Assembly (NCBI GenBank): GCA_016699245.1
Contig: CP064968.1
Span: 704,317-768,316 of the forward strand
From: Candidatus Kaiserbacteria bacterium
GTDB lineage: Bacteria; Patescibacteriota; Minisyncoccia; Phycocordibacterales; UBA918
Direction of reading: 5' to 3'
DNA length: 64,000 nt
Below, piece after piece: positions 1 to 64,000 of the stretch. The notes under the pieces are model-generated. The model was given only the letters and a program-made list of their open reading frames with translations, ran no database searches and was not told the origin of the DNA. The translations under genes were made by a program, and so were the position numbers. How positions within the stretch are numbered: position 1 is the stretch's first letter; every line of letters begins with the position of its first letter.

Positions 1-53
1 ATCACTTAACGAACTACTAATTTCATTATATGTCACGAGTAAAAGGAGGAGTA

Positions 54-374
54 ATGGCGAACAAACGCCGTAAAAAAATCCTCGCACAAACAAAAGGATA
101 CATCTTTGGCCGCTCTACAAAAACAGCGCAAGCTATCGAAGCAATCCACCACGCACACCTTCACTCATTCGCACACCGCAAAGACAAGAAGAATGACTTC
201 CGTCGCATGTGGACGACACGCCTCAGTGCAGGTCTCCGAGCATCAGGACTTAAGTACAGCATCTTTATGAAGACCTTGAAGGATAAAAACATCCTTCTCA
301 ATCGCAAGATGCTTGCTCTCCTCGCCGATGAACGTCCAGAATCATTCGAACGATTTCTCGCAAAAGTAAAGTAG
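54..374 (+). CDS. rplT: 50S ribosomal protein L20
   Basis: ORF 30..374. Internal Met at 54 is preceded by GGAGGAG (45-51). Product MANKRRKKILAQTKGY...RKMLALLA matches the L20 family. Confidence 0.9.
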   Translation: MANKRRKKILAQTKGYIFGRSTKTAQAIEAIHHAHLHSFAHRKDKKNDFRRMWTTRLSAGLRASGLKYSIFMKTLKDKNILLNRKMLALLADERPESFERFLAKVK

Positions 375-406
375 TCAAAAGCGCCCGTCAGGGCGCTTTT
401 GACTAC
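371..406 (+). terminator. Intrinsic terminator after rplT (GC stem GCGCCC/GGGCGC plus T-run)
   Basis: gtagtcaaaagcgcccgtcagggcgcttttgactac, a 16-bp palindrome starting in the stop codon. Confidence 0.7.
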
Positions 407-582
407 TTGAGTAGTTTTGAGCGACCAAATCTTTCTTTAAAAAATTGATTTACTCTTGCTGTAAAAAATTATGATTCCTATAAAGAGTAAGCGACTATTA
501 TGAATTTTCATCTCAGTTTGCTATTTATAATAAAAATTGCTTTGCGCATCAAGTTTCGAATACACTTATTAGTTTGAGTACG

Positions 583-614
583 AAAAAAGTGGACACGAAA
601 TTGTCCACCTTTTT
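583..614 (-). terminator. Intrinsic terminator downstream of the 655..1311 gene
   Basis: aaaaaagtggacacgaaattgtccaccttttt hairpin with a flanking A/T run on both sides. Confidence 0.6.
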
Positions 615-654
615 AGAACTAATTACCACAAATTTTGAGAGTTAAATGTTCTAA

Positions 655-1311
655 CTATTCTTCTACGGGAGAAGGCAAAATTTCAGGCATTTTGGTAGTA
701 TTTTCTGGTATCTCAGTTAAATTTACTGGAAGATCTTTAGGTATTGCAGGGAGATTTTTTTGAATGGAAATGGTTTTAGCTAAAAAAGAATTCGTGCTCG
801 TTGATACCTCATCAAATGAAACAGCGGTGATTCTATCGCCCACTTGTATTTCATTAATAGCTATTTCCTTTTCAATATATGTCTTCGGTTGCTTTCCTTG
901 ATTACCATTGTTGACAAATTCCTTAATTTCTTTTTCGTATGTTACAGGTTCTTTGTTAGATATTAACAACAGTAATGTTTTAGCATCTGTACTTACGAGA
1001 ATACTTCTCTCAGTTGGATAGCCGGACTCAGGAGATAATTTTACATGTAATGTTGTATTTTCTACTGAAGTAACCTCACCAATAACAAAAAACTCTTTTT
1101 GATTTTGAAGTACTTCAATCACCTCTTCATGCTTCTCCTCTTCTGCAACTGCCGGAGGTGTACTTGAACTTATTGGAGCACTTATTGGAGTATTTTGATT
1201 TACTAATTCACTCGATTTTATTTTAGTAGTGTATACAAACAATAAAACTAAAATAATTAATGCACCAAGTGCAAGTACTCCTACAACTAGGGTAGTATTT
1301 TTAAATGACAT
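655..1311 (-). CDS. Hypothetical membrane-anchored protein (N-terminal TM helix, Ser/Pro/Glu-rich linker)
   Basis: 218-aa ORF 18 nt downstream of the 1330..1947 gene. Hydrophobic segment LVVGVLALGALIILVLLFVY. Confidence 0.55.
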   Translation of the reverse strand: MSFKNTTLVVGVLALGALIILVLLFVYTTKIKSSELVNQNTPISAPISSSTPPAVAEEEKHEEVIEVLQNQKEFFVIGEVTSVENTTLHVKLSPESGYPTERSILVSTDAKTLLLLISNKEPVTYEKEIKEFVNNGNQGKQPKTYIEKEIAINEIQVGDRITAVSFDEVSTSTNSFLAKTISIQKNLPAIPKDLPVNLTEIPENTTKMPEILPSPVEE

Positions 1312-1329
1312 AAAAATTACAACGACTAA

Positions 1330-1947
1330 CTATGCTTTTATGCAACTCATTACCCAATTATCCTCATTACTACCCGCAGTATAGGCCTGGTAGTACCCCG
1401 CTGGGCAACTAACATTAGGTGTATGACCATTGCAGGGGAAATTTGGATAAAGTGAACCATAAGTACTCCAAGCTCCACACTGTGTTCCAGGAAGAACAGC
1501 ACTAGTACTTACTGCATCATCAATCTGACTCACCCACTTCCCAGAACTTCGAATATACACGTCATTGGTGTAAATAGATGCTCTTGAGTTTTGCTTTTGG
1601 GCATTAGGATCCCATCCAGCACCATAGGTAGTAAGTGCCCAATCATCGGTCACTGAGTAATTTCGAACCGAACTAGTAATTGCACCGTACGTATTCAGTG
1701 CATTAACTATACTCGTAGAATTTGGGTCTATATAGTAACCTGAGTTATTATAATCGGAAAATGTTGTAGCCCCAATCGAACCTGCTTTCGACTGTGCAGT
1801 TGCACTCACATTAATTGGCGCGGCAACATTTGAAGTTGGCGGAGCACCTGTAGGAGCTGTCCACGCAAAGGTAACCTGCAATGCACCCATAGTAAAGGCA
1901 CCGAGTGCGATACCGAGGAAAACAAAAGAGAAGTTTTTGTATGACAT
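1330..1947 (-). CDS. Secreted/anchored Gly/Ser/Thr/Tyr-rich protein, paralog of 45332..46333
   Basis: 205-aa ORF with signal anchor FVFLGIALGAFTMGAL. Motif AWTAPTGAPPTSNVAAPINV...QSKAGSIGAT is shared with 45332..46333. Confidence 0.6.
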   Translation of the reverse strand: MSYKNFSFVFLGIALGAFTMGALQVTFAWTAPTGAPPTSNVAAPINVSATAQSKAGSIGATTFSDYNNSGYYIDPNSTSIVNALNTYGAITSSVRNYSVTDDWALTTYGAGWDPNAQKQNSRASIYTNDVYIRSSGKWVSQIDDAVSTSAVLPGTQCGAWSTYGSLYPNFPCNGHTPNVSCPAGYYQAYTAGSNEDNWVMSCIKA

Positions 1948-2137
1948 GAGAGTGATATATTATCTGTATAATTAAATTTATAAGTCTATGCTACCCTCCA
2001 CGGTGTAAGTAAGCAATGGGAATGGGTGGGATAAGTGGTTTGATTGAGACAAAATATTTGCGAGACGATGTGTAATTTGTACACACATTCAAAAACTTGC
2101 ACTCTGGTGCAGGTTTTTATCTTCATCTTTTATATAA

Positions 2138-2518
2138 TTATTGGGATTTCTTCAATGACTCTAGTTGGGCTTTTACTTCCTCTTCAGTGAGGACGGGGAC
2201 ACTCTCCTCTGGAGCAAGTGCTTCAAGTTGGGCTTTTACTTCCTCTTCAGTGAGCGCTGTTGGAATCTCATCTGGGGTAAGTGCTTCGAGTTGGGCTTTT
2301 ACTTCCTCTTCAGTGAGAAGATGACTATCTTTATTTGTATCGCTATCGCTTGGTTTTTCTACAGACACTTTTGGAATGACATAATTAAGTGTATAAAGGG
2401 AATAAGCTCCAAGAAGCGTAAGTACAGAGAGGAGTCCTACACACACATAGAGGAGCACTCGCATCATATTATTTTTTTGTATATCCATATGTGTATATAA
2501 TACTCCTTCTTCTAACAC
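2138..2518 (-). CDS. Small membrane-anchored protein with 3x 21-aa tandem repeat (LTEEEVKAQLEAL.P.E..)
   Basis: 126-aa ORF with N-terminal TM (LLYVCVGLLSVLTLLGAY). 63-nt DNA period at 2163/2226/2289. True start may be an internal Met. Confidence 0.5.
   Translation of the reverse strand: MLEEGVLYTHMDIQKNNMMRVLLYVCVGLLSVLTLLGAYSLYTLNYVIPKVSVEKPSDSDTNKDSHLLTEEEVKAQLEALTPDEIPTALTEEEVKAQLEALAPEESVPVLTEEEVKAQLESLKKSQ
2163..2351. repeat. Three tandem 63-nt in-frame coding repeats
   Basis: agttgggcttttacttcctcttcagtgag recurs at 2163, 2226 and 2289. Confidence 0.85.
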
Positions 2519-2594
2519 ACATAAGTTGCAGATGGGTACAACAATCCTAGATTACTATACCCAGATGATATCAAAGTACCTTTTCTGTTTATTC

Positions 2595-3953
2595 TTAAAA
2601 ATCTATTTCGATAGTCTCGTGCTCTGCCGGAGCAACCGCATTTACATCTAAATAGTCGCGGAGACGTTGCACCAAGAAAAGAGAGGCACGTTCTTCTCCC
2701 ATAGTTACAAAGACCTGCTTAACCTTTTCTCCTCCTTGTTCCACAAAATGAACGAGTTGGTCTCGGTCTGCATGTCCTGAATATCCACGAATGCGCGCAA
2801 TCTTAGCACGTACTTTAACGTCTGTATCGAGTATACGTACCTTTTTTGCGCCATCATTTAGTAATCGTCCAATACTACCCACCGCCTGATACCCCACAAG
2901 GAGTAATGTGGTCTTTGGGTCTTCGAGATAATTGCGCTCGTGCTCCTGTATACGTCCTCCATGACTCATTCCCGAACCTGCGATAATAATCTTCGCTCCA
3001 TGTTCCTGTCCAATCTTTGCAGAATCTTTCATTGAGTGCGTAAAGGAAAGTTTTGGAAAATTAAAGATATCGTCCCCTTCCCTAATCTGTGTCTGCACAT
3101 CTTCCTTGAGATAGCTGGTGTACCCACGGTAAATCTCGGTCACCGAGATAGCGAGTGGCGAATCCAGGAATACGGGGATTGGCTGAAGTCCCTCGTTTTC
3201 AAAGAGATTATTGATCTCAAAGAGCATTCCTTGGGTACGCTCGAGAGAAAAGGCGGGGATAATAAGCGTGCCCCCTTTATGAATCGTGTCCTCAATATAC
3301 ATACGGAGGAGGTCGGTACGTTCCTTCACCTCCTCATGTGAACGATCACCATAGACACTTTCCATAAGAAGGTAATCGTAGTCAGGAACAATTTCAGGTG
3401 GGTTTAAAAGTGGCTGTGGAATATTACCAATATCACCCGTGCAGAGGAATTTCTTTCCATTGCGTTCTAAAGTAATCATGGCAGAACCGAGAATATGTCC
3501 TGCGTCAGTAAAGGTAACACTCACCTCGTCCGGTATAGAAAATGTATCGTGGTACGTGTGGGTTTTCCAAAGTGAAAGTGCATGCTCAATATCCTGCCTT
3601 TCAAACACACGTGGAGTGCCAAATTTTTCTTCTTCAAAAAGCATCACTTTGTATGCATCCTGAAGCATTACCGCTGCTAAATCACGTGTGGGTGGTGTGG
3701 AATAAATAACACCACTGAAACCATCCTTAACAAGCTTCGGGATACGACCAATGTGGTCGGCATGTGCGTGAGTAACGAGGAGAACATTCACGGTATTGGG
3801 ATCATACGCAAAGGGGTCTGCATTTTTCGCAGAAGCAAATCTATCACCCTGCACCAATCCACAATCTACTAAAAAGCGGGCATTCCCTGTATCAAAAAGA
3901 AAATTTGCTCCCGTTACACTGCCTGTGCCCCCGTGAAAACTTAGTTTTGTCAT
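2595..3953 (-). CDS. MBL-fold beta-CASP family ribonuclease (RNase J/CPSF-like)
   Basis: 452 aa. HAHADH zinc motif, beta-CASP layout, C-terminal SGHADRDQL motif. Confidence 0.8.
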   Translation of the reverse strand: MTKLSFHGGTGSVTGANFLFDTGNARFLVDCGLVQGDRFASAKNADPFAYDPNTVNVLLVTHAHADHIGRIPKLVKDGFSGVIYSTPPTRDLAAVMLQDAYKVMLFEEEKFGTPRVFERQDIEHALSLWKTHTYHDTFSIPDEVSVTFTDAGHILGSAMITLERNGKKFLCTGDIGNIPQPLLNPPEIVPDYDYLLMESVYGDRSHEEVKERTDLLRMYIEDTIHKGGTLIIPAFSLERTQGMLFEINNLFENEGLQPIPVFLDSPLAISVTEIYRGYTSYLKEDVQTQIREGDDIFNFPKLSFTHSMKDSAKIGQEHGAKIIIAGSGMSHGGRIQEHERNYLEDPKTTLLLVGYQAVGSIGRLLNDGAKKVRILDTDVKVRAKIARIRGYSGHADRDQLVHFVEQGGEKVKQVFVTMGEERASLFLVQRLRDYLDVNAVAPAEHETIEIDF

Positions 3954-4378
3954 GTATCTAATTGTTTAATGTTCTTCACCATACCATACCCCACTGCCCC
4001 TCCGAGTAAATCCATACACATATCAAGTATCGTGTCTGGAATAATATTTGTTTCAAATTGATACATTCCAGTGCTGTATTCAAATAATTCCCAACATATA
4101 CCCATACCGAGCACGAGGAACATATAAAGCGAAAATGAACTTCTCTTTTCAATATACTGCAAACGAAAAAATGGTAAAATCGCAATACCAAACGCACACA
4201 CAAGTCCACCAAGAAAATGCATCGGTATATCAAGCCACAGATACTTCCAATACAAGAAAAACGAAGTTGCCAGAGTATGCGTGAGTGCAAGTGTCGTTGC
4301 TGCTAAAAAGAAAAGTGTGAGAAGTAATCCCATATGATATATCGTACCATACCTGGGATAGGTACTAAAAAAACGCAC
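3950..4378 (-). CDS. Hypothetical polytopic membrane protein
   Basis: ORF begins with GTG at 4378 inside a hairpin. A more likely start is ATG at 4333 (MGLLLTLFFLAATT...). Overlaps the upstream gene stop by 4 nt. Confidence 0.5.
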   Translation of the reverse strand: MRFFSTYPRYGTIYHMGLLLTLFFLAATTLALTHTLATSFFLYWKYLWLDIPMHFLGGLVCAFGIAILPFFRLQYIEKRSSFSLYMFLVLGMGICWELFEYSTGMYQFETNIIPDTILDMCMDLLGGAVGYGMVKNIKQLDT

Positions 4379-4388
4379 CTCAGTGCGT
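4364..4388 (-). terminator. Hairpin ACGCAC-CTCA-GTGCGT followed by T7 on the minus strand
   Basis: plus strand aaaaaaacgcacctcagtgcgt. The minus-strand reading gives stem-loop plus TTTTTTT, closing the 375-nt region downstream of ndk. Confidence 0.5.
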
Positions 4389-4753
4389 CTCTTTAGTGGA
4401 ACTACGGGGCATGTCCCTGAATTGACTTCAGGTGGGCACCCTTTCCAAGCACTTTTGAAATTTCGTCGCGTCGAAGTCTCATCTGTACTTGTGACTACAG
4501 GCAGCCCTTTCTATAGGCTTAAGCAGAAACATGCGTATCCGTAGCTCCACAAATAGTATAGCAGAAACCTCCACCCCTTCGGGGTGGAGGTTTCGTTCAA
4601 TATGTGTACAACTTTTTCATTTAGATTTTTCTCTGCGATACATCACTCAAATTCTATGGTTTCAAATGATTATCCTTAATCACCTCATAGCGTAGTCGCT
4701 TGGCAGGGAGCGGAGAGGTGATTAAGGGTAATCACGATCCGCTTTCTTCTATA

Positions 4754-5359
4754 CTATTCCTTCGTCCCGTCGAAGTTAACATCATACATAATACGTTCCT
4801 GTGCAGTCACATAATTCATGATTTCTTCCTCGGTAAACCAGACCTTAATCTCTCGCTCCGCCTCTTCTGGAGACTCAGAACAATGGATGAGATTTCGTAC
4901 TGCACGATTCTCAAATGATGAATGGGCATATGAATCTACCGTGTAGTCTCCACGAATAGTACCCACATCTGAAGTGGATGGCTCTGTGGTACCCACGAGC
5001 TTTGTGACTACGGCTACTGCTTGATTACCCTCGAGAATCATTCCCACTACGGGCGCTGCAGTCATGTAGGTGACAATGGTATCAATAATAGCGCGACCGT
5101 ATGTCATAGCATCTTTCTCTACCGGAAGTCCTTGTGCCTTCAAATCTTCGATAATGCGATTCCCTTTTTTCAAAAACCATGCCTCGTCTTTGTTGTAATG
5201 AATCATCAGTTTCTCGCTTTCTGGCACAAACATCTTCATTGCAATAAACTTGAGTCCCGTGCGCTCAAAACGGCCAATAACCTCACCAATAAGCGACCGT
5301 TGTACCGTATCGGGCTTCAAAATGACAAATGTCCGCTCTTGGTGTGGTTTTTTGTTCAT
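4754..5359 (-). CDS. ndk: Nucleoside diphosphate kinase (long form)
   Basis: ERTFVILKPDTVQRSLIGEVIGRFERTGLKFIAMK... NDK signature. 201 aa with insertions. Confidence 0.85.
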   Translation of the reverse strand: MNKKPHQERTFVILKPDTVQRSLIGEVIGRFERTGLKFIAMKMFVPESEKLMIHYNKDEAWFLKKGNRIIEDLKAQGLPVEKDAMTYGRAIIDTIVTYMTAAPVVGMILEGNQAVAVVTKLVGTTEPSTSDVGTIRGDYTVDSYAHSSFENRAVRNLIHCSESPEEAEREIKVWFTEEEIMNYVTAQERIMYDVNFDGTKE

Positions 5360-5486
5360 AAAATGCTAATTAGTTATTCAAAATATATGGTGAGTATACC
5401 GTACTATAGCCGTAATTCAAGGTTCGGAGAATATAAAACACCGGACTTTGGGCTCTGCCCAAAGTCCGGTGTTTTATATTCTTCTA

Positions 5487-6260
5487 CTACAACTTGGTCA
5501 CAATCTCAGGGCCATTTTCCGTGATTGCAACAGTGTGCTCAAAATGCGCACTTCGTGAACCATCTACCGTAAAGACACTGTATCCGTCACCTTCGTCATC
5601 AAAAATCACTTCTTTACTTCCGATATTTACAATAGGCTCAATTGCAAAGACATTACCGACTTTAATAAGTGGCCCCCTTCCAGCTTTTCCAAAATTAGGA
5701 ATCTGTGGGTCTTCGTGTACTGCATGTCCCACTCCGTGCCCGCACAAGGCTTCCACAATACTGAATCCGCGTGAGTGTACGAAGGTCTCAATCGCGTGAC
5801 TAATGTCACCAATATGATTCCCAGGCTTTGCTTGCTTGATACCGAGCATAAGCGCTTCCTGCGTTGTTGTGATGAGTTTCATAGACTCTGCATCCGTCTT
5901 CCCTACAGGAATAGTAATACCCGAATCCACTATCATTCCTTGGTACCCAATCGTCATATCGAGGTTGATAATATCTCCCTCTTCGAGAATCTCATCTGCA
6001 CGAGGTACACCATGTTGCACGGTATTATTGACCGAGGTACACAACGCTGCAGGGTATGGATCCATTGCAAAAGTGGGTTGGTAGCCGAGCAGTACCGGTT
6101 CAGCACCATAGTCCTCGGCAAGTTTTAGGGCGTAGTCATTGATATCTTCGGTTGAAATGCCAGGCTTCACGTATGTAGCCAATTCCTTGAGTATCTGAGC
6201 GAGCACTTTTCCTCCCGCGCGAAGTCGCTCAATCTCTTCAGGGGTTTTAATAAGTGCCAT
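5487..6260 (-). CDS. map: Methionine aminopeptidase type I
   Basis: 257 aa with a MetAP fold, adjacent to adk as in spc-operon tails. Confidence 0.9.
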   Translation of the reverse strand: MALIKTPEEIERLRAGGKVLAQILKELATYVKPGISTEDINDYALKLAEDYGAEPVLLGYQPTFAMDPYPAALCTSVNNTVQHGVPRADEILEEGDIINLDMTIGYQGMIVDSGITIPVGKTDAESMKLITTTQEALMLGIKQAKPGNHIGDISHAIETFVHSRGFSIVEALCGHGVGHAVHEDPQIPNFGKAGRGPLIKVGNVFAIEPIVNIGSKEVIFDDEGDGYSVFTVDGSRSAHFEHTVAITENGPEIVTKL

Positions 6261-6262
6261 AT

Positions 6263-6859
6263 CTATGCGAGTGAAAGCGCTTGTAATATTTGTGTATGGA
6301 CACCAAGAATTGTATCTGACCCATCGCAGTCGATGACCGAAGTATTTGACCGTGTACGGTAGTAGTCGAGCACGGGGAGTGTTTCTTCCCGATACCAGGT
6401 AAGACGCGCTTCTATGGAGGCACTCGTATCATCCTTCCGTGCACGCTTTATCATACGTTCACGCACCACCGCTTCTTCGGTTACTAAATCAATCACAATT
6501 ACGTGGTTGCGACGGTAAAAAGCGAGTGCACTTTCGAGTACTTCAGCTTCATGAATGGTACGTGGAAATCCATCAATGAGGAGATGAGCTTCGGGGTCGA
6601 GATGCTGATGAAAAGCATCACTCCAAAGCATTACCGAAAGAAACAGTGGCTGTAGCATCCCTGTATCAAGGGTTTCGTGCACCTTTTTTTCCGTAAACCC
6701 CTCCCCTTTCATCGCTAGTGCACGAAACCTACGCCCTGTTTGCACATCAATGACGCGACGTGTGGGATCATGCATCTTCAAAAACTTCGAAAGCATTTCA
6801 ATCTGGGTTCCTTTTCCGCTTCCCTGTGGTCCAACGAATATAATAGTATATGTTTGCAT
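6263..6859 (-). CDS. adk: Adenylate kinase (short, no zinc lid)
   Basis: IIFVGPQGSGKGTQ P-loop and an AK-family fold. Confidence 0.9.
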   Translation of the reverse strand: MQTYTIIFVGPQGSGKGTQIEMLSKFLKMHDPTRRVIDVQTGRRFRALAMKGEGFTEKKVHETLDTGMLQPLFLSVMLWSDAFHQHLDPEAHLLIDGFPRTIHEAEVLESALAFYRRNHVIVIDLVTEEAVVRERMIKRARKDDTSASIEARLTWYREETLPVLDYYRTRSNTSVIDCDGSDTILGVHTQILQALSLA

Positions 6860-6978
6860 TCAAAGTCCCAATTATTGGTATAACGCCCTGTACCTATAGA
6901 GTCTACCCAAGACTACGAAAAACACAACCCGTTATATGAGAATTCTGTAACCCATCAAAGTGTGGTATCGTACCAGAC

Positions 6979-7548
6979 ATGAAGAAACACATCATTACTC
7001 TCGGAGGACTTCCCGGTAGTGGAAAATCCACGGTAAAACGCCTTTTAGCTGAGAAACTTGGATATGCCACCTTTTCGACAGGAGATTTTGTTCGTGAAAT
7101 GGCGCATGAGCGCAATCTCACTCTTGAAGAATTTAATGAACTCGTGAAGCGCGACAAAACGCTCGATCTACTGATCGATGAGCGTTTAAAGCGTATTGAG
7201 GCAGAAGAAGATTTTTATGTCATCGACTCACATCTCGCGTTTCACTTTGTACCGAGTGCATTCTCCGTATTTCTTTCAATATCTCCCGAATTGTCAGCAC
7301 AGCGTATTTTTAATGACGCCTCCTCTCCACTTCGCATAAAAAGTGGTGACACTATGGCATCACATGCGGAAGCATACACGCGCACACAAATGCGTATTCA
7401 GAATCACATTGAGCGTTATGCGAAACACTATGGCATCAATCCGTACAACGAGTCGCAGTATTGTTTAATCATTGATACTGAGGCACGCACACCAGAGGTT
7501 GTCGCAGATATTGTGCACACTGAATATCAGTCATGGCTCACTGGATAA
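6979..7548 (+). CDS. Cytidylate kinase-like P-loop NMP kinase (paralog 1)
   Basis: ITLGGLPGSGKST P-loop, ...IDSHLAFHFVP...FLSISPELSAQRIF resembles the Cmk lid region. Confidence 0.65.
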   Translation: MKKHIITLGGLPGSGKSTVKRLLAEKLGYATFSTGDFVREMAHERNLTLEEFNELVKRDKTLDLLIDERLKRIEAEEDFYVIDSHLAFHFVPSAFSVFLSISPELSAQRIFNDASSPLRIKSGDTMASHAEAYTRTQMRIQNHIERYAKHYGINPYNESQYCLIIDTEARTPEVVADIVHTEYQSWLTG

Positions 7549-7665
7549 ATTCATGAAATGTGAGCTCTGCTCACCAACACGTGCACTGCACGTGTATTTC
7601 ACTGGATAAATCCGGTGAAATGTGAGTTTCACTCACTGACACGTGCACTGCACGTGTATTTCACT
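7549..7665. repeat. Two tandem copies of a ~55-nt structured element (outer stem GGTGAAAT/ATTTCAC plus two internal hairpins), separated by ATAAAT(CC) spacers
   Basis: Copy 1 7549-7603 and copy 2 7611-7665. Each has hairpins GTGAG..CTCAC and ACACGTGCA-C-TGCACGTGT. A third related copy lies at 21390..21442. Confidence 0.8.
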
Positions 7666-7711
7666 GGATAAATATTTTTGAAGTGCAAAACGTATAGTGT
7701 ACACTTGCTGT

Positions 7712-8338
7712 ATGGAACGTCAGCACATTATTACACTTACCGGAAAGCCTGGGAGTGGAAAATCATCAACGGCCGACCGTGTCGCAGAAATGCTTGGGTA
7801 TACACGGTATTCTTCTGGTGAGTATGTACGTGCTATTACGCAGAAACATAAAATAACCTTGAGTGACTTTAATACCCGTGCTGAATCACATCCTGAAATG
7901 GATCAACAAATTGATATTGCGCTACGTAAACTTCGCGATCAGAGTGATATCGTCATTGATGCACGTCTTGGTTTCTACTGGATTCCCGAATCCTTCAAAG
8001 TATTCCTTGACCTCAATAGCGATGTAGCAATTGCACGTATCTTCAAAGATGCCAATTTTAATACTGGCCGCAGTGGCGCTGGTGAAGGAGGTGACGTAAT
8101 GAACGATGTGGCTGACCAGGTAGAAAAACGTATGCGGAGTGAGCGCATTCGTTTCAAAAAACTCTATGGCGTTAATCCCTATAGTATCGAACATTTTGAT
8201 CTCGTGATTGACACCGCGCAACACAGCCCACAAACCGTAGCACTTACTATTTTCGATACCTATAAAAGATGGTTGAAATCCTCAAGTTGGAAACAAGTAA
8301 TCAGCAGAGTACCTCTAGGATTCTCGTTTAAACACTGA
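7712..8338 (+). CDS. Cytidylate kinase-like P-loop NMP kinase (paralog 2)
   Basis: ORF 7697 has a GTG start. ATG at 7712 gives MERQHIITLTGKPGSGKSS, parallel to the paralog 1 N-terminus. Confidence 0.65.
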   Translation: MERQHIITLTGKPGSGKSSTADRVAEMLGYTRYSSGEYVRAITQKHKITLSDFNTRAESHPEMDQQIDIALRKLRDQSDIVIDARLGFYWIPESFKVFLDLNSDVAIARIFKDANFNTGRSGAGEGGDVMNDVADQVEKRMRSERIRFKKLYGVNPYSIEHFDLVIDTAQHSPQTVALTIFDTYKRWLKSSSWKQVISRVPLGFSFKH

Positions 8339-8508
8339 TGCATAATCACAAAATCAAAAATTACTTCGATTATGCATAACAGTATATTGGTATAGACACG
8401 CTACTACAGGATAAAATCTCCAGTAACAATCTCAATATAGATAGAATCAATACTCTACCGTAGCACGCAAAAATAGGTACTCCCGTATACCATTTGCATT
8501 TTGGTATC

Positions 8509-8545
8509 AAAAAAATAGCGAGGCGACGCCTTGCTATTTTTTTAT
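8509..8545. terminator. Bidirectional intrinsic terminator
   Basis: aaaaaaatagcgaggcgacgccttgctattttttt. Confidence 0.6.
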
Positions 8546-8569
8546 GTATCTTCTGAGTAATAAGACTAA

Positions 8570-10010
8570 CTACGTCTCCTGCCCATACCCCTGCACTTCC
8601 ACCTTGACTGATTGATCAACAATCGGACAATCTATGGTGAATGTGGTGTTCACGCTGACGAAATATGATTGTGACCCAAGGCCTGTGGTTGACGGTACCC
8701 AGGGCATGCTATTTCTAGTGATGGCACAATTAATTTCCATGCCGGTACCCCATTCAACGAGTACGTCTTTCCCACTACTTGGCACCCTGCGTGGGTCTGC
8801 CTTGATGAAGGGTTCTGTATTCACATCAACTACTTTACTATCGAGGAGTCCTGGATACGGTGCGCAGGTGAGTGAGTACGTGGTGTCACTTGTGAGGGAT
8901 GAGGATAGTTCTGAGCCTGATGTCCCACCCCATGTATCTACACCACCAGTGACTTTTTGTTGGTGTACATCCACCTGTGGGTGTAATAGACCAATCGATA
9001 GTTGATTTTGTGTCGTATGCAATTGGAGAAGTGACCGTGAGGTTACCGGTTGGCTTTGGATGTACGGTGAAGCTTTTCTCCATGCAGTTGTTGGGTATTC
9101 CCGGAGGATCATCAGGTTCAACAATATCTCTGTTTGAATCGACACAATACTGAATATACAAGGTACCAGACCCACTCAGGTCTAGCGTAGCGATGTCTTG
9201 ACCAATTTCGTTTACGTCAAAACCTGCAGGGTGATCGGTATATGGAGTGATATCGATCCATGTACCAGTGACATTCCAGCGGTATGAGAAGTTGTTTTTA
9301 AAGGCATTGGGAGTAGGGATGACTCCTATATTTGTCATAGTCCCGTCTAAGACAACGATTTGTCCATCAAAGAATACGTTTCCTACTGAGGGGACGGTGG
9401 CGGTAAAGCCGATGGGTTTGAGGTCAGCATCATTTTGGATACAAGCGTAACCACTTCCTGTTACACCGTAAGGAGTACCATTTGTTGCTACTCCTGCAAA
9501 ACTTATCCACCCAACGACGGTAGACCCCCACGCATAGCCACTCCATGCACACCCTGTTGCAGTAACACCGTAATCAGGACCTGTGCCTGATAAACTAATC
9601 CACCCATCCCAACCTCCTGAATTAGCAGTTCCTCCCGCAAGCGCTTTAGCCCAACCTGTTACCACGCCAGTTGTACTATTAAAAAATGGTGCACAGGTAC
9701 CTGCACCTGAAGGACACCCCGACGTTTCATTGAAACTTATCCATCCTATATATTCACTCCATGCATATCCTGAAAGCGCACCATTGCTTGCAGCAGTAAC
9801 CCCATATGGTGACGTTCCGCATGATCCTGTATCAGTACAATTAAATGAAATCCATCCCATGGTTTCACTCCATGCATATCCTGAAAGATAATCAGATGCA
9901 CTTGATTCAGCATTCGGTACACGCATGCTGAATAAAGTTCCCACCACAATACCTATCAGCACGAGTGCATACGCGAGTAGATGCTTTGACTGTACTAAAT
10001 TGCTATTCAT
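8570..10010 (-). pseudogene. Large secreted surface protein with tandem GYAWSE.IGWISF repeats, split by a frameshift at a T5/A5 run (~8954-8958)
   Basis: ORFs 8886..10010 and 8570..9175 overlap in different frames. Joining them at ccaacaAAAAAgtcact gives a continuous, plausible ...GGCTPTK|VTGGVDTWGG... sequence. Signal peptide at the N-terminus. Confidence 0.55.
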
Positions 10011-10169
10011 GTAAATAATTGTTGTAGTTTTACTTAGTAATGTACATTAGTGTGTGAGCACGGGAACAAGTGGCAAAAATTAAAAGAGTTCTATAAAATA
10101 ATTATAGTAATGCCAATATATATATTGTACATCTTTGTTTGAATAGAAAACAAGAAAACGGTGGGTATA

Positions 10170-10200
10170 AAAAACCGCACGCCGTAGGCGTGCGGTTTTT
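10170..10200 (-). terminator. Intrinsic terminator after secY
   Basis: aaaaaccgcacgccgtaggcgtgcggttttt. Confidence 0.75.
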
Positions 10201-10216
10201 CTGTATTTGTTTGCTT

Positions 10217-11488
10217 CTAATACTGTCTCATCGAAACCTGTGAATCAATACGACGTACAAGGTCGATAACCACCGACACTGCAATAAGGAGTGCCGTACC
10301 ACCGATTGCGAGTGTTGTAACTCCCGTGAGAATCTGCATCGCCATAGGAAGTACGGCCACAAACCCAAGAAAGAGTGCTCCTGCAAGAGTGAGCCTCGTA
10401 ATCAATTTTCCGAGATATTCTGCGGTATGTACTCCGGGGCGAATACCCGGAATAAACGCACCATTGCGCTGCAAATTCTTTGACATCGCATCAGGGTCAA
10501 AGGTGACCGCAGTGTAGAAGAAGGTGAAGAGAATCACAAAGACAAAGTACACCACGGCGTAGAGTTCCTGATTGTTAAAGAATGCAGTCACTTTCTCAAG
10601 CAACAAAGCCACATGCGGGACATTGAATGATGAAAGAATATTCAAGACCATCTGGGGAAAGAGAATGATAGAGAGTGCAAAGATGATGGGAATCACCCCA
10701 GCCTGATTAAGGCGGAGTGGAAGATAACTGGTAGTACCCCCATAGGTCTTGCCGCCACGCACTTGCTTGGCATATGTAATCGGTACCTGCCTCTCGGCCT
10801 GCGTCATTACCACCACCCCATAGATAATACCGAGTGCAGCGATTACAAATCCAACAAAAAGCGGAATTTGTGATGCGTCAAAATTGTACATGAGTTGACC
10901 GATTGTCGCAGGAAGCGAAGCGACAATACCCGCAAAGATAATGATAGACACACCGTTCCCAATACCATACTCGGTCACCAATTCTCCAAGCCATAAAAGA
11001 AGCAAAGAACCAGCGACGACAATGAGAATGTTGATCATAAACTCAAACGTGGTAAGTCCTGAGATAACGCCCTGTGATTTCAAAAGCGAGAGGAATCCAA
11101 ACGCCTGTAAAATAGCAAGAGGGAGTGTGAGTTGGCGAGAATACTGTGTGAACTTTGCGCGACCGGTCTCCCCTTCCTCTGAATACATTGCTTTAAGAGA
11201 TGGTGACATCACGGTGAGGAGTTGCATGATAATGGATGCCGTAATAAACGGCCCGACACCAAGCATCACAATCGAGAGATTGGAAAGCCCCCCTCCTGAA
11301 AAGACATTCATGAGTCCAAGGAATTGGTTATTCTGGAAGAACTGTTGTAGGACTGTGGGGTCAACACCCGGAATTGGTACTGCAGTGAGAATGCGAAAGA
11401 CCACGAGTGCAAAGAGTACGAAGAGAACACGATCGCGAATCGCTTTTTCTCCGACAATGATTTTTAATTTTTGAAGAAAGATATCCAT
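10217..11488 (-). CDS. secY: Preprotein translocase subunit SecY
   Basis: 423-aa, 10-TM SecY family. Confidence 0.95.
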   Translation of the reverse strand: MDIFLQKLKIIVGEKAIRDRVLFVLFALVVFRILTAVPIPGVDPTVLQQFFQNNQFLGLMNVFSGGGLSNLSIVMLGVGPFITASIIMQLLTVMSPSLKAMYSEEGETGRAKFTQYSRQLTLPLAILQAFGFLSLLKSQGVISGLTTFEFMINILIVVAGSLLLLWLGELVTEYGIGNGVSIIIFAGIVASLPATIGQLMYNFDASQIPLFVGFVIAALGIIYGVVVMTQAERQVPITYAKQVRGGKTYGGTTSYLPLRLNQAGVIPIIFALSIILFPQMVLNILSSFNVPHVALLLEKVTAFFNNQELYAVVYFVFVILFTFFYTAVTFDPDAMSKNLQRNGAFIPGIRPGVHTAEYLGKLITRLTLAGALFLGFVAVLPMAMQILTGVTTLAIGGTALLIAVSVVIDLVRRIDSQVSMRQY

Positions 11489-11661
11489 CCTAGTGGTATG
11501 AAGCTAGTAAACAAGATTGGTCAATCAACTATAGAACATAGTGGTATTTTATCATAATCAGGTTATGCGTCATTTTTTCTTTGTTTGGAAGAAAAAATGA
11601 CGGGTCAGAAATATAATCAGTGCATTTCTTAATTTCTAGACCACTCCTGAGTGGTGCTGGA

Positions 11662-12111
11662 TTATAGTATCGATCCACCTACTGCTTCGATTTTAGTCTT
11701 TGCAGATGCTGAATATACACAGCCTGAAAGAGTAACTTTCTTGCTGATATCCCCATTTCCAAGGATCTTTACCTGAGGTGCCTTTCCGCGTCGAAGACTA
11801 ATGAGTCCCTTCGCAATAAGTGTCTGTGGTGATACGGTATCGCCAGCTTCGAATGCGGTGTTGAGTGCCGCGAGATTGATGACAACAGGAAGTACACGCT
11901 CATTGTTCACCGTGCGTGCTCGATTCTTACCGAACCCGCGCAGTTTTGGAAGTCGCTTTACGACATCGCGCATTTCTGGTCGTGGACGGCTACCTGCTCG
12001 GGCAGTCTGTCCCTTTCCTCCCTTTCCGGAAGTCTTTCCACGCTTACCACCGCGACCAATACGCTTTGCCGTTTTACGAACTGTCTTTGGTTGAAGTTGA
12101 TGTAGTTGCAT
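11662..12111 (-). CDS. rplO: 50S ribosomal protein L15
   Basis: Gly/Arg/Lys-rich N-terminus GRGGKRGKTSGKGGKGQ typical of L15. Confidence 0.9.
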   Translation of the reverse strand: MQLHQLQPKTVRKTAKRIGRGGKRGKTSGKGGKGQTARAGSRPRPEMRDVVKRLPKLRGFGKNRARTVNNERVLPVVINLAALNTAFEAGDTVSPQTLIAKGLISLRRGKAPQVKILGNGDISKKVTLSGCVYSASAKTKIEAVGGSIL

Positions 12112-12136
12112 GCTTAGTTTTTATTATTAGAGGTTG

Positions 12137-12811
12137 CTACGCTTTAAGTTTCTTAAGCGCTGCAATTGCTGAACGGGCATTATTAAGTTTGTTCTTGCTT
12201 CGTGAAAAGATTTTTGCGGTAACATCTTTTACGCCACCGAGTTCAAGGACCGTACGTACAGAACTTCCTGCAACGAGTCCCCTGCCTGGCGCAGGCATAA
12301 TCATAACCTCACTTGAAGACAACTTTGCCTGCACATCGTGAGGGATGTGCTGATACTTGTTGAGTGGAATTTCAATAATATTTTTACGAGCACTGCGGAC
12401 CGCCTTTTCAATAGCAAGTTGTGTGTCCCCTGCCTTGCCAATACCCACACCAACCTTTCCTTTCTTGTTTCCAATGACGATTGCCACCGAGAAACTGAAG
12501 CGACGACCTCCGGCCATCACACGAGTTACACGGCGAATACTGATGATTTTCTGGTCAAACTCAGAACGAACACGGTCGTCCCTACGTGTCGTGCGACGTG
12601 CGCGGCGTGGATTACGGCGATCATCTCCACCTCCTGATCCTCCTGTGCTTCCTGCACCACCACGACGTGCACCCCCTCCGCGCTGACCGCGATAAGATGA
12701 TGTAGCGCCAGCGGGTGCATCGGTGGTAGCGGGTGCACTTGGTGCATCTCCGGCTACCGGTGCTGGAACAACAGTTCCAGTTGTAGCTTCCTGCTGTGTA
12801 ACTTCATTCAT
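12137..12811 (-). CDS. rpsE: 30S ribosomal protein S5 with ~85-aa low-complexity (Ala/Gly/Arg-rich) N-terminal extension
   Basis: C-terminal 140 aa match S5 (VTRVMAGGRRFSF...GNKKGKVGVGIGKA). No L30 gene between S5 and L15. Confidence 0.9.
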   Translation of the reverse strand: MNEVTQQEATTGTVVPAPVAGDAPSAPATTDAPAGATSSYRGQRGGGARRGGAGSTGGSGGGDDRRNPRRARRTTRRDDRVRSEFDQKIISIRRVTRVMAGGRRFSFSVAIVIGNKKGKVGVGIGKAGDTQLAIEKAVRSARKNIIEIPLNKYQHIPHDVQAKLSSSEVMIMPAPGRGLVAGSSVRTVLELGGVKDVTAKIFSRSKNKLNNARSAIAALKKLKA

Positions 12812-12835
12812 GAATGTATATAATTAATTTTACAA

Positions 12836-13186
12836 TTAGAACTGTAGTCCTCCTTCGCGTGCTCCTTCTGCAAGTTCTACCACTGCGCCCTGATACTGGA
12901 ATCCACCGCGATCAAAGACTACGCGCTCTACTCCCTTCTTCTTTCCAGCCTCAGCCACGAGAGTACCGAGAGAGCGCGCGCGAAGAAGGGCTGTGGCCCC
13001 CGTAGCCTTTCGTGTATCAAGTCCGACAAGTGTTACTCCACTTTCATCATCGATGAGTTGTGCATAGATAAAACGATTACTGCGAAAGACGGCAAGACGT
13101 GGGCATGTTGCAGTACCGCTGACCTTTGCACGAATACGTGCATGTCGGCGAATGCGCTTTGCTACTTTTTGTGATGTGATACTCAT
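12836..13186 (-). CDS. rplR: 50S ribosomal protein L18
   Basis: L18 family and conserved order. Confidence 0.9.
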   Translation of the reverse strand: MSITSQKVAKRIRRHARIRAKVSGTATCPRLAVFRSNRFIYAQLIDDESGVTLVGLDTRKATGATALLRARSLGTLVAEAGKKKGVERVVFDRGGFQYQGAVVELAEGAREGGLQF

Positions 13187-13207
13187 AGTACGATTCTAAG
13201 CGTGCGA

Positions 13208-13744
13208 TTATGCAACACCCTTCTTACCCTGCTTTCTGATAATGAATTCACCTCGGTAACGAATACCCTTACCCTTGTATGGCTCTGGCTTCTTTACCTT
13301 ATGAATATCGGCAGCAAACTGTCCGACTACTTCTTTATCAATACCGGTAACAGTAATAACACCTTTCTCAGTAGTGATGTGGACTCCTTCTGGTGCAATG
13401 AGTTCTACGGGGTGTGAGAAACCGACATTCAACTTAATCTTGTTGCCTTGTGCTTCACCCTTGTAGCCCACTCCTTCAATTTCTAGAATCTTCGTGAAAC
13501 CTTCGGTAACGCCTTTAATCATGTTGTGAATGTGTGCTGCGTAGGTACCCCAAAGTGCCTGAGTCTTCTTGTTTTCTTTGGTTTTGGTTACCGTTGCAAC
13601 ACTTCCCTCTACGGTAACAGCAATATCACCCGCAACAATGCGTGAAAGTTCACCTTTCGGTCCTTTGACCTTAATCAAACCCTCAGCAACCGTAATTTCT
13701 ACGTTTGCGGGAATCTGAATTGGTTGTTTTCCTAATCTGCTCAT
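13208..13744 (-). CDS. rplF: 50S ribosomal protein L6
   Basis: L6 family and conserved order. Confidence 0.9.
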   Translation of the reverse strand: MSRLGKQPIQIPANVEITVAEGLIKVKGPKGELSRIVAGDIAVTVEGSVATVTKTKENKKTQALWGTYAAHIHNMIKGVTEGFTKILEIEGVGYKGEAQGNKIKLNVGFSHPVELIAPEGVHITTEKGVITVTGIDKEVVGQFAADIHKVKKPEPYKGKGIRYRGEFIIRKQGKKGVA

Positions 13745-13756
13745 AATGTGTGTAGA

Positions 13757-14152
13757 TTACCAAATGATGAATAGTTCCTCGCCACCTACATTCTTCTCCT
13801 TTGCTTCTTCACCGGTAAGAATGCCTGCGGGAGTTGAGAGAATACGCTTTCCCTTGCCAAACTTGACGGGGAAAATCTCTGCAACACCGAGATAAAGACG
13901 TCGACCTGGCTTTGAAACACGCTTTACGCCACGAATTTCGTGGGTACCCGCCTCGTCATACTTGAGGGTAATATCAAGCGTCTTCTTAACCTTTTTGCCA
14001 TATTTTTCTGCTTTTGTGATAAAACCCGATTCAACGAGTTTGTCCGCAATTGCATGCTTCAACTTTGAGTACGGAATACTAATGGATACTTTTCGAACCA
14101 TTCCAGCGTTCTTGAGCTGAATGATGAAATCTCCTACAGGGTCGTTTACCAT
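13757..14152 (-). CDS. rpsH: 30S ribosomal protein S8
   Basis: S8 family and conserved order. Confidence 0.9.
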   Translation of the reverse strand: MVNDPVGDFIIQLKNAGMVRKVSISIPYSKLKHAIADKLVESGFITKAEKYGKKVKKTLDITLKYDEAGTHEIRGVKRVSKPGRRLYLGVAEIFPVKFGKGKRILSTPAGILTGEEAKEKNVGGEELFIIW

Positions 14153-14331
14153 GATGATTTCTTAATACCTGGTATATGTCCTTCATGCGCAGCTTCGCGG
14201 AAACAGATTCGACACATATCGAAATCTCGCATGTACCCACGCTTTCGACCGCATTTGAAGCATCGGCGTACTACTTGGCTCTTGTACTTTGGCGTGCGGA
14301 GTGCACGCAATTTGACTGATTTTCTTGCCAT
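14146..14331 (-). CDS. rpsZ: 30S ribosomal protein S14 type Z (zinc ribbon CxxC...CxxC)
   Basis: Internal ATG at 14331 gives the 61-aa MARKSVKLRALRTPKYKSQVVRRCFKCGRKRGYMRDFDMCRICFRE.. product. The longer ORF N-terminus is non-homologous. Confidence 0.85.
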   Translation of the reverse strand: MARKSVKLRALRTPKYKSQVVRRCFKCGRKRGYMRDFDMCRICFREAAHEGHIPGIKKSSW

Positions 14332-14587
14332 TACGATTATGGGTTGGTTAATAACTTTTGGTAAACCAAAAGAAGCGTTATTTTGATTGGCGAAAAGTGG
14401 TCTCACCGAGAAGTGGTGACCGTTCTCTCCTTACGCAGTACTCAAAAAGACTCGCTTTCCGTTGCACTCAGTCGAGTGTACAATCGGCGCGTCTGTGTTT
14501 CCCTATGGGCTTAACACGAGAGTGTGCGAATATCGCTACGTGGGAGACTATACCAAAAATAGCCCTAGGAGTCAACATAAAATAAAA

Positions 14588-14625
14588 CTCCCTCCAGTAT
14601 GCAAAGCATACTGGAGGAGTTTTGA
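14588..14625 (-). terminator. Terminator/attenuator hairpin immediately after rplE
   Basis: ctccctccagtatgcaaagcatactggaggag with T-runs on both sides. About 250 nt of noncoding sequence then precede rpsZ. Confidence 0.55.
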
Positions 14626-14635
14626 TTTTGTGTGT

Positions 14636-15220
14636 CTATTTTCTGCGTTTTGAATCTTTCTTTACTTTCTTTTCTTCAGCAGTTCCCTTTGCTTTGAGGG
14701 GGAGTCCGATGTAGCGGAGGAGTGCCTCTGCTTCTTTCTTTGTCTTTGCAGTGGTAACGATAGTGATTGCAAATCCAAATACATCCTTGATTTCCTCGTC
14801 AGCAGTTTCTGGGAAAATGGTGTGTTCCTTGATGCCGATAGTGTAATTACCCATTTCATCAATTGCTCCCACCTTGAGTCCGCGGAAGTCGCGTGTCTGA
14901 GGAATAGAAAGGTGAATCAACTTATGGAGAAAATCATGCATACGCGGACCACGAAGTGTAGCCTGGTAGCCAATAATCTCACCCTCACGAAGCTTAAATG
15001 ATGCAATGGACTGTTTAGCAGGACGGGGCATTAATTTTTGCCCTGTGATACGTGCAAGACGATCCTGAATAAGTACCAATTTTTGTTTGTCTTGAATCTT
15101 TCCGGTACCGGTTGAAATCACCACCTTTGAAACACGTGGTGCTTGCATTACATTCGTATACCCACACTCCTCTTTGAGGGCTGCATAGGTTCCTTGTAAT
15201 GTTTCTTTCATTGTTTTCAT
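14636..15220 (-). CDS. rplE: 50S ribosomal protein L5
   Basis: L5 family. Confidence 0.9.
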   Translation of the reverse strand: MKTMKETLQGTYAALKEECGYTNVMQAPRVSKVVISTGTGKIQDKQKLVLIQDRLARITGQKLMPRPAKQSIASFKLREGEIIGYQATLRGPRMHDFLHKLIHLSIPQTRDFRGLKVGAIDEMGNYTIGIKEHTIFPETADEEIKDVFGFAITIVTTAKTKKEAEALLRYIGLPLKAKGTAEEKKVKKDSKRRK

Positions 15221-15248
15221 ACGACCAAATATTATTCGTTACCTCGTA

Positions 15249-15566
15249 CTAAATCTTTGTACCAGTCGGACGTGCGACACGTACTTTTTTTGCTGCATCA
15301 CCCTCGCCCTCGGTGATGTATCCAACGCGTACTGGCTTGCCTGTCTTGGCATCTTTAAATGCAACATTCGATACAGGAATCGGCATTGGTTTCTCAATGA
15401 TTTGTCCCAGTGTGCCGCGGCGCTTTGCCTTTTGGTGGCGTTTCGAGATATTTACTCCCTCTATAAGCACCTTCATTTGACGCGGAAAACTAATCATCAC
15501 TTTCCCTTCCTTTCCCTTATCCTTTCCTGCGGTTACCAAAACGGTATCTCCTTTTTTTATTTTCAT
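15249..15566 (-). CDS. rplX: 50S ribosomal protein L24
   Basis: KOW-type L24 (MKIKKGDTVLVTAGKDKGKEGKV). Confidence 0.9.
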   Translation of the reverse strand: MKIKKGDTVLVTAGKDKGKEGKVMISFPRQMKVLIEGVNISKRHQKAKRRGTLGQIIEKPMPIPVSNVAFKDAKTGKPVRVGYITEGEGDAAKKVRVARPTGTKI

Positions 15567-15587
15567 ATAGATAACATTAGATATCGT

Positions 15588-15959
15588 TTATACCACCTCA
15601 GGTGCGAGTGAGACAATCTTCTGGTAACCTGCTTCACCTAATTCGCGTGGAATAGGGCCAAACACACGGTTTGCCTTTGGTTCCTTCTTTTCCTTGTCGA
15701 CCAAGACAACTGCATTGTCGTCAAAACTGACATACGAACCATCTTTGCGCCTGAATGGCTTTACCTGGCGAACCACTACTCCGTACACAATATCCTTCTT
15801 CTTCACAGGCTTTCGTGGTTCTGCTGTTTGTACGGAAAGCACCACGAGTTCGCCGAGTTCTGCGGTGCGCTTCTTTGAGCCGCCGAGTACCTTAAATACA
15901 CGACCAATCTTTCCTCCTGAGTTGTCAGTAATTTTGACAATTGATTGTGGTTGAATCAT
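15588..15959 (-). CDS. rplN: 50S ribosomal protein L14
   Basis: MIQPQSIVKITDNSGGK... L14. Confidence 0.9.
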   Translation of the reverse strand: MIQPQSIVKITDNSGGKIGRVFKVLGGSKKRTAELGELVVLSVQTAEPRKPVKKKDIVYGVVVRQVKPFRRKDGSYVSFDDNAVVLVDKEKKEPKANRVFGPIPRELGEAGYQKIVSLAPEVV

Positions 15960-15978
15960 ACGTAAATATTTAGCGCGA

Positions 15979-16242
15979 TTAACCCTTTACGAGCTCAAAG
16001 TGCTTTCGCTTTGAGAGTGGACGTGTCTCGCGGATTTCGACTAAATCCCCTTCCTTTGCAGTATTACCCTTATCATCAACGAGGTACTTTTTGGTACGAC
16101 GCATGAACTTCTTGTATTTTGGGTGCATAACGTAACGCTCAACAGCGACCGTGATGGTGTCCGTCATTTTTATGGAAACCACAGTCCCACGGAGAACGCG
16201 TCCTCCGGCGAGTGTTGTTTCTGTTGTTGTTTCTGTTGCCAT
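15979..16242 (-). CDS. rpsQ: 30S ribosomal protein S17
   Basis: S17 family. Confidence 0.9.
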   Translation of the reverse strand: MATETTTETTLAGGRVLRGTVVSIKMTDTITVAVERYVMHPKYKKFMRRTKKYLVDDKGNTAKEGDLVEIRETRPLSKRKHFELVKG

Positions 16243-16261
16243 ATTATTTATAGAGGACTAG

Positions 16262-16453
16262 TTATGCTTTTGCCCGAGTGCGAAGTTCAGTGAGTGCTTG
16301 TGCAATTTCGTGTCGGATTGCCCGAATTGAACGAGTATTGCGCATGCCACTTCCAGTCACTCCAAATCGGAGTTTACGGAGTTCCTCTCGCTTTTCGTTG
16401 ATAAATTGTACAAGGTCTCCGTCAGTCTTCTTTTGTAATTCAGTCATAGTCAT
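16262..16453 (-). CDS. rpmC: 50S ribosomal protein L29
   Basis: Internal ATG at 16453 (MTMTELQKKTDGDLVQFINEKREELRKLRF...). The longer ORF overlaps rplP out of frame. Confidence 0.85.
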   Translation of the reverse strand: MTMTELQKKTDGDLVQFINEKREELRKLRFGVTGSGMRNTRSIRAIRHEIAQALTELRTRAKA

Positions 16454-16457
16454 ACGA

Positions 16458-16892
16458 TTACACAGTAGTTTCTTCACGGGTAACGACCTTTGCCTTGAGC
16501 GGAAGTTTTGCGGCTGCCTTTCTGAGTGCCTCACGCGCTACGACCTCGCTTACACCGTCAATCTCAAAGAGAATACGACCTGGGCGTACATCAAACATGT
16601 AATGATCCAAATCTCCCTTTCCCTTACCCATTGGTACTTCTGCTGCCTTTTTGGTAACTGGCTTGTCAGGGAAAATACGAATCCAAATCTTTCCCGTCTT
16701 TCCGAGTGTACGTGAAATCACGCGTCGCGCAGCTTCAATTTGGTTGCTCTTTACACGAGACTGTGTCTGAGCCTTGAGTCCGAATGCACCAAAGGCTACC
16801 GTGATACCACGTGTCTCTGGAGCGTTGAGGCGATCAGGATGCTTGCGCCCTGTCTGCCACTTTCGGTGTTTTACTTTTTTAGGAAATAACAT
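16458..16892 (-). CDS. rplP: 50S ribosomal protein L16
   Basis: L16 family. Confidence 0.9.
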   Translation of the reverse strand: MLFPKKVKHRKWQTGRKHPDRLNAPETRGITVAFGAFGLKAQTQSRVKSNQIEAARRVISRTLGKTGKIWIRIFPDKPVTKKAAEVPMGKGKGDLDHYMFDVRPGRILFEIDGVSEVVAREALRKAAAKLPLKAKVVTREETTV

Positions 16893-16903
16893 ACGCGAAT
16901 TGA

Positions 16904-17626
16904 TTATGCTTGATTACGTGTTCGACGCTCTCTCTGAGCAGTGCTTCTCTCGTCAGTATTTGCGGTTCGGTCTGCAAAAATATCTCCGCGGTAAATCCAT
17001 ACCTTTACACCGATAGCGCCGTATGGAAGGGTTGCGGTCTCGCGTGAAAAGTCGATGTCAGCGCGCAAGGTCTGGAGTGGAATACGGCCGCGCTTGATTT
17101 CTTCTTTACGTGCCATTTCAGCACCGCCAAGACGTCCTGAGGTGATAATACGCACACCTTTTACATCGCGGTTCGCCATCACCTTTTCTGCAGTCATCTT
17201 CATAACACGGCGGAATGGCATACGCTTTTCGAGACCTTCTACTACCATTTGACCCACGATTGACGCACTTGTCTCAGGAGAGCGAATTTCCTCGATATCA
17301 ATCTTTATGTCTGGTTTCTCAGTGAGTTTGAGTGTGCGGAGAAGCATGTCTACTTCTTTACGAAGTTTTGTTGCTCCTTCTCCACTACGGCCAATGATAA
17401 GGCCAGGGCGTGAAGTACTGATGATAACGCGAAAGACCTTTTCGTTGCGCTCAATCTCAACATTAGCGATGTGCATACCGCGCAACTTCTTTGCGAGATA
17501 CTTACGCACTGCACCGTCGGTACGAATGTACTCACGGTACTTCTTTGGATCAGCAGCAAACCATCGTGACTTCCAGTCACGGATGACTCCGAGGCGCTGT
17601 ACGTATGGGTGTGCGACGTGTGTCAT
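16904..17626 (-). CDS. rpsC: 30S ribosomal protein S3
   Basis: S3 family with KH domain. Confidence 0.9.
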   Translation of the reverse strand: MTHVAHPYVQRLGVIRDWKSRWFAADPKKYREYIRTDGAVRKYLAKKLRGMHIANVEIERNEKVFRVIISTSRPGLIIGRSGEGATKLRKEVDMLLRTLKLTEKPDIKIDIEEIRSPETSASIVGQMVVEGLEKRMPFRRVMKMTAEKVMANRDVKGVRIITSGRLGGAEMARKEEIKRGRIPLQTLRADIDFSRETATLPYGAIGVKVWIYRGDIFADRTANTDERSTAQRERRTRNQA

Positions 17627-17656
17627 GGTAGTGATTACAATTAAAATTAAGAACGA

Positions 17657-17980
17657 TTACTTGGTGCTCAGTTCAACCTTAATATGGCTGTTGCGCTTGT
17701 TGATGCGTGCGGCAGTACCACGAGCACGTGGCATAAAACGCTTCAACACCGTACCCTTATCAACCGCGATTGACTTCACAATCAAGCGTGATACATCCGC
17801 TCCTTGAGACTTTGCGTTTGCCTCAGCAGACTTGATGAGTTTGGTAAAAGGAAGTGCAGCACGCTTATTGACGAAGGTAAGCATATCGAGTGCCTTCTTG
17901 ACATCTTTGCCACGTACGAGGTCTGCAATGAGACGTACTTTACGTGGTGATTGACGATAGTTTTTGAGTATTGCTTTCAT
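17657..17980 (-). CDS. rplV: 50S ribosomal protein L22
   Basis: L22 family. Confidence 0.9.
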   Translation of the reverse strand: MKAILKNYRQSPRKVRLIADLVRGKDVKKALDMLTFVNKRAALPFTKLIKSAEANAKSQGADVSRLIVKSIAVDKGTVLKRFMPRARGTAARINKRNSHIKVELSTK

Positions 17981-17988
17981 ATGAGAGA

Positions 17989-18327
17989 CTATTTCTTAGC
18001 GGGGGCTACTTTTGCGGCCTTTGCTGCTGCTACCTCTGCGTCCTTTCGCTTCGTCTCGAGTTCCTTTTGCATCTTTCCTCCGTGACGGATGAATTTCTTT
18101 GTTGGTGAAAATTCGCCAAGACGATGCCCTACCATCTCTTCAACAATAAGTACCTCAACATGGGTCTTGCCGTTATGGACACCAAACGTGAATCCCAACA
18201 TTTCTGGAGTGATTACAGACGCACGGTCCCACACTTTAATAACACCAGTATCAACTGCCTTCTTACCCTGAACTTTCTTCAGGATTTTTTCATTTACATA
18301 TGGTCCTTTATATAGTGATCGTGACAT
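17989..18327 (-). CDS. rpsS: 30S ribosomal protein S19 with Lys/Ala-rich C-terminal tail
   Basis: MSRSLYKGPYV... S19. Tail KDAEVAAAKAAKVAPAKK. Confidence 0.9.
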   Translation of the reverse strand: MSRSLYKGPYVNEKILKKVQGKKAVDTGVIKVWDRASVITPEMLGFTFGVHNGKTHVEVLIVEEMVGHRLGEFSPTKKFIRHGGKMQKELETKRKDAEVAAAKAAKVAPAKK

Positions 18328-18635
18328 AACTCAAAAAGCGCGTGAACGCATAATAAGGTTGCTCTTACCAATAAAATGGCCTAATATAGCCACTTTGGTG
18401 AGAACCTCGTGTAACAACAGGTAACGGCCAGTGCTAAACGAAGTACCCACAAATGTGTATGTTGCATCACCCACCAGGGTGCATACACATGGGAGTTCTG
18501 AACGAGGGCTATAGTACGCGAAAGCCTGTTGAATGTCAAATGTATGTACGTATTATGAACGACATCGTAAGTCGCTCATAATCTCTCAAAACTAATGCGC
18601 TGTTTATAATAGTTGTTTAGTATAGATTTATGAAC

Positions 18636-18670
18636 ACAAAACCCCGCGCCGGAGGTGCGGGGTTTTGTTG
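18636..18670 (-). terminator. Intrinsic terminator immediately after rplB
   Basis: aaaaccccgcgccggaggtgcggggtttt. About 300 nt of noncoding sequence follow before rpsS. Confidence 0.65.
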
Positions 18671-18685
18671 ATTTCTCTGAAAATA

Positions 18686-19549
18686 TTACTTTCCAGAGTT
18701 TGCCATGAGTTTACCTGGCTTTCGGCGGGTAACAATGAAAGTGTTTGAGTACTTTCGTGGCTTGCGGGTCTTTTGGCCCTTGCCTGTTGGACGTCCTTGC
18801 TTGGTGCGGGCGTGCTTGTGTCCACGAGGAGCACGTCCTTCACCTCCTCCGTATGGATGGTCAACAGCGTTTCGAGCTGATCCACGAGTCTTTGGACGAA
18901 GTCCAAGTTTTCGTGCGCGACCAGCCTTTCCGAGAGTAATCAAACGATATTCTTCGTTCGATACCGCTCCGATAGTTGCCCATGCAGTAGAGATGATGCG
19001 TCGTACCTCCGATGAAGGAAGTTTGACGAGTGTGTAGCCTGCATCCTGTGCAACTACTTCTGCGTAGGTTCCTGCTCCACGCGCAATACGTGATCCTGCT
19101 CCTGGCTTCAACTCGACGTTAAAGACAAAGGTACCGACAGGAATGCTCCCGAGAGGAAGACGGTTACCCATCTTTGGCTTTGCGGTTTCAGAGACAACGA
19201 ATTCGTCGCCCTTCTTCCAGCCCTTTGGTGCGAGCACATAGCGTCGTTCTCCATCCTTGAAGAGTACGAGTGCGATAAATCCTGAACGGAATGGATCGTA
19301 CTCAATAGTCTCGACAATTGCAGGAATATCCTTCTTGTTGTAGACAAAGTCTACATCACGATAGGTGCGCTTGTTTCCCCCTCCACGATAGTGGTTGGTG
19401 GTGCGTCCACTACTGTTACGACCTCCTGTAGAGCGTGCGCCCATGGTGAGTCGCTTGAGTGGCTCGCTCTTTGAAGTGGTGAGTACGTCACCGTACGAAA
19501 CTACCGTCATTCCGCGGCGACCTGCCGATGTTGGTTTATATTTTTTCAT
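18686..19549 (-). CDS. rplB: 50S ribosomal protein L2
   Basis: L2 family. Confidence 0.95.
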   Translation of the reverse strand: MKKYKPTSAGRRGMTVVSYGDVLTTSKSEPLKRLTMGARSTGGRNSSGRTTNHYRGGGNKRTYRDVDFVYNKKDIPAIVETIEYDPFRSGFIALVLFKDGERRYVLAPKGWKKGDEFVVSETAKPKMGNRLPLGSIPVGTFVFNVELKPGAGSRIARGAGTYAEVVAQDAGYTLVKLPSSEVRRIISTAWATIGAVSNEEYRLITLGKAGRARKLGLRPKTRGSARNAVDHPYGGGEGRAPRGHKHARTKQGRPTGKGQKTRKPRKYSNTFIVTRRKPGKLMANSGK

Positions 19550-19558
19550 AGGTCAGCA

Positions 19559-19930
19559 TTAGACGAGCTCGATACGGTCACCTTTTTTGAGGTAGACGTA
19601 CGCTTTTTGTAATCCGTGTTGCATCATGTCTCGACCGCGTGCGCGCGACATGAAGTGGCGTGGCCTCTGATGCACAATGTTAATCCGAACAGGAGTGACA
19701 TTGTAGAGAGCCTTGATCGCATCACGTACTTCGAATTTATTGGCGCCGTTCTGGATTTCAAATGTATATACATTTGATTCTCCGAGAATCGCAGCCTTTT
19801 CGGTAATACGTGGCTTAATGATGACTGATGCGATATGACGCTGTACCACAGGTCCTGTAGACACCTTTGGTGTTACAGTCGTTTCTGGCTGTGTGGTTGC
19901 GTCTGCATCTTTCTTTCCAAACAATCCCAT
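19559..19930 (-). CDS. rplW: 50S ribosomal protein L23
   Basis: ATG at 19930 abuts the rplD stop (19932-19934). The longer ORF would overlap rplD by 56 nt. Confidence 0.85.
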   Translation of the reverse strand: MGLFGKKDADATTQPETTVTPKVSTGPVVQRHIASVIIKPRITEKAAILGESNVYTFEIQNGANKFEVRDAIKALYNVTPVRINIVHQRPRHFMSRARGRDMMQHGLQKAYVYLKKGDRIELV

Positions 19931-19931
19931 A

Positions 19932-20657
19932 TTACGAGTTTGTGGCTGTAGCCTTACGTGCCGTCTTGGTTGCAACGCGGGCTTCAAGAGCCTTAAGTGC
20001 TTCCTCAGGTTTTGCGACTACAACATACTTATAGGTGAGTAATTCTACTGGGTTGACGTCTTTGATGTTCATCACCTCGACGTTCCCGAAGTTACGGAAA
20101 CTGAGTTCAGCCTGCGTATCACGTGCGGTAAGTACCACAAGTGCTGCGTTCGCCTTCTTTGTTCCAATATCCTTCATGTGTGCAACAGTGCCAAGCGCCG
20201 TGAGGAACTTGCGTGCCTCTCCAGTCTTTGGCTCTGCAAAAGTAAGTGCATCAACGAAGACAAGTCCCCCTTGTGCATGCTTTTGTGAAAGTACGCAGGC
20301 GAGTGCCTTTGCGCGTGCATTCTTGTTGATTTTGCGTGTGAAGTCACGCTCGTTGCGTGGTCCGTGTGCTACACCTCCACCAGTCCAGATTGGAGAACGT
20401 GAAGATCCATGTCGTGCGCGGCCAGTACCCTTTTGCTTCCACGGCTTTCTACCTCCTCCACGCACTTCAGCGCGGTTTTTGGTATGCGCAGTATTTGAAC
20501 GGGCATTACCTTGCATCGAGACCACGACTTCGTGTACGAGGTCAGCATTCCATGCGACACCAAACACCTTTTCAGGGAGTGCAATATGTGAGACCTCTTT
20601 TCCTTCTTGCGAATATACATTCGCTTCTAGTTTTGTAGTACTCATATGCTTATACAC
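19932..20657 (-). CDS. rplD: 50S ribosomal protein L4 with C-terminal extension
   Basis: L4 family. Start possibly at the second Met (MSTTKLE). Confidence 0.9.
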   Translation of the reverse strand: MYKHMSTTKLEANVYSQEGKEVSHIALPEKVFGVAWNADLVHEVVVSMQGNARSNTAHTKNRAEVRGGGRKPWKQKGTGRARHGSSRSPIWTGGGVAHGPRNERDFTRKINKNARAKALACVLSQKHAQGGLVFVDALTFAEPKTGEARKFLTALGTVAHMKDIGTKKANAALVVLTARDTQAELSFRNFGNVEVMNIKDVNPVELLTYKYVVVAKPEEALKALEARVATKTARKATATNS

Positions 20658-21270
20658 TACGTACTTCTACTAACGTGCCTCGTCGACCTGGAATAGCACC
20701 CTTGATAAGGATGATATTCTCTTCCTTATTGACTGCCATAACTTTTAAATTCTTTACCGTAATACGGTCACTTCCCATACGGCCCGCCATACGAACGCCC
20801 TTGAAGACGCGCTGTGGACCTGTTGAACCGATTGAGCCCGGTGCACGAAGGATATCCTTCGTACCGTGACTTGCTGCTCCTCCACGGAAACCGTGGCGCT
20901 TTACCACTCCTTGGAACCCTTTTCCTTTTGAAATGGCTGACACGACAACAACATCACCTTCTTTGAAGATTGATGCATCAAGCATCGCATCCTTTGCAAA
21001 ACCTTCTACAGATTCTGCATAGCCGATACGTGGACGGAACTCCACCACGTGCTGGTATGCGCCACCCATATGCCCGGTTTGTGCTTTGTTGACGCGATGC
21101 GCCTTCTGAGCACCCGAAGCAATCTGTATGGCTTCATATCCATCCTTCTCCTTGCCTTTCACCTGAGTCACCTTTGCAGGTGTCACACGGAGAATGGTTA
21201 CCGGATGCGCGATTCCCTGTGCATCAAACACCTGGGTCATCTGCTCCTTGGTTCCCAAAATAAATTTCAT
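20650..21270 (-). CDS. rplC: 50S ribosomal protein L3
   Basis: L3 family. Confidence 0.95.
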   Translation of the reverse strand: MKFILGTKEQMTQVFDAQGIAHPVTILRVTPAKVTQVKGKEKDGYEAIQIASGAQKAHRVNKAQTGHMGGAYQHVVEFRPRIGYAESVEGFAKDAMLDASIFKEGDVVVVSAISKGKGFQGVVKRHGFRGGAASHGTKDILRAPGSIGSTGPQRVFKGVRMAGRMGSDRITVKNLKVMAVNKEENIILIKGAIPGRRGTLVEVRSV

Positions 21271-21389
21271 TTATTTTAAAAACTAACTGATAAATGCTTT
21301 TTGACCGAGGTAATTGAAAAACCGCGATTTCCTAGTCGCAAGCACAAGCTCGCAGACTAAAAAATCGCGGTTTTGCGCCCATTGGTCTC

Positions 21390-21442
21390 CCGGTGAAATA
21401 CGAGCTTTGCTCGTCACACGGCTTTGCCGTGTATTTCACTGG
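21390..21442. repeat. Third copy of the ~55-nt structured element (GGTGAAAT ... GTATTTCACTGG flanks, two internal hairpins)
   Basis: ccggtgaaatacgagctttgctcgtcacacggctttgccgtgtatttcactgg. The flanks are shared with 7611..7665. The internal stems differ in sequence but still pair. Confidence 0.75.
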
Positions 21443-21561
21443 GGTACGTAGGTCTTAAAAAGCTAGGAGGAGTATACAGGAATACTCGAAAGATGCAATG
21501 ATGCAGTCCCCCAAGTTCAATAATTAATTGCAACACCTGATTAGGACATCAGATGTCCTAA

Positions 21562-21903
21562 TTATCGGAAAAGAAGAATTTTAATATTTTCACTTACTTC
21601 CTCAATAACTTCCGTAGAAACTTTTTGTATGAAACGAACTTTTCGACTTTTCCAATCCAAATTGCGCATTTGGTCGGAAAGCACTACACCGTCAACTTTC
21701 TCTTCGCTGAGCGGAACTTCATACGAATACCCCTTTATGCGTGAAGTTATGGCACAAGCAACCATAAGATTTGTCCTTTCATTATATTTTATTGGAGAAA
21801 GAACGAGCACTGGTCTAAGATTCGCCTGTTCGTGTCCTCTCGTGGGACTCAAGTCAATCCACACAACATCACCTTTGTCGGGGACATATTTCTCTTTTAC
21901 CAT
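21562..21903 (-). CDS. mazF: Type II toxin MazF/PemK family endoribonuclease
   Basis: YVPDKGDVVWIDLSPTRGHEQANLRPVLVLSP...KGYSYEV...VVLSDQMRNLDW closely parallels E. coli MazF. Confidence 0.9.
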   Translation of the reverse strand: MVKEKYVPDKGDVVWIDLSPTRGHEQANLRPVLVLSPIKYNERTNLMVACAITSRIKGYSYEVPLSEEKVDGVVLSDQMRNLDWKSRKVRFIQKVSTEVIEEVSENIKILLFR

Positions 21904-22139
21904 ATTTCGTTACCCACTGGCTTACCCCAATCCACCTCTTCGTGAAGATTTTCTTTTGTTATACCTTTAAGCATATCGTCAAGAGTACGACGCTCCCTCT
22001 TCACAACTTCAATGGAAATCCCTGTTTTTGTTTCTGTTACCAAAACACGACTCCCTGCTTTTAAAGATTTGCTCATAGCAATACTCTTTGGCAGACGAAC
22101 TCCGAGACTATTCCCCCATTTTTGAATATTAGTTTCCAT
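21897..22139 (-). CDS. mazE: Type II antitoxin MazE (AbrB/SpoVT fold)
   Basis: ATG at 22139 gives METNIQKWGNSLGVRLP...ITKENLHEEVDWGKPVGNEIW, parallel to the E. coli MazE C-terminus. Overlaps mazF by 7 nt. Confidence 0.9.
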   Translation of the reverse strand: METNIQKWGNSLGVRLPKSIAMSKSLKAGSRVLVTETKTGISIEVVKRERRTLDDMLKGITKENLHEEVDWGKPVGNEIW

Positions 22140-22145
22140 ATGTTG

Positions 22146-22170
22146 AAAGTATATACTATGTATATACTTT
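22146..22170. promoter_or_regulatory. Perfect palindrome AAAGTATATAC-TAT-GTATATACTTT 7 nt upstream of the mazE start: putative MazE/MazF operator
   Basis: 11-bp arms seen directly. E. coli mazEF is autoregulated through a promoter palindrome. Confidence 0.5.
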
Positions 22171-22276
22171 TGCAATACTCGTTGTTCCCCAACGCCACGA
22201 GGCGCACTGCAACAAGATCGTGAAGGTGAATCTATTACGTACCCCAGACACGTGACTTTCTTTGCCTAACAAATAC

Positions 22277-22307
22277 AAAACCCCGCGGCCAAGGGCCGCG
22301 GGGTTTT
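22277..22307 (-). terminator. Intrinsic terminator after rpsJ
   Basis: aaaaccccgcggccaagggccgcggggtttt. Confidence 0.7.
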
Positions 22308-22336
22308 GTAACAAACTGGTGACAACAATAACACTC

Positions 22337-22702
22337 CTACATCATCTTCACATCAATGCTCACGCCTGATGGAAGAGAGAGGTTGGTGAGCGCTTCGATT
22401 ACCTTAGCGCCCGGATTCATAATATCGATGACACGCTTGTGCATTCGCATCTCAAACTGTTCTCGCGCATCCTTATGAACGAATGTCGAGCGGTTTACCG
22501 TATACTTCTTGATTTCAGTAGGCAATGGAATTGGACCGATTACCTTTGCGTCGAAACGCAATGCGGTGTCAATAATTTGCTTTACCGATGTATCGAGAAT
22601 CTTATGCTCGTACGCACGAACACGAATCCGTAGCTTTTGGATTTCTCCGCCAGCAGTTGCTTTTTTCACCTTTTTGGGTTCAGCAGTTGTTTTTGTTGTC
22701 AT
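22337..22702 (-). CDS. rpsJ: 30S ribosomal protein S10 with Lys-rich N-terminal extension
   Basis: ...QKLRIRVRAYEHKILDTSVKQIIDTA... S10. Confidence 0.9.
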   Translation of the reverse strand: MTTKTTAEPKKVKKATAGGEIQKLRIRVRAYEHKILDTSVKQIIDTALRFDAKVIGPIPLPTEIKKYTVNRSTFVHKDAREQFEMRMHKRVIDIMNPGAKVIEALTNLSLPSGVSIDVKMM

Positions 22703-22727
22703 GGTTCAGTTGTAATTAAGAGCGTTA

Positions 22728-23921
22728 TTACGCAACAATCTTCGTAACGATGCCGGCACCGACGGTGCGACCTCCTTCACGAATAGCAAAGTTCTGTTGT
22801 TCCTCAAGTGCTACTGGCGCTACAAGTTTTACCTTGAACTTCGCAGTATCTCCTGGCATAACCATCTCAACGCCTTCGGCAAGTGTTACCTCTCCGGTAA
22901 CGTCTGTAGTACGAACATAGAACTGTGGCTTGTAACCTGTGAAGAATGGTGTGTGACGACCTCCCTCATCCTTTGAAAGTACGAATACTTCTGCTTCAAA
23001 GTCTGTGTGTGGCGTTACTGAATTCTTCGCAGCAAGTACCTGTCCGCGGTGTACATCCTCCTTCTTCACACCACGGATAAGAATACCTGCGTTGTCTCCT
23101 GCCTGTGCTTGATCGAGTTGCTTGTTAAACATTTCAACTCCGGTAACGGTTGTCGCTGCAGTATCCTTGATACCGACAATCTGAACTTCCTCACCTACCT
23201 TTACCTTTCCTCGCTCTACACGACCGGTAACTACCGTACCACGTCCTTCAATAGAGAAGATGTCCTCAATAGGCATAAGGAATGGCTTGTCGAGATCACG
23301 AATAGGGAGTGGGAAGTATGAGTCCATTGCGTTCACAAGTTCGAGTACTTTTTCTCCCCAAGGTCCCTTTGGATCCTCAAGTGCCTTAAGTCCTGATCCC
23401 TTGATAACAGGAGCGTTTGCGCCGTCGTATCCGTTCTTTGTGAGAAGTTCACGAAGTTCTTCCTCAACGAGCATAATCATTTCCTCATCATCCACCATAT
23501 CGCACTTGTTCAAGAATACGATGATGTTTGGTACACCCACCTGCTTTGCAAGAAGAACGTGCTCACGTGTTTGTGGCATCGCTCCGTCTGTTGCAGCAAC
23601 CACGAGAACAGCACCGTCCATCTGTGCGGCACCGGTAATCATGTTCTTAATGTAGTCGGCGTGTCCTGGCGCATCGATGTGTGCGTAGTGACGACTTGGA
23701 GTTTGGTACTCTGAGTGAGAAAGAGAAATAGTAATTCCTCGAGCTTTTTCTTCAGGAGCCTTGTCGATATCATCGACACCCTTAACTGATGCACTGTATC
23801 CCTCACCTTTCAGGTTGAGTACAGTAAGAATCGCAGCGGTAAGCGTGGTCTTTCCATGGTCAACGTGACCAATAGTACCTACGTTTACGTGCGGCTTTGA
23901 ACGATCAAATTCTGCTGCCAT
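22728..23921 (-). CDS. tuf: Elongation factor Tu
   Basis: [22 protein letters not shown] motifs. 397 aa. Confidence 0.97.
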
Positions 23922-24325
23922 AGTATTAGTAACTAACTATTAGATAATAATTCCGCACGTGCGACTCCCTTCGTATAAAACGAATGAAGACTTGCAAGTA
24001 CTCAGAGGAAAGGGCGCGAGAACGCCACCTTACCTCTAGGTGCACACAAGTTGCATGTCAAAAAGAGCAAAAACTCCCTCAACCCATAACCCCAAAGGGT
24101 ATAGGCGCGGTGTCGCAATAGTACAAGAATGAATCTATTTTTGCAAGCGGAAGTCTGACCTCACCATGTTCGACACGTCAAGACTCTTTTGTTCGCGAGA
24201 AAGAGGAATAATAATCTCAACTGAACACTCCTGCGTAGTATATTGACATAGAATACCCTGCATTGTATCGTGTGCCCGTTCCCCAGATAGATAGGGGTGT
24301 TCTTTCAACAACGAGGAGAATTGAA

Positions 24326-24826
24326 ATGAAGAGCCTAAAGTCCACATGCCTTTCGGGTCCATTTTATGGTACCTACAATGGGAAATTGGATTATCCCCTA
24401 TCCGTAGAGGTAAATCTTTGTGATCCCAGTTCGACGGTTGCGTTCCTCAAGAAACGTATGCAGGATAGCCAATTTGTTCATCTCACCCTAAGGACACCGC
24501 AATACGAGTCGCGGCAAGACTTGTTTCTAAACGGTTATTTCCTTGCTGATTTGATATTGTTCGCAGAGGTTAACATGGCGCGAATTAGTGCACACTTTCT
24601 CCCGGCATTAGAAATCAAAGATTTGGGGTGGATAATTACGACGCAGGATAATGACAGTGGTACGTGTCCCGGACTGATTGATTTAGTCATCGGTCACAAA
24701 GAGATTATGGAAAAATACCTTCGTACAGGGAATGACTCACTCATTTCCCCCCGCGTCTTGGAGATTTACTCAGATGCAGCAGTTCGAAGATCTTTGAGGT
24801 CTAAATATTATGATGGGGAGGATTAG
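24326..24826 (+). CDS. Hypothetical protein
   Basis: ORF 24263..24826. Internal ATG at 24326 has a GGAG SD 8 nt upstream. Weak candidate promoter TTGACA-17-TATCGT at 24243-24271. Confidence 0.45.
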   Translation: MKSLKSTCLSGPFYGTYNGKLDYPLSVEVNLCDPSSTVAFLKKRMQDSQFVHLTLRTPQYESRQDLFLNGYFLADLILFAEVNMARISAHFLPALEIKDLGWIITTQDNDSGTCPGLIDLVIGHKEIMEKYLRTGNDSLISPRVLEIYSDAAVRRSLRSKYYDGED

Positions 24827-24908
24827 CCTTCGTGGCTCTATCCGGCAACAATGTTGCCGGATATTTTATATTGGTCTAAAACAGAAATCTATCTGCTATA
24901 CTGCGCGC

Positions 24909-25480
24909 ATGCAACAACTTCTAGAAATAGCCCGAAATGCGGCCCACGAGGCAAGTGAGGCAGTAATCGCCATGCGCGAGGGGGTCACTCATGAAATAAA
25001 AGGGGATGGCTCTCCCGTGACCGCGGCTGATACGCGCGCGCACGACATCATCATGGAACATCTTACTCCCACGGATATTATGATTCTTTCTGAGGAATCT
25101 AACGGTGTTCCTATGCCCTATCCTGAATATCTCTGGGTCATCGACCCTATCGATGGCACCAAGGATTATATGAAAGGAAGCACTGACTTCTGCGTTATGA
25201 TTGCGCTTCTTCAGAATGGCAAACCACTACTCGGCGTTGTGGATGCACCCGCACTCAATACTGTTTTCTCGGTGACTTTTATTTCACCCAAGGAGGGCTT
25301 GGTGAATGGGATGTCTGCGCACCTGAAATTATCTTTCGTGAAGCAGGAGGTGTCGTGAGCGACTGTCTTGGAAACGACATTGCATACGGTAATCCAGAAC
25401 ACCGAATTCCTCATGGCGTACTCTTTGCGCAAAAAAATTGTTATGACGAGGTGCTCAGTGCAGTGAAAATGACAGCATAG
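24909..25480 (+). pseudogene. Inositol monophosphatase/CysQ-family gene with ~75-codon internal deletion and frameshift
   Basis: N-terminal part (frame 1, to ~25268) matches SuhB through ...LWVIDPIDGT...VVDAPALNTVF. The C-terminal part ...DFYFTQGGLGEWDVCAPEIIFREAGGVVSD... is in another frame (to the TAG at 25478-25480). The middle of the fold is missing. Confidence 0.55.
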
Positions 25481-25572
25481 TATGCAACAAAAACATGCAT
25501 ACTCCTAAAAATATGCTATTGTACCTACAGAGAAAGCCCTAGATTCCTAGTGCTACGGACAAGGAGTTTGAC

Positions 25573-26043
25573 ATGAGTACACAACAAAACGTGCCCGCTC
25601 TCAATCGGTCACTATGGTCTCTGTGTGGATTATTGTTTTTTGGCAGTGTAACGTATCATCTGTTTTTGAAATACATTGGCCCAGGGCTGAATGAAATCAT
25701 AACCATCGACCCTAAAACAGTCACCCTATCCCACCTCGGATTGATATTTGCACCTATCATCGGATATCTTTTGATAACGGGGAATATCTGTTTAGCAATC
25801 AATGTCGTCAAGCCACTCAAGGTGTGGGACGACATGGGTCTCGTCTGGCACCTCACCATGGGCTTTGCAATGGGTCTCGGTGCATGCCTTATCTGTGGTC
25901 TTGTATTTGGCGTCCTTGGGGGTGCTGTCGAAGAACTTGTCTATGGTCTTGTTGGGGGTCTGCTCGGGAGTTCCCTTGCAGGCCTCGGTTTAGGTCTTGT
26001 TGGAAGTCTTTTCGGGGGTATCTTCAAGGAACTGACACCATAA
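25573..26043 (+). CDS. Hypothetical membrane protein with Gly-rich C-terminal TM segment
   Basis: 156 aa, several hydrophobic helices, GxxxG-rich tail. Confidence 0.5.
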   Translation: MSTQQNVPALNRSLWSLCGLLFFGSVTYHLFLKYIGPGLNEIITIDPKTVTLSHLGLIFAPIIGYLLITGNICLAINVVKPLKVWDDMGLVWHLTMGFAMGLGACLICGLVFGVLGGAVEELVYGLVGGLLGSSLAGLGLGLVGSLFGGIFKELTP

Positions 26044-26218
26044 TCGCCTCATAGATGCAAGGAAAATCTCCTTGCATACGTGAGGCGATTTTCTATTTAA
26101 AAATATCAAGTTGAAATGTTTAAAAATCTACCAGTTTAAATATTTACACATACCACTTCTTATAGTATTGTCTCACTGTTCCCGTTATTTGAAACGGGTG
26201 TTTTTTGAGGAGTAGACC

Positions 26219-26695
26219 ATGTCAGCAGACAAAGTTAAGGTTGTATCATCCCCTGTCATTCCTATCGGTGGGATGCGGGGGCGAGGGATTGTGGTTACCA
26301 TGACGAGATCTCGTTCAAATCGTTTTGCACTCATCAAAGAGGAGTTTGGAAACGGAGACCATATAGCACTAGCCACGGAAGGTGGCGTCAAATGGGCAGA
26401 CCACCCAGATGTGTGCGGGGTTGATCTTCTCCTTCAATTCATGAATATGAAGCGCGCGAATCCTGGATTCATGAATGGAGCATTCTGGAAAATCTTCCCT
26501 GAATATGACAACATCCCACTTTCAGAATTTGGCCTCCAACCCTGCTCGAACGATGCAATTTCTGGAACACGCGACGACATTCATGCCCACATTGTCTTAG
26601 CGCGCAAAGAGGTCTGGGATAGCGGAGCAATTCCTCGCTTCGTTGACCCGATTGACCCAGTACCTTTAGCAGAACGAAAACCGCGGGAAAAATAA
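26219..26695 (+). CDS. Hypothetical protein
   Basis: 158-aa ORF followed by a bidirectional terminator. Confidence 0.45.
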   Translation: MSADKVKVVSSPVIPIGGMRGRGIVVTMTRSRSNRFALIKEEFGNGDHIALATEGGVKWADHPDVCGVDLLLQFMNMKRANPGFMNGAFWKIFPEYDNIPLSEFGLQPCSNDAISGTRDDIHAHIVLARKEVWDSGAIPRFVDPIDPVPLAERKPREK

Positions 26696-26713
26696 TTATT
26701 TTCCGTAATACCC

Positions 26714-26742
26714 AAAAAGGTGCGCACCCGCGCACCTTTTTT
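26714..26742. terminator. Bidirectional intrinsic terminator
   Basis: aaaaaggtgcgcacccgcgcacctttttt. Confidence 0.7.
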
Positions 26743-26763
26743 ATATCTTTTCAAACACACACA

Positions 26764-27024
26764 TCACTGCACCAACGTGAATCGTGTATGCCTCTCTCCC
26801 GAGCCTACCGGCCACTCCATAGTATCGTTCCACTCACGCACCGGCCGAGTAAAAAGATCGGCATCAGGATTTTCATACAACGGCTTATAAACCACCATCC
26901 ACTCATCATCATTTGAGTGGAGAGCTCTCTCTACGACCTCGTATGAATCACCTTTGTAGTGTCGATATACCTCTCCGATTTTTGGTGCATTTTCGGGAAT
27001 ATTTCCTTTCATAGTGTCGTACAT
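26764..27024 (-). CDS. DUF1653-family small protein
   Basis: VYRHYKGDSYEVVERALHSNDDEWMVVYKPLY motif (G.VY.HYKG...Y.V). Confidence 0.7.
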   Translation of the reverse strand: MYDTMKGNIPENAPKIGEVYRHYKGDSYEVVERALHSNDDEWMVVYKPLYENPDADLFTRPVREWNDTMEWPVGSGERHTRFTLVQ

Positions 27025-27034
27025 AGTAGCATAT

Positions 27035-27066
27035 AAAACCGCGCGCCTTTTGGGCGCGCGGTTTTA
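27035..27066 (-). terminator. Intrinsic terminator after fusA
   Basis: aaaaccgcgcgccttttgggcgcgcggtttt. Confidence 0.7.
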
Positions 27067-27234
27067 TATTTCCTTTTATCTTACGCTTCCTCTACATCTT
27101 TGAGGGTCAAGTTGCTAAGTAAAATATTTATTTCATAAATATTTATACTAAGCACTTCCTCCCCAGCCTCGCGGTTTTGCCTCCTTTGTAGTCGGCAAAA
27201 CATCGCTACGGCTCGTAAAGGATTCCGAAGAGGC

Positions 27235-29412
27235 CTATGCCTCTTCGTCTATATCCTTTACGCCACGCATTTTCTTAATCTCCATGGCGACGTTTGGTGG
27301 GACTACGTCGTAGTGGTCAAATTCCATGGTCATAGATGCGCGGCCTTCGGTCATAGAACGAAGGGTCGTGGTGTATCCAAACATTTCGGAGAGCGGTACC
27401 TTTGCGTGTACCACCTTTGCCATACCACGGTCATCCATTCCTTCCACCAGTCCACGCTTTGAACTAATGTTTCCGTTCACATCTCCCATGAATTTTTCAG
27501 GAGTGGTTACCTCAACCTTCATGATAGGTTCGAGAAGTACGGCACCTGCGCTCTTTGCAGCCTCTTTGAAGGCGTGAATTGCAGCGAGTTTAAAGGCAAT
27601 TTCTGAAGAGTCCACTTCGTGGTAACTACCATCGTAGAGTTCGACAGAAATATCTTCCATCTTGTATCCTGCCACGAATCCACGACCCATAGCCTCCTTA
27701 CATCCCTTCATTACTGCAGGAATGTACTCTCCAGGAATCACACCTCCCTTAATGCTGTTTACAAATTCGAAGTGGTCTTCACGCGTAACATTCTTTGCGA
27801 GTGACTTTCCTTCAGCGAGTTGAAGTGGTTCCATTGGCTTAATGCGAATCTTCACATGGCCATATTGCCCCTTACCTCCTGACTGCTTAATGTATTTATA
27901 CTCTGCCTCAGCTGGTCGCTGAATGGTTTCGCGGTACGCCACCTGTGGCTTGCCTACGTTTGCCTCTACACCGAATTCACGCTTCATGCGGTCAACGATA
28001 ATTTCGAGATGGAGTTCTCCCATACCCGCAATAATAGTTTCGAAAGTTTCTTCATCAGTAGACACTTTGAAAGTTGGGTCTTCGTCTGAAAGCTTCTTCA
28101 TTGCCATACCCATCTTCTCTTGGTCGTTCTTGGTTTTTGGTTCGATACGCATTGCTACCACTGGCTCGGGGAACGTAATAGTTTCGAGAATGATAGGCTT
28201 ATCTTCTGCACAGAGTGTATGTGAAGTCTTCACATCCTTAATTCCCACACCAGCAGCAATTTCACCCGCAAACACTTCCTCAATTTCTGTTCGCTTGTCT
28301 GCCTGCAGGCGCACGATGCGTCCGAGTCGTTCCTTTTCACCTGTTGATGCGTTGTAAAGGTAACTTCCTGCCTTGATTGTACCTGAGTACACACGGAAGA
28401 AGGTAAGCTGTCCCACAAATGGGTCAGTTTGGAGTTTAAATGCAAGTGCGCAAAAAGGTTCTTCATCTGATGCACTACGAAACTCCTCGGCATCAGTATC
28501 TGGATTCGTCCCCTTTACTGGTGGCAGATCTACTGGTGACGGGAGGTAGTCCACTACAGCGTCGAGAACTCGTTGCACACCAATGTTCTTGAGTGCAGAA
28601 CCCGTCATCACAGGGAAGATTGCGTTTGCAATCACTGCCTTTCTCAGTGTCTTCTGGAGTTCCTCGTATGAAGGAATCATCCCTTCGAGGTATGCACTCA
28701 TTTGCTCATCATCGTGTTCGACGATGCGCTCAACAAGTTCTGCATGATATTTCTCTGCGGTCTCTTTGAGTTCCGCAGGTATCTCATGTTCAACCACCTT
28801 CATTCCCATCTCTCCTTCAAAGGTATACGCCTTCATCTTCAGAAGGTCGATAGTACCTGCGAGGTTTTCTTCTGAGCCCCAAGGGATTTGATAGCGAACT
28901 GCCTTTGGTGAAAGGCGGTTAAGAATAGATGCGTACGACCGCTCGAAATCTGCTCCTGTGCGATCCATCTTGTTGATGAAACAAATTCGGGGAACTCCGG
29001 CCTCATCGGCATACCGCCAGTTCGTCTCTGACTGTGGCTCTACTCCCGCAACACCATCAAACACCACAATCGCACCGTCGAGTACACGCATTGAGCGCTT
29101 TACCTCTGCGGTAAAGTCGATGTGTCCAGGAGTATCGATGATGTTAAAGGTGTACTTGAGTTCAGGATCGATACGGTCTGCGATAAGTGACGGTGTCCAG
29201 TTACAAGAAATCGCCGCTGCAGTAATGGTAATACCGCGTTCACGCTCTTGTTCCATCCAGTCGGTCACTGTTGCACCATCGTGCACCTCACCGATTTTGT
29301 GGCTCATACCAGTGTAGAAAAGCACACGCTCTGAAGTCGTGGTCTTTCCGGCATCAACGTGCGCAACAATACCGAAGTTACGAAGTTTATGTAATGGGAA
29401 TGCTCGTGCCAT
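27235..29412 (-). CDS. fusA: Elongation factor G
   Basis: 725 aa. AHVDAGKTT G-domain through the C-terminal domains. Confidence 0.95.
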   Translation of the reverse strand: MARAFPLHKLRNFGIVAHVDAGKTTTSERVLFYTGMSHKIGEVHDGATVTDWMEQERERGITITAAAISCNWTPSLIADRIDPELKYTFNIIDTPGHIDFTAEVKRSMRVLDGAIVVFDGVAGVEPQSETNWRYADEAGVPRICFINKMDRTGADFERSYASILNRLSPKAVRYQIPWGSEENLAGTIDLLKMKAYTFEGEMGMKVVEHEIPAELKETAEKYHAELVERIVEHDDEQMSAYLEGMIPSYEELQKTLRKAVIANAIFPVMTGSALKNIGVQRVLDAVVDYLPSPVDLPPVKGTNPDTDAEEFRSASDEEPFCALAFKLQTDPFVGQLTFFRVYSGTIKAGSYLYNASTGEKERLGRIVRLQADKRTEIEEVFAGEIAAGVGIKDVKTSHTLCAEDKPIILETITFPEPVVAMRIEPKTKNDQEKMGMAMKKLSDEDPTFKVSTDEETFETIIAGMGELHLEIIVDRMKREFGVEANVGKPQVAYRETIQRPAEAEYKYIKQSGGKGQYGHVKIRIKPMEPLQLAEGKSLAKNVTREDHFEFVNSIKGGVIPGEYIPAVMKGCKEAMGRGFVAGYKMEDISVELYDGSYHEVDSSEIAFKLAAIHAFKEAAKSAGAVLLEPIMKVEVTTPEKFMGDVNGNISSKRGLVEGMDDRGMAKVVHAKVPLSEMFGYTTTLRSMTEGRASMTMEFDHYDVVPPNVAMEIKKMRGVKDIDEEA

Positions 29413-29699
29413 ATAAATAATCTAAAATACTAAATAATAAAACCAAAATGAAAAATAAATTTTGATTGGTTTCCCCTTCCTGAGGGCGAATAAATCGCCT
29501 GAGAAAAGAAAAGCCCACGGGGGCCTATTGGCGCCTACTATACGATATATGACACACGAGAGCAATAGGATGATTTCAAAAAAATGATTTTATATTCAAA
29601 CACGTGAATATCAATTTCATCAGCATTTTGCTTTTCACTAAAAGTATGTCATAATAATGTTCGGTAGCACATCATCAACTTTTAATGAAGGAGATTGCC

Positions 29700-30101
29700 A
29701 TGAGGCGCTTTTTTGTTTTTCTCGCTCTCGTAATGAGCACAACATCTGCGTATGCACAAGACAACCCACACGATTCACCGTGGGAACAATATGGGCAAGA
29801 TGCTTGGGTGCTCAATATCGAGGGTATCGGAAGGAATGAAAGTATCGTTCTGATACGAAACCCACAAGGGACACACTTCACTGCGACTGCAGTATGTTCA
29901 GACGGTGTTTATTCCGAAGTATATTCCTGGAGCCAAGGGCACACCCATGCAAAAGGCGTAGACTGCACGGGGAAACGCGTAAGTCGTGCTGCGACGTACT
30001 GGGAAGGATGGATTCATCCACTTCCTCATCAAACTCCCAAAACCATACCAACTCCCACACCAAAACGTCGCGTGCTCGCCGCTGTTCCAAATACACACTG
30101 A
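29700..30101 (+). CDS. Small secreted protein (Sec signal peptide)
   Basis: ATG at 29700 with a GGAG SD. MRRFFVFLALVMSTTSAYAQD signal. Terminator follows. Confidence 0.55.
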   Translation: MRRFFVFLALVMSTTSAYAQDNPHDSPWEQYGQDAWVLNIEGIGRNESIVLIRNPQGTHFTATAVCSDGVYSEVYSWSQGHTHAKGVDCTGKRVSRAATYWEGWIHPLPHQTPKTIPTPTPKRRVLAAVPNTH

Positions 30102-30111
30102 ATGATGTGTG

Positions 30112-30150
30112 GTCCGTCGCAAGCACAGCTTGCGACGGTTTTATTTTTTT
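30112..30150 (+). terminator. Intrinsic terminator
   Basis: tccgtcgcaagcacagcttgcgacggttttattttttt. Confidence 0.7.
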
Positions 30151-30169
30151 CGTACGTTATACTGTATAC

Positions 30170-31198
30170 ATGAAGTATCGTTCACTCATTCTTGTATACC
30201 TACTCTTCCTCCCTTTCTTTTCACATGCGAATACTGAGAACGCGGGGTTCGTGCAAGGACTTTGGTATTCATCACAACCAGTTTTTGCTGAGGTCCCCAC
30301 ACGCATTTACATTGCACTACGCAACAATACGGGGCATGACCTCACGGGCACCGTGCGTTTTACCGACAACGAAAAGCGTATTGGTTCTTTTGAGGTGAGT
30401 GCGCTCGAGGGACGTCTTGTAGAGGCATGGGTAGACTGGATTCCGACAAAAGGAGAGCATGTCATCACCGCAACCGTAAGCGATGCAGTACTTCATGTAA
30501 TTGGGGGAAACACGGAGTCTGCTGATATTACCGGTATCACGGCAAGTGATACCCTCATCGTGGATTATGACACTGATCGTGATGGCATAGGTAACACCGA
30601 AGACACCGATGACGACAACGATTCTGTGTCTGATACTGAAGAAACCGAACGAGGGAGTAATCCGCTTGTCAGTAACCCAAAATCTGTTTCTGAAGAAACT
30701 GAAAGTTCTAAAGACTCTGAAAGTCCGAATACTGAAGTACTCACTGCAGATACTCGTACAGAGACAAAAAAATCTACTCCTTCGCGTGGAGGACTCGAAC
30801 AGTATATTGAAAACGAAAAAGTAGATACACTCTTTGGAAGTGTCACCGAAAAAATTGAAAATGCGAAAACAGCGCTCGATACATACCGTGAGAGACGGGA
30901 CACAACACTCGCGGAAAACACCTCACCAACTGAGTTAGAACATCCAACCGAAATGAAATTGGGAACACTCACTGAAAACGCCACCATTACACGCACACAG
31001 ATAGACACCGAAAAGGGTTTTCTTAAATCCTTTGTTGCCGGTGTTGCAGCACTTCTTTCAAGCCTTTGGACACTGGTACTTTTTTCAACTTCAAAAATTC
31101 TAAATTATCCCGCAATACTCGAGGTCCTCCTACTTCTGGGAATTCTTGTATTTTTCTATCGTGTTGCGCGGCGATTAGGTCGTCGTAATCGGTATTAG
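30170..31198 (+). CDS. Secreted, C-terminally membrane-anchored acidic protein with TSP3-like calcium-binding Asp motif
   Basis: ATG at 30170 (MKYRSLILVYLLFLPFFSHA signal). DTDRDGIGNTEDTDDDNDS motif. C-terminal TM plus RRLGRRNRY. Confidence 0.55.
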   Translation: MKYRSLILVYLLFLPFFSHANTENAGFVQGLWYSSQPVFAEVPTRIYIALRNNTGHDLTGTVRFTDNEKRIGSFEVSALEGRLVEAWVDWIPTKGEHVITATVSDAVLHVIGGNTESADITGITASDTLIVDYDTDRDGIGNTEDTDDDNDSVSDTEETERGSNPLVSNPKSVSEETESSKDSESPNTEVLTADTRTETKKSTPSRGGLEQYIENEKVDTLFGSVTEKIENAKTALDTYRERRDTTLAENTSPTELEHPTEMKLGTLTENATITRTQIDTEKGFLKSFVAGVAALLSSLWTLVLFSTSKILNYPAILEVLLLLGILVFFYRVARRLGRRNRY

Positions 31199-31204
31199 TG
31201 CATC

Positions 31205-31236
31205 AAAAAACCGCGGCACAGTGCGCCGCGGTAATT
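31205..31236. terminator. Bidirectional intrinsic terminator
   Basis: aaaaaaccgcggcacagtgcgccgcggt. Confidence 0.6.
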
Positions 31237-31238
31237 CT

Positions 31239-31859
31239 TCATTCCTGCTTCACCCATACACGTACTGACGGCTGTTTATCGGTACCCCGATAAATATACC
31301 CTTGTGATGGTGGTGTGATACCCCTTTCCTTAAAGGATATATACATAATTCTATCTCGAATTGTAGGTGATGCAGGATACTCCACTTTTGTGCAATCAGG
31401 TAAGACAATAAGGCTCGACCATCGTGAAAAAATAAGCCCTCGCCTGCTAAAGCCTGCCGACGCAAATATCGTTGACAGCATACCCGTACACTCAGTAAAA
31501 AGTACTGGCTTAAAGATATCTTCATCGAGTCGTGGGAACAGTCCAATAGGATGTGCTGCAAAAAACAATCCCTTCGGCTTCAATGTACGTATGAGTTCTG
31601 CTTCGATACCATGTGTACCGCCATCAAAGAGATTTAAGCCATTTAATGTCACCGCATCAAGACTCTGATCGGGAACATTGAATGCGCTGTACAGTGCAAA
31701 TATCTTACGAATTCCTGCATGTGTAGCGTCACCATTCCACAACCCCTTAAGCCGTCTATCCCCACACAAGTAGAGAAATCTCAGTTTTGGGTTATACGAC
31801 TTCAAGTTCTTCACGAATGATGTATTACCTGCGCCAATGTCCAAAAGTACTTTAGTCAT
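31239..31859 (-). CDS. Class I SAM-dependent methyltransferase
   Basis: VLLDIGAGNTSF motif I. 206 aa. Confidence 0.55.
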   Translation of the reverse strand: MTKVLLDIGAGNTSFVKNLKSYNPKLRFLYLCGDRRLKGLWNGDATHAGIRKIFALYSAFNVPDQSLDAVTLNGLNLFDGGTHGIEAELIRTLKPKGLFFAAHPIGLFPRLDEDIFKPVLFTECTGMLSTIFASAGFSRRGLIFSRWSSLIVLPDCTKVEYPASPTIRDRIMYISFKERGITPPSQGYIYRGTDKQPSVRVWVKQE

Positions 31860-31989
31860 GATGTCCTCCTCATAGGATTATCTACACGAGAATATACATT
31901 ACAAACTTGAAATAGCAAGAGTATACCTAACAGACACAGAAAACCCCGCGCAAAGTGCATGACTTTCTTAAACAGACAAACGCTTTATT

Positions 31990-32313
31990 TTACCCCACTA
32001 CTTTAAATCCAAGTTCTGCAACCGCCGCTGCTATTTCTCTTTTCACTAACTCAAGATTATCTGCATACACAATAATTTCCTGTTGCGATATGTTGTCACG
32101 CACGACAAGCATCAAACATGCACTCTCGAGAGAGATTTTTACCCGACGCAGTCCCTTTGTGGTAGGAAGTCCTGACTTGATATATCCGAGCACTATTTTT
32201 TTCACGAAAGGATTCCTTTCCGCAATATCCACAACCAGCCCCGCAGCAGGAACGACCGTCGTGTGTGAACCTGTTACCTTTCCTCCGGCGCGAGCGCCTT
32301 TTGGTTTTGCCAT
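31990..32313 (-). CDS. Hypothetical small protein
   Basis: 107-aa ORF 6 nt downstream of the GH15-like gene. Confidence 0.45.
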   Translation of the reverse strand: MAKPKGARAGGKVTGSHTTVVPAAGLVVDIAERNPFVKKIVLGYIKSGLPTTKGLRRVKISLESACLMLVVRDNISQQEIIVYADNLELVKREIAAAVAELGFKVVG

Positions 32314-32319
32314 ATAAAA

Positions 32320-33372
32320 CTACTGCATCTCCTCTACCTTCTTGAGTGCAATGACATACATACTTTCTGCCCAGCCGAGAGGAGTGTTCTCATTGGGGTT
32401 ATGTGTATGGGAGTAGTAGAGTTCGGGAATCTTGCCGTTTTCGGTTATCGTACTCTTTGCATGCATGAGATACCATTCCGCCTTTGCTTTGTCTCCACGC
32501 TCTGCATAAATAATCGCAAGCCATGAAAGTCCCATACACCATTCCGCCTCCTCACTATGTCCATCAACATTGGCGTTGTAGTAGCGGTCGTTTTTGTAGC
32601 GTATTACCCCCTTATCTTTGGTGAGGTGATATTCCACATTGCGTAAAATAGCCACAGTCTCGTCTTCAGTTGCCTCGCGGAATGGGTACACTATCGAAAG
32701 AAGCGCGAGATCAGCAAACTTTTCTGCTGATTCTCGTGGTAAGAGTGCACGAAGTGCTGTCTCTCCCTTTTGAATGACACCTTCGGGCACCGTGAGCCAT
32801 GGCACCTGTGCTGCTTTTTTAAGTGCTGCATTTACCGCTGCAATCGAAGACGCATGTATCTCCATACCCTCCTCCCAAATACCGTTATCCAAGTCGTGCC
32901 AATATTCTATGCGCACAAGGTAGTCCACAATCTTTTGCACGAGGGCTCGCTCTGCGTCAGTTGCTACAATACTTTCTCCGCGCATCTCGAGATGCATAAT
33001 TAAATCAAGGACTTCGCCCACTGCATCATTTTGGCGATTACCCCACTCCTCCCAATATTCTTCAAAAGACTCTGGATGAAAACGTGCATGAATGTATTGC
33101 CATGTCTCATATGGCTTGTGCTCAATAGCCCAGTCAATTTTTTCTGCGTGCTTCATAAAAAGCGCAAGGAGTGCACGCGCCGTATCTTTTACTGTTTCAA
33201 TATCACCCAATTCCAAAAAACAAAGTACCGTGAAGTAGTTGTCACGCAGCCACGCTTTATCATAGCCAGTGTGAACATTCGATGCAGACGCCGTATAGAC
33301 GCCTGTTGGTTTCCGGAGCGCACGTATCTCATTCACGTGCGCCTGAATCTCTGCTTCGAAATCAATAGTCAT
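32320..33372 (-). CDS. Glycoside hydrolase family 15-like (glucoamylase-type) protein
   Basis: GYDKAWLRDNYF (the W-x-R-D hallmark) and acidic EEAEW region. 350 aa. Confidence 0.5.
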   Translation of the reverse strand: MTIDFEAEIQAHVNEIRALRKPTGVYTASASNVHTGYDKAWLRDNYFTVLCFLELGDIETVKDTARALLALFMKHAEKIDWAIEHKPYETWQYIHARFHPESFEEYWEEWGNRQNDAVGEVLDLIMHLEMRGESIVATDAERALVQKIVDYLVRIEYWHDLDNGIWEEGMEIHASSIAAVNAALKKAAQVPWLTVPEGVIQKGETALRALLPRESAEKFADLALLSIVYPFREATEDETVAILRNVEYHLTKDKGVIRYKNDRYYNANVDGHSEEAEWCMGLSWLAIIYAERGDKAKAEWYLMHAKSTITENGKIPELYYSHTHNPNENTPLGWAESMYVIALKKVEEMQ

Positions 33373-33386
33373 ACGGAAAAGAAGAA

Positions 33387-33662
33387 CTATGCAGCAAGTG
33401 AACGCATGCGATTATCAAATTCATTTTGTCCGCGAATCATTAGTACATTCCGTGTGAGTTCTTTTGCGAGATACCGATTTTTGTTATCATCCACAAGTTT
33501 GTCTATATGTGCTTCTAGTACTGCACACTGCTCGTCGGCGTCCATGGTTTCAAAATCAGAAATACCCGCAATAATTTCCTTGGCTTTTTCAGGTGCCTGC
33601 TCCTTCAATTCTCGCCACATCTGAGTATTTTCTGCACTTTCAACACGTGATATTCCCTCCAT
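33387..33662 (-). CDS. Hypothetical small acidic protein
   Basis: 91-aa ORF, first gene of the accessory operon. Confidence 0.4.
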   Translation of the reverse strand: MEGISRVESAENTQMWRELKEQAPEKAKEIIAGISDFETMDADEQCAVLEAHIDKLVDDNKNRYLAKELTRNVLMIRGQNEFDNRMRSLAA

Positions 33663-33795
33663 AGAAACACATTATCCTAATATACCGATAATTGTATCAT
33701 GCCCGTGAATGAGTACACAAAATGCTTATAACCATCTAATGGTGATTCAAAAAGATTGAATCTGGTAGATGTTATTTTCTAGTGCAGTACAAGGC

Positions 33796-33968
33796 AAAAG
33801 CCCGAAATTTTTGTGAGCCGTACTCAACGTACGGTGAACAAAAATTTCGGGCTTTTAACGCAGTAAGGAAATGGAGTCGCTACAGAGTCTGGAGACGTCT
33901 GTTTTTTCTCCGGGGGGAGAAAAAACAGACGGACTCGAAAAATATACGGGCTCTGCCCGTTATTTTTC
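33796..33968. repeat. Three consecutive perfect hairpins (18-bp, 15-bp and 6-bp stems) downstream of rpsG
   Basis: aaagcccgaaatttttgt...acaaaaatttcgggcttt, gtctgttttttctcc-gggg-ggagaaaaaacagac, and acgggctctgcccgt plus T-run (rpsG terminator). Confidence 0.7.
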
Positions 33969-33970
33969 GG

Positions 33971-34444
33971 TCACCAAGCGAAGTGGGCGAAGGCTCGGTT
34001 AGCCTCTGCCATGCGGTGGGTATCGTCCTTCTTCTTTACGGCTGCTCCTTCTCCCTTTGCAGCGAGCATTATTTCTGATGAAAGTGACTTGAACATTGGC
34101 TTACCTTTCTGTCCGCGCGCGGCAGTAATAATCCAACGAAGTGCAAGTGCGAGACGTCGCTCGGGGCGAACCTCACGAGGTACCTGATAGTTTGCTCCAC
34201 CGACACGGCGTGAGCGCACCTCCATTTGTGGTCCTGCATTACGAATAGCAGTTTCAAATATTTCTACAGGGTCTCCGCCTCCTTCCTTTGCGTTCTTAAT
34301 TACTTCAAATGCTGCGTATACGATTTTGCGTGCAGTCTCCTTCTGTCCGTTCACCATGATGTAGTTCACGAGTCGTGAGACGTTTACTGAATCATATCGT
34401 TCGTCCTTGCCGAGCGGTGCTCGTCGTTTAATTGGTCGTCGCAT
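33971..34444 (-). CDS. rpsG: 30S ribosomal protein S7
   Basis: S7 family. Confidence 0.95.
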   Translation of the reverse strand: MRRPIKRRAPLGKDERYDSVNVSRLVNYIMVNGQKETARKIVYAAFEVIKNAKEGGGDPVEIFETAIRNAGPQMEVRSRRVGGANYQVPREVRPERRLALALRWIITAARGQKGKPMFKSLSSEIMLAAKGEGAAVKKKDDTHRMAEANRAFAHFAW

Positions 34445-34619
34445 ATTTTTTCCTATCTATTATCTATAGCGAGTATAGTCTATTAATTAATTTGTGCAGT
34501 TTTGTAAATTGTTAAAATTATTCTGGATGCGCGAAGCGACTAAGTTTTGGAGGAAGCGGTACAACAGTACCGTGACCGAGAAAACTGACGTCGCGACAAA
34601 GCAGACGGGATGATTTTAA

Positions 34620-35036
34620 CTATTTACCTGCTTTTGGGCGCTTTGCTCCGTACCGTGATCGCGACACTCGTCGCTTATCAACGCCGGTTGCATCATACTT
34701 TCCGCGTACAATGGTGTAGTTCACACCAATATCCTTTACGCGACCCCCACGTACGAGTACCACCGAGTGCTCCTGGAGTGTGTGTCCTTCACCAGGAATG
34801 TAGGCAGTAATTTCCTGGTGATTGGTAAGACGTACACGAGCAATTTTACGAATAGCCGAGTTTGGCTTTCGAGGAGTCTTGGTAGTAACACGAGTACAGA
34901 CACCACGCTTAAAGGGTGAACTATACTCATTTGGACGATTCATAATGGTATTAAAACCAGAACGAAGCGCTCCTTTCTTTGTTCGGGTTGGTTGGTCCTT
35001 TCGTCCCTTCTTTGTTAATTGATTGATTGTTGCCAT
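34620..35036 (-). CDS. rpsL: 30S ribosomal protein S12
   Basis: [14 protein letters not shown]... S12. Confidence 0.95.
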
Positions 35037-35117
35037 ATAAATGTGTCGCTACTCTACTATATTTACGGAAATGTGCAAGCATCGCTTAATAAACGGAGCA
35101 AGATATCTGCATTTTTT

Positions 35118-35153
35118 TACAAAAAAAGCCCCACGCATTGCTGCGGGGGGCAA
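35118..35153 (-). terminator. Terminator after the site-2 protease gene
   Basis: gccccacgcattgctgcggggggc followed by T7 on the minus strand. Confidence 0.55.
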
Positions 35154-35296
35154 AAGTACTGAAAATCACACGCATGTCGCCTGTGCCTACAAGCGAAGGG
35201 GACTCCCAGTACTGAGGGGAAACTTATTTTTAACACATTTTAGAAAAAAAGCAATATCTCATGCGATCCACCAAATTGCAGAGATGCTCAATTAAG

Positions 35297-35929
35297 TTAG
35301 GGGAAATTCAAAAAGAGATTATAAATAAAGAGTACTGCTGCTTGGAATGGCGTCCAGAGAATTTGCATAAATATGAAAACGCAGAGGAGTAGAGCCACAA
35401 AACCGAGTCTCTCAATGTACTGCGTCAAGGCACGGTACTTGAGCGAGAGTCGAAGAGGAAGAAATGGCACAATAATCTTTGACCCATCGAGTGGAGGAAA
35501 CGGGATTGCATTGAAGAGTGCGAGAAGAATATTGATGAATACAACGTACGTCGCCATATCGACAAAAGAAGAAGGGAGCCCCAGTGTATCCGCCATACGA
35601 ATTAAAATGGCGAAAATAAAGGCTAAAAATAAGTTTGCAAGGGGTCCTGCCGCCGCCACAAATGATTCACCCCATTTTTGATTCCTTAAATTATAGGGAT
35701 TGTACGGCACTGGCTTTGCGTATCCAAAAAGAAATGGTGCTCCCATGAAAAAAAGCACTCCCGGAATCAACACAGAGCCAATCGGGTCGATATGCACGAG
35801 AGGATTAGCGCTCAAGCGTCCTGCGAGGCGTGCAGTGGGGTCTCCGAGCCAGTTAGCTGCGTAGCCATGAGCAACCTCGTGAAAGACGATAGAAAGTATC
35901 AAAATGGCCAAAGTAATTATTTCGAGCAT
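35297..35929 (-). CDS. Site-2 protease family (M50) zinc metalloprotease
   Basis: HEVAHGY and NAIPFPPLDGS motifs, polytopic membrane protein. Confidence 0.8.
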   Translation of the reverse strand: MLEIITLAILILSIVFHEVAHGYAANWLGDPTARLAGRLSANPLVHIDPIGSVLIPGVLFFMGAPFLFGYAKPVPYNPYNLRNQKWGESFVAAAGPLANLFLAFIFAILIRMADTLGLPSSFVDMATYVVFINILLALFNAIPFPPLDGSKIIVPFLPLRLSLKYRALTQYIERLGFVALLLCVFIFMQILWTPFQAAVLFIYNLFLNFP

Positions 35930-36016
35930 AAAAGATGTACTGAAGGTGTGCTATGAGTATGTGACTATTGTACCGTATTCCGCTTTTCCTACCAAAGTGG
36001 GTGCGTGTATGTCTTC

Positions 36017-36044
36017 TTGCTATTTAAATGAACCATGGTAGTAT
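36017..36044 (+). promoter_or_regulatory. Candidate sigma70-type promoter for rpmB (TTGCTA-16-TAGTAT)
   Basis: Hexamers read directly from the sequence. 24 nt upstream of the rpmB ATG. Confidence 0.4.
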
Positions 36045-36067
36045 AGGCGACACTAAACAAACGATAT

Positions 36068-36310
36068 ATGGCAAGGCAATGTGAAATAACCGGAAAGACA
36101 TCACAAGTTGGTGGACGATACAGCAACCGCACTCGTGCGACGCAGTTTAATCCATGTGGAAAGGTTCGTCGCCAGGCAAACCTCCAGAAGAAGAGAATCT
36201 TCGTTCCGGAACTTGGCAAGACTATCGTTATGACCATCTCCACAAAGGCAATGCGCACCATCGCAAAAAATGGCGCATTCGAAACCCTAAAGAAAGCAAA
36301 GCTTATTTAA
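36068..36310 (+). CDS. rpmB: 50S ribosomal protein L28
   Basis: MARQCEITGKTSQVGGRYSNRTRATQ... L28. Confidence 0.85.
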   Translation: MARQCEITGKTSQVGGRYSNRTRATQFNPCGKVRRQANLQKKRIFVPELGKTIVMTISTKAMRTIAKNGAFETLKKAKLI

Positions 36311-37172
36311 ACCAAAAGGTTACTCCATCAGTCTCTGAATTAATACTGCCAAGATCGGCAGTATTTTTATAGGTGATGCCGTGCTGGATGAGAAGATCAG
36401 TCACTTCTTTGTGCGGATGTCCATACTTATTATCTTTTCCAGCAGAAATCAAAGCGTACGTGGGTGCGACCGTTGTAAGAAATATTTCTGATGTTGAGGT
36501 ACGAGAACCATGATGCCCCACTTTAAGAACGTCACTATGCAAAAGTGAGCCATCGCGCTCTACAAGATACTCCTCTATCTTTTGTGGGGAGTCCCCGGTA
36601 AAGAGGTACGAAGTTGCACCGTACTCAAGTCTTGAAATTATCGATGAATCGTTACTCTCCATATTCGTCGGATCGTGATCGGGGAAAAGAATAGTGAGCG
36701 TTGTACTTCCTGCCTTTCCGATTCCCAAGTCATACACTTGTCTATTTCGTACATAGATAACCCTCGCCCCTTCTTCCTCTACCATTTTTTGAAACGCATC
36801 AGAGACGGGTGTATCGTTCTCATTTTCAGTCATGAGTACCGTGTCCACATCATAGCGAATGAGTACGTCGACAAGACCGCCAATGTGATCTTGGTCGGGA
36901 TGTGTCGCAACAAGCATGTCGATACTGCGATCAAAAAATCCCAATTCACGCGAGAGCACACTCAAGACTCTACTGTCTGCACCCCCATCAATGAGCACCT
37001 GTGTCCCTGAAGGAGACTCAATAAGTGTTGCGTCCCCTTGCCCAACATCAAGAAAAGAAACCTTGAGTGTCTCATTTTCACTATTTCCAGATGGGCGTAT
37101 CCCTAAAGAAAAAAGTGACAATATAAAAATAGAGATGAGTGCACCAATAGTTGGGAGGCGAAGTTCTCGCAT
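36303..37172 (-). CDS. ComEC C-terminal-type MBL-fold nuclease domain protein, separately encoded with signal anchor
   Basis: FLDVGQGDATLIE...GHHGSRTSTS...YGHP, the MBL domain typical of ComEC/Rec2. Confidence 0.65.
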   Translation of the reverse strand: MRELRLPTIGALISIFILSLFSLGIRPSGNSENETLKVSFLDVGQGDATLIESPSGTQVLIDGGADSRVLSVLSRELGFFDRSIDMLVATHPDQDHIGGLVDVLIRYDVDTVLMTENENDTPVSDAFQKMVEEEGARVIYVRNRQVYDLGIGKAGSTTLTILFPDHDPTNMESNDSSIISRLEYGATSYLFTGDSPQKIEEYLVERDGSLLHSDVLKVGHHGSRTSTSEIFLTTVAPTYALISAGKDNKYGHPHKEVTDLLIQHGITYKNTADLGSINSETDGVTFWFK

Positions 37173-37253
37173 ATCGTTATTGTATCGTATGAGTCAAAGA
37201 AAAAAGCCGGTGTGTGCATGTGCACAGTGCCGGCTCTGAAGTGACCTCTGAGG

Positions 37254-38159
37254 TCAAAAATTGTTCTGAAAGGTGCTGAGCGAATCACCAGTAATCCGCT
37301 CAAAGAAGGTGAGGCTCGCTGTGACGCCTGCACGTACAACCTCGTCAGAAAAGGTGAGCGGCGGACCACTCTTGTTTCCTCCCCACTGGCGAACAGCATC
37401 CTTTCTGAAGATTTCCCTGTCTGCCCAGGGGGGATCTTCTCCGACAATGATTTTGCTTCTTTCGACAAAACGACAGCAACTACTCGTAAGCCATTCTCCA
37501 CCAAGAGAAATCTCATTGTGAGAGCAGACTCCCACTAACGCCCTGAAGTTAACAATTTCAACTCCCTTTTTCAGAGTGAAGTTATTTCCTCTTTCATAAA
37601 CTTTATACGCAAGATCAAGAACATGTCGGGAAAGCATAGTTCGAACATTATCTCCGTTTGCCGGATTATGAGTTCCCCAATTTTCCCTCGGAGCAAATAC
37701 AACAAGTGGCAAAGAAGACATCAATGTGAGTCCTCTGGAAAAGTTGATTCCATAGGGATTTTGCAACCTTTTTTTGTAGTAATCATGCCACAGACTCCCG
37801 ACCATTCGTCGTACATAGATGAGCCTGTACGGTGCCATGAGCAATTTCTTCACGACGAGTGCACAAAGATGGAGGTCGCTCGGATATTCTCCCGGAGGAA
37901 GGTAATTATAAATTTCATTCCCAAACCTGAAAATATGCGTTGGTATACCCTGAAGAGGACCGTGTGCCCAAAACACCAACAGTGCTGTGAGCATCTGCCC
38001 CACCAGTGGAACGGGGGTTGTGTGCACAATATTATGCGTGCTGATAGCATCGGTTGCGACCATGAGAAGAAGGTTTGGATGATCCGGAATTGCGTATAAT
38101 TCCTTCATCTCCCCTTGATGGACAAGAGAAAGATTGTTGAGGTATGGTGTGCGCTTCAT
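37254..38159 (-). CDS. Divergent SAICAR synthetase (PurC) family protein
   Basis: KELYAIPDHPNLLLMVATDAISTHNIV and ...GGEWLTSSCCRFVE resemble the PurC N- and C-terminal motifs. Weak. Confidence 0.4.
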   Translation of the reverse strand: MKRTPYLNNLSLVHQGEMKELYAIPDHPNLLLMVATDAISTHNIVHTTPVPLVGQMLTALLVFWAHGPLQGIPTHIFRFGNEIYNYLPPGEYPSDLHLCALVVKKLLMAPYRLIYVRRMVGSLWHDYYKKRLQNPYGINFSRGLTLMSSLPLVVFAPRENWGTHNPANGDNVRTMLSRHVLDLAYKVYERGNNFTLKKGVEIVNFRALVGVCSHNEISLGGEWLTSSCCRFVERSKIIVGEDPPWADREIFRKDAVRQWGGNKSGPPLTFSDEVVRAGVTASLTFFERITGDSLSTFQNNF

Positions 38160-38372
38160 TGATGCTCTCCTGTTTTCAAGGTCCTATAACATAAAGGTTC
38201 TGCATATGCAGAACCACCACGTTCTAAGATACTGAATCACCAGGTGACTGTCAACAATACAGTCAAATCCTATACGCATTCTCTAATATCTCTCTCCCTT
38301 CCCTAAAAATGATATACTAGAAAAAGTACGCTTCGTCATTTATTTACTTATTTATTATCTACTACTTACTTT

Positions 38373-38975
38373 ATGCACACATACACCCCACACACATTCA
38401 CGCTTCCAGAATTACCAGGAATCTCTGAGAAACAAATCAAAGCACATCTCGGACTCTACGAGGGATATGTAAAACATGTAAACGTTCTTCGTGAACAAAT
38501 TGCAGAACTAACCCTGCTCGACAAGGAAAAGTATGCATACGCGATTATGGAGACACGTCGTCGCTTCGGCTTTGAATTTAATGGTATGCGTATGCATGAA
38601 TACTATTTCTTGCAATTTGAGGGAGGTGCTCTGCCACTCAATACCGAATCCCCGCTTGCACAGGCAGTCACGGAAAAGTATGGTTCGGTAGATGCATTTA
38701 TCACCCATTTCACACAGGTGGGTATGATGCGCGGTATTGGATGGTCAGTACTCTATGCAGACCCACTCCACAATACACTCCACACCGCATGGGTCGCCGA
38801 CCACGAACTCGGACAACTTGGTGGGCTCCCTATCATTCTCGCGATGGACATGTGGGAACACGCATTCATGGTGGACTATCTCCCCGCAGAGAAAAAGCAA
38901 TATATCGAAGCATTCCTCAAGAATGTACACTGGGCACTCCCTGAACGCCGCTTTGCCGCAACACTCGCACAATAA
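38373..38975 (+). CDS. Fe/Mn superoxide dismutase family protein (divergent)
   Basis: LPELPGISEKQIKAHLGLYEGYV, MHEYYF, DMWEHAF(M)VDY place the candidate His/His/Asp/His ligands in SOD-like positions. Confidence 0.55.
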   Translation: MHTYTPHTFTLPELPGISEKQIKAHLGLYEGYVKHVNVLREQIAELTLLDKEKYAYAIMETRRRFGFEFNGMRMHEYYFLQFEGGALPLNTESPLAQAVTEKYGSVDAFITHFTQVGMMRGIGWSVLYADPLHNTLHTAWVADHELGQLGGLPIILAMDMWEHAFMVDYLPAEKKQYIEAFLKNVHWALPERRFAATLAQ

Positions 38976-39050
38976 TTGCTCAGTGTTATTGATTGGCTCC
39001 GGTGTCTATGCTACTTTATGGACTGTTTGTAACTACGAAAGGAAAGTACA

Positions 39051-39323
39051 GTGAAGCTCATCAATAGTATATCTTCCGCGATTCTTTACTATCTTGGAAA
39101 GGAACTTGGAAAACAATCCAAAAATCGACCAGATATTACTCATCGATTTATCATCGGAATCCGAGATGGGATGGATGAGGAAAGCGTTGCTCATACATAC
39201 GGGTTTGGGGATTTATTGTGGGTATTCTGGAGGCGTTGGCATCATGAAATTGCAGACACGAATACTCATCCACCAATTCCATTCACTTCCCTTTCCGGCA
39301 CCTCAGGAAAAGGAAAGCTTTAA
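39051..39323 (+). CDS. Hypothetical small protein
   Basis: GTG start with a GGAAAG SD. A plus-strand hairpin plus T-run at 39397-39435 overlaps the comEC 3' end. Confidence 0.3.
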   Translation: MKLINSISSAILYYLGKELGKQSKNRPDITHRFIIGIRDGMDEESVAHTYGFGDLLWVFWRRWHHEIADTNTHPPIPFTSLSGTSGKGKL

Positions 39324-39371
39324 CGAGATGCAAACACAATAGAAGATGCGATTTCTTTTTATGCATGTCTA

Positions 39372-40985
39372 TCACCGAAACGGAAAAGAAGACTTGGAAT
39401 CCCCTGAAGCGCTTTGCGCTTCTCGGGATTTTTCTTTTTTAGTTTTTAATTTCTCTTTTCCTTCAACCTCTTCTTCAATTATCCATCCTGCGTAGGGGTT
39501 CTCTTCTTCGTTCTGTTTCTCACGAGTGAAATACACATACCCCACTCCCACGAGCACGTATGAAACGAGTACAATCCAAAATGGAAACGCATTCACTGAG
39601 AATGAGGCAAACGGGAGATTTCCGAAAAATTCTGCAATGCGCACAATGTACATAAGCGAAAGGTATGCAAAGAAGCCAAAAAGGGTACCGAGTGGAACAG
39701 AGACAAGCCCGAGGACACCCGTGAGAAATGTGAGTCCCATGGCGGGAGGCACCATGGGGAGCACAAGCACATTTACGACGAGTGCCACTACGGAAAAAAG
39801 TCCCATGTGGTACAAAATGAGTGGGAGAACAGCAATTTGTGTCGCGATGGTCGCGGTCACAAACATGCGGATGCCATACTTTTCTGGTACATACGTGAGT
39901 CGTTTTTCTATGTGTGGCGAAAAAAGGATAAGCCCCAACGTTGCGAGAAACGAGAGTTGGAACCCAGGATCGTGCACGAGGAGGTACGGATTCCACACAA
40001 GCATACCGACAAGTGCGAGCATGAGTGCGCGAATGACTGCATACAGTCGCCCAGTCCCCCGTGCCACAATGAGAAGAATCGCCATAAAAGATGCGCGCAG
40101 AACAGTGGATGAAAATCCGACAAGGAGTGCGAAAGTAATGACAAGCCCTATACCAAGAAACATGCGCGTTCGTGGAAAGAAAAGAAATGCGAGGACGTAC
40201 GTGATAATCTCGACCACAATCATGATGTTGTACCCCGAGAGTACAACAATATGAATGATGCCGGTCTCACGAAACGTTCGCTCAAGATCTTCTCCGAGCG
40301 CACGCTTCACGCCGAGAAGCACTCCCTCTCCCAATCCAGCAGCTGGCTCGGGCACCGCACGCTCGAGAGCATCCATGAATGCACTCTTTCCATGGTAGAG
40401 ACCCCTGAGAAATGAGTTTGTTTCACTTTTCTCAATATGTACCTTCGCATAGGGGAGTGTGTAGAAGACATTTTTTGCACGAAGGTACCCAGGGTAGTCA
40501 AAAGTACGCCCACCATCTGCCTCAAATGCTTCTGGTTTTTTAAGAACACCCTCAGCGTGTACGACATCTCCATACGAAACTCCCTCTTTTGCAAACAGAA
40601 ATCTGTCTGCAGTTACCAAGACGAGTTCATTACTTTCTTCAGTATCTGGCTTTACGTAGAGATGAATAGTCTTCGCCCGATACTCTGGTTCACGTGCGAT
40701 AACTCCATGAATTACCACATTCGTTTCCTCCTGTGCACGAAGGGGAGATTCGTACGTTTCTGCATATCCTAGACGAAACAGACCAAGCGAAGTAGAAATA
40801 AATATGAGCGCACAGAAAAAAAGTGGCGCATCAAATTGAGAAGTCTTAATACGCCACGCAACCAAGCACGCGACCCCGATAAGAAGAACGAGTGCAGCGC
40901 CCTCATAGCCAATATCAAAAAACGAGCGGATAAAAATTCCGCTCGTGAATGCTATACCAATTGTATAAAAAATTGTATTTTGCAT
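39372..40985 (-). CDS. comEC: ComEC/Rec2 DNA-uptake channel (N-terminal DUF4131 plus competence membrane domain, no MBL domain)
   Basis: 537 aa, polytopic. ...IIHIVVLSGYNIMIV...VLRASFMAILLIVA... competence-domain pattern. Confidence 0.75.
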   Translation of the reverse strand: MQNTIFYTIGIAFTSGIFIRSFFDIGYEGAALVLLIGVACLVAWRIKTSQFDAPLFFCALIFISTSLGLFRLGYAETYESPLRAQEETNVVIHGVIAREPEYRAKTIHLYVKPDTEESNELVLVTADRFLFAKEGVSYGDVVHAEGVLKKPEAFEADGGRTFDYPGYLRAKNVFYTLPYAKVHIEKSETNSFLRGLYHGKSAFMDALERAVPEPAAGLGEGVLLGVKRALGEDLERTFRETGIIHIVVLSGYNIMIVVEIITYVLAFLFFPRTRMFLGIGLVITFALLVGFSSTVLRASFMAILLIVARGTGRLYAVIRALMLALVGMLVWNPYLLVHDPGFQLSFLATLGLILFSPHIEKRLTYVPEKYGIRMFVTATIATQIAVLPLILYHMGLFSVVALVVNVLVLPMVPPAMGLTFLTGVLGLVSVPLGTLFGFFAYLSLMYIVRIAEFFGNLPFASFSVNAFPFWIVLVSYVLVGVGYVYFTREKQNEEENPYAGWIIEEEVEGKEKLKTKKEKSREAQSASGDSKSSFPFR

Positions 40986-41006
40986 ATCGCACTTTCTCCC
41001 TCTGCA

Positions 41007-41717
41007 CTACCCTGCCCACTCTGCCTTCAAAGTCATCTCCTCTTCTTTTGAAAAAACTTTTTTGAATTTTGCCTTTTTACCTTTCACACGCGCTTCACAC
41101 TCTGCCCATGTTTTCTGTGAGAGCACTTTTCCTTCGACGAGTGAAACGTATGCATACGCGGGACCAGTCTTTTTTGTTTTTGAGGATGACTTTGAAACCA
41201 CGCGCGCCTTTGGCATTGTACTGAGGAATGCATCATATGCATGTTTGGTACCCTTGAATAATTGCACCACCTCCTTGCGTGCATACCCATTTGCAATCAT
41301 GTCGACACGCTCATTGAGTGCGACCCCTTCATGTCCCCGCACATGTTCCCACGTCACCGTATGCTTCTTCACCTCTGTGAAGAGTTCTTGCCAAATATCT
41401 TTATTGAGTACATCTTTTTTTTCTTTTGTTTGCCATCCATTTTTTTCCCACCCAAAAACCCACTTGGTGATGCCGTTAATTACGTACTGCGAGTCGGTTT
41501 TGAGGGTGAGTGTTGTCTCTGGCTTGCAACTTCTGAGTGCCATGAGTGACGCAGTAAGTTCCATGCGATTATTAGTGGTGTGCGGAGCATCCCCACCCCC
41601 TTCATACGCATGGTCTCCATGAAGTACCGTGAAGCCCCACCCCCCAGGGCCTGGATTCCCAATAGCACTCCCGTCACAATAGATTGTCGTCTGTGTATCT
41701 TTATCAGAAAGTTTCAT
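41007..41717 (-). CDS. rnhA: Ribonuclease HI with ~90-aa Lys-rich C-terminal extension
   Basis: IYCDGSAIGNPGPGGWG...TNNRMEL...TDSQYV...HEGVALNERVD. Confidence 0.85.
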   Translation of the reverse strand: MKLSDKDTQTTIYCDGSAIGNPGPGGWGFTVLHGDHAYEGGGDAPHTTNNRMELTASLMALRSCKPETTLTLKTDSQYVINGITKWVFGWEKNGWQTKEKKDVLNKDIWQELFTEVKKHTVTWEHVRGHEGVALNERVDMIANGYARKEVVQLFKGTKHAYDAFLSTMPKARVVSKSSSKTKKTGPAYAYVSLVEGKVLSQKTWAECEARVKGKKAKFKKVFSKEEEMTLKAEWAG

Positions 41718-41852
41718 GGTCTATATATATGTCCACAATTATCGTTATGCTCTATCAATTCACCTTCTACCGAATATGTGTACCACAGTATAACATTGAC
41801 GCATAAAAATATTTCTGTATGATTCCTTTTGGAACATCAACGAGGAGTAAAA

Positions 41853-42035
41853 ATGAGTACAAACGAGAATGAAAGTATATTTGATCGCTTTTCTCTTGGT
41901 GAGGGTAAAGCGAGCGAAGTGATCAATCCTTCTTCTAGGCCAAATGCTGTCCCTATTGGAAGGGCCATTCACATTCCCGCATCAAAAGACTATCCTACTG
42001 GAGTACATCTGCAGTACATCAAGGTTCAAAAGTAA
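41853..42035 (+). CDS. Hypothetical small protein
   Basis: 60-aa ORF with GGAG 6 nt upstream, followed by terminator 42045-42073. Confidence 0.3.
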   Translation: MSTNENESIFDRFSLGEGKASEVINPSSRPNAVPIGRAIHIPASKDYPTGVHLQYIKVQK

Positions 42036-42044
42036 GAATCTTGC

Positions 42045-42073
42045 AAAAGGCCCGCAAATCACCGCGGGCCTTT
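42045..42073. terminator. Bidirectional intrinsic terminator (also ends recJ)
   Basis: aaaaggcccgcaaatcaccgcgggccttt. Confidence 0.65.
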
Positions 42074-42125
42074 ATCATGCCATCATGAATCCTTCTGTAT
42101 TGCGTAAGATACCTGCTCCATATCC

Positions 42126-43844
42126 TCACTTCACAATATCAATAATACGAATACGTATCTCCTGCCTGCCCATAAAATACGATTTCTCAATATGTCCAAT
42201 GAGAGTATAGATATTCCCCTTTTCTGGCACCACTGAAAAACTGGATGGGAGACGAAAAAAAGCAATGGCATCCTGAAATCCATTTTCTGTTTTGAAACGA
42301 AGTTTTGTGTGATTTTGTGCTTTTCCAAAAATCGAAACACTCTCGGGCACTGCTTCCACAATTTCAAAAATTGGTTTTGGATTCCCCACACCAAAGGGGG
42401 CAAAGGTGTCGAGTGTGCGCATGAGTGTGTCGGTAATATCACTAAGTGTAATACGAGCATCCACTTGAAGTATGTCTGATTCGTGCGGGGTGCTGCTTTG
42501 TTCATCGTGCGCACGGACGAGTGCTTCAGGAAGGGTATGAATTGCATCATGACTGACCGAAAATCCACCCGACGCATGGTGCCCCCCGAAGGTAAGGAAT
42601 GAATCCTTCGCCTGCTCCATAATATGCACAATGCTCGATGTCCCCTCACTCCGGCATGAGCCTTTAATGATTCCCTTTCCATCACGTCCCCAAAGGAATG
42701 TGGGTTTCCCATACTCTTCTGCAAGTGCATTCGCTACCAGCCCCACGAGTGACGGACGCCATTCAGGATTTCCCATCACAATCACCGAAGGAATCAGAGA
42801 AAGTTGACCCATGCGCTTTTTAGCTTCTTTGGTCATACTCGCTACTACTCCCTTACGCTCGTTATTGAGTTTTTCAAGATGTGCGACATACATCCCCGCC
42901 TCCCCTTCATCTTTTGTTCGAAGCATATGAAAAGCATCCTCAGGGTCGTCCATGCGCGATGCGGCATTGATGCGCGGTGCAATAGTAAATCCAATATCAT
43001 CTTCGGTCAGATGTGCTTGGCTTCCTCCTGCTTTGTAGAGCAACTGCTGTATGCCAGGGCGTTTTGATTTACGCAATACCGAAAGTCCATAGCGTGCGAG
43101 TACACGGCTTTCATCCATAAGTGGCATCATATCTGCCACAGTCGCAATACCCACAAGGTCGAGCCACCATTTTTCCCATCCATCTTTTAGCGTAATGCTA
43201 CCATTTTCTTTACCGCGAATAAGAATTGCTTGCACGAGTTTAAAAGCCACCGTCGTCCCGCAAATCCCCTGAAAAGGGTACGCGTTGTTGCGCTTTGGAT
43301 TAATCACTGCATAGGCATTCGGAAGTGTGGCACTCGGCTCATGGTGGTCGGTCACAATTACATCGATACCTGCAACATTTGCTGCGTCCACCGCCTTATG
43401 GTCGGTGATACCACAATCCACGGTAATGATAAGTTCGGCCTTTCGTTCTACAAACTTCGCCACAGAGTCCACATTGAAACCATATCCCTCCTCGTGCCGG
43501 TGGGGAATATAATTTTCAAAATTGGTATACAGAATCGCGGTGAAAAAGTCATGGAGTAACACACCCCCTGGAATTCCATCACAATCATAGTCGGTATAAA
43601 TAACAATATGCTCATTGTTTTTAATAGCACGAAGTACTCGTTCCACTGCCTTTTCCATGTCAGTGAGAAGAAAGGGGCTATGCAGATGAGTCTCATAATC
43701 GGGATTAAGAAATTTTTCTGCACTCTCTGCATCGATAATGCCTCGATGAAATAAAAGTTGCTGTACAAACGTGTCATATATTCGAAGTGTATCGCTCACC
43801 TCTGGGGGAATAGGGCGCGGTGCACGAATTTTAGGATTCGTCAT
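42126..43844 (-). CDS. recJ: Single-stranded-DNA-specific exonuclease RecJ
   Basis: DHH family: YTDYDCDGIPGG, VTDHHEP, GGHHASGG. Confidence 0.85.
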   Translation of the reverse strand: MTNPKIRAPRPIPPEVSDTLRIYDTFVQQLLFHRGIIDAESAEKFLNPDYETHLHSPFLLTDMEKAVERVLRAIKNNEHIVIYTDYDCDGIPGGVLLHDFFTAILYTNFENYIPHRHEEGYGFNVDSVAKFVERKAELIITVDCGITDHKAVDAANVAGIDVIVTDHHEPSATLPNAYAVINPKRNNAYPFQGICGTTVAFKLVQAILIRGKENGSITLKDGWEKWWLDLVGIATVADMMPLMDESRVLARYGLSVLRKSKRPGIQQLLYKAGGSQAHLTEDDIGFTIAPRINAASRMDDPEDAFHMLRTKDEGEAGMYVAHLEKLNNERKGVVASMTKEAKKRMGQLSLIPSVIVMGNPEWRPSLVGLVANALAEEYGKPTFLWGRDGKGIIKGSCRSEGTSSIVHIMEQAKDSFLTFGGHHASGGFSVSHDAIHTLPEALVRAHDEQSSTPHESDILQVDARITLSDITDTLMRTLDTFAPFGVGNPKPIFEIVEAVPESVSIFGKAQNHTKLRFKTENGFQDAIAFFRLPSSFSVVPEKGNIYTLIGHIEKSYFMGRQEIRIRIIDIVK

Positions 43845-43927
43845 AGTGAAGTGATTTTAGCACGCAAACCACATGTGTCCTAAAAGAGTATTTTGCGGAG
43901 TGAATGCTTTTTGATACCATTACGTGC

Positions 43928-44338
43928 ATGAGTACTATTTTCACTAAAATCATCAGCAAAGAAATTCCTGCAGACATTATATATGAGGACGAACACGTGC
44001 TTGCGTTTCTCGACATTAACCCCATCAAGAAAGGTCACGCGCTTGTGGTGCCAAAAGTAGCTTATGAAAATATTTTTGATTGCGACACAATGACACTTAG
44101 CCACATGGTCGAAGTTGCACAAAAAATTGCGCGGGCACAAGTAGCAACCCTCGGTGCAAAAGGAGTAAACCTCCAGATGAATAATGGTCATGAGGCAGAC
44201 CAAGATATTCCCCATGCGCACATACATGTAATTCCCCGATTTGCCCGTTTTGAAGCTTTCGTGAGGGCCTCCCATGAAGCATATACTGATGGCGAAGGCG
44301 CTCACTTGGCAGAGATACTTAAAAAAGCGATTGCATAG
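43928..44338 (+). CDS. HIT family protein (histidine triad nucleotide hydrolase)
   Basis: HAHIHVIPR triad. Start taken at MSTIFTKIISKEIPA (the ORF opens at 43904). Confidence 0.8.
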   Translation: MSTIFTKIISKEIPADIIYEDEHVLAFLDINPIKKGHALVVPKVAYENIFDCDTMTLSHMVEVAQKIARAQVATLGAKGVNLQMNNGHEADQDIPHAHIHVIPRFARFEAFVRASHEAYTDGEGAHLAEILKKAIA

Positions 44339-44364
44339 CAATCGCTTTTTTAAGTATTGGAAAA

Positions 44365-44865
44365 TCAGAATTCTGATTTCAATTCCAACTCCTTCTCATC
44401 AAAATCCATTACTTCCTTCCACTCCATTTTTTCAATACTTTTTCCGTCCTCTTGAAACCATACCTTTCCACGAAGCTTCTCACCTTTGAGAGCTCGTGGA
44501 AGCCAGTACTCATCATCGGCCCACATCTTTTCAAACGGGATTTCAGTGTGCGTGAACCACTGCGGTCGCATCTCTTCGGTTTCAACTGGTTCTCCTTCCC
44601 ACCTATCGACAAAGAACGTATACACCTCAAGATGTTTCCCGTCTGCAAAAAGAAATTCAGTGATTGCGACTTTTTCAAGATCACTCTCTTTAACTACCAC
44701 CCCTGATTCTTCCTGTATTTCTCGCACCGTTGCAGTTTCGATTGACTCCTCATCTTCGACCTTGCCACCGTACCCATTCCAATTCCCCTCTCCGAACCCC
44801 CGTTTTTTCATTGCAAGACAAATCTCTCCATTCCTTTGCAAAAACGCGAGTGTGTATTTTTTCAT
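44365..44865 (-). CDS. Nudix hydrolase (MutT-like)
   Basis: Nudix box GGKVEDEESIETATVREIQEESG. Confidence 0.8.
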   Translation of the reverse strand: MKKYTLAFLQRNGEICLAMKKRGFGEGNWNGYGGKVEDEESIETATVREIQEESGVVVKESDLEKVAITEFLFADGKHLEVYTFFVDRWEGEPVETEEMRPQWFTHTEIPFEKMWADDEYWLPRALKGEKLRGKVWFQEDGKSIEKMEWKEVMDFDEKELELKSEF

Positions 44866-44870
44866 ACTTT

Positions 44871-44935
44871 CTTTTATTGTTTCAATGCCTCTATCCCCGG
44901 AAGAGTTTTATGTTCCAAAAAGTCGAGCGATCATT
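44871..44935. repeat. Remnant copy of the pgk 3' end (encodes LDFLEHKTLPGIEALKQ-stop). Direct repeat of 46511..46574.
   Basis: About 54 nt align with the pgk terminal codons, with 6-7 synonymous differences. Preceded by an in-frame stop, so non-coding. Confidence 0.8.
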
Positions 44936-44962
44936 TAGGTTATACTAAATTAGTGAATAGTG

Positions 44963-45316
44963 TTATTTCGGTAACAGATCAATTATAATTTCTGTTTTTT
45001 GCGTTTTTGGTGTCAAATCATCGTTATATAAACTTGTCGTTGCTGCATTATTTTCGAGAGACGGTACTATCATAGGCATTCCTGATGTTGCTTGTACCTG
45101 CTCATCAGTTGTTGAGCCCAAAATTTCAAAATTTTGATAGTCTCCATCTATTTGCTCTTCTGTTTCATTTTGTGGTATGTCTGAAATTTGAATATCTTTG
45201 TTATTATACATGCCACGGTAATATGTATTAACAAAAAAGAGAATAGCATACAAAATAACGACAAGGACGATAATCCCTATCGATACTTTACACATAGTAC
45301 GCGTTGATTGGTTCAC
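44963..45316 (-). CDS. Hypothetical small membrane-anchored protein
   Basis: 117 aa, N-terminal TM IGIIVLVVILYAILFFV, 15 nt downstream of 45332..46333. Confidence 0.5.
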   Translation of the reverse strand: MNQSTRTMCKVSIGIIVLVVILYAILFFVNTYYRGMYNNKDIQISDIPQNETEEQIDGDYQNFEILGSTTDEQVQATSGMPMIVPSLENNAATTSLYNDDLTPKTQKTEIIIDLLPK

Positions 45317-45331
45317 AAAATAAAATTTAGG

Positions 45332-46333
45332 TTACTCTATGACATCTAATATAACAACACCGTCACGTCCTACGTCTGAATTTGTACATGTACCCACATA
45401 GCTAGCGGTTGTATGACATCCGCTACGGAACACACTACCTCCAGAACCATATCCGAATGGGGTTGTGCCGCCTGGATAAATGCCTGAGGATACAGCCCAC
45501 TGAATTGGACCTCTATTTCCAATTCCATACAAACTTGGACCACAAGCACCAGGACCATTTCCTGCCACAAATGAACCTGTAGCAACCCTGTTTGGTGATG
45601 AATATGCTGGCGTACCACCTCCTACTATTGCGCCGTCCACATGACCAGCAACAGTATAAATACCGCCCAGGTACGTATCCACGCCCCCGACGTATGCACC
45701 ACTCCCCCCTGAACACTCAAGTAATGTACCGCTCACACTTGAGGTAATCTTCGATGAAGATCCGGGATAACCACCAAGACCATCATCATCGCTTGGGTAT
45801 GTGTATATATAATAAGGTGCTCCACGGTCTGCGAGGACTCCAGTATTAACCACCGCACTACCCCTACCACCTCTTCCGACCTGAATATGAATTGTCTCTC
45901 CTGGTGTGAGCGAAATTGGATGTGAAAATACATACCCCCCTGAATGACCGGCAAAAACCGCGTTCACTACTCTCCACCCAACACCACTCCCTCCTCCACC
46001 TGCCATTGTCACCTCTGCACTAGTCACATTTGAAGGCACTACCCAATCTTGAGTAGACGTAAAGACGATTCGTCTTTTATTGATTGCTCTATTATCAACA
46101 TAATCCTTCGTCACCAGTGTCGTGCCTACATCTAAAGCAACTGTTGATGCGGTATTTATTTTACCTACTTTTGTTTGACTATCTGGCCCCACATTAATAG
46201 GCGCAGAAACATTTTGTGATGTTGGGTCTGGTGGTGGTGGCGTCCAAGGACCAGTCCATGCTGATACGACAGTAACGACAAGTGCTAAGGAGACAACGGT
46301 GGTTAGTGTATAGCGAAGGAGTGCTTTATTCAT
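45332..46333 (-). CDS. Secreted Gly-rich protein, paralog of 1330..1947
   Basis: ATG at 46333 (MNKALLRYTLTTVVSLALVVTVVSAWTGPWTPPPPDPTSQNVSAPINV...). The ORF extends to 46450. Confidence 0.6.
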   Translation of the reverse strand: MNKALLRYTLTTVVSLALVVTVVSAWTGPWTPPPPDPTSQNVSAPINVGPDSQTKVGKINTASTVALDVGTTLVTKDYVDNRAINKRRIVFTSTQDWVVPSNVTSAEVTMAGGGGSGVGWRVVNAVFAGHSGGYVFSHPISLTPGETIHIQVGRGGRGSAVVNTGVLADRGAPYYIYTYPSDDDGLGGYPGSSSKITSSVSGTLLECSGGSGAYVGGVDTYLGGIYTVAGHVDGAIVGGGTPAYSSPNRVATGSFVAGNGPGACGPSLYGIGNRGPIQWAVSSGIYPGGTTPFGYGSGGSVFRSGCHTTASYVGTCTNSDVGRDGVVILDVIE

Positions 46334-46511
46334 ATATGGTGGAGTGTGTCTAATGTTAATTAACCCAATATTACTGATAAGTGTAACCCCCCCCCCGCAC
46401 ATGGAGGCAATATGAAGAAGTGGGATAGCGCGTGTAACGGTACTAACCATTCTCTATATTACGCAGTTAATAATTGCTACACCCTCATTTTAATTTTCTT
46501 TTTTCTATTTT

Positions 46512-47639
46512 CTATTGTTTCAATGCTTCAATTCCTGGAAGAGTCTTGTGTTCCAAAAAGTCGAGCATCGCACCACCTGCGGTTGAAACAAATCCAAATG
46601 ATTCCGTTATACCGAGTGACTCAATAGCAGTCACGGTGTCACCTCCACCCACCACCGAGTATGCGTCGCTTGTAGCAATCATTTCGGCACAACGCTTCGT
46701 GGCATCGTCAAATCCTCCTTCGTAGTTACCAAGAGGCCCATTCCACACAATCGTTTCTGCTTCTCTGATAAAAGGTGCGAGTGCATCCACCGAGCGGGGA
46801 CCGACGTCGAGAATTTTCTCGTCAGATTGAACGTGCTCGACAAGCACCTCACGCTTACCATGCTCTCCACCAACCACGACATCGACGGGCAAAATAATAC
46901 TTTCTCGTTCGAGAAGCAAATTCCCCTTCATATCAACAGAAGAAAGAAGTGACTCCCCCACAGGGAAACCTTTCCCTTTCAAAAAATCATTCGCGAGAGC
47001 ACCCCCAATGAATGTGTGTGTGTAGTCTCTAGAATATTCCTCAACAAGTGGTTCCTTTGTCTCAAATTTAGCACCCCCAAGAATAAAAAGTGACGGACTG
47101 TGGGGCTTGAGCACTTTCGAAAGTTCGGTGTATTCATCTAAAAATGAGACGCCTGCAAAACTTGGAATGTATTTTGGGATACCAACGATTGATGCGTGTG
47201 GTCGATGAGACACCGCAAACGCATCGTTCACATAATACTCACCGTATGAAGCAAGCATTGCTCCAAAAGCGGCATCATTTTTTTCTTCTCCTTCGTGTGA
47301 ACGTAAATTCTCGAGAAGTACCACTTCCCCTTCCTCCATTTTTGCTAGTGCATCTGTGACCACCGACCCCAACAACGCAGGTACATACGTAATAGGGACA
47401 TATTCCTGAAGCGCTTGTGCGAGCACCTCAAGTGTCGTTTTAGGATTTCTGCCAAGATGGGTGAGAAGTACCACTTTCGCCCCTCCGAGCATAAGATGTG
47501 TGATAGTAGGCAATGCACGAACAATTCTAAAGTCACTTTGTATCACTCCATCAATCATAGGAACATCGAAAGGAACCCTCACCAATACATGTTTCCCGCG
47601 AACGTCAGATATCTCCATGACCGAATGTATTTTTTTCAT
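46512..47639 (-). CDS. pgk: Phosphoglycerate kinase
   Basis: PGK N- and C-domain motifs. C-terminus ...MLDFLEHKTLPGIEALKQ. Confidence 0.9.
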   Translation of the reverse strand: MKKIHSVMEISDVRGKHVLVRVPFDVPMIDGVIQSDFRIVRALPTITHLMLGGAKVVLLTHLGRNPKTTLEVLAQALQEYVPITYVPALLGSVVTDALAKMEEGEVVLLENLRSHEGEEKNDAAFGAMLASYGEYYVNDAFAVSHRPHASIVGIPKYIPSFAGVSFLDEYTELSKVLKPHSPSLFILGGAKFETKEPLVEEYSRDYTHTFIGGALANDFLKGKGFPVGESLLSSVDMKGNLLLERESIILPVDVVVGGEHGKREVLVEHVQSDEKILDVGPRSVDALAPFIREAETIVWNGPLGNYEGGFDDATKRCAEMIATSDAYSVVGGGDTVTAIESLGITESFGFVSTAGGAMLDFLEHKTLPGIEALKQ

Positions 47640-47645
47640 AGATAT

Positions 47646-48416
47646 TTACATAGTACGCACCGCCTTAGCAATGTGCGTAAACTCATCAGGATGCAAACTT
47701 GCCCCCCCTACCAAGAAGCCGTCCATCATACCGTCTGCATGAAGTGCTTGTGCATTCTGTGCAGTGACCGAGCCACCGTAAATAATACGCACTTTTTGCG
47801 CTATATTACGCCCATAAAGGTCAGAAAGTATTTTTTCAATAAAAAGTTTCATTTCGTGAATATCTTCTGCAGTAGCATTTTTTCCACTCCCAATAGCCCA
47901 GAGAGGTTCGTATGCAATGACGACCTGCCCTAATTTTGCTTTCGAAAGAAGAGCAAGACCTTTCCTGACTTGTGTCTCAATAGTGTTGAGATAATGGCCA
48001 CTGTGGTCTCGATGACCTTCGCCAACACACAAAATGCCCGTAAGGCCAGCCTTTATCACCGCCACGAGTTTTTCATTGATGAGCGGATCTTTTTCTCCGA
48101 GTGCTCGCCTTTCTGAATGCCCGAGAATCACATGCGATACTCCTAAGTCCTGAAGTAAGGGTAATGAAATTTCGCCCGTATGGGGGCCTAGTTTTGCTGG
48201 GTGCACATTCTGCGCACCGAGAGCAAAAATATCACTTCCACTTCGCACCTTTTGTACGCCAGAAAGATGTACGTAAGATGGTGCGATAACTATCTCCACA
48301 TCTTTTACAGATTGTAACTTTTTCTTGAGTTCGGTTGCTAGTTTCGCCCCAAGCGAAATAGACTGCGGATTCATCTTCCAGTTCCCAACGACGAGCGGGA
48401 GAATGCCTTTTTTCAT
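47646..48416 (-). CDS. tpiA: Triosephosphate isomerase
   Basis: VVGNWKMN, TIM barrel motifs. Confidence 0.9.
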   Translation of the reverse strand: MKKGILPLVVGNWKMNPQSISLGAKLATELKKKLQSVKDVEIVIAPSYVHLSGVQKVRSGSDIFALGAQNVHPAKLGPHTGEISLPLLQDLGVSHVILGHSERRALGEKDPLINEKLVAVIKAGLTGILCVGEGHRDHSGHYLNTIETQVRKGLALLSKAKLGQVVIAYEPLWAIGSGKNATAEDIHEMKLFIEKILSDLYGRNIAQKVRIIYGGSVTAQNAQALHADGMMDGFLVGGASLHPDEFTHIAKAVRTM

Positions 48417-48447
48417 ACTTTTATTCTACCATGCAGGGGGGATTAGA

Positions 48448-48486
48448 GGGAAAGCGCTCTCTGCCTATAGGCAGAGAGCGCTTTCC
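48448..48486. repeat. Perfect 17-bp hairpin (loop TATA) between the pilus genes and tpiA
   Basis: ggaaagcgctctctgcctataggcagagagcgctttcc. No adjacent T-run. Confidence 0.6.
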
Positions 48487-48498
48487 TCAAAATGTATG

Positions 48499-49914
48499 CT
48501 ATATCTCTTCCCAGAATACCGTCACATATTGATCTCCGGTAAGAGGAAAACCCGGTGGTGGTGAATACAGCAAGTTCCCATCATAATTGATATTACGCGT
48601 TGCGTAGCCTGTATTATCGGTATATGCAAATCCGTAGCGCAAATTAGTGGCAATCATCCCCCAAAGTGTTAGGGTCGAACGATCGTCATAGGGGGAACAG
48701 TCTGACTCATAATAAAGTCTTCCTACCAAGCCATTCTGCGCTATGAGCGCAGCATCAATTCGCAAATCATTTTCACTCACCATCCCCGCAAGTACGTTTC
48801 CTTGTGCAATAAGACCAATGGTGTCTGTACCATCATATTTCGTATACAGTACATCATTATTAATGATGATGTTTTTTCGTGTTGCTGCATTGTCTGGCAA
48901 GACCGCAGATACTATATTGAGACGAGCACTATTAATTTGTCCATTCACAAATACATGATCCTCAAAAAAGAGAATGCCATTACTCGGAAAGGCGTAATTA
49001 CCAAGCAATACTTGGTTTTGAACACTCCATGTTCCCCATCCTGATTGTCCGGCACTGTTATTACATCCCCCTGGTGCATTCGTCATACTGGTCACGCGAT
49101 ACAAATCGAATGTATCATTTGTTTTCAACACAACATGATATCCGAGCGAGCCCGAGCCCGGTCTATAAAACCCACTTGCCTGCGCATTTGATTTTAATTG
49201 TGACAAATTTGAGGTAATCCCCCCAAAATCAATTGAGGGTACGGGGAATGTACGTCCAATTTCAAATACATCAGCTCTTGAGGGGACGGCGGTCGGTGGT
49301 AGTGGGTCAGTGGGAAAATCGTGAGTATGAACTCCATACTCATTTACTCCGGAGTGATCGGGGTCATCATAGGTAGCTACCCCACTCGTAACCAAGTTAT
49401 GTGCAACACCATCAAATCGCAATCCTTGATTTGAATGAATAGGCCCAAACACTTCCGTTCCCGCTCCAAATCGCATCATGCTATTTGCAACAACCGCATA
49501 TTTTGCAATTGATGGTTTTGCAAACTGGACTCTGAGTGAACGTTGCACTCCCTCCAAGGTCCTCCCTGTTGAAGTAACAATCACCACTGTTGATCCAAGT
49601 GGTGGTGGTACGATTTGGAGTGAGAAATCTCCAATAATGTTGCCGTCTTTATCACGAAACGAATGAACATACGGGCCCGAAGTTGCAGTCCCATCCATAA
49701 AATCAAGAGGTGCGTGTGCAAGGTGCCAACGATAATAATCAATACCCGCCTCTGCTATTTGAATTGCTTGCTCGCGATCGGACATTCGTTGTGTTGCAAT
49801 AACATCGGTAATGCCCCATCGTACCAAACCACCTAAAAGTACCACACCGATTGAAGCACACACGAGTACCAGTATGAGAACATATCCCTTTGTTTTGTAG
49901 GTATGCATGCTCAT
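48499..49914 (-). CDS. Pilus-associated protein with pilin-like hydrophobic N-terminus (PilX-like minor pilin candidate)
   Basis: 471 aa. N-terminus KGYVLILVLVCASIGVVLLGGLV. Overlaps the next pilin gene by 4 nt (ATGA). Confidence 0.45.
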   Translation of the reverse strand: MSMHTYKTKGYVLILVLVCASIGVVLLGGLVRWGITDVIATQRMSDREQAIQIAEAGIDYYRWHLAHAPLDFMDGTATSGPYVHSFRDKDGNIIGDFSLQIVPPPLGSTVVIVTSTGRTLEGVQRSLRVQFAKPSIAKYAVVANSMMRFGAGTEVFGPIHSNQGLRFDGVAHNLVTSGVATYDDPDHSGVNEYGVHTHDFPTDPLPPTAVPSRADVFEIGRTFPVPSIDFGGITSNLSQLKSNAQASGFYRPGSGSLGYHVVLKTNDTFDLYRVTSMTNAPGGCNNSAGQSGWGTWSVQNQVLLGNYAFPSNGILFFEDHVFVNGQINSARLNIVSAVLPDNAATRKNIIINNDVLYTKYDGTDTIGLIAQGNVLAGMVSENDLRIDAALIAQNGLVGRLYYESDCSPYDDRSTLTLWGMIATNLRYGFAYTDNTGYATRNINYDGNLLYSPPPGFPLTGDQYVTVFWEEI

Positions 49915-50534
49915 AGATTGTCTTTTAGATTACGAAGATTAACCTGTGTTGTATAGATGTCTGGTGTCGAAGAGGCTGAAGAACTCGTATCGGCCACTAT
50001 ATAGATTTTGACAAGTCGTACTACCGAGATGTTAAAGGGTTCAACGAGTGGTGTACTCGTACCCGCATATGTCTCATTGTAGTATGAGAAAAGTGGAGTG
50101 GTAGTACTATTTTTGACTGCGTGCACGAGCTCCGTACGCATTTCGTTGGCGACGTTATATACCAAAGGGCTTCCTGTTGCATTGATCACCCCACGCATGA
50201 GCACACCGCTCTGGAGAAAATATCGTATACGCTCCTTTTCACTATCACTGTCTATGTCGCTATAGAATATGAGTGACGATGTCCCTGTCTGCTCGAGTGC
50301 ATACGCACCGACACTCGATGGGGATGCTGTACGTAGTTCAGCAGTCATCGTCTTTATCGCGCGACGCCCTTCTCCTGTCTGTGAAAGCGATGCAGATACG
50401 CTTCGATTCACACTAAACATGTCTATGAGAAGCTTTGTGGCTATAAGACCAATGAGTACCGCGATACCAAGTACCACAAGTATTTCAACAAGGGAAAAGC
50501 CTAGATTTTTGCGAGATGATTGTATAGTGCTCAT
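49911..50534 (-). CDS. Type IV pilin / pseudopilin (prepilin-type N-terminal cleavage motif G|FSLVE)
   Basis: MSTIQSSRKNLGFSLVEILVVLGIAVLIGLIA. Confidence 0.75.
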   Translation of the reverse strand: MSTIQSSRKNLGFSLVEILVVLGIAVLIGLIATKLLIDMFSVNRSVSASLSQTGEGRRAIKTMTAELRTASPSSVGAYALEQTGTSSLIFYSDIDSDSEKERIRYFLQSGVLMRGVINATGSPLVYNVANEMRTELVHAVKNSTTTPLFSYYNETYAGTSTPLVEPFNISVVRLVKIYIVADTSSSASSTPDIYTTQVNLRNLKDNL

Positions 50535-52327
50535 GGTAAAAGAAGTACTTCCTCGTGTGTCCAGTTATTACTCACCGTAATCGACTTGGTATACACCTGG
50601 TACCCTGATGAAGTAACCGTCAATGTATACGTGCCGGCACCAATCCCCGTAAACAACACCTGTCCTGGTGGAGTACAATTTGATGTAAACGTAAATGCCA
50701 CATCAGATACCGTTGGTGTCCAGGTACTACTTGCAGTAGCAAGGAATAGTTTATATCGGATATAGCGGTCTCCTGTATGTACTGCATGAATATCCGTGTT
50801 CGTGACATCATAATATGTTCCCAGAGTCCCATCGGGTCCTTTAAAATCCCATGTGGTCATATCATTGTTGGTAGCAACTTGTATGCGGACGCTATCTGCT
50901 CCCGTCTCTGGTGGCTGTGATTGTGGTTGCAAGAGAATCTGCTTAAATGCGCTACTCGTTCCAGTATCAAATGTAGATGATGTTAGTGTACCATTCCCTG
51001 CAAAGGCACCGAAGGTCTCTTTTAATTGTACTTGCCCTACGGGATTTATATTTTCAATATCGGTGTCATCTTCAAAATATTCGGTTGCATTGGTATACAT
51101 ACTCTGCCCATCTCCCCCCGACCAGTCAGTTTGTGACATATACCCTCGTCCTGTTATATTGGTAACATCATACCCGCTCTTTTGAAGACGTACGGTCGCA
51201 CCCGAAATAGGGAGGCCTGTACCCACATCCTTTACGGTTACTAAGAGTGTGCGTGGATTTTTGGGGACGACGATAAGCGATATGTTTTGGTGTGTATCGG
51301 GATTAAGTGTAAATGGCAATGATGGAATGGTTCCTCCTAAGTCATAGGTTACGTCAGCCACATCAAGATGATACGTGTCCCATTCAAGATCTGGAACTGT
51401 TTCTAATCCTCCACCATTCGTTGAATACGCTTGTGAAAATTTTATAACATCCGGTGGTGTTGTGCCGATAATTTTTTCTCCGGTAAGACTAAAATCTATA
51501 TTGCCGACAGGCGTACAGGTATCGGTCATACTCGTCACCTCAAATTCACTCACCGTATCAATAGAAAAACTCACCTGCGACAGTTGCTGGGACACTACCG
51601 TTGCGTGAGGTTTTGAGGGATTTGGATTTGCAACGTCACCAATCATGTACGTGCGCTCGCTCGAATACCCTGGCTTCGATACGGAAATCTCGTATGCATT
51701 GATGCCTGGTGGTGCATCAATAATTTGCACATACCCATCATTATTTGTGGTATCGTCAATAACAATAGAGGTCGTGGCGACATTGTTTTCGATATGCACA
51801 TCAGCCCCCTGAATCGCCTGCCCCGCTGCATCAAACACGTGTATAAAGAGAGCACCGTTTGTTGAAGATGTTTCGAGACCGCGTGGGCCAATATGCGATG
51901 TAAAGGACATTGGCGCAAAGTCCTTACAAAACGCACAATCGATAGTAAGTTCAGCAAGTCGATAGTCAGATGGTGAAAGATCATTTTTCGTACTACTTCC
52001 AATCTGTCCATCAAAAGGATCGTCAATATTACGTATTACTGTGGTAACCGTAAATTCAACACCATCACGTGTAAGTGTCTGGATGTGTGGAATACTACCA
52101 TTCGGAAGACCTCCTTGAATACCAACATCCTCATAGGAAAGGTTTCGTATGATTTCCATTTGTTCATTTGCGAGAGCAGTTGCAGTAACTTTATTTTGTG
52201 ACACGAGGGCTACTCGAACAACAGTCGAAAAAGTTTCGTACAAAGCGAGGGCAATCATGAGAAAAATCGTTGTCGCAACAATCACTTCAATGAGTGTAAT
52301 TCCTGCACATGTGCGTTTATTGTTCAT
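50531..52327 (-). CDS. Large pilin-like protein (prepilin-type N-terminus G|ITLIEV), 598 aa
   Basis: ATG at 52327 gives the leader MNNKRTCAG|ITLIEVIVATTIFLMIALALY. The longer ORF to 52366 overlaps pilC. Confidence 0.65.
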   Translation of the reverse strand: MNNKRTCAGITLIEVIVATTIFLMIALALYETFSTVVRVALVSQNKVTATALANEQMEIIRNLSYEDVGIQGGLPNGSIPHIQTLTRDGVEFTVTTVIRNIDDPFDGQIGSSTKNDLSPSDYRLAELTIDCAFCKDFAPMSFTSHIGPRGLETSSTNGALFIHVFDAAGQAIQGADVHIENNVATTSIVIDDTTNNDGYVQIIDAPPGINAYEISVSKPGYSSERTYMIGDVANPNPSKPHATVVSQQLSQVSFSIDTVSEFEVTSMTDTCTPVGNIDFSLTGEKIIGTTPPDVIKFSQAYSTNGGGLETVPDLEWDTYHLDVADVTYDLGGTIPSLPFTLNPDTHQNISLIVVPKNPRTLLVTVKDVGTGLPISGATVRLQKSGYDVTNITGRGYMSQTDWSGGDGQSMYTNATEYFEDDTDIENINPVGQVQLKETFGAFAGNGTLTSSTFDTGTSSAFKQILLQPQSQPPETGADSVRIQVATNNDMTTWDFKGPDGTLGTYYDVTNTDIHAVHTGDRYIRYKLFLATASSTWTPTVSDVAFTFTSNCTPPGQVLFTGIGAGTYTLTVTSSGYQVYTKSITVSNNWTHEEVLLLP

Positions 52328-52328
52328 A

Positions 52329-53558
52329 CTAACCAATACTATCTGAGAGCGAGTAGATAGGTGCAATCATCGCAAGGGCGAAGAATCCAACACCAGCACC
52401 AATGACCACCATGAGTATTGGTTCGATGATGGTTGAGAGGTCTTTGGTCTTTTGTTCAACTTCAGTTTCATAGAAAACAGCAATTTCTGTAAGCATTTGT
52501 GAGATTTGACCCGTTTCCTCTCCAACAGAGATCATCTCACCTACCAGAATAGGATAAATCTCCTCGTGGGCAATAAATGTCTCAGAAAGTGGACTCCCTT
52601 TCTCTACATGGAGCGCTGCCTCTTTCAAAACACGCTTGTAGTACACATTTTGGAGTACATCTTCGGTTATATTAATGGCGCTAATTACATCAACACCCGA
52701 TGAAAGAAGGGATGAGAGTGTGCGTGCGGTATAGGCGGAATTGGTTTGCTTCACTATGTTTCCAATTACCGGTAAGTGGATAAAAATAAAATGGAGACCT
52801 TTCCTTCCAAAAGTAGTCTTACTGATACCAATGATACTCCCCACAAAAGTAACAAAGCCGAGGATTGCCATTGCGCTGTGATTCGTGACAAAATCACTCA
52901 CGCTGATAACAAATTGTGTGCTACTCGGGAGTTCAGTGCCAGACTTTGTGAAGGTCTCCGTAAGGGTGGGCACTACAAAAATCATCATGAGAACACCAAT
53001 AATACACATGACCGAAAGAACAATGGTGGGATACATCATTGCTCCTTTGATTTTTTTCTTGAGATTTGATGACCGTTCGAGTTGCATCGCGATAGTTTGC
53101 AGTGCCGGCACCATTCCTCCACTCTCCTCACCAGCACGCACCATCGCTACATACAAACGTGAAAAGGTTCCGGGAAATGCTTTGAGCGCTTCATGAAACG
53201 GGTCACCTTTGTTGATACTTTCGCGAACATGTACCATTACCCCTTTCAAGCGAGGATTTTTCGATTGACGTTCAATCACTGAAAGAGCGCGTGAAAGCGG
53301 GAGTCCGGCTTTAAGCATCGAGGATAGGTTGCGTGTTGTCATCACCAGCTCGTCTGCTTTGACGCGACTGAGGTAATAGTTGATACGCTCTATGTTAAGG
53401 AAGCGCGCGAGCGAAAATTTCCCCTGTTCCTGTATATTCGTGACCACATGACCACTCGTACGCGCGATTTCATACACCGCATATTTATCAACCGCCTCAA
53501 CAGTCTCGGTTATTTTTTCTCCGTCTTTTGTGGTGCCTGTATACGTGAATTTTTCCAT
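52329..53558 (-). CDS. pilC: Type IV pilus assembly / T2SS platform protein PilC/GspF family
   Basis: 409 aa, GspF-domain pattern, three TM segments. Confidence 0.8.
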   Translation of the reverse strand: MEKFTYTGTTKDGEKITETVEAVDKYAVYEIARTSGHVVTNIQEQGKFSLARFLNIERINYYLSRVKADELVMTTRNLSSMLKAGLPLSRALSVIERQSKNPRLKGVMVHVRESINKGDPFHEALKAFPGTFSRLYVAMVRAGEESGGMVPALQTIAMQLERSSNLKKKIKGAMMYPTIVLSVMCIIGVLMMIFVVPTLTETFTKSGTELPSSTQFVISVSDFVTNHSAMAILGFVTFVGSIIGISKTTFGRKGLHFIFIHLPVIGNIVKQTNSAYTARTLSSLLSSGVDVISAINITEDVLQNVYYKRVLKEAALHVEKGSPLSETFIAHEEIYPILVGEMISVGEETGQISQMLTEIAVFYETEVEQKTKDLSTIIEPILMVVIGAGVGFFALAMIAPIYSLSDSIG

Positions 53559-53567
53559 AGGAACACA

Positions 53568-55325
53568 TTACTCAGAAATAACACGAAGTACTTCTTCAAT
53601 ACTTGTTTGTCCCAGTGCCGCTTTGTAGATACCGTCCTCGAGCATGGTGAGCATGTCCTCTTTACGCGCCTGTGCTTCAATAGCGTCTGCGGTACCTGAG
53701 GCAAGGACGATCTCTTTGATGCTCGGTGACACGTGGAGCACTTCATGAATGCCAATACGCCCCTTGTAGCCATCATCCTCTGGACCTTCCTTTGCCCGAT
53801 AAAATGGAATACTGTTCCATGTTGCGTTACTTTTCACTACTCCTTCTTTCTTGAGTGCATCAAGAATTCGGTCCATGTCGACGTGTTTTTCAATCTGTGC
53901 ACGCTCAGTGGCGCTCAGTGTGTAGGATTCTTTAGAGTCGGTAAGACGGCGTACGAGGCGTTGCCCCACCACCACATGCAGTGTGGATACGAGAAGGAAT
54001 GTCTCTACCCCCATATCGACAAGACGCGCTACTGTCGCTGAAGCGGAATTGGTGTGCACCGTGGCAAGTACGGAGTGTCCTGTGAGGGCCGCATTAATGG
54101 CGAGTGATGCCGTTTCTTGGTCACGAATTTCTCCCACCATAATGACGTCGGGATCTTGGCGCATAAGTGAGCGCAGTCCATTTGCAAATGAGAATCCAAT
54201 TTCAGGCTTTACTTGCGTCTGATTCACTCGTGCCATCTGGTATTCGACAGGATCTTCGATGGTACAAATGTTTACCTCGGGTGTGTTTAAAATATCGAGC
54301 ACAGTATAGAGCGTCGTGGTCTTACCAGAACCTGTAGGGCCCGTAACCAAAATGATTCCCGTTGTTTGCTTTGTGGCAGCGTAAATACGCTCAAGCGCCT
54401 GACCGTGAAATCCGAGTCCTTCAAGGGTATAGCCTGAACGCCCTTCGCGGAGAAGGCGCATAACGAGCTTTTCTCCAAAGAAAATAGGGAGGATAGAAAC
54501 ACGAAACGACACTTTTTGTCCATCCATCTCCATTTTAAAGCGTCCGTCTTGCGGTAAACGCTTTTCGTCGAGTTTCAAATTTGAAAGGACCTTAATACGC
54601 GCAGAAATGGTAGGTGCCGCATGCTTGGGGAGAGACATTGCATCATGGAGGATACCGTCAATACGATAGCGAACGAGGAGTTCATTCTCCATTGGTTCAA
54701 TATGGATATCAGATGCTGATTGAATAATAGCGTGATGAAGGAGTGTATCCACGATACGCACAACGGGCAAATCTTCTGCCATCTTTTTCAAGTCTTCTTC
54801 CGATGCTTCTTCCCCGCCATCTTCAGCAAGAATACGAAGCGCGGAGGACTCCTTTGCAATCAAGTCACCAAATTCATCCTTGAGGGTTTTTTGATATTGC
54901 TGAAGTGCATACTTCATTGATTCGGTGTCGGTGAGACGTGGAAGAATTTTGAGTCCCACCTTTTTCTTTACAAAGTCGATTGCCGGAAGGTCGGCAGTAT
55001 CGAGCATAGCAACCTCAAGAACATCATCAGCCTTGCGATAGGCAATAATATTATGATTTCGGGCCACAGGTTCAGGGATGAGCGAAAGGACTTCAAAAGG
55101 GATTTTTATGCCGTTGAGTGCCAAAAAGGGTACGCCGAGTACATATGATTCCACGCGTCGCAAATCATCCTCGGACATTGTTCCACTTGAAATGAGTGCC
55201 TCAGCAAGAGTACGCTTTTCTTCTATTGCTACTTTTTCGGCAGCATCAATATCCTTTCGGGTTACCAAACCCGAATCCATCACAAAACGCTTGAGTTGTG
55301 TATCTTGTATACGCATTGCCTCCAA
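53568..55325 (-). CDS. pilB: Type IV pilus assembly ATPase PilB/GspE family
   Basis: Walker A LVTGPTGSGKTTTL, GspE N-domain, tetracysteine-like region. Confidence 0.85.
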   Translation of the reverse strand: MEAMRIQDTQLKRFVMDSGLVTRKDIDAAEKVAIEEKRTLAEALISSGTMSEDDLRRVESYVLGVPFLALNGIKIPFEVLSLIPEPVARNHNIIAYRKADDVLEVAMLDTADLPAIDFVKKKVGLKILPRLTDTESMKYALQQYQKTLKDEFGDLIAKESSALRILAEDGGEEASEEDLKKMAEDLPVVRIVDTLLHHAIIQSASDIHIEPMENELLVRYRIDGILHDAMSLPKHAAPTISARIKVLSNLKLDEKRLPQDGRFKMEMDGQKVSFRVSILPIFFGEKLVMRLLREGRSGYTLEGLGFHGQALERIYAATKQTTGIILVTGPTGSGKTTTLYTVLDILNTPEVNICTIEDPVEYQMARVNQTQVKPEIGFSFANGLRSLMRQDPDVIMVGEIRDQETASLAINAALTGHSVLATVHTNSASATVARLVDMGVETFLLVSTLHVVVGQRLVRRLTDSKESYTLSATERAQIEKHVDMDRILDALKKEGVVKSNATWNSIPFYRAKEGPEDDGYKGRIGIHEVLHVSPSIKEIVLASGTADAIEAQARKEDMLTMLEDGIYKAALGQTSIEEVLRVISE

Positions 55326-55417
55326 TGCTCACAAAGAGCAGTTACAAACGTAGTATACCATCACCCCTCCCCCGTATCGTGTTTTTTATTTACGTCATGT
55401 GTGCATAGCATCCATGA

Positions 55418-55445
55418 TTGACATATGGAGTGTTTTCGCTATACT
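55418..55445 (+). promoter_or_regulatory. Strong sigma70-type promoter TTGACA-16-TATACT upstream of nusA
   Basis: Hexamers read directly. Followed about 17 nt later by the GC hairpin cggcc-atgc-ggccg plus TTTTT (55463-55485), then a ~250-nt leader. Confidence 0.55.
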
Positions 55446-55736
55446 CGATATGCGATAGGAGTCGGCCATGCGGCCGGCATTTTTGTTGCAAAATTATAAA
55501 ATAAGGGGTGAGAAAGTGCTGGGCACTTTCACCACAAGAGTACTTCAATTTTCATGGTCGTTACACTCCCTGAAAATTTGGTCGCGCAAGAGGTTGTCGA
55601 TAATTTCGACCGAAAGGGAGAAAGTATCATACAACCTGAACAGCTTCTGTTAGGCGTTCTGTCGAACGATAAGAAGGACCCCTATTCAATAATATTTAGG
55701 TAGCCATTAAAAGAGAATACTCTTATCATAATACTT

Positions 55737-56933
55737 ATGTTTGACTTAAAGGTAATTAACTCAGTCTTAGACCAAATGGAGGACGAACGCGGTATTGCGC
55801 GTGAGAAGATGATTGACGCGATTGAACAATCGCTTGCAACTGCATACAAAAAAGAGTTTGGGAAGCGTGGCCAGATTATCCGCGCTCATTTTGATATAGC
55901 GTCAGGAGCCACCGTATTCAATCAGATTAAAATTGTTGCCGACGACACGACAGTTCGTATTGATGAACAAGTTGACCATGAAGCAGAGGGAGACGAACGA
56001 CGAGCCGTTGAAGAAGAGCCTGTTGTCGATGGTGACCTTCGTGTACGTTTTGATCCTGAAAAGCACATTCTTATTGAGAATGCGCGTATGATTAAGAAAG
56101 ACGTCACCGTAGGTGATGAACTCATTTTCCCGCTCGAGCCTAAGGATGATTTTGGCCGTATCGCTGCACAGACTGCAAAGCAGGTTATTATTCAAAAAAT
56201 TCGTGAAGCGGAGAAAGAATCCGCACTCAAAGAGTTTGGTCAGAAGGAGGGGGATATTATCATCGGCCATATGCAGCGTTTCGAACGTGGCAATCTCTAT
56301 ATCGACCTCGGACGTGTAACGGGCGTTATGCCATACGACGAGCAAATCCCTGGGGAACGTTTCCGTCCGGGAGAGCGCATTCGTGCACTTCTTGTTGCGG
56401 TCGATGAGACTCCACGCGGTATTTTCCTCAAACTCTCTCGTTCACATCCTGATTTTCTTGCGAAACTTTTTGAGATTGAAGCACCTGAACTTCAAAGTGG
56501 TTCAGTGGAAATAAAGGCAATCGCACGTGAAGCGGGTTCACGCTCAAAGGTGGCAGTCTGTGCACATGATGATCACATAGACCCTGTGGGTTCTATGGTA
56601 GGTCAGCGTGGTGTACGTGTATCTACAGTCATGAGTGAACTCGGTGGAGAAAAAATCGACATCATTGAATGGTCAGAAAAAGCTTCTGAATTTATTGAAG
56701 ATTCGCTCTCTCCTGCACAGGTACTCAGTGTCGAAATCAAAAGTGAAGCAGGTACGAGTAACGAAGACAATCGCGGACATGCAATCGTCACCGTAGCTCC
56801 CGACCAACAATCGCTCGCGATTGGTCGTGGAGGACAAAACGTACGCCTCGCCGCAAAACTCACTGGATGGAAGATTGATATTGTTTCGAGCCAACCTACA
56901 GCAGAAGCAGTGGTCGCAACCGAAGAAGTGTAG
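55737..56933 (+). CDS. nusA: Transcription termination/antitermination factor NusA
   Basis: N-terminal domain, S1 and KH regions. Acidic insertion. Confidence 0.85.
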   Translation: MFDLKVINSVLDQMEDERGIAREKMIDAIEQSLATAYKKEFGKRGQIIRAHFDIASGATVFNQIKIVADDTTVRIDEQVDHEAEGDERRAVEEEPVVDGDLRVRFDPEKHILIENARMIKKDVTVGDELIFPLEPKDDFGRIAAQTAKQVIIQKIREAEKESALKEFGQKEGDIIIGHMQRFERGNLYIDLGRVTGVMPYDEQIPGERFRPGERIRALLVAVDETPRGIFLKLSRSHPDFLAKLFEIEAPELQSGSVEIKAIAREAGSRSKVAVCAHDDHIDPVGSMVGQRGVRVSTVMSELGGEKIDIIEWSEKASEFIEDSLSPAQVLSVEIKSEAGTSNEDNRGHAIVTVAPDQQSLAIGRGGQNVRLAAKLTGWKIDIVSSQPTAEAVVATEEV

Positions 56934-56975
56934 TTACTGTTACTAAAAGTCTAATCATAATAAAGAATAAATACT

Positions 56976-57500
56976 ATGAATCTACTTCATGATATTGCCC
57001 CAGGAACCGCGGATGTAATGAACGTCATTATCGAAATCCCAAAGTTCTCAAAGAATAAATACGAAATTGATAAGGAAACGGGCATTATCGCGCTCGATCG
57101 TGTCATGCACACCGCACAGGATTATCCGTTCGATTATGGTTTCGTACCACAAACTCTCTTTGATGATGGTGACGCACTCGATGTAGTGCTCCTTACCACC
57201 CACCCACTTATGCCTGGTATTCTCGTAAAGGCACGTCCCGTCGCAATTATGGAAATGATTGATGGTGGCGATCGCGACGACAAAATTGTCGCAGTACCCG
57301 TTGATGATCCACGTTTTGCTGAGGTACAAGACATAACTGACCTCAACAAACACTTCATCAAAGAAATGACTCATTTCTTTGAAACATACAAAAAAATTCA
57401 AAACAAAGAAGTATCGGTAGGAGAATGGCATGGAAAGGACGTTGCCCGTGAAGCATTTACCAAAAGTGTAGAAATGTACAAGGCAGATAAAACAGCGTAA
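56976..57500 (+). CDS. ppa: Inorganic pyrophosphatase
   Basis: Family I PPase motifs (DYPFDYGFV, DGDALDVVLL). Confidence 0.9.
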   Translation: MNLLHDIAPGTADVMNVIIEIPKFSKNKYEIDKETGIIALDRVMHTAQDYPFDYGFVPQTLFDDGDALDVVLLTTHPLMPGILVKARPVAIMEMIDGGDRDDKIVAVPVDDPRFAEVQDITDLNKHFIKEMTHFFETYKKIQNKEVSVGEWHGKDVAREAFTKSVEMYKADKTA

Positions 57501-57516
57501 TACCCACTCTCTGTAT

Positions 57517-57550
57517 AAAAAAACCGCGACCTTTGTTCGCGGTTGTTTTA
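57517..57550 (+). terminator. Intrinsic terminator after ppa
   Basis: aaaaaaaccgcgacctttgttcgcggttgtttta. Confidence 0.7.
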
Positions 57551-57618
57551 TACTATGTACATCAACGTGAACAGACTCACATTGTTTGTTACCATCATAA
57601 TCCTGTTAGAATAGTGCT

Positions 57619-58233
57619 ATGAAAAAAATTAATGCACTCGATCTCACCCTTCTCGCTGTACTCGGTTTTGGTTGTGTGACCTGTGTGGGCATTACACACG
57701 CGATAGCAGATGAAGAAGTCCCAGAAGCGATGCCTGCAGTCGAACGTGTAAGCGACCGAGCAGAAGAACGCGCAGAGATACGTGAAGAGCGTCATGGAGT
57801 GCTTGAGAGTCGTGCACAAGACCGCATCATTAACCTTGCGAGCAATGTCACGACACGACTTACCGCAGCACTCGACAGAATGAGTAATATCGCAACTCGC
57901 CTTGAGACTCGTATTAATAAATTAACAACTCTTGGTGTCGACACAGGAACAGCGCAATCCCGACTTCAAGAGGCGCGACGTGCTATCGAAGCCGGTAATA
58001 CAAAACTAAAAAATACCCCCTCAGTAAGTAGTGCAATTCGGGGTGATTCTCCGCGAGAATCTTTTAGAGCTATTCGCGTTGAGCTTGTTGCGGTGCGAGA
58101 CTTGGTGCGTGAGAGCCATATACTTCTTATTGATACAGTGACAATACTTAAAGAGGCAATACGCACTCATGAGTCAGGAAATGAAGTGCGTGATGCAGTA
58201 ACCGCAAGCACTTCTCAAGAAACCGCGGAATAG
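57619..58233 (+). CDS. Secreted coiled-coil protein
   Basis: Signal peptide MKKINALDLTLLAVLGFGCVTCVG, Glu/Arg-rich helices. Confidence 0.5.
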   Translation: MKKINALDLTLLAVLGFGCVTCVGITHAIADEEVPEAMPAVERVSDRAEERAEIREERHGVLESRAQDRIINLASNVTTRLTAALDRMSNIATRLETRINKLTTLGVDTGTAQSRLQEARRAIEAGNTKLKNTPSVSSAIRGDSPRESFRAIRVELVAVRDLVRESHILLIDTVTILKEAIRTHESGNEVRDAVTASTSQETAE

Positions 58234-58254
58234 TTATAGACTAATTTTTATTTT

Positions 58255-58620
58255 ATGACCGATACAAACGAAATGCGAGCGACTGAAAATATTAATGTAT
58301 CTCACCACAAACATCTTGGCCCCATACTTGGAGCACTTATTCTTACTCTTATTCTTATTTTAGGAGGATTATCTCTCTGGGGAAGCAAACTCAATCAAGA
58401 GGCCGTAATCGAGATCGATATCCCTGTTAATAATGAACCTGAAACCCCGCGTGCTGCCGCCGACCAAGCAATTTTGGAGACCGTAAGTACTTCAGATGAA
58501 CTCAGTGCTATTGAGGCAGATTTAGGAAGTAGCAATCTCGAAGCACTCGATACCGACCTTACCACTATCGATGCAGAACTAAATGCGTCGTTAGAAATAC
58601 CTGTAGTTGAGCGGTTTTAA
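58255..58620 (+). CDS. Hypothetical membrane-anchored protein
   Basis: TM LGPILGALILTLILILGGLSLW. 121 aa. Confidence 0.45.
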   Translation: MTDTNEMRATENINVSHHKHLGPILGALILTLILILGGLSLWGSKLNQEAVIEIDIPVNNEPETPRAAADQAILETVSTSDELSAIEADLGSSNLEALDTDLTTIDAELNASLEIPVVERF

Positions 58621-58718
58621 AAGGAACAAAAAAATCCCTAGGTGTGCTTCGCACATCTGGGGATTTTTTCTGTTCGTTGGGGTGGTATTCTCACTATTTT
58701 CGTGTACACTATTCCGTT

Positions 58719-59801
58719 ATGAAAGATGCAATACATGTAGACGTCACTATCGAAAAGAAGCCTGGGTCGCTCGTCGTACTAACCGGCGAAATCCCCTTTG
58801 AGGCACTCGAGAAACACAGAAAAAATTCTGTGGAAGCAGTGGGGAAAGAGATTTCTCTTGATGGTTTTAGAAAAGGGCATGTGCCTGAGCAGGTACTTTT
58901 ACGCCATGTGGGTGAGATGGCAATCCTCACTGAAATGGCAGAACGCGCACTCCGCGAACAGTACCCGCTCATGGTTGTTGAACACACACTAGATGTCATT
59001 GGTTACCCACAAATCGGTATTACCAAACTCGCAAAAGATAATCCGCTCGGATTCTCTATCACTGTCGCCGTCGTACCTCAGATTACGCTTCCTGACTACT
59101 TTGGTATTGCGCGTGAATTGAATGCAAAAAAAGAGTCAAAAGAAGTAACTGAGGAAGAAGTAACTAAGCAAATCAGCGATATTCTTCGTCAAAAAATTGC
59201 ATACGAAAAACTTCAGGCCAAGGCGCAACCGCAGGAAGATGGGGCTCTGGTAACTGAGGAAAAAGAGATTACTATTCCCGAGCTCACCGATGAGTATGTG
59301 AAGACCCTTGGAAAAGAAGGGCAATTTACCTCAGTTGAGGACTTCCGTACAAAGATTAAGGAACATCTCACGGTACAGAAAGCGCAGGATGTCGATTCTC
59401 GCCATCGCGCACAGATTACCGACAGTATCATCGAAAAAACTATTCTTGATTTACCGCAAGTAATGGTAGATGCGGAGATTGGCCAAATGTTTGCACAGAT
59501 GGAAGACGACCTCACGCGCGCACAACTCAAAATGGATGATTACCTTGCACATGTGAAAAAAACCAAGGAAGATATGGTAAAAGAATGGACCCCGAATGCA
59601 GAAAAGCGTGCCAAACTCCAACTTGTTCTCAATGAAATTGCAAAGAAAGAAGATATTTCTCCCGATGCTGGCACACTCGATCACGAGGTATCGCATCTCA
59701 TGGAGCGATACAAAGACGCAGACGAGAAGCGCGTACGTGTATACATAGCATCGGTACTTACCAATGAAGCAGTTATGAAGAAACTCGAAGAAATGGCGTA
59801 A
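58719..59801 (+). CDS. tig: Trigger factor (short form lacking a recognisable PPIase domain)
   Basis: ATG at 58719 (MKDAIHVDVTIEKK...). LDGFRKGHVPEQ ribosome-binding signature. tig-clpP linkage. Confidence 0.75.
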   Translation: MKDAIHVDVTIEKKPGSLVVLTGEIPFEALEKHRKNSVEAVGKEISLDGFRKGHVPEQVLLRHVGEMAILTEMAERALREQYPLMVVEHTLDVIGYPQIGITKLAKDNPLGFSITVAVVPQITLPDYFGIARELNAKKESKEVTEEEVTKQISDILRQKIAYEKLQAKAQPQEDGALVTEEKEITIPELTDEYVKTLGKEGQFTSVEDFRTKIKEHLTVQKAQDVDSRHRAQITDSIIEKTILDLPQVMVDAEIGQMFAQMEDDLTRAQLKMDDYLAHVKKTKEDMVKEWTPNAEKRAKLQLVLNEIAKKEDISPDAGTLDHEVSHLMERYKDADEKRVRVYIASVLTNEAVMKKLEEMA

Positions 59802-59822
59802 CAGATCATCTCACAAAGTATC

Positions 59823-59865
59823 GTGAAACGGCCCTGAAGCACGTAGCGTTTCAGGGCCGTTTCAC
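59823..59865 (+). terminator. Intrinsic terminator after tig (16-bp perfect stem)
   Basis: gtgaaacggccctgaagcacgtagcgtttcagggccgtttcac. Confidence 0.7.
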
Positions 59866-59886
59866 TTTCCGATTCGTCACACTTCA

Positions 59887-59914
59887 TTGACTTTCTACAA
59901 AAGTAATGTACTAT
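59887..59914 (+). promoter_or_regulatory. Candidate promoter TTGACT-16-TACTAT
   Basis: Read directly. 54 nt upstream of the ATG at 59968, which has an AAGGAGG SD. Confidence 0.4.
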
Positions 59915-59967
59915 TCTTTGTAGCAATTTTCTGTACGTCAACGCAGTACATTCCGAAGGAGGAAGCC

Positions 59968-60324
59968 ATGAGTCTGATAGAAACCATTAACGCAAGTTCA
60001 ATGGAACTCGAAGAAATTGAACAGCAAATGCGAGGTCTCGCTGAGAAAAAAGCGAACATACTTCACATGCTTCGAAGTGCCTCGACATACATTGGGGAAA
60101 TCTTGGAATCGGGGAAAGTGAAGCCTGCCGCAATTCCAATTTCAAGTGTTGCCGGTCTTGATGATCTTTCACGCAAACATCTCAAGGATGCAGGTATCGA
60201 ATTCCTCGAAGACATGGGAAAAATGACTGAACTGGAAGTCCAAAAAATCCCCGGGCTCGGAGCCCCCGCATTTGAGATCATTCGTTCAGTAATGCCCACT
60301 CACAACCTCAATTTTGCAACCTAG
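59968..60324 (+). CDS. Small protein with RpoA alpha-CTD-like helix-hairpin-helix domain
   Basis: LDDLSRKHLKDAGIEFLEDMGKMTELEVQKIPGLGAPAFEII parallels the alphaCTD pattern L.LS.R..N.LK.AGI....L...TE.ELL...N.G.KS..EI. Confidence 0.5.
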   Translation: MSLIETINASSMELEEIEQQMRGLAEKKANILHMLRSASTYIGEILESGKVKPAAIPISSVAGLDDLSRKHLKDAGIEFLEDMGKMTELEVQKIPGLGAPAFEIIRSVMPTHNLNFAT

Positions 60325-60334
60325 ATTGCTCTAG

Positions 60335-60383
60335 TCCCCGCAGTTCCTTAAGACTATGTCTTAAGGAAATGCGGGGCATTTTT
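60335..60383 (+). terminator. Intrinsic terminator (long hairpin)
   Basis: tccccgcagttccttaagactatgtcttaaggaaatgcggggcattttt. Confidence 0.65.
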
Positions 60384-60431
60384 AATACACCCCTAGAAAC
60401 TACTCACACAATTTGCTAGTATCAAACGTAT

Positions 60432-61031
60432 ATGGAAAAAGAATCAACAATCAATAGTTACCTCGTTCCCATGGTTATCGAGAAAACACAAGGCGGTGAG
60501 CGCGCTTTCGACATATTTTCTCGACTCCTCAAAGAACGCATCATTTTTATCACTGGTCCTATCGAAGACCACATGGCAAATCTTGTCGTTGCTCAACTCC
60601 TCTTTCTTGAGGCAGAAGACCCAAAGAAAGACATATTTATGTATGTTAATAGTCCTGGCGGTTCGGTGAGTGCTGGCCTTGGTATTGTGGACACCATGAA
60701 TCATATTAAGCCCGATGTCGCGACTGTCTGCGTTGGACTCGCCGCTTCAATGGGTTCTATTATTCTTTCACAGGGCGCTAAGGGAAAGCGAAGTATTCTT
60801 CCAAATGCCGAGGTGATGATTCACCAACCATGGGGCGGTACACAGGGGCAGGCAACCGACATCGAAATCACCGCACGTCACATCCTCCGCACCCGCGAGC
60901 AACTCAACAAAATGCTTGCAAAAGCATCCGGCAAGACACTCGCACAAGTAGAAAAAGACACCGACCGCGACTTCTTCATGACCGCCGACGAAGCGAAACG
61001 TTACGGCCTTGTAGATACAGTGCTTAAGTAA
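60432..61031 (+). CDS. clpP: ATP-dependent Clp protease proteolytic subunit
   Basis: ClpP family with Ser-His-Asp context ([13 protein letters not shown]). Confidence 0.9.
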
Positions 61032-61039
61032 CTTAAATC

Positions 61040-61076
61040 AAAAATCCCTCGGCGCCAATGGCGTCGAGGGATTTTT
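61040..61076 (+). terminator. Intrinsic terminator after clpP
   Basis: aaaaatccctcggcgccaatggcgtcgagggattttt. Confidence 0.7.
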
Positions 61077-61196
61077 ATTATAATTCGACACCCACCAATT
61101 CTTCTGGTACTGTGATGAAGTCGATTTATTGAAAGGAGTAATCCGCGATCGATAGCGTTCCCATATATTCAGTTTCGCAATCGACCGCACAAACGT

Positions 61197-62720
61197 ATGC
61201 CAGAATCATTTGTATTCGCGCTTGGCGCAGGAGTACTCGGCATCGCTATTGGATATTATCTCAGATACGTACATGCTCTCACACAGAAGGAATCTATTGA
61301 AATTTCCCTTAAAGGACGTGTTGTAGACGCAGAAGAAAAAGCAATAAAGATAATTGAAAAAGCTGAAGCGAAAGCCGAGACTTTAGAGAAGGAGAAAAAA
61401 CAAGAGTTCAAAGAACAAGAAGAAAAACTGAACAAGACCGAAGAGCGCCTTATTCGTAAAGAAGAGTTGCTCGACAAAAGACAAATTGATGCAGACTCGC
61501 AAATTGAGGATGTACGTCAAAAAATTGAACAAATCAAAGACATCAAGACCCGTCTTGATGAACGCGAAAAAACAATCAGTACCAAACTCGAAGAAGTTGC
61601 AGGTCTTACCAAGGCTGCTGCCTACGAGCAACTTACCGGTACCTTAGAAAAAGAATACGAGGACGATTTGGTCTCTCGTATTAATAAACTCCACATGCGT
61701 GGAGAAGAGCAGTTTGATGAGCAGGCACGAAATATTATCACCTCAGCGATTCACCGTATTGGTAATTCGCTCCGTGTTGATATTATGAGTTCCACGATTG
61801 AACTGCCAAACGATGACATCAAGGGAAAGATTATAGGAAAGGAAGGTCGTAATGTACGTGCATTCGAACGAGCGACGGGAGTGGATGTACTCATCGATGA
61901 AACCCCTGGTCACATCACCCTTTCCTCATTTGACCCTGTACGTCGTGAGATTGCGCGCGTTGCTCTCGAAACTCTCCTCACGGATGGCCGTATCCAGCCT
62001 GCAAAAATTGAAGAAGTAGTGGAAAAAGCACGGAGCGAGGTAGGTACCATCGTTCGCAAAATGGGAGAAAAAGCTGCGTATGAAGCAGGAGTCACCAATC
62101 TCCATCCTGATCTCGTCAAGATTTTGGGACGTCTCCACTTCCGCACGAGTTATGGCCAGAACGTCCTTTGGCACTCAGTAGAAATGGCGCACATCGCTGC
62201 CATTATCGCAGAGGAAGTAGGTGCTGATGTGTACGTCGCACGTGCCGGTGCACTGCTTCACGATATCGGAAAAACGGTAAGCCAAGAAGTACAGGGTACC
62301 CACGTCGAAATTGGTATTCGTATTCTGCAGAAATACGGTGTTGATGAAAAAGTTATCATCGCTATGCGCGCACACCATGAGGAGTATCCATACGACACAC
62401 CTGAATCAATCATTGTCCAAGTGGCTGATGCAATCTCAGGTGGCAGGCCAGGCGCTCGCCGCGACTCTATAGAGAATTACATCAAGCGGCTTGCGGAACT
62501 TGAAGAAATTGCAATGAAAATGCCTGGTGTTGAAAAAGCATTTGCAATTCAGGCAGGTCGTGAAGTGCGTGTTATTGTGAATCCAGAAAAAATTACGGAC
62601 ATTGAAGCACACAATCTCGCTCGCAGTATCGCAACCGACATTGAAGAAAAGTTGCGCTACCCTGGAGAGATTAAAGTGCACGTCATACGTGAATCTCGCT
62701 CTGTCGAGTACGCAAGGTAG
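61197..62720 (+). CDS. rny: Ribonuclease Y
   Basis: N-terminal TM, coiled coil, KH domain, HD domain (LHDIGK). Confidence 0.9.
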   Translation: MPESFVFALGAGVLGIAIGYYLRYVHALTQKESIEISLKGRVVDAEEKAIKIIEKAEAKAETLEKEKKQEFKEQEEKLNKTEERLIRKEELLDKRQIDADSQIEDVRQKIEQIKDIKTRLDEREKTISTKLEEVAGLTKAAAYEQLTGTLEKEYEDDLVSRINKLHMRGEEQFDEQARNIITSAIHRIGNSLRVDIMSSTIELPNDDIKGKIIGKEGRNVRAFERATGVDVLIDETPGHITLSSFDPVRREIARVALETLLTDGRIQPAKIEEVVEKARSEVGTIVRKMGEKAAYEAGVTNLHPDLVKILGRLHFRTSYGQNVLWHSVEMAHIAAIIAEEVGADVYVARAGALLHDIGKTVSQEVQGTHVEIGIRILQKYGVDEKVIIAMRAHHEEYPYDTPESIIVQVADAISGGRPGARRDSIENYIKRLAELEEIAMKMPGVEKAFAIQAGREVRVIVNPEKITDIEAHNLARSIATDIEEKLRYPGEIKVHVIRESRSVEYAR

Positions 62721-62729
62721 TACGCTTAT

Positions 62730-62770
62730 AAAAGTCCCCGCACTGACAAAAGTCATTGCGGGGACTTTTA
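62730..62770 (+). terminator. Intrinsic terminator after rny
   Basis: aaagtccccgcactgacaaaagtcattgcggggactttta. Confidence 0.7.
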
Positions 62771-62807
62771 ATTAACCACAACACACAAAATTGTCACACG
62801 GAAGTGA

Positions 62808-62835
62808 TTGCACATATAACACGGTGCTATATAAT
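62808..62835 (+). promoter_or_regulatory. Candidate promoter TTGCAC-16-TATAAT for hup
   Basis: Consensus -10 read directly. Confidence 0.5.
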
Positions 62836-62911
62836 TGTTTGTAGCCATATTTTGGCATCACGTCCAATGCACATTATTATTCACGCCTATTAGTACACTA
62901 TTTCATACACT

Positions 62912-63184
62912 ATGAATAAGGCAGATATCATTGACAAGGTACACGAGGTCGTTGGTGGCACTCGTGCAGACGCAGAGCGAGCAGTGGAGACACTCATCGA
63001 CTCTGTTTCAGAATCCTTGAAGAAGGGTAAGGAAGTATCAATCGCAGGTCTCGGAATCTTCGCAACGAAGACTCGAAACGCTCGCACAGGACGTAACCCA
63101 CGCACCGGCGAAAGTATTGATATTCCTGCAATGCGCGTACCAAAGTTCCGCGCTGCAAAGGCACTTAAGGATGCAGTTAAGTAG
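62912..63184 (+). CDS. hup: DNA-binding protein HU
   Basis: MNKADIIDKV...GLGIF...RNPRTGE... HU/IHF fold. Confidence 0.9.
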   Translation: MNKADIIDKVHEVVGGTRADAERAVETLIDSVSESLKKGKEVSIAGLGIFATKTRNARTGRNPRTGESIDIPAMRVPKFRAAKALKDAVK

Positions 63185-63196
63185 TCTAACTCCTTT

Positions 63197-63232
63197 TAAA
63201 ATCCCTGAGACGCTTCGCGTCTCAGGGATTTT
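63197..63232 (+). terminator. Intrinsic terminator after hup
   Basis: aaaatccctgagacgcttcgcgtctcagggatttt. Confidence 0.7.
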
Positions 63233-63423
63233 AATTACCTCTCCCCTACTCACCCCTTATGCACACTAGGCAACATGCATAGAGGTGATATACTATATAT
63301 GTAGCGGAGGTATTAACTTGGTTTCATGTACACCAAGCAACGCTATACAAAGAGAAATAGAATGTTTAGTTCTATGTCTCACCACAACAAAAGCCCCACG
63401 CGAGGGGCTTTTGTGTTTCTGGC

Positions 63424-63735
63424 CTACACCATTTCTTTTTTGGCAACGGTAGATATTTTTTCAATAAGACGACTTATATCTACTCCTGTCTTCGTGAGAA
63501 AGTAATAATGCTGGCGCGAGTCCAAAGTACACTGTCTACGCGATATAAAATGCGCCCCTTCCAATTCGCGGAGACGCATCGAGAGTGATGCAGTATTAAT
63601 ACGGAGCAATTCTTGAAGTTCCACAAAACGCTTCTCACCTCCTGTAAGCGTATAGAGGATAAGGAGCATATGACGCTTACTGAGAAGTTCAAACAACTGT
63701 GTTGCAGGACAAACATTTACGTTTTCTTCTTTCAT
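63424..63735 (-). CDS. HxlR-family winged-helix transcriptional regulator
   Basis: ATG at 63735 (MKEENVNVCPATQLFELLSKRHMLLILYTL.GGEKRFVEL...). The longer ORF N-terminus is unnatural. Confidence 0.7.
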   Translation of the reverse strand: MKEENVNVCPATQLFELLSKRHMLLILYTLTGGEKRFVELQELLRINTASLSMRLRELEGAHFISRRQCTLDSRQHYYFLTKTGVDISRLIEKISTVAKKEMV

Positions 63736-63827
63736 GAGCGTATAGTAGCACAGACATATCACTTTACAAATTAAAGTGATTTGGTACACTATTAATACGT
63801 GTTTAGTACACACTCATAATAATTTAT

Positions 63828-64000
63828 ATGAAACATATTTATATTTCTGAAGATGCAGCGAAACTCATTCTCCGACTCTCTCTTGGTATCCTCATACTCT
63901 TTCATGGTATCGCTAAGTTGCAAAACCCTGAATCAATTGATTTTATCCAAGGACTACTTGCAGCAAAACACCTTCCTGGGTTTATTGCATATGGTATTTA
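63828..64000 (+). CDS. DoxX-family membrane protein (5' partial, runs off the window)
   Basis: MKHIYISEDAAKLILRLSLGILILFHGIAKL... A divergent HxlR-DoxX arrangement is common. Confidence 0.5.
   Translation, partial: MKHIYISEDAAKLILRLSLGILILFHGIAKLQNPESIDFIQGLLAAKHLPGFIAYGI

Follow-up and report, generated by a model that had tools for sequence, protein, structure and literature searches.

In the window analysed here, a 64,000-nucleotide stretch of contig CP064968.1 of Candidatus Kaiserbacteria bacterium, two loci carry a gene for a predicted secreted protein closely followed by a gene for a small membrane protein, and the question they raise is whether these are copies of one module and what the secreted proteins might do for the cell. 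The first pair consists of A1 (205 aa, 1330..1947) and B1 (218 aa, 655..1311), the second of A2 (333 aa, 45332..46333) and B2 (44963..45316). The ORFs and coordinates given in a first-pass annotation were confirmed, all on the minus strand, with gaps of 18 nt between A1 and B1 and 15 nt between A2 and B2; both partners have, as it had also stated, a single N-terminal hydrophobic segment. Its description of a paralogous two-gene module fails, since only the 5' region and N-terminus of the A genes are homologous, while B1 and B2 come from unrelated families. The reading we favour, and consider probable, is that A1 and A2 belong to a very large family, all but confined to Patescibacteria, of modular fibre proteins that are exported through Sec, are phase-variable, swap their heads and, we infer, function in attachment.

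The prediction of A1 as a secreted, fibre-like protein comes from its ORF and an HMM built from 76 N-termini of foreign genomes, and that of A2 from the same two sources together with a Pfam family (PF21722) and an AF2 model. Among the 850 six-frame ORFs of the window, the HMM matches A1 (E 1e-20, 69 bits) and A2 (E 8.6e-13, 44 bits), and no third match was found up to E = 10. A regex scan of the window for the motif likewise returned A1 and A2 and none besides. The conserved segment, designated the N-module, has the consensus W-T-x-P-T-x-x-P-P-x-x-N-V-x-A-P-I-N-V-G/S-x-x-x-Q-x-K-x-G. In a pairwise BLASTP the alignment of A1 with A2 is limited to 21 aa (E 5e-4), and their homology, judged from the sequences, extends no further than the region next to the promoter, the signal peptide and the first 32 or so residues of the mature protein. 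A shared post-signal motif followed by divergence had been noted before and is real, the HMM being significant for both proteins and their C-terminal domains unrelated.

An exhaustive profile search, with a profile built from 10 N-termini, revealed at least 8,431 clusters at 50% identity (E ≤ 1e-3), or 2,171 at E ≤ 1e-10, and the N-module lies at the protein N-terminus in 150 of the 150 matches listed. Family size was taken from this search because a word-indexed homolog search with the N-module profile gave short fragments only. In the GTDB species representatives, 75 loci were recovered with a single DNA pattern, nearly all of them in Patescibacteria; tandem arrays are frequent among them, and arrays of 2–3 paralogs are common. 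No significant family was found for the N-module in Pfam, NCBIfam or PHROGs, and a literature search on its motif strings and on PF21722 returned nothing relevant. The family is unnamed, nearly confined to Patescibacteria, and without a Pfam or NCBIfam model.

A Sec-type signal peptide is present in every family member, and the N-terminal design is constant across many Patescibacteria lineages. In 255 non-redundant members the predicted cleavage site is at median residue 28, with Ala at -1 in 85%, Val or Ala at -3 in 76% and Trp at +1 in 95%. Both window proteins follow the family pattern, in which the predicted signal ends directly before a Trp at about residue 26–31: A1 has TFA before the Trp at 29, and A2 has VSA before the Trp at 26. 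The signal peptide of A1 comprises aa 1-28 (nt 1864-1947) and that of A2 aa 1-25 (nt 46259-46333), both on the minus strand. The signal is of the signal-peptidase-I type (V/A-x-A) and stands directly before the Trp, and therefore the mature protein would begin with the N-module (A1, aa 29-58, nt 1774-1863; A2, aa 26-59, nt 46157-46258; both minus strand). This segment is Pro-rich and was modelled without regular structure, at low to moderate confidence (AF2 pLDDT 44-73). Beyond it the family layout consists of variable shaft elements ('YYxDP' repeats, a 'TKDYVD' collar) and then interchangeable C-terminal heads, so that protein size spans about 75 to 1,389 aa and the C-termini are unrelated.

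The head of A2 is the better characterized of the two. Its N-module is followed by the 'TKDYVD' collar and a Gly-rich head (aa ~83-333, nt 45335-46087, minus strand). A longer ORF, reaching 46450, crosses the promoter and poly-G region described below and is unlikely to be a real gene. The first-pass annotation saw no recognisable domain in either protein, which is wrong for A2: it matches Pfam Gly_rich_2 (PF21722) at E 5e-5 with 23.8 bits, 0.5 bit short of the 24.3 cut-off, and an identical database protein (P0007) is listed with PF21722, as are most of the homologs at 50-63% identity. Altogether 105 homologs were retrieved, among which the four C-terminal cysteines are nearly invariant, and the closest in the CPR is P0008. 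Over about 245 aa the head is 50-63% identical to prepilin-type proteins of Bdellovibrio, Pseudomonas and Trinickia, which the sources name PilV or PulG-like. The AF2 model of A2 has a pLDDT of 86.7 overall and above 94 over the head, and Foldseek matched the head to the tail tip protein of Bxb1 (9d93_Qb), the fibre of cyanophage Pam3 (7ypx/7yfw) and the Gly-rich domain of ALK/LTK, with a probability of 1.00 and E-values of 1e-5 to 5e-10 for phage fibre tips, as well as to 204 viral fibre-type models. The ALK/LTK region among these PDB matches is the TG (TNF-like plus glycine-rich) domain. A PDB sequence search with the A2-family profile gave nothing meaningful, and PHROG tail-fibre matches fall on the 'TKxYVD' collar of a paralog, P0004. 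The head of A2 is thus the Gly-rich domain found in the fibre tips of phages and giant viruses and in PilV-like type IV pilins of Bdellovibrio and Pseudomonas.

Past its N-module, A1 has a single NNSGYYIDPNSTS repeat and then a SIYTNDVYIRSSGKWVSQI motif, and it ends in a knob with four cysteines (157, 172, 181 and 202, all in the C-terminal part). The repeat and the motif have homologs; the head has only a handful, and no PF21722 match was found in the Pfam scan. The AF2 model of A1 is poor, with a pLDDT of 58.5 from a 34-sequence alignment, and for this reason it was kept out of the fold search. An A1-type N-terminus is carried by paralogs P0003, P0004 and P0005, all with unrelated C-termini. 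The earlier label 'Gly/Ser-rich' fits A2 (G 16.8%, S 10.2%) and is less apt for A1 (S 12.2%, A 12.2%, G 8.3%).

The pilin relatives of the A2 head raise the possibility that A proteins are accessory or tip components of the type IV pilus, with the N-module attaching the fibre to the pilus, for example to its minor-pilin tip complex, in place of the covalent pilin N-terminus that bears this head in Bdellovibrio and Pseudomonas. In other phyla the head is indeed fused to prepilin-type N-termini, and gene order in the window fits as well. A type IV pilus operon, identified by Pfam matches to T2SSE, T2SSF and N_methyl, occupies 48499..55325 on the minus strand and encodes PilB, PilC and three pilin-like proteins (48499..52366). 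The order on that strand is pilus operon, tpiA, pgk, A2, B2, and 2.1 kb separate the final gene of the operon from A2 downstream of it. Elsewhere, A genes are found directly upstream of pilB at three loci (L030, L050 and L075) and embedded between pilins at a fourth (L035). However, pilus genes lie within 4 kb of an A gene in only 8 of the 75 GTDB loci, and A1 and most other members sit among housekeeping genes, which for A1 include an RNase J-like beta-CASP gene and rplT. A1 and A2 also have no PF07963 match at E ≤ 1 and no class III signal or N-methylation (N_methyl) motif, unlike the true pilins of the window, which do match. A pilus-tip role for the family is, in our estimation, unlikely.

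The commonest neighbor of A genes in other genomes is a family of GYAWSENIGWISF repeat proteins, present in 27 of the 75 loci and directly adjacent in 19 (adjacency p 9e-7, with ORFs called crudely and loci that are not phylogenetically independent). The window has one member (8886..10010, minus strand; pattern SGYAWSE(N/T)(I/M)GWISFN), 7 kb from A1, for which no Pfam match and no significant NCBIfam or PHROG family was found. Directly upstream of A1 is a gene for a small TM protein (2138..2518, minus strand) with three tandem LTEEEVKAQLEAL units, encoded by 63-nt DNA repeats. Counterparts occur upstream of A genes in relatives, the close relative L078/L079 having two units, and a weak homolog is found beside P0008 (E 9e-5).

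The small partner genes suggest another interpretation, a polymorphic toxin-immunity system, in which the constant N-terminus would export a variable C-terminal toxin against competitors or hosts and the downstream membrane protein would confer immunity. The constant N-terminus joined to a C-terminus that changes abruptly between strains is what such a system would display, as is a small, equally divergent gene 15-18 nt downstream of both A1 and A2. In a close relative, moreover, the A C-terminus and the partner are both replaced at the same locus, B1 being 28% identical to the 197-aa protein found there. B1 is a single-pass membrane protein whose TM segment, at the N-terminus, is joined to an ectodomain rich in beta structure, of pattern 'G.V..V....L.V ... 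GD.I.V.S.E......F.A..I.I'; no match was found in Pfam, NCBIfam, PHROGs or the PDB, the last searched with a B1-family profile. A local iterative HMM gave a B1 family of 16 members, of which 15 lie within 110 nt of an A gene, and in the GTDB loci 11 of 12 B1-type proteins adjoin A genes (odds ratio 36, p 1.5e-6; crude ORF caller, loci phylogenetically non-independent). A 167-aa gene downstream of P0111 is B1-like by eye, is not detected by the B1 and B2 HMMs, and was left out of these counts. This one family accompanies A genes of several unrelated C-terminal types, in upstream, downstream or divergent positions, which argues against matched immunity proteins. B2, a small single-pass membrane protein, is 117 aa long if translation starts at a GTG and 110 aa if it starts at the ATG at 45295. 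No significant family was found for it in Pfam, NCBIfam or PHROGs; its C-terminal 53 aa share 42% identity (E 8e-7) with a 105-aa TM protein encoded two genes upstream of P0008. Homology between B1 and B2 was considered and rejected (BLASTP best E 3.6; hhalign of the two partner families, 12% probability).

Most A genes have no B-type partner, and the mobile cassette at locus L076 has none, and therefore these partners cannot be obligatory. The co-occurrence of partner and A gene in other genomes, which the first-pass annotation had named as a test of its reading, is real but modest, a B1-type protein standing directly beside an A gene in 10 of the 75 GTDB loci and the B2 homolog lying near P0008. 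The many A genes without a small partner also count against immunity, as do the absence of toxin-domain matches for A1 or A2 in Pfam, NCBIfam and a PADLOC-independent fold search, the fibre and pilin-tip fold of the A2 head, and the lack of T5, T6 or T7 secretion, Rhs or LXG trafficking features. Toxin-immunity is, on this evidence, very improbable.

A new kind of polymerising appendage is also conceivable, with the mature N-terminus serving as donor strand or connector between A proteins in the manner of chaperone-usher or strand-donation pili. The conserved segment is at the extreme mature N-terminus, the family is abundant, and tandem arrays of its paralogs are common. Yet the range of sizes and the unrelated C-termini are atypical for subunits of one polymer, the N-module is Pro-rich and predicted to be without regular structure, and no recurrent usher, chaperone or sortase-like gene was found near A genes in the neighbor survey of the GTDB loci. 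We give such a polymer little credence.

The A genes sit in strain-variable cassettes. Among strains with 92-96% identity in the flanking genes, the heads vary, as do the partners and entire cassettes, and synteny between close strains breaks after codon ~50 of the A gene. At L076 an A gene (the P0003 cassette) is inserted where the corresponding site of the window is empty; the insert, of 1.0 kb, consists of the A gene alone and is flanked by a duplicated terminator, a repeat of ~61 nt. An att-like duplication had been reported around one copy in the window, and the second module is in fact bracketed by a 72-nt direct repeat (82% identical), between the copies of which lies a 1.6-kb insert with A2 and B2 only. 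The left copy (46495..46566) is the functional 3' end of pgk (46512..47639); the right copy (44857..44928) is an orphan pgk 3' end encoding LDFLEHKTLPGIEALKQ and a stop codon, and abuts the start of a NUDIX gene at 44865. Read from the sequence, its coding differences from the functional copy are synonymous only. Neither the 1.6-kb nor the 1.0-kb insert carries an integrase or recombinase, and there are no tRNA genes in the window as integration targets. A search of metagenomes for an 'empty' pgk-NUDIX junction, with a back-translated pattern of the NUDIX 5' end, gave 0 matches, and no exact-protein record of the NUDIX gene was found. Around the first module, only direct-repeat matches of chance level (15-22 nt) were detected. 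The earlier suggestion of surface or secreted cargo cassettes accordingly holds for the A genes (a huge secreted family with strain-variable C-termini and one insertion with a duplicated target) and not for the two-gene module. That the A genes are prophage tail-fibre remnants, or phage-delivered cargo without a cellular role, is barely credible: the head fold and 'TKDYVD' collar are typical of phage fibres and the cassettes are mobile, with duplicated target sequence at their flanks, but both copies lie among housekeeping genes (pgk, tpiA and the NUDIX gene in the case of A2) with no phage structural, integrase or lysis genes around them (Pfam, gene order of the window), every member has a Sec signal peptide, needless for virion fibres, the N-module has no PHROG match, and the same N-terminal design recurs throughout many Patescibacteria lineages.

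Alignment of A paralogs within one lineage revealed a common 5' block of ~250 nt with sharp boundaries, which runs from an upstream element through a poly-G tract, the core promoter and the signal peptide to the N-module. In A1 the part upstream of the gene (1948..2035, minus strand) reads CTTATCCCACCCATTCCCATTGC...GTGGAGGG, the latter followed by an interrupted G tract and TAGCA, and then a sigma70-like TAGACT-18-GATAAT; the predicted promoter-like site is at 1988..1959 on the minus strand. The tract is interrupted in the window and in L084, so A1 would not switch. In A2 the block (46334..46429, minus strand) contains an uninterrupted G10 homopolymer, C10 on the plus strand (46387..46396), some 55 nt ahead of the start codon. 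No other G/C run in the window reaches 8 nt, and this one is a candidate for slipped-strand phase variation. A2 thus has the homopolymer in the 5' region that is a feature of contingency loci, and A1 does not. Elsewhere, G/C runs are enriched near A-gene starts, with 6 of 24 runs in 4.4% of the sequence. Length variation was seen in paralogs of close relatives rather than in this window's own population: L076 (G7) and L077 (G10) differ over 1,274 nt solely at the tract, with 0 mismatches, although homopolymers in metagenome assemblies can be miscalled, and L078, L079 and L080, from three samples, have G9, G10 and G11, the G11 contig differing from either of the others only at the tract. The tract is not in the spacer between the predicted promoter hexamers but immediately before the -35 one, and an effect of its length on transcription is plausible.

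The preferred reading, a family of exported attachment fibres, accommodates these observations as follows. Through its constant mature N-terminus the fibre would dock to some conserved part of the cell envelope, candidates being the type IV pilus, the B1-type membrane proteins and the GYAWSENIGWISF repeat proteins, and its variable head would bind a ligand on a surface, most plausibly that of the episymbiont's host cell. Slippage in the poly-G tract may turn individual fibre genes on and off, and B1 and B2 would assist in anchoring or folding as accessory factors, and would not be copies of a single partner gene. A more specific proposal, which we offer tentatively and regard as doubtful in its entirety, is that the N-module is the docking signal of a Patescibacteria-specific surface fibre system with a base of GYAWSENIGWISF and B1-type proteins, possibly coupled to the type IV pilus, and that heads swapped by cassette insertion and switched by poly-G tracts set the range of host cells.

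With a constant front end, swappable tips resembling those of viral fibres and a G run of variable length, the A proteins are good candidates for host recognition. In the general CPR papers among the literature searched, pili alone are mentioned for host attachment; the A family would be a second, very abundant candidate beside type IV pili in the CPR/Patescibacteria, with heads of the kind found in phages and in pilins of predatory Bdellovibrio, and with genetic hallmarks of host-range and antigenic variation, namely head swapping, cassette insertion and homopolymer-length polymorphism. If poly-G switching is real, it would to our knowledge be the first phase variation described in the CPR radiation. 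The 32-residue module, the defined heads and a poly-G tract that can be scored in raw reads provide testable handles.

Several known systems share parts of this design. The loci resemble CDI, Rhs and LXG cassettes in their constant N-terminus, abruptly variable C-terminus, small variable downstream gene and joint replacement between strains, but the A proteins have no toxin or trafficking domain, their heads are adhesin or fibre domains, and the partner family spans different heads and is often absent. PilV-like pilins (PF07963, PF04917) similarly carry a variable recognition head on a constant N-terminal assembly module, whereas A2 has, instead of a class III signal and N-methylation, an A-x-A signal-peptidase-I site directly before the Trp and an N-module. 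The PilV-like Gly-rich pilins of Bdellovibrio, Pseudomonas and Trinickia are related to the PilV tip adhesins of R64 thin pili, the C-termini of which are switched by a shufflon; variation in the A family differs in arising from cassette replacement and insertion and the poly-G tract, not from a site-specific invertase.

Homopolymer contingency genes include the Vlp variable surface lipoproteins of Mycoplasma hyorhinis and genes with poly-C promoters in Bordetella (fim) and poly-G promoters in Neisseria. Like the Vlp genes, the A genes form a multigene family in a reduced-genome, host-dependent bacterium, with a near-identical 5' block followed by divergent 3' parts, and the tract varies in length between otherwise identical sequences, as in contingency genes. 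The A signal, unlike that of Vlp, is without a lipobox Cys, folded fibre heads take the place of simple repeats in the variable parts, and the tract lies upstream of the predicted -35 and not in the spacer, its switching being putative. The Gly-rich fibres of phages and giant viruses resemble A2 in head fold, Pfam match and the 'TKDYVD'-type collar before the head, and the family in overall logic: one end is constant and serves for attachment, the tip at the other end varies and binds a receptor (putatively so in A proteins), and a shaft lies between them; A1 and A2 depart from them in their cleavable Sec signal, housekeeping surroundings and an N-module that has no PHROG, Pfam or NCBIfam match. 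In the adenovirus fibre, a conserved N-terminal tail docks in the penton base and is followed by a repeat shaft and a trimeric knob. There is no sequence relationship between this fibre and the A proteins, in which trimer formation and docking are putative, but by analogy the design is alike, with a short tail conserved at the N-terminus, then a shaft of repeats, and at the distal end a knob that varies.

Both modules described in the first-pass annotation are present on the minus strand of the window. In one, the secreted-protein gene A1 (1330..1947, 205 aa) is followed after 18 nt by the membrane-protein gene B1 (655..1311, 218 aa), and in the other, A2 (45332..46333, 333 aa) is followed after 15 nt by B2 (44963..45316, 117 aa, GTG start). 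The A2 product is 100% identical to IPH92_03785, encoded on a 1,054,716-bp contig of Candidatus Kaiserbacteria. Direct BLASTP aligned only 21 residues of A1 and A2 (TSNVAAPINVSATAQSKAGSI and SQNVSAPINVGPDSQTKVGKI, E 5e-4), so significance was checked separately with an HMM built from 76 N-termini of foreign genomes. Among 850 six-frame ORFs of the window it matched A1 (E 1e-20) and A2 (E 8.6e-13), with no third match up to E = 10, and since exactly these two ORFs are found by a foreign-genome model, the common post-signal motif is real.

An exhaustive search of 1.84 billion representative proteins with a profile of ten N-termini returned 8,431 clusters at E <= 1e-3 and 2,171 at E <= 1e-10, the match lying at the protein N-terminus in 150 of the 150 matches listed. 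By this profile similarity, the N-terminal ~60 residues of A1 and A2 (the N-module) define a very large family, which has no model in Pfam, NCBIfam or PHROGs and whose motif strings returned nothing from the literature searched. One back-translated DNA pattern located 75 loci in the species representatives of GTDB, almost all of them in Patescibacteria (Kaiser-, Taylor-, Nomura-, Falkow-, Wolfe-, Vogel-, Giovannoni-, Wildermuth- and Nealsonbacteria), with further records labelled 'Paceibacterota' and 'Saccharibacteria'; the few under other labels are either short contigs from MAGs or a chromosome below one megabase. The A genes at these loci often form tandem arrays of two or three members.

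Across 255 non-redundant family members, a conserved Trp (present in 95%, median residue 28) is preceded by Ala at -1 in 85% and by Val or Ala at -3 in 76%. These residues read as a canonical signal-peptidase-I context, so the mature protein most likely begins at the Trp, with the predicted N-terminus W-T-x-P-T-x-x-P-P-x-x-N-V-x-A-P-I-N-V-G/S-x-x-x-Q-x-K-x-G. Membership of the type IV pilin family was rejected because the class III signal was tested for and is absent: A1 and A2 give no N_methyl match, which the genuine pilins of the window do give.

Beyond the N-module, A2 continues with a 'TKDYVD' collar and then a 250-residue glycine-rich domain, and here the view that no recognisable domain is present fails: A2 matches Pfam PF21722 (E 5e-5, 0.5 bit below the gathering score), and the identical database protein is listed under that family. 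The glycine-rich domain is 50-63% identical to C-termini from Bdellovibrio, Pseudomonas, Trinickia and Cupriavidus, and many of these head homologs begin with a prepilin-type N-terminus (PF07963, PF04917), their sources calling them PilV-family or PulG-like. Three CPR homologs (P0008, P0015 and P0111) carry an A2-like signal and N-module instead. Structure prediction, proposed in the first-pass annotation, served the A2 head well (AF2 pLDDT above 94) and A1, which has few homologs, poorly (pLDDT 58.5). Foldseek matched the A2 head model to the mycobacteriophage Bxb1 tail tip, the cyanophage Pam3 fibre and the TG (TNF-like plus glycine-rich) domain of ALK/LTK, as well as to 204 viral models, among which tail fibres and the collagen-like fibre ends of giant viruses predominate. 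The A2 head is an already known domain, and a genuine one of fibre tips and pilin tips. A prophage fibre was rejected as the identity of these loci because of their genomic context and the signal peptide.

In A1 the N-module is followed by a single 'F.D.NN.GYY.DP.STS' repeat, which longer family members have many times over, then by a 'S.YTNDVY.RS.GKW.SQ' motif and, at the C-terminus, a 4-Cys knob; conserved cysteines of extracytoplasmic type are found in the A proteins. Three close relatives, P0003, P0004 and P0005, begin like A1 (70-88% identity over ~55 aa) and go on to three further, unrelated C-termini. A proteins thus combine an unvarying N-terminal module with shaft elements, which are optional, and a head that can be exchanged. 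In a distant Paceibacterota genome (contig L016, 2729-5676), three A genes and a B1-type gene stand in a row; the C-terminal part of one A gene is linked by BLASTP to that of P0005, from a Kaiserbacteria relative, while a second one starts with an A2-like signal peptide (MNKELLRY...). Shuffling of heads and N-termini across lineages seems to have taken place.

The membrane partners are a different matter. The kinship of B1 and B2 implied by a paralogous two-gene module did not hold (best BLASTP E 3.6; 12% probability in profile-profile comparison of the partner families). In neighbour statistics drawn, like all those given here, from a crude greedy ORF caller and phylogenetically non-independent loci, a small single-TM ORF follows the A gene in 21/69 GTDB cases; such ORFs make up a background of 16% (of all ORFs; odds ratio 2.7, p 0.001). 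The tie of B1 is more specific: an iterative HMM of its ectodomain collected 16 proteins of 169-219 aa, 15 of them encoded within 110 nt of an A gene, and co-occurrence in other genomes was borne out to a modest extent by the GTDB loci, where 11 of 12 family members directly adjoin an A gene, spread over 10 loci (odds ratio 36, p 1.5e-6). They lie downstream, upstream or divergent relative to it, accompany several different A C-terminal types, and match no known family or solved structure. Over its C-terminal 53 residues, B2 matches (42% identity, E 8e-7) a 105-aa TM protein whose gene lies two genes upstream of P0008, which is the closest homolog of A2 in CPR bacteria. A recognisable polymorphic toxin system was rejected because toxin and trafficking domains are absent and the partner family is common to several heads and often missing.

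A small TM protein with three tandem 'LTEEEVKAQLEAL' units (2138..2518, minus strand) precedes A1, and counterparts lie upstream of A genes in relatives. The units correspond to three tandem 63-nt repeats (2160-2348), of which a close relative (L078/L079) has two, so copy number varies. The commonest A-gene neighbour is an unannotated family whose members start with a signal or TM segment and continue with 'SGYAWSENIGWISFN' repeats; it is found in 27/75 loci, in 19 of them directly next to the A gene (p 9e-7). Its member in the window (8886..10010, minus strand, 374 aa, repeats 'SGYAWSE(T/Y)(M/I)GWISFN'), 7 kb from A1, has no Pfam match. Elsewhere, the intergenic space between the P-loop kinase-like genes 6979..7548 and 7697..8338 holds two tandem 58-nt copies (7554-7611 and 7616-7673, 90% identical) with internal hairpin-like symmetry. 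Type IV pilus genes occur within 4 kb of an A gene in 8/75 loci, in arrangements such as B1type-A-PilB-PilC (L030) and PilB-PilC-pilin-x-x-A-W-pilin-pilin (L035). The window has, on one strand, pilB-pilC-three pilin-like genes-tpiA-pgk and then A2-B2. Its pilus operon encodes a 611-aa protein (50531-52366, minus strand), unusually large for a pilin-like protein, with a prepilin N_methyl N-terminus and CarboxypepD_reg/prealbumin-like domains.

Comparison with contigs of close relatives, whose flanking genes are 92-96% identical, reveals the A1 locus as a variable island. The window order is beta-CASP, repeat TM protein, A1, B1, rplT, and that of a relative is beta-CASP RNase, repeat TM protein, A(P0005), a 197-aa B1-type protein, an AAA_14/DUF4143 ATPase, A(P0004), rplT. 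The ATPase gene and second A gene (L078, 2800-4005; L086, 2-565) are missing from the window. In the A 5' region only 75% nucleotide similarity is left, and past about codon 50 none; B1 is only 28% identical to its positional counterpart. P0003 stands alone in a 1.0-kb insert behind rplE (L076, 5649-6796; relative 96% identical), flanked by a ~61-nt duplication of a terminator hairpin region; the site is uninterrupted in the window (14569-14633). The A2-B2 module is itself a 1.6-kb insert between 72-nt repeats, one (46495-46566) being the live 3' end of pgk and the other (44857-44928) abutting the NUDIX start codon and still encoding LDFLEHKTLPGIEALKQ-stop. The six sense-codon differences between them are all synonymous, at third positions, and the stop codon also differs. 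Both copies thus evolved under coding selection as functional gene ends before being joined, presumably in different genomes, which suggests that the cassette was imported along with a foreign pgk end. Neither this insert nor that of P0003 contains a recombinase, and an integrase-bearing element was rejected; one-sided homologous recombination after DNA uptake would be a plausible route.

The genes for A1, P0003, P0004 and P0005 share a ~250-nt 5' block, from ~87 nt upstream of the ATG to just past the Q-x-K codons, with nothing similar on either side; A2 has a diverged version of its upstream element. Within this element, ~55 nt upstream of the start codons, a poly-G tract lies directly upstream of sigma70-like hexamers (A1: TAGACT-18-GATAAT). 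Relatives L076 and L077 have G7 (5947-5953) and G10, the sole difference in 1,274 nt. The P0005 tract is G9, G10 and G11 in three samples (L078, L079 and L080, the last at 23-33), the G11 contig having no mismatches against either of the others, and for P0004 three samples show G7. The G10 tract of A2 (46387-46396, minus strand) is the only G/C run of at least 8 in the window; that of A1 is interrupted. In the GTDB loci, the stretch from -200 to +60 around A gene starts accounts for 4.4% of the sequence and holds 6/24 G/C runs of at least 7. Metagenome assemblies can miscall homopolymers, but the 3-nt gap between G7 and G10 is unlikely to be such an error, and the length variation is a candidate for phase variation of A genes.

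The A proteins carry a cleavable-type Sec signal, their predicted mature form opens with a conserved module, and their genes have a conserved association with two membrane/secreted protein families. We consider it likely that they are secreted modular surface proteins with a binding head, and lean, with somewhat less assurance, towards an overall picture of phase-variable, head-swapping fibres docked by a constant N-terminus. That N-terminus would dock the fibre on a conserved envelope component, and the heads would recognise ligands carried by other cells, with the host surface as the target to expect for an episymbiont; the odds of a role in host attachment seem even. Functional phase variation, for which the odds fall slightly short of that, would act through poly-G slippage, which would change how far the conserved upstream element stands from the core promoter and so turn individual fibres on or off. 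B1 and B2 might be accessory membrane proteins that retain or fold the exported fibre, though an anchor or assembly role is doubtful.

In the libraries and literature searched, no description seems to exist of the N-module family, of its neighbour families or of the homopolymer polymorphism, and we know of no description of phase variation in CPR bacteria. The A loci resemble phage and adenovirus-type fibres in having a conserved attachment end and a variable tip, and PilV-type pilus adhesins in carrying the same head on a constant assembly module. In Mycoplasma Vlp-type contingency families, a promoter-homopolymer-signal-peptide block is shared and the 3' parts vary, and the A loci are like these in their common 5' block and divergent 3' parts.

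Follow-up and report, generated by a model that had tools for sequence, protein, structure and literature searches.

Three copies of a small double-hairpin repeat beside kinase and ribosomal-protein genes probably belong to an undescribed family of REP/MITE-like elements present in several bacterial phyla

The window considered here (the whole stretch of 64,000 nucleotides that was analyzed) carries on its minus strand tuf, the S10-spc ribosomal-protein cluster, secY, adk, and map, with typical housekeeping genes elsewhere. ARAGORN and Rfam scans return no tRNA, tmRNA, or other known RNA gene in the 64 kb, and no transposase or recombinase is found among the Pfam-annotated window genes. On the plus strand lie two P-loop kinase paralogs, kinase 1 (6979-7548) and kinase 2 (7712-8338), which match Pfam Cytidylate_kin2 with E values of 1e-11 and 1e-14 and flank two of the three repeat copies described below. 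Their head-to-tail arrangement on the strand opposite to secY and adk is a conserved Saccharibacteria feature, shared by the window with L134, L135, L167, and L181 (comparison loci are cited throughout by such numbers); the closest relatives, L121, L122, and L127, retain kinase 2 alone. Between secY and the kinases, a minus-strand gene (8886-10010) encodes a product of 374 aa that has repeated GYAWSExxGWISF motifs, a signal or anchor segment, and no Pfam match. Further along the window, a normally tight operon is broken between fusA (27235-29412) and rpsG (33971-34444), which stand about 4.5 kb apart; the intervening stretch (29413-33970) holds unrelated genes, including one for a glycosyl hydrolase 15-like protein and two without a Pfam match.

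The remaining repeat copy lies within the ribosomal-protein cluster, antisense to the operon, between mazF and the rplC leader. Saccharibacteria have a hot spot of variable insertions in the rpsJ-rplC spacer (21271-22336 in the window): in the gaps compared (the window, L121, L122, L138, L150, L154, L161, L184, L196, L198, and L200), its length is between about 190 nt and 3.3 kb and it holds unrelated cargo, which in the window is a mazE/mazF toxin-antitoxin pair (21562-22175, minus strand; Pfam PemK_toxin, E 2e-26, and MazE_antitoxin, E 1e-7). Read along the minus strand, mazEF is upstream of copy 3, which in turn abuts the 5' side of a long hairpin with a U-run located upstream of rplC (21318-21387, minus strand). 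This hairpin gives a terminator-like match, is found at 76-94% identity in L121, L122, L150, L175, L135, and L161, and looks like an L3-operon leader or attenuator, with no match to an Rfam family. The start of rplB in the window (ORF 18686-19549) is identical to the rplB start that lies downstream of a copy of the element in Saccharibacteria locus L073, and the window was taken to come from a Saccharibacterium.

The window holds exactly three copies of the element, all on the plus strand: copy 1 at 7550-7605, copy 2 at 7612-7667, and copy 3 at 21390-21442, the latter two being canonical and exact matches to the search pattern given below. Every copy contains two perfect hairpins with 3-nt loops, set 1-2 nt apart, and all three are predicted to fold as RNA into a three-way junction in which a closing stem of 10-12 bp (CCGGTGAAAT paired with ATTTCACTGG) surrounds both hairpins. 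Copy 2 consists, in order, of the arm CCGGTGAAAT, a first hairpin (H1) of GTGAGT-TTC-ACTCAC, the dinucleotide TG, a second hairpin (H2) of ACACGTGC-ACT-GCACGTGT, and the arm ATTTCACTGG; its hairpins occupy 7622-7636 and 7639-7657, and its closing stem can extend to 7610-7669. In copy 3, the arms CCGGTGAAAT and ATTTCACTGG enclose ACGAGC-TTT-GCTCGT (21400-21414), a single C, and ACACGGC-TTT-GCCGTGT (21416-21432), and the stem can extend to 21388-21444. Copy 1 begins with the arm TTCATGAAAT, continues with GTGAGC-TCT-GCTCAC (7560-7574), CA, and the same H2 as copy 2 (7577-7595), and ends with ATTTCACTGG. The preliminary description of this DNA had assigned common flanks to all three copies, which is exact for copies 2 and 3 and does not extend to copy 1, whose 5' arm is degenerate and lacks GGTGAAAT; similarly, the ATAAAT that it placed after each copy follows copy 1 (7606-7611) and copy 2 (7668-7673), while copy 3 is followed by GGTACG instead. 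Predicted folds give -24.2 kcal/mol (z -5.1) for copy 1, -32.2 kcal/mol (z -7.0) for copy 2, and a z score of -6.9 for copy 3. A covariance model, one of the checks that had been proposed, recovers all three window copies (37.8 bits and E 4e-7 for copy 1; 64 bits and E 2e-13 for copy 2; 63.4 bits for copy 3).

Since copies 1 and 2 are adjacent and identical over their last 32 nt (32/32 bases), one might suppose that the locus records a local tandem duplication, that the third copy resembles it by accident, and that no family exists. We give this explanation almost no weight. For the pattern GTGAAAT-N30-50-ATTTCAC, the expectation is 0.02 occurrences per window and the count is two, and covariance-model matches reach E values of about 1e-13; dozens of copies with the same architecture exist elsewhere, at a frequency far above that in shuffled interiors (see below). 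Taken together, family size, shuffles, and covariance-model matches exclude a chance origin of the three copies, and the three structures of about 55 bases are confirmed as real copies of one small repeat. A descriptor search picks out these three copies, as does the covariance model with its filters switched off (E about 1e-13), and neither detects any other copy, diverged ones included, in the 64 kb.

Copies 1 and 2 are also entangled with the end of kinase 1. The 14-nt sequence CTCACTGGATAAAT at 7537-7550 (plus strand), which is identical to the sequence that ends copies 1 and 2 together with the spacer after it, provides this gene with its final three codons and its stop, as had been pointed out before as a hint of an origin by duplication. 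Kinase 1 orthologues in L134, L167, and L181 have unrelated terminal codons, equal in length to those here, with the stop three residues past a conserved Trp. Because the orthologues end in unrelated codons after that Trp, the kinase 1 end CTC ACT GGA TAA may be what remains of the element or may have arisen by slippage on a 12-nt repeat. An association of the element with the kinases themselves does not hold up: Saccharibacteria loci keep the kinase paralogs between secY and adk, and since relatives carry both genes 10-60 nt apart without the element, the kinase association of copies 1 and 2 is incidental. The window copies are passengers, not regulators specific to the kinase genes.

How selection acts on the element is apparent from its covariation. 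Already between copies 1 and 2, H1 differs by one compensated pair, C-G versus T-A (GTGAGC/GCTCAC versus GTGAGT/ACTCAC). When the 23 best covariance-model matches are aligned with the model as guide, H1 has a covariation score of 0.422, compared with 0.131 for shuffled alignments (0 of 500 as high) and 0.07-0.12 for slid controls, and all six of its six pairs change on both sides; these values bear out the earlier proposal of selection on structure. H2 is poorly registered in the 23-sequence alignment because the junction length varies. The inner part of the closing stem covaries as well (GTGAAAT/ATTTCAC, GTGCAAT/ATTGCAC, GTTAAAT/ATTTAAC, GTGAAAC/GTTTCAC, and GTGAAGT/ACTTCAC), as do two positions outside the searched pattern, which form C-G in 16 copies and U-A in 6. 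We found no conserved unpaired bases in the junction, which comprises 0-2 variable nucleotides, or in the loops, which are variable. These observations support selection on pairing, under which the hairpins drift by compensated changes and the closing stem holds its sequence.

The consensus element, 45-60 nt long, can be written CC(C)GG-TGAAAT ... ATTTCA-CTGG(G), with one conserved imperfection 3-4 bp from the base of the stem. At stem position 3, this imperfection is mostly G.T, and in other copies C.C, G.G, a T.G plus G.T doublet, or T-A. The G.T (G.U) pair was considered as proof of a plus-strand RNA and rejected, given the C.C, G.G, and T-A variants; because several pair types occur, position 3 is a conserved helix imperfection and not a mark of plus-strand RNA. 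Wobble pairs within the hairpins are likewise uninformative on strand because the stems are about 96% Watson-Crick. We also rejected C-to-T decay at CCGG methylation sites as the source of the mismatch, as its direction runs contrary to the usual strand bias.

The element is far from private to this window. Running the exact pattern CCGGTGAAAT-N25-55-ATTTCACTGG on 185,579 genomes, one per species, yielded at least 120 loci, so that the refuting outcome named in advance, the existence of only these three copies, did not materialize. A two-hairpin interior is present in 38 of the 124 matches listed, compared with 1.3% of shuffled interiors. Hosts among the matches listed are Saccharibacteria, other Patescibacteria, Desulfohalobiaceae/Desulfovermiculus, Desulfobacteraceae, Bacteroidota/Saprospiraceae, and Bdellovibrionales, and the interior sequences are unrelated from lineage to lineage. 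Individual genomes can carry several copies: the Saccharibacteria MAG SRP286056_co3_504 has at least 6 on 4 contigs (L019 twice, L026, L056 twice, and L101), and MFD03804.bin.2.56 has 3 near-identical copies among the matches listed. The covariance model picks up additional copies with changed stems; the diversity of the family is under-sampled because the copies outside the window were all found by requiring the closing-stem sequence.

Copies also combine with one another. Tandems occur outside the window in L071, L098, and L083, and nested copies in L010, L098, and L005; Desulfohalobiaceae and Saprospiraceae are the hosts of nested, stem-only, and tandem forms. In the stem-only forms, the closing stem surrounds a purine-rich loop of 7-9 nt (for example GAGGAGA), and in Desulfobacterota copies sit within hairpins of other copies; stem-only or nested forms were located at L046 5876-5908, L075 7737-7784, L010 1405-1476, L098 4337-4500, and L005 1880-1950. 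Across the 38 loci, we found no recurrent neighboring gene or transposase. No phage copies were found, as the 8 IMG/VR loci recovered with three closing-stem variants are chance matches that lack the two hairpins. At the Rfam gathering threshold, the window and 33 loci contain no family match to the element, and at E values up to 10 the region 7520-7700 gives only microRNA-like noise.

Comparison of orthologous sites shows that the element is present at some and absent at others. In the close relative L121, both sides of the copy 3 site align, and a small hairpin, TCCGTTACATAACGGA, stands in place of the element. The rplN-rplX spacer is 5-28 nt long in about 60 Saccharibacteria loci including the window, versus about 130-139 nt with the element (L042, L109, L117, L134-137), where it caps a longer imperfect hairpin that spans the interval between the stop codon on one side and the next start codon on the other; only 4 of the 80 ribosomal-protein operon loci compared contain it. 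The Saccharibacteria flanking arm TATGAGTGAAACGAATTAG is absent from the window. The rplN-rplX spacer appears to have been invaded repeatedly. We note in this connection that the rplN-rplX spacers of L123, L139, L148, L158, and L177 carry other long-hairpin inserts of 124-155 nt, that of L123 having outer arms as in the Saccharibacteria composite element and a different tip. Several Saccharibacteria have a second, unrelated three-way-junction palindromic element directly at the rplE 3' end (L128 895-964, L130 2048-2123, L145 7591-7662, L167 7618-7684, and L168 676-740); it has the form CTTGCC..TTC, two hairpins of 9-12 bp with 4-nt loops, and GAA..GGCAAG.

Hairpin tips recur as sites of the element, which takes their place in the rplC leader of the window, at a terminator hairpin in L105, and in RNase P RNA, and the nested copies of L010, L098, and L005 are further cases. 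In helix P13 of L026 and L078, the element is a 57-nt insert by Rfam alignment; in P3, as seen when three syntenic genes are aligned, it is present in L030 and L078, whereas the corresponding hairpin of L026 is plain and its tip homologous. Three element copies, in both orientations, lie in the RNase P RNA gene of L030. That gene (about 1120-1760, minus strand) was recognized by GAGGAAAGTCCGGGC, ACAGAACCCGGCTTAT, and synteny with L026 and L078; it carries about 200 nt of extra inserts besides its three double-hairpin elements and is missed at the Rfam gathering threshold. In the RNase P RNA of L026 (3511-3937), the base CCCAG..CTGGG and the tip TTTTAGGC..GCCTAAAA of the P3 hairpin recur in a second hairpin on its 3' side (alignment positions about 3700-3760), and the two look like copies of another hairpin repeat.

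With regard to strand, when the element is written as in the preliminary description, its flanking genes are antisense in 50 cases and sense in 15 (50/65, about 77%), and the strand reading CCGG..CTGG has negative GC skew at 25 loci and positive at 9. These gene-orientation and skew signals confound one another, and neither rule holds for the Desulfohalobiaceae copies. Within the window, copies 1 and 2 belong to the minority as regards the orientation of their genes; relative to replication, all three window copies point the same way, since plus-strand GC skew is negative from 1 to 52 kb.

The bias toward one transcriptional orientation is one reason to consider a functional cis-acting RNA module, in which the closing stem with its A.C or G.U would be the site of a conserved RNA-binding protein or RNase and the hairpins structural spacers, resulting in intercistronic processing, protection from exonucleases, or scaffolding. 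It would also accommodate the many copies that end 36-50 nt ahead of the next start codon, the Saccharibacteria copies lying between ribosomal-protein cistrons in a stop-to-start-codon hairpin, and the tolerance of the element within RNase P RNA. In addition, in possibly orthologous elements the closing stem is invariant where the surrounding arms fall to about 60-70% identity, which implies purifying selection that a purely selfish element need not show; similarly, a 20-nt closing stem identical across phyla could indicate a conserved cellular partner and hence a function. Nevertheless, we consider the RNA module unlikely, roughly a one-in-several prospect, as presence at orthologous sites is sporadic, both orientations occur in one RNase P RNA (L030), copies 1 and 2 run against the prevailing gene orientation, the gene contexts are mutually unrelated, and there are no conserved unpaired nucleotides or loops that might form a pocket or recognition loop. 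The small structured RNA put forward in the preliminary description is likewise not established, given that the apparent G.U is a helix imperfection and most copies elsewhere are antisense.

The same orientation data could instead be read in terms of replication: as single-stranded DNA, the element would be the target of an HUH enzyme, a replication factor, or a recombinase specific for one strand, and the flaw in the stem would pick that strand, by analogy with integron attC sites, IS200/IS605 elements, and REP hairpins. Orientation would then follow replication direction, which suits the 25-to-9 skew and the uniform orientation of the three window copies to GC skew even though copies 1 and 2 oppose the usual gene orientation. 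Maintenance of the position-3 imperfection as several non-Watson-Crick pairs (G.T, C.C, G.G) fits as well, as do copies in L101, L045, and L109b in which the interior is inverted and the asymmetry of the stem retained. Against such a site are the confounding noted above together with the Desulfohalobiaceae exceptions, the absence of attC cores and GTAG/CGTC tags, a 5' flank that is often TTCAC or TTAC and not so at copy 3, and the lack of any Y1/HUH gene in the neighborhoods surveyed; we regard it as improbable, somewhat more so than the RNA module.

The reading that we favor, and hold to be probable, is that the copies represent an undescribed family of non-autonomous double-hairpin repeats of the REP/MITE type. 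The literature searched contains no prior description of a bacterial double-hairpin family and offers general REP, MITE, and mitochondrial analogues only. Counted for the family are the two-hairpin interiors and their covariation, the multi-copy state, patchiness at orthologous sites, hairpin-tip sites, tandems, orientation bias, and the lack of an Rfam match; among the possibilities raised in the preliminary description, a REP/MITE-like repeat fits best the multi-copy, patchy, tandem or nested occurrence across phyla. Counted against a mobile repeat are the failure to find a transposase, recombinase, or recurrent neighbor, the modest copy number in the window (3 in 64 kb), and the flanks, in which we found no target-site duplication. 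Because none was found, we infer movement of the copies rather than observe it.

Such a repeat would behave as a non-autonomous mobile or selfish element (multi-copy, patchy at orthologous sites, tandem and nested) whose landing sites are intergenic spacers, the tips of hairpins already present, and helices that RNA genes can do without. An enzyme, probably one acting on folded single-stranded nucleic acid, would recognize the closing stem in trans by its conserved sequence and imperfection, and the two hairpins would need only to fold; the orientation bias might reflect strand-specific insertion or selection within transcripts. A bolder version, which we put forward tentatively and at less than even chances, is that three-way-junction elements of about 50 nt across phyla invade hairpin tips (P3 and P13 of RNase P RNA, ribosomal-protein leaders) by means of trans-acting machinery that reads the imperfect stem on a folded single strand, making them a bacterial counterpart of mitochondrial double-hairpin elements; the process may be RNA-mediated, or the element may double as a protein-recognition module.

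A stem fixed across distant phyla around hairpins that turn over provides a clean natural case of selection on fold versus selection on sequence, and conservation of the stem points to a partner enzyme or protein. Because Saccharibacteria genomes are small and tightly packed, the tolerance of repeats in ribosomal-protein operons and RNase P RNA is unexpected. On the practical side, the element accounts for some "divergent" RNase P RNAs scoring near or below Rfam thresholds, and it can serve to trace insertion polymorphism at the level of strains. Mobility through hairpin tips, if real, would be a new mode of target choice among bacterial miniature elements.

Among known classes of bacterial repeats, REPs and REPINs consist of one imperfect palindrome of 20-40 nt whose base is marked by a conserved GTAG or CGTC tetranucleotide, and together with BIMEs are mobilized by RAYT (TnpA-REP, a Y1 transposase), whose gene is typically REP-flanked; it has been proposed that REPs are recognized as folded single strands. 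The present element resembles them as a short, structured, extragenic repeat with an imperfect stem that occurs in tandem or in clusters and in intergenic positions within operons. It differs in having a three-way junction in place of a single hairpin, in a stem common to several phyla in place of a species-specific one (this identity across phyla is unlike REPs because REPs are lineage-specific), and in its low copy number in the window (3 per 64 kb). The GTAG/CGTC tag is absent from the copies, which begin with CC(C)GG or CCAG and have two hairpins inside a stem, and no RAYT, Y1, or HUH gene is found among the Pfam-annotated window genes or as a recurrent neighbor in the 38 loci.

MITEs and similar repeats (Correia, RUP, BOX, and Rickettsia palindromic elements) are likewise non-autonomous and small and can sit inside transcripts and RNA or protein genes, and their terminal inverted repeats are resembled by the two arms of the closing stem. 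They are, however, roughly 100-400 nt long, compared with 45-60 nt here, and the interior of the present element evolves by compensated changes, which implies that folding matters and not the ends alone, unlike in MITEs. The flanks hold no direct repeats of the target-site duplication kind; related flanks are inverted, for example TTCAC...GTGAA. We know of no parent IS for the element.

Integron attC sites pair a 5' R'' box (RYYYAAC) with a 3' R' box (GTTRRRY), have extrahelical bases, and are adjacent to intI or a cassette array. Common to both are conserved outer paired boxes, a variable and sometimes branched center, helix imperfections that choose the strand, and an orientation bias, to which may be added the toxin-antitoxin cassette beside copy 3. 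The order of the core is nonetheless reversed (GTGAAAT on the 5' side, ATTTCAC on the 3' side), with one mismatch each, no integrase or cassette array is found in the window or the loci, and copies of the present element lie inside RNA genes and ribosomal-protein operons.

Several other assignments can be set aside. No T-run lies 3' of any window copy and terminator and promoter scans call none, which argues against an intrinsic terminator; neither conserved unpaired bases nor an Rfam match suggests a riboswitch or self-cleaving ribozyme such as the hammerhead three-way junction, and ARAGORN and Rfam detect nothing tRNA-like. Insertion in the style of IS200/IS605, 3' of TTAC or TTCAC, fits many 5' flanks and was rejected on failing at copy 3 and at the Desulfohalobiaceae copies. 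A reading of GTGAAAT/ATTTCAC as parS, a Noc site, or a DNA uptake sequence was rejected as well, since the half-sites resemble parS and their spacing is wrong; within the window, the 10-mer is confined to the copies.

The closest known analogue appears to be the double-hairpin and other repetitive hairpin-forming elements of mitochondria, known from Allomyces, sponges, and yeasts (PMC2800124). These are tiny non-coding repeats of one to three hairpins, often in tandem, that reside in spacers and in the variable portions of rRNA genes, differ in occurrence from one close relative to the next, and persist in transcripts; flanking target duplication is not reported for the Allomyces elements (PMC2800124). 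All of these descriptive features recur in the bacterial element, with RNase P RNA in place of rRNA; the class is one of behavior, and we claim no homology. Both are dispersed, patchy between relatives, found in tandem, and located in spacers and RNA genes without target duplication. The mitochondrial elements differ in being organellar, lineage-specific, and rich in AT or GC clusters, whereas the bacterial hairpins are enclosed by a closing stem of conserved sequence that completes a three-way junction and is the same in several phyla.

Follow-up and report, generated by a model that had tools for sequence, protein, structure and literature searches.

A predicted exported Trp-rich protein gene broken at an A5 run in a Patescibacteria genome assembly

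The two overlapping reading frames between positions 8570 and 10010 on the minus strand of the window (the whole 64,000-nucleotide stretch of DNA analysed here) represent one gene, not two, whose ancestral open reading frame was intact, and the part of this gene downstream of the frame break has been under selection. In the mechanism that we propose, one surplus base in an ordinary A run, and not a programmed shift, would break a single gene of 479 codons. The product would consist of a hydrophobic helix, a Trp-rich domain of four beta-hairpin units and three Ig-like sandwiches, the last of them the conserved C-terminal one. If the surplus base is a consensus error, the organism would make this protein at full length.

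One gene interrupted at an A5 run

On the minus strand, ORF A (10010..8886) encodes 374 amino acids, and the +1 frame carries on to 8570; the latter, frame B, is open from 9175 to its stop codon and overlaps ORF A. The break is defined by three features:

8886..10010, minus strand: ORF A, the 374-aa GenBank product QQR64608.1 (IPH92_03535, Candidatus Kaiserbacteria)
8954..8958, minus strand: A5 run (T5 on the plus strand) with the +1 frame change, located by translation, ortholog alignment and codon usage
8570..8572, minus strand: stop codon of the restored gene, in frame B

The preliminary description placed a switch between these two ORFs at about 8954-8958, and the placement is borne out both by codon usage and by comparison with the closest relative (protein P0002, locus L001). 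In a codon-usage score derived from the window's long ORFs, frame A is preferred down to about 9100 and frame B from about 9020 on, the change of preference being put between about 9020 and 8930, and the indel is confined to 7 nt that hold the A5 run, reading ACAAAAA in the window and AGA in L001 between the identical flanks TGTACACCA and GTCACTGG (window TGT ACA CCA ACAAAAA GTC ACT GGT; L001 TGT ACA CCA AGA GTC ACT GGT). At the protein level the same junction is ...CTPTK-VTGGVDTWGG... in the restored protein and ...CTPR-VTGANGDTWSG... in the ortholog. The A5 at 8958-8954, located 73% of the way into the ORF, is the sole homopolymer at the junction. The shift is +1, corresponding to one surplus base or two missing ones, and removing one A (or adding two) produces a single ORF, which is 479 aa long when one A is taken away. 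Residues 1-352 of QQR64608.1 are authentic, while its last 22 residues (SHWWCRYMGWDIRLRTILIPHK) are out-of-frame read-through. The GenBank entry of 374 aa is a truncated call, the real product, past or present, being ~479 aa long.

Over its whole length, the restored protein is colinear with four full-length relatives of 462-473 aa, namely P0002 (473 aa, with 69-71% identity and 100% coverage in a database search), P0005 (464 aa), P0006 (465 aa) and P0008 (462 aa). These four are true orthologs that share the same secY...adk/map locus, as synteny confirms: in L002/L034 and in L005 the gene adjoins the same two cytidylate-kinase-like genes as well as adk and map, and lies 3' of S8-L6-L18-S5-L15-secY, as in the window. 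All seven aligned orthologs are single ORFs through the break site, and the annotated 374-aa product reaches 78% of the ortholog length. The colinearity of the restored ORF with intact, syntenic orthologs upholds the earlier proposal of one Trp-rich exported repeat protein broken at the A5 run; the attribute 'large' that went with this proposal does not suit a product of 479 aa. A pair of separate genes was also considered and rejected, as no credible start or signal peptide is encoded in frame B close to the junction and the 70 upstream codons of this frame lack homology.

Relative to L001, dN/dS is 0.25 upstream of the shift, 0.35 downstream and 0.28 overall. The 127 codons past the shift contain no stop and retain the invariant Cys and Thr residues as well as the C-terminal motif, and neither the relaxed constraint nor the additional lesions past the break that would mark a recent pseudogene were found. 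Ortholog comparison, which had been named in advance as a check, thus found the relatives intact and the downstream frame homologous and conserved. An old pseudogene is excluded by the stop-free downstream codons, their dN/dS and the retained invariant residues. The absence of a stop and the dN/dS of 0.35 past the shift together indicate that the break is either an artefact or very recent. Same-species sequence across the site was sought in genome and metagenome contig collections, with no exact-pattern match, and protein-guided scans of both collections yielded nothing closer than 45%. The exact 374-aa product was found only as the NCBI record, P0002/L001 being the closest relative at ~70%.

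A variable island encoding exported proteins splits the conserved S8-L6-L18-S5-L15-secY...adk-map block. Between secY and adk, this island comprises 7 genes in the relative L034 (GCA_964570795.1, 4362-13352) versus only the frameshifted gene in the window (8570-10010). The signals flanking the gene in the window are the following:

10170-10200: secY terminator hairpin, preceding the promoter-like site
10115..10143, minus strand: promoter-like TTCAAA-17-TATATT from a consensus scan, ~105 nt 5' of the start codon
8509..8543, minus strand: hairpin between an A run and a T run, a bidirectional intrinsic terminator, 26 nt past the stop

Promoter-like sites found in the consensus scan are no more frequent than in shuffled sequence. 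Similar hairpins are present at the 3' side of the orthologous genes. A segment of ~68 nt (window 8546-8613, minus strand; L001 1467-1537) that begins 11 codons before the stop and extends 23 nt into the 3' UTR is 100% identical between the window and L001, the 70%-identical ortholog, within flanking coding DNA of ~70-80% identity. This stop-spanning segment was rejected as a regulatory motif, since neither the more distant orthologs nor any other part of the window contains it.

Origin of the frame break

The window is part of CP064968 (1,054,716 bp, circular), the MAG Damh_18-Q3-R51-60_MAXAC.235_fly of Singleton et al. 2021 (PMC8012365; BioProject PRJNA629478). This MAG is a Flye (--nano-raw) reassembly that went through polishing by Racon on Nanopore reads, medaka and Racon on Illumina reads, with coverage of 33.5x Illumina and 32.5x Nanopore and a polymorphic rate of 1.26%. 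The errors that typically remain in Nanopore assemblies of that generation are frameshifting homopolymer indels (PMC9262707). The present case matches this profile in having a Nanopore-built consensus and a one-base homopolymer indel in a gene that is intact elsewhere, and it resembles R9.4.1 Nanopore homopolymer frameshifts, in which a one-base difference splits a gene that is intact in orthologs. It differs from them in the ~33x Illumina polish, in being a lone case among 71 ORFs in 64 kb, in the shortness of the A5 run and in being an insertion. Illumina data at 33x resolve an A5 or A4 easily, and an error that adds a base runs counter to the usual deletion bias of Nanopore data. As the favoured origin of the surplus A, though at no better than even odds, we propose a residual Nanopore/Flye consensus error left after Illumina polishing.

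The 71 intact ORFs of the window (50.9 kb) contain 143 A/T runs of five, 61 of six and 20 of seven as well as one T8, and no frameshift occurs at any of these 225 runs, which indicates that polishing worked well elsewhere. All ribosomal-protein genes in the window are whole. A homology-free codon-usage scan for other frame switches recovered only normal adjacent operon genes, and six-frame translation of gaps >200 nt revealed coding remnants only at an inositol-monophosphatase-like (IMPase-like) gene. The good polishing elsewhere, the decay of this IMPase-like gene and the shrunken island together make a real null allele nearly as likely as an artefact; sequencing error and pseudogene were both among the three causes offered in the preliminary description. 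Under this alternative, which carries a substantial minority of the probability in our estimate, a replication slip added one A and generated a genuine, very recent loss-of-function allele that is fixed or frequent in the sampled population. Its 374-aa truncate, which stops halfway through the second Ig-like domain and has none of the conserved C-terminal module, would probably be non-functional. With 225 error-free runs of at least five in intact ORFs, Illumina reads may well support A5. The window contains another truly decayed gene, and the secY-adk island is variable and reduced here, with one gene compared with seven; in host-dependent bacteria, loss or variation of surface proteins is common. 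However, the 127 codons past the break show no further lesion and a dN/dS of 0.35, so that the event would have to be very young, and the assembly technology is known for exactly such errors. If real, the lesion would reflect ongoing loss of a variable secY/adk surface-protein island in a host-dependent, ultra-small bacterium.

The preliminary description also raised slipped-strand switching, in which a contingency tract that changes length at high frequency would toggle a surface antigen on and off. The gene encodes a putative exported surface protein and is broken in a homopolymer, polymorphism in the MAG population amounts to 1.26%, and a true length of A7 miscalled as A5 would be somewhat more slippery. 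Even so, homopolymers in known contingency loci become hypermutable from about 7-8 or more, and A5 lies below that. The A/T runs in the window number 198 of exactly five, 85 of six, 31 of seven and one of eight, and the tract is merely one of the 198. The closest ortholog, L001, has CCAAGAGTC and no run at the site, all orthologs are plain ORFs, and the position at 73% of the ORF is not near the 5' end, while a G10 at 46387-46396 is a far better candidate tract in the window. We found neither a hypermutable tract length nor a tract of differing lengths among the orthologs. Like the known contingency genes (Neisseria opc/porA poly-C/poly-G, Haemophilus lic/mod and Campylobacter poly-G), this is a surface gene whose frame is set by a mononucleotide run, but unlike in those genes the tract is much shorter, unconserved and situated late in the ORF, and runs of this length occur everywhere in the genome. 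On/off switching is consequently regarded as very improbable at this site, and that part of the preliminary description was set aside.

Recoding, either as a programmed +1 ribosomal frameshift in which tRNA-Lys re-pairs one base on at A AAA AGU or as transcriptional slippage, was judged the most improbable of the explanations, with hardly any weight given to it. If tRNA-Lys slipped by +1 from one AAA onto the overlapping one, translation would yield precisely the ortholog-like ...PTK-VTGG... junction, but the shift is unconserved, every ortholog being a single ORF. The site reads ACA AAA AGU, with a 0-frame A-site codon (AGU, Ser) that is neither a stop nor obviously rare, and the only SD-like sequence, GGTGG, lies 12 nt upstream, as against ~3 nt in prfB-type sites. 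Measured against programmed frameshifts of the prfB/antizyme type, the gene therefore has neither ortholog conservation of the shift nor a slippery codon with a stimulator. RNA-polymerase slippage, in turn, needs about 8-9 or more A/T, far above the five A's present. The break is read as a plain error or lesion and not as a mechanism.

Protein architecture and the N-domain family

An AF2 model of the whole restored protein, computed with orthologs (pLDDT 77.8), predicts a helix, an all-beta region and three beta-sandwiches, with the following features:

9930..10001, minus strand: N-terminal hydrophobic helix, residues 4-27 (AF2), followed by ...VPNAESSASD
9456..9890, minus strand: Trp-rich all-beta N-domain, residues 41-185 (145 aa), with four units of the form (S)GYAWSxxIGWISF...YGVxV
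9884-9840, minus strand: unit 1, SGYAWSETMGWISFN, residues 43-57
9773-9729, minus strand: unit 2, SGYAWSEYIGWISFN, residues 80-94
9659-9585, minus strand: degenerate unit TGWAKAL...GGWDGWISLSG, residues 118-142, between unit 2 and the next unit
9542-9495, minus strand: unit SGYAWGSTVVGWISFA, residues 157-172
9060..9422, minus strand: first beta-sandwich (Ig-like), residues 197-317 (AF2 strands)
8828..9050, minus strand: second beta-sandwich, residues 321-394 of the restored protein (AF2), cut mid-domain by the frame break
8573..8809, minus strand: third, C-terminal beta-sandwich, residues 401-479 (model 401-472), in frame B, ending ...TFTIDCP..VKVEVQGYGQET

The helix at residues 4-27 is predicted to be either a signal peptide or a signal anchor, and the orthologs have the same N-terminus as the window protein. 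On the basis of this hydrophobic N-terminus, the paired conserved Cys residues and the modelled Ig-like domains, we argue for a putative exported surface protein.

The three repeat peptides quoted in the preliminary description are present verbatim in the minus-strand translation, but their number has to be raised from three to four units. The units are 37-39 residues apart and are periodic, not strictly head-to-tail; in the DNA, a 38-nt stretch recurs in units 1 and 2 at 89% identity and a distance of 111 nt. The GYAWS..GWISF motif is nearly invariant across 120 aligned homologs, and this near-invariance, together with 6,157 representatives in the N-domain search, indicates that the motif is not a chance pattern. 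These are representatives of 50%-identity clusters at E<=1e-3 (3,055 at 1e-10), with named sources in Kaiserbacteria, Paceibacteria, Niyogibacteria, Peregrinibacteria and other Patescibacteria. Its usual starting point in family members is around residue 35-45, and some members carry several copies.

Modelled alone with 120 homologs, the N-domain reached a pLDDT of 87.7 and a pTM of 0.84. Foldseek searches with this domain gave a best PDB match of E=0.17 with TM <=0.44, and no match below E=0.1 among viral models. Family assignment likewise returned no Pfam match at E<=1 and no NCBIfam, PHROGs or PDB sequence match, and a literature search for the repeat in Patescibacteria produced nothing relevant. 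The N-domain family is a very common, Patescibacteria-specific exported domain that is unannotated and has no structural analogue.

The N-domain presumably resembles aromatic-rich choline-binding or cell-wall-binding (CW_binding_1) repeats and Listeria GW modules, with which it shares short Gly-Trp/Tyr repeats, here predicted to form beta-hairpins, in a putative exported protein. Unlike those modules, it has no Pfam (E<=1), PDB sequence or fold match, its unit is ~37 aa, not ~20, and its four units form one compact domain. By analogy, the Trp-rich hairpins may bind glycan or cell wall.

Ig-like/CARDB-type beta-sandwiches are indicated both by the fold that AF2 predicts for the last two thirds of the protein and by a Foldseek search with the whole chain, which matched tandem Ig/MG-domain proteins (E 2e-6 to 1e-4). 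The equivalent of the first sandwich is CARDB-like in some homologs, PF07705 being recorded for P0008, P0010 and P0011; the window protein itself has no match to PF07705 (CARDB).

The C-terminal ~80-aa beta-sandwich is common to neighbouring proteins with unrelated N-termini in a relative (the L002 genes ending at 648, 3557, 6395 and 8352). The shared module ends in ...TTFTLTCPxGSDxVTVEVxPKGFET-COOH, with the family motif [FWY]-x-E-x and a penultimate Glu in 96 of 119 homologs, and no Pfam or NCBIfam model corresponds to it. Hypothetically, the module may act as a sorting or anchoring signal specific to the lineage. The type IX secretion CTD (T9SS CTD) of Bacteroidota is similar in that an ~80-aa Ig-like C-terminal module is shared by unrelated exported neighbours. 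The present module differs in having no Por_Secre_tail homology and in its hallmark, a free C-terminal [FWY]-x-E-x, and to our knowledge Patescibacteria have neither T9SS nor an outer membrane. Tentatively, and with rather low confidence, the gene could be placed in an undescribed Patescibacteria surface-protein system that combines a four-hairpin N-domain with the shared [FWY]-x-E-x C-terminal sandwich. The conserved C-terminal end may point to a so far unknown surface-display route in bacteria thought to be attached to other cells.

Other features of the window

The decayed inositol-monophosphatase-family gene lies at 24909-25481 on the plus strand, with PF00459 positions 3-132 and 208-252 encoded in different frames. 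About 75 codons are missing inside the gene, which identifies a real pseudogene-like lesion, not a homopolymer slip. tRNA and Rfam scans of the 64-kb window returned no match. Between rplB (L2) and rpsS (S19), in an otherwise tightly packed operon, there is a 358-nt gap (18328-18685) with no ORF, tRNA or Rfam match. The same ribosomal-protein cluster contains, between rpsJ (S10) and rplC (L3), a mazF/pemK-like toxin (PF02452, E=2e-26) and mazE-like antitoxin (PF04014) pair at 21562-22175 on the minus strand.

A glycine-rich exported protein is encoded at 45332-46333 (minus strand), ~2 kb away from a cluster of type IV pilus genes. Its probable start is the ATG at 46333, and 54-63 nt upstream of this codon lies the ten-base run at 46387-46396 (C10 on the plus strand, G10 on the minus strand). 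This tract is a much better slipped-strand candidate than the A5 run, although its length, too, is uncertain in a Nanopore-based assembly. The protein is a borderline match to Pfam Gly_rich_2 (23.8 bits versus a cut-off of 24.3) and carries an N-terminal '...SAWTGPWTPPPP' motif. In this protein and in the exported proteins encoded at 1330-1947 (minus strand) and L002 4147-4983, an N-terminal hydrophobic segment is followed by 'AWT(A/G)P...PP..N(V)..PI', and the AWT(A/G)P motif, judged from these sequences, has the look of a leader or processing site not yet described for the lineage.

Follow-up and report, generated by a model that had tools for sequence, protein, structure and literature searches.

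A conserved mazEF toxin-antitoxin module between rpsJ and rplC of a Candidatus Kaiserbacteria bacterium

Introduction

In the chromosome of an uncultured Candidatus Kaiserbacteria bacterium (CPR) the genes of a MazE antitoxin and a MazF toxin are situated between those of ribosomal proteins S10 and L3. The mazEF pair of E. coli is located at a different site, downstream of relA. The question raised by the locus is whether the module is wired into the expression of ribosomal proteins or resides there as a unit of its own. According to the first-pass annotation it is an insertion within the S10 operon from which transcription would be read through into rplC. Literature searches brought up no paper on mazEF within clusters of ribosomal-protein genes, nor any on ribosomal leaders in Patescibacteria. 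The stretch of DNA analysed (64,000 nt, hereafter the window) was compared with loci of relatives, designated by L numbers. All promoters, terminators and transcription start sites given here are sequence predictions.

Results and Discussion

Gene order and integrity of the locus

The genes follow each other on the minus strand in the order tuf (23921–22728), rpsJ, mazE, mazF, rplC, rplD, rplW, rplB and rpsS (Table 1). The module, with both genes intact, is physically placed between rpsJ and rplC, as had been annotated. The rpsJ product shows 88–90% identity to S10 of L003 and L087.

Table 1. Coordinates of the features discussed in the text (window numbering).
Feature	Position	Strand	Evidence
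rpsJ (ribosomal protein S10), closing gene of the tuf-rpsJ unit	22337..22702	-	Pfam Ribosomal_S10, E 1.5e-31
rpsJ intrinsic terminator	22274..22310	-	perfect 17-bp stem, 3-nt loop, T-rich tail TTTTGTATTT
mazEF promoter TTGCAA (22175–22170), 16-nt spacer, TATACT (22153–22148)	22148..22175	-	consensus scan, predicted
operator palindrome AAAGTATATAC-ATA-GTATATACTTT (most likely)	22146..22170	.	11-nt arms 100% complementary, 3-nt spacer
mazE antitoxin, 80 aa, AbrB-type N-terminal domain and MazF-binding C-terminal tail	21897..22139	-	Pfam PF04014
mazF endoribonuclease toxin, 113 aa	21562..21903	-	Pfam PF02452 (PemK_toxin), E 1.9e-26; PDB MazF chains
palindrome ATTAGGACATC-T-GATGTCCTAAT at mazF stop codon	21540..21562	.	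11-nt arms, 1-nt spacer, without T-run
dedicated rplC promoter TTGCAT (21498–21493), 16-nt spacer ending TG, TATACT (21476–21471)	21471..21498	-	predicted
structured rplC leader, ~195 nt	21271..21464	-	fold -110 kcal/mol, z = -8.2
Y-shaped (three-way junction) repeat at variable P2 position of leader	21389..21443	-	fold z = -6.8
rplC (L3), opening gene of the rplC-rplD-rplW-rplB unit	20650..21270	-	Pfam Ribosomal_L3, ORF list
terminator after rplB	18636..18668	-	z = -6.5

The Logan contig L001, which originates from a different sample (SRR11674051), is 100% identical to the window over 22375–21346, a region that runs from the 3' end of rpsJ through its terminator and mazEF into the rplC leader. 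The adjoining region 21370–20254 is covered by a second contig, L002, and the length of the NCBI contig (1,054,716 bp) also speaks against a chimera. Since the independent contig is identical across the junction, a chimeric join, named in the first-pass annotation as an outcome that would overturn it, is very unlikely.

The GC content of mazEF is 39.5–39.8%, compared with 44.9% for the window and 45–51% for the adjacent ribosomal genes. Mobility is common among toxin-antitoxin modules, and such a composition would fit a mobile cassette recently acquired by horizontal transfer at the rpsJ/rplC junction as well as an assembly chimera. Besides the identity of L001, this reading is opposed by the surroundings of the module: no direct repeats flank mazEF beyond short, chance-level pairs, and no ORF in the examined part of the region has a Pfam match to a transposase or integrase. 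The tRNA scan returned zero tRNAs, which rules out a tRNA-linked integration site. With the distribution among relatives given below, a recent insertion or a chimera becomes highly improbable.

The MazE and MazF proteins

MazF matches positions 2–109 of the 109 positions of PF02452 with 92.8 bits (cut-off 23.1) and finds solved MazF chains with E-values of 6e-28 to 1e-25; its identity to E. coli MazF is 40% across 107 residues. MazE scores 32.5 bits against PF04014 (MazE_antitoxin; cut-off 24.7, E 8e-8) and aligns over the full length with E. coli MazE (1ub4_C; E 6e-13, 35% identity), its tail ENLHEEVDWGKPVGNEIW being aligned to the C-terminal DWG...W tail of the latter. The annotated close alignment to the E. 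coli pair is fair in the sense that these identities mean clear homology, not near identity. The top match among solved structures is the MazEF of PDB entries 7d28 and 7d2n (MazF E 5.7e-28, antitoxin E 5.7e-12), a match of sequences only.

The start of mazE is the ATG at 22139. The TTG at 22175 opens the longest ORF, yet it was rejected as the start because its bases are those of the -35 box. The antitoxin gene lies directly upstream of the toxin gene and overlaps it by 7 nt (21897–21903). R30 and T53 of MazF, invariant in an alignment of 11 MazF sequences, correspond to R29 and T52 of E. coli MazF (alignment to 3nfc_A and 5ck9_A), the catalytic residues of that enzyme. The module thus shares with E. 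coli MazE/MazF (ChpAI/ChpAK; PDB 1ub4, 3nfc, 5ck9) both Pfam families, the order of an antitoxin gene followed by an overlapping toxin gene, the R29/T52 equivalents and the MazE C-terminal tail (ENLHE..DWG.P...E.W). Judged by these features, namely a PemK/MazF-domain toxin, an AbrB/MazE antitoxin with its tail, the gene order and the catalytic residues, the locus is an ordinary type II toxin-antitoxin module. The MazF annotation already exists at NCBI, where an identical protein is named 'endoribonuclease MazF [Candidatus Kaiserbacteria bacterium]'.

Gene remnants are frequent in small CPR genomes, and the pair might be a decaying or inactive one that has no current function. The sequences argue against this. 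Both ORFs are full length in 9/9 close loci (MazE 80 aa, MazF 113–115 aa), the equivalents of the catalytic residues are retained, and the promoter and operator are invariant. Values of pN (0.05–0.16 for mazE, 0.07–0.19 for mazF) are far below those of pS (0.52–0.77 and 0.50–0.81, respectively), with synonymous sites near saturation, which indicates strong purifying selection on both genes. There is very little probability that the module is a remnant.

Promoter, operator and 3' palindrome of mazEF

The -10 box of the predicted mazEF promoter ends 8 nt ahead of the mazE ATG, and the mRNA is therefore probably leaderless or nearly so, unlike that of E. coli mazEF. The promoter-to-ATG spacing is kept across mazEF loci. 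DNA similarity to L083–L086 starts exactly at the -35 box (22175) and stops at the mazF stop codon.

The upstream palindrome is separated from the mazE ATG by 6 nt. It consists of a pair of GTATATAC boxes, each self-complementary, at a distance of 11 bp, which cover the promoter spacer and the -10 box. The arrangement GTATATAC-N3-GTATATAC is invariant in 7/7 close mazEF loci with complete upstream DNA, irrespective of neighbouring genes; among them are L088, L089 and L094, all in unrelated neighbourhoods. The contig of L090 begins within the site and its visible portion matches. The same arrangement is present in 12 distant loci, down to a MazE identity of 44%. A perfect palindrome lying across the -10 box and invariant among loci is most likely the module's own operator, and the operator-like character noted in the first-pass annotation has gained strong comparative support, all of it at the level of sequence. 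In E. coli mazEF a palindromic operator overlaps the promoter, as the putative one does here. The E. coli site is an A/T-rich 'alternating palindrome' whose half-sites resemble TATATAC, in contrast to the two perfect GTATATAC boxes of the present module.

The second palindrome, which begins on the final base of the mazF stop codon, folds as RNA with -12.8 kcal/mol (z = -3.0). It is real and perfect, as had been annotated, but L085, L087 and L088 do not share its sequence; in L085 an unrelated palindrome occupies the same place. With low confidence, it is probably a weak 3'-end hairpin of the mazEF transcript. The window has ~18 sites with a perfect palindrome whose arms measure 11 nt or more, whereas 30 first-order Markov simulations gave 0; such palindromes are neither a matter of chance nor unique to the mazEF spot.

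Separate transcription units on both sides of the module

The rpsJ terminator folds with -33.5 kcal/mol (z = -7.6). Its presence had been annotated correctly, and equivalent terminators follow rpsJ in six relatives (L003, L007, L010, L034, L036, L050). On the other side of mazEF, the TTGC and TATACT elements of the rplC promoter are invariant columns in the alignment of the window with L003, L004, L005, L006, L007 and L010, and the promoter is likewise found in L085 and L087. The pattern TTGCW-N17-TATACT occurs twice in the window, only before rplC and mazEF (0.05 occurrences expected). In L036 the slot is empty, and terminator, promoter and leader are located within 222 nt.

From the recurring rpsJ terminators, and from an rplC promoter and leader that are retained whether or not mazEF is present, it is predicted that rpsJ and rplC belong to separate transcription units in the Paceibacteria/Kaiserbacteria lineage. 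Genes of one S10 operon would share one transcript with no internal terminator or promoter. By sequence prediction this does not hold here, given the rpsJ terminator, the separate mazEF promoter and the conserved rplC promoter. The module would lie between two units, not inside an operon as was first proposed.

A second break of the S10 cluster is suggested by the rplB-rpsS gap. The terminator after rplB is followed on its 3' side by a predicted promoter TTGACA-17-TACTAT (18539–18511), and rpsS is preceded by a structured leader of ~180 nt (z = -4.2). This gap is a second variable slot among the relatives.

The structured leader of rplC

In the predicted fold the leader is closed by a helix between 21451–21464 and 21296–21306. 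It further contains the variable hairpin P2, the conserved GACCAATGG (21379–21387) followed by GCGCAAA, and a long hairpin P3 (21317–21374) ending in a T-run; P3 with its T-run looks like an attenuator. The leader motifs are conserved upstream of rplC across 13 species-level lineages, and promoter and leader are common to relatives with and without mazEF. In 7/7 long-form leaders P3 has ~20–27 bp with compensatory changes, as seen in a small sample aligned by hand. The element thus has the character of a ribosomal-protein leader, that is, a conserved structured 5' UTR RNA with covariation, within the limits of that small sample and hand-made P3 alignment.

The Y-shaped repeat at the P2 position has two more copies in the window (7612–7667 and 7554–7605), the inner hairpins of which show compensatory changes, and an element of this type is found in the L085 leader at the equivalent position. 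A fourth candidate copy at 39523 was discarded upon inspection. RNAalifold paired GGGCACAA with UUGUGCUC in the 3' half of the leader. The long hairpin arms were misaligned in the underlying MAFFT alignment, with the basal arms out of register, and the pairing was not relied on; it is possibly an alternative structure or a pseudoknot.

At gathering thresholds Rfam gave zero matches in the window or in the loci of 13 relatives, and with E-values up to 10 the region 21150–22450 gave only chance-level hits. The leader of the E. coli S10 operon, where attenuation is mediated by L4, is alike in being a long structured 5' leader before the L3-L4-L23-L2 genes and in having a hairpin with a T-run shortly before the first gene. 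It differs in preceding rpsJ, whereas the present leader precedes rplC. No sequence or Rfam similarity connects the two, and only the present one has a variable hairpin tolerating insertions of 50–130 nt. The rplC leader could be an autoregulatory attenuator. It is the most novel by-product of the analysis of mazEF.

The rpsJ/rplC slot in relatives and the history of mazEF

The scan of species-representative genomes gave no relative above 64% L3 identity, and closer relatives were obtained solely via exact-protein look-ups. A metagenome scan yielded only distant MazF homologues (at most 61% identity), which were used as the background set.

The slot between rpsJ and rplC has diverse content. 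In L010 it contains a gene for a ParE-type toxin in opposite orientation, next to which lies a small ORF without a Pfam match; in L005, a reverse transcriptase and bAvd (a diversity-generating retroelement); in L003, L007 and L034, other ORFs; in L083–L086, HicA and a Big_7/PG_binding protein alongside mazEF. The ParE-type and HicA genes resemble mazEF in being small accessory toxin genes in the interval bounded by the rpsJ terminator and the rplC promoter. They belong to other toxin families, the L010 module has the opposite orientation, and persistence across lineages is not seen for either. The spacer appears from these sequences to be a permissive cargo slot, the accessory genes of which differ from relative to relative.

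The mazEF pair is found upstream of rplC in five lineages (the window, L085, L087, L090 and L092), and in every case its orientation is that of the ribosomal genes downstream. In the four lineages other than the window, mazF and rplC have further ORFs between them, 63 to 493 aa long. Direct adjacency of mazF and rplC is not the conserved trait, and the proposal that the pair is specially positioned for read-through into rplC is not supported. The other four lineages have L3 identities of 66–82%, and identities of MazE/MazF (70–90%) follow those of ribosomal proteins (66–87%). Three of the five lineages could be placed in the ribosomal-protein tree, where they form one clade. Both the shared arrangement and the parallel divergence contradict a recent arrival. 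By this comparison mazEF is neither a recent insert nor an assembly error. The first-pass annotation had held that its reading would fail if mazEF proved to be ancestral at this site in relatives and to be transcribed separately, and as far as can be judged from the DNA, such is the situation.

Is the module then wired into the expression of ribosomal proteins, by read-through into rplC-rplD-rplW-rplB or by action of MazF on the rplC leader or on rRNA? Its orientation, the lack of a canonical terminator after mazF and the persistence of the arrangement in five lineages are in favour of this. So is the placement of related mazEF modules at rplB/rpsS in L032 and before rpmE-prfA-rpsB in L094, apparently two further independent cases beside translation genes, which a purely neutral 'safe harbour' view would not predict. 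A further point in its favour is that S10-cluster genes were found near none of the 80 distant MazF loci, so that the association is not a general trait of the family. On the other hand, the dedicated rplC promoter and leader are kept where mazEF is absent, unrelated cargo occupies the same slot, and the intervening ORFs set mazF apart from rplC. Any read-through would still run into the long P3 hairpin and T-run. Moreover, the five rplC-linked cases most likely go back to one evolutionary event, which leaves ~3 independent events, too few for statistics. Such wiring seems unlikely to us.

Somewhat less probable still is that this Kaiserbacteria sub-clade, with genomes of ~1 Mb, has domesticated mazEF for a regulatory role connected with ribosome synthesis. 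This is suggested by the long-kept place by the rplC operon together with the independent related modules by translation genes in L032 and L094; read-through or MazF cleavage could then feed into the rplC leader. The ACA of the leader motif shows no consistent pattern with the presence of mazEF (GCGCAAA in the window and L087, GCACAAA in L085). That the rplC leader is a new ribosomal-protein leader RNA, absent from Rfam, is much more probable than domestication of mazEF.

Proposed model

We consider it quite probable that the locus is an intact, autonomous and self-repressed MazEF module residing in a cargo slot between two transcription units, which it entered once and where it was inherited vertically. 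The ancestral S10 operon would have broken up in the Paceibacteria/Kaiserbacteria lineage, leaving a spacer that houses mazEF. The upstream unit, tuf-rpsJ, would stop at the strong terminator, and the downstream unit, rplC-rplD-rplW-rplB, would start from its conserved promoter and attenuator-like structured leader. The entry of mazEF is placed at the base of a Kaiserbacteria sub-clade and would have been followed by vertical inheritance under purifying selection.

The module would be transcribed from its own promoter (TTGCAA-16-TATACT), the mRNA probably beginning at the mazE AUG or immediately ahead of it. The two GTATATAC boxes, one helical turn apart, are most likely bound by MazE or by the MazE-MazF complex, which would repress this promoter, as suggested by the conservation of the boxes and by E. 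coli MazEF. The 7-nt overlap may couple translation of mazF to that of mazE. By analogy with the family, upon degradation of MazE the free MazF would cleave RNA and arrest growth. The hairpin after mazF has no T-run, and some mazEF transcripts may continue into the rplC leader.

Conclusions

The MazEF module itself adds little, being a textbook pair; its site is a conserved curiosity, unusual yet explainable, and does not amount to a new design of regulation. The genomic context is more useful. The usually compact str-S10 cluster is split in Paceibacteria/Kaiserbacteria at fusA/tuf, rpsJ/rplC and rplB/rpsS, each break having its terminator and promoter pair, and the gaps gather accessory genes such as toxin-antitoxin modules, a diversity-generating retroelement and an IS200-like transposase. 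Two testable cis elements are gained, namely the deeply conserved putative MazE operator GTATATAC-N3-GTATATAC and the undescribed structured rplC leader. Given these splits, the inference of operons from gene order alone in CPR genomes needs caution.

Identity of the genes between rpsJ and rplC

The two small ORFs located between rpsJ and rplC are unambiguously assigned to MazE and MazF by sequence comparison (the minus-strand gene order is tuf, rpsJ, mazE, mazF, rplC, rplD, rplW, rplB, rpsS, rplV, rpsC). MazF (113 aa) covers the entire Pfam PemK_toxin profile (E 1.9e-26) and matches solved MazF chains with E-values of 6e-28 to 1e-25; its identity to E. coli MazF is 40%, and the residues aligned to R29 and T52 are retained. 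MazE exceeds the score cut-off of Pfam MazE_antitoxin and is 35% identical to E. coli MazE (E 6e-13), the C-terminal toxin-binding tail being within the alignment. This bears out the first-pass annotation, where the pair was recognized as mazEF; both palindromes and the rpsJ terminator were found exactly as described there. The 80-aa mazE starts with an ATG, chosen also by an independent gene call, and overlaps mazF by 7 nt. The TTG at 22175, start of the longest ORF, was rejected, as those bases form the -35 box.

The rpsJ-mazEF-rplC arrangement is not an assembly artefact. The Logan contig L001, which comes from another sample, matches the window at 100% identity over a stretch running from the rpsJ 3' end across mazEF and into the rplC leader, which contradicts a chimeric junction; a second contig (L002) spans the leader and rplC. 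An identical MazF is deposited at NCBI as "endoribonuclease MazF [Candidatus Kaiserbacteria bacterium]" on a 1,054,716-bp contig. Among species representatives, the nearest are MAGs of Kaiserbacteria/Paceibacteria (identity up to 90% for S10, up to 87% for Tuf and 63–64% for L3). Across the whole 64-kb window, searches for tRNA genes and for Rfam families (gathering thresholds) gave no hit.

Coordinates of the features discussed (positions in the window unless another locus is named)
Feature	Locus	Position	Strand	Remarks
tuf	window	23921-22728	minus	
rpsJ	window	22702-22337	minus	
mazE start	window	22139	minus	ATG
mazEF module	window	~22175-21562	minus	rough extent
rplC leader	window	21464-21271	minus	-110 kcal/mol, z = -8.2
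Alternative leader pairing	window	~21373-21380 with ~21340-21347		possible
rplC	window	21270-20650	minus	
~58-nt repeat	window	21389-21443	minus	in rplC leader
~58-nt repeat	window	7612-7667	minus	tandem
~58-nt repeat	window	7554-7605	minus	tandem
rplB-rpsS gap	window	18328-18685		358 nt
rplB-rpsS terminator	window	18636-18668		
rplB-rpsS promoter	window	18539-18511		predicted, TTGACA-17-TACTAT
rplB-rpsS structured leader	window			~180 nt, z = -4.2
tuf-DUF1653 interval	window	23922-27024		~2.8 kb
ParE-type toxin gene and 103-aa ORF	L010	3311-3894	minus	opposite strand
Diversity-generating retroelement	L005	956-3765		upstream of rplC
HicA and partner	L083-L086	3533-4089		
mazEF	L032	6756-7385		same strand
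mazEF	L094	136-1111		same strand

Transcription units on both sides of mazEF

The distance between rpsJ and rplC is below ~120 nt in most of the bacteria compared and also in many Patescibacteria. In the closest relatives of the window the gap is large (1071 nt in L003, 1031 in L007, 1466 in L010, 3556 in L006, 1405 in L034, 862 in L063 and 689 in L041) or rpsJ is missing from the flank: none was found upstream of rplC within 4 kb in L005, L023 and L032, or within the shorter upstream flanks of L004, L033 and L044. Downstream of rpsJ there is a strong intrinsic terminator in the window, L003, L007, L010, L034, L036 and L050. The predicted rplC promoter, TTGCA(T/A)-16-TATACT, has invariant TTGC and TATACT columns in seven species and is found in L085 and L087 too. 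Terminator, promoter and the structured leader behind it show that rpsJ and rplC form two separate predicted transcription units in this lineage; in L036, where the slot between them is empty, all three lie within 222 nt. The earlier reading of mazEF as inserted inside one S10 operon is thus not upheld. Transcription may in some cases continue from mazF into the rplC leader, but such a transcript would still face the leader hairpin P3 and its U-run.

Elements of the leader precede rplC in 13 species-level lineages (window, L003-L007, L010, L023, L032, L044, L085, L087, L090, L092). The long form, common to seven of them, consists of a closing helix (AGCUUU..GACC paired with GGUC..AAAGC), a variable hairpin P2, the invariant motif GACCAAUGG followed by GCACAAA, and P3, a hairpin of ~20–27 bp ending in a U-run. 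P3 is present in 7/7 long-form leaders, and its apical helix shows compensatory exchanges between GC and AU pairs. In short-form leaders CCAUUG within the terminator hairpin is complementary to GACCAAUGG, which is the layout of a putative antiterminator/terminator switch. No family in Rfam matches the leader; it is a candidate for a new attenuator or leader of ribosomal-protein genes in Paceibacteria. In 7/7 long-form leaders (columns 8–15 and 41–48 of their alignment, A4) pairing is also possible between conserved GGGCACAA and UUGUGCUC, which comprises the loop and 3' half of the apical helix of P3; the result may be an alternative fold or a pseudoknot.

In the window P2 is occupied by a ~58-nt repeat, and L085 carries a copy at the same place. 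The predicted fold is a three-way junction with a conserved outer stem (CCAGUGAAAU / AUUUCACCGG) and two inner hairpins, in which copies differ by compensatory changes. Two further copies stand in tandem between a pair of cytidylate-kinase-like genes. The repeat may be REP-like, MITE-like or a protein-binding module.

Operator and limits of the mazEF module

Palindromes with perfect arms of 11 nt or more occur at ~18 sites in the window and at none in 30 Markov simulations. The upstream one, GTATATAC-N3-GTATATAC, spans the -10 box at a fixed distance from the mazE ATG. It is invariant in the 7 close loci whose upstream sequence is complete, three of them in unrelated neighbourhoods; the L090 contig begins inside the site and its visible portion matches. 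The site recurs in 12/80 distant metagenomic mazEF loci, with MazE identity down to 44%. The palindrome, first described as operator-like, is the putative operator of mazEF itself. By analogy with the family, MazE or MazE-MazF would repress the mazEF promoter via the two boxes and loss of MazE would release the MazF RNase; the mRNA is probably leaderless.

In L083-L086 similarity to the window DNA starts at the -35 box and stops at the mazF stop codon, which roughly delimits the module. The second palindrome, at the mazF stop, is indeed perfect, but its sequence is not conserved in the relatives compared; L085 has a different perfect palindrome there. As RNA it folds weakly in the window (z = -3.0) and has no U-run. 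A role as a hairpin at the 3' end of mazEF mRNA is proposed with low confidence.

Descent of mazEF at rplC

Genomic context of the closest MazF homologues, from exact-protein look-ups (identity to window MazF)
Protein	Loci	Identity	Context
P0002	L083-L086	87%	rpsJ, six cargo ORFs incl. HicA, mazEF, 305-aa ORF, rplC
P0011	L087	78%	tuf, rpsJ, mazEF, two small ORFs, rplC
P0012	L090	71%	mazEF, 168-aa ORF, rplC
P0008	L092, L093	72%	Pirin, mazEF, 493-aa ORF, isochorismatase, rplC
P0004	L094	79%	mazEF directly before rpmE (L31)-prfA-rpsB
P0003	L089	77%	unrelated genes
P0015	L088	69%	unrelated genes

The synteny comparison proposed in the first-pass annotation places mazEF upstream of rplC also in L083-L086, L087, L090 and L092/L093. 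Neighbour joining on L3+L4+L23+L2 groups the window with L085 and L087 in one clade, with L003, devoid of mazEF, as sister; L090 and L092, whose L3 is 80–82% identical to that of the window, were left out of this tree. MazE and MazF identities track those of ribosomal proteins (90% and 87% for L085, with L3, L4 and L2 at 82–87%; 85% and 77% for L087, with 66–75%). Non-synonymous differences in mazEF amount to 0.05–0.19 per site and synonymous ones to 0.5–0.8, near saturation. These observations point to a single acquisition at rplC, vertical descent and continued function. An ancestral mazEF with predicted separate transcripts speaks against the unusual regulatory insert suggested initially.

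Variable cargo in the ribosomal-protein clusters

The spacer between the rpsJ terminator and the rplC promoter harbors unrelated genes in different relatives: a 210-aa ORF without Pfam match in L003, a 263-aa ORF in L007, a sigma-70 region-4-like protein in L034, and, beside mazEF in L083-L086, a Big_7/PG_binding protein, HicA with its partner and others. In L010 a ParE-type toxin gene adjoins a 103-aa ORF without Pfam match. Type II toxin genes other than mazEF (ParE-type; HicA with partner) share this slot. Upstream of rplC in L005, a Nomurabacteria MAG, the genes of a 268-aa putative target protein, a bAvd-like protein and a reverse transcriptase constitute a diversity-generating retroelement.

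The rplB|rpsS junction likewise carries variable cargo of 0.5–1.6 kb in relatives (an IS200-like Y1 transposase in L040, DUF5674 in L007, a glycosyltransferase in L087). In L032 (Candidatus Kaiserbacteria RIFCSPHIGHO2_01_FULL_53_29) it holds a 42%-identical mazEF with its own predicted promoter (TTGACA-16-TACAAT, 11/12 match, 6 nt before the ATG), a putative second, independent placement within the S10 cluster. The window itself has a terminator, a promoter and a structured leader in this gap. Its str cluster also appears interrupted, since the DUF1653 gene directly follows fusA in L087; in the window mostly opposite-strand ORFs (one of the inositol monophosphatase family, three without Pfam match) separate it from tuf.

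None of 80 distant background MazF loci has S10-cluster genes nearby, which argues that the link of mazEF with ribosomal genes is lineage-specific. The ~3 independent events (the rplC clade, L032 and L094) are suggestive and not enough for a claim. What the comparison shows is an intact MazE/MazF pair that is under purifying selection and has a promoter and a putative operator of its own, both conserved, with a strong terminator upstream and a dedicated conserved rplC promoter and leader downstream. Overall, the MazEF module is ordinary and already annotated; it occupies a cargo slot between operons, within a ribosomal-protein cluster that is fragmented. Some novelty lies in the rplC leader RNA, the conserved putative MazE operator and the Y-shaped repeat inserted in the leader.
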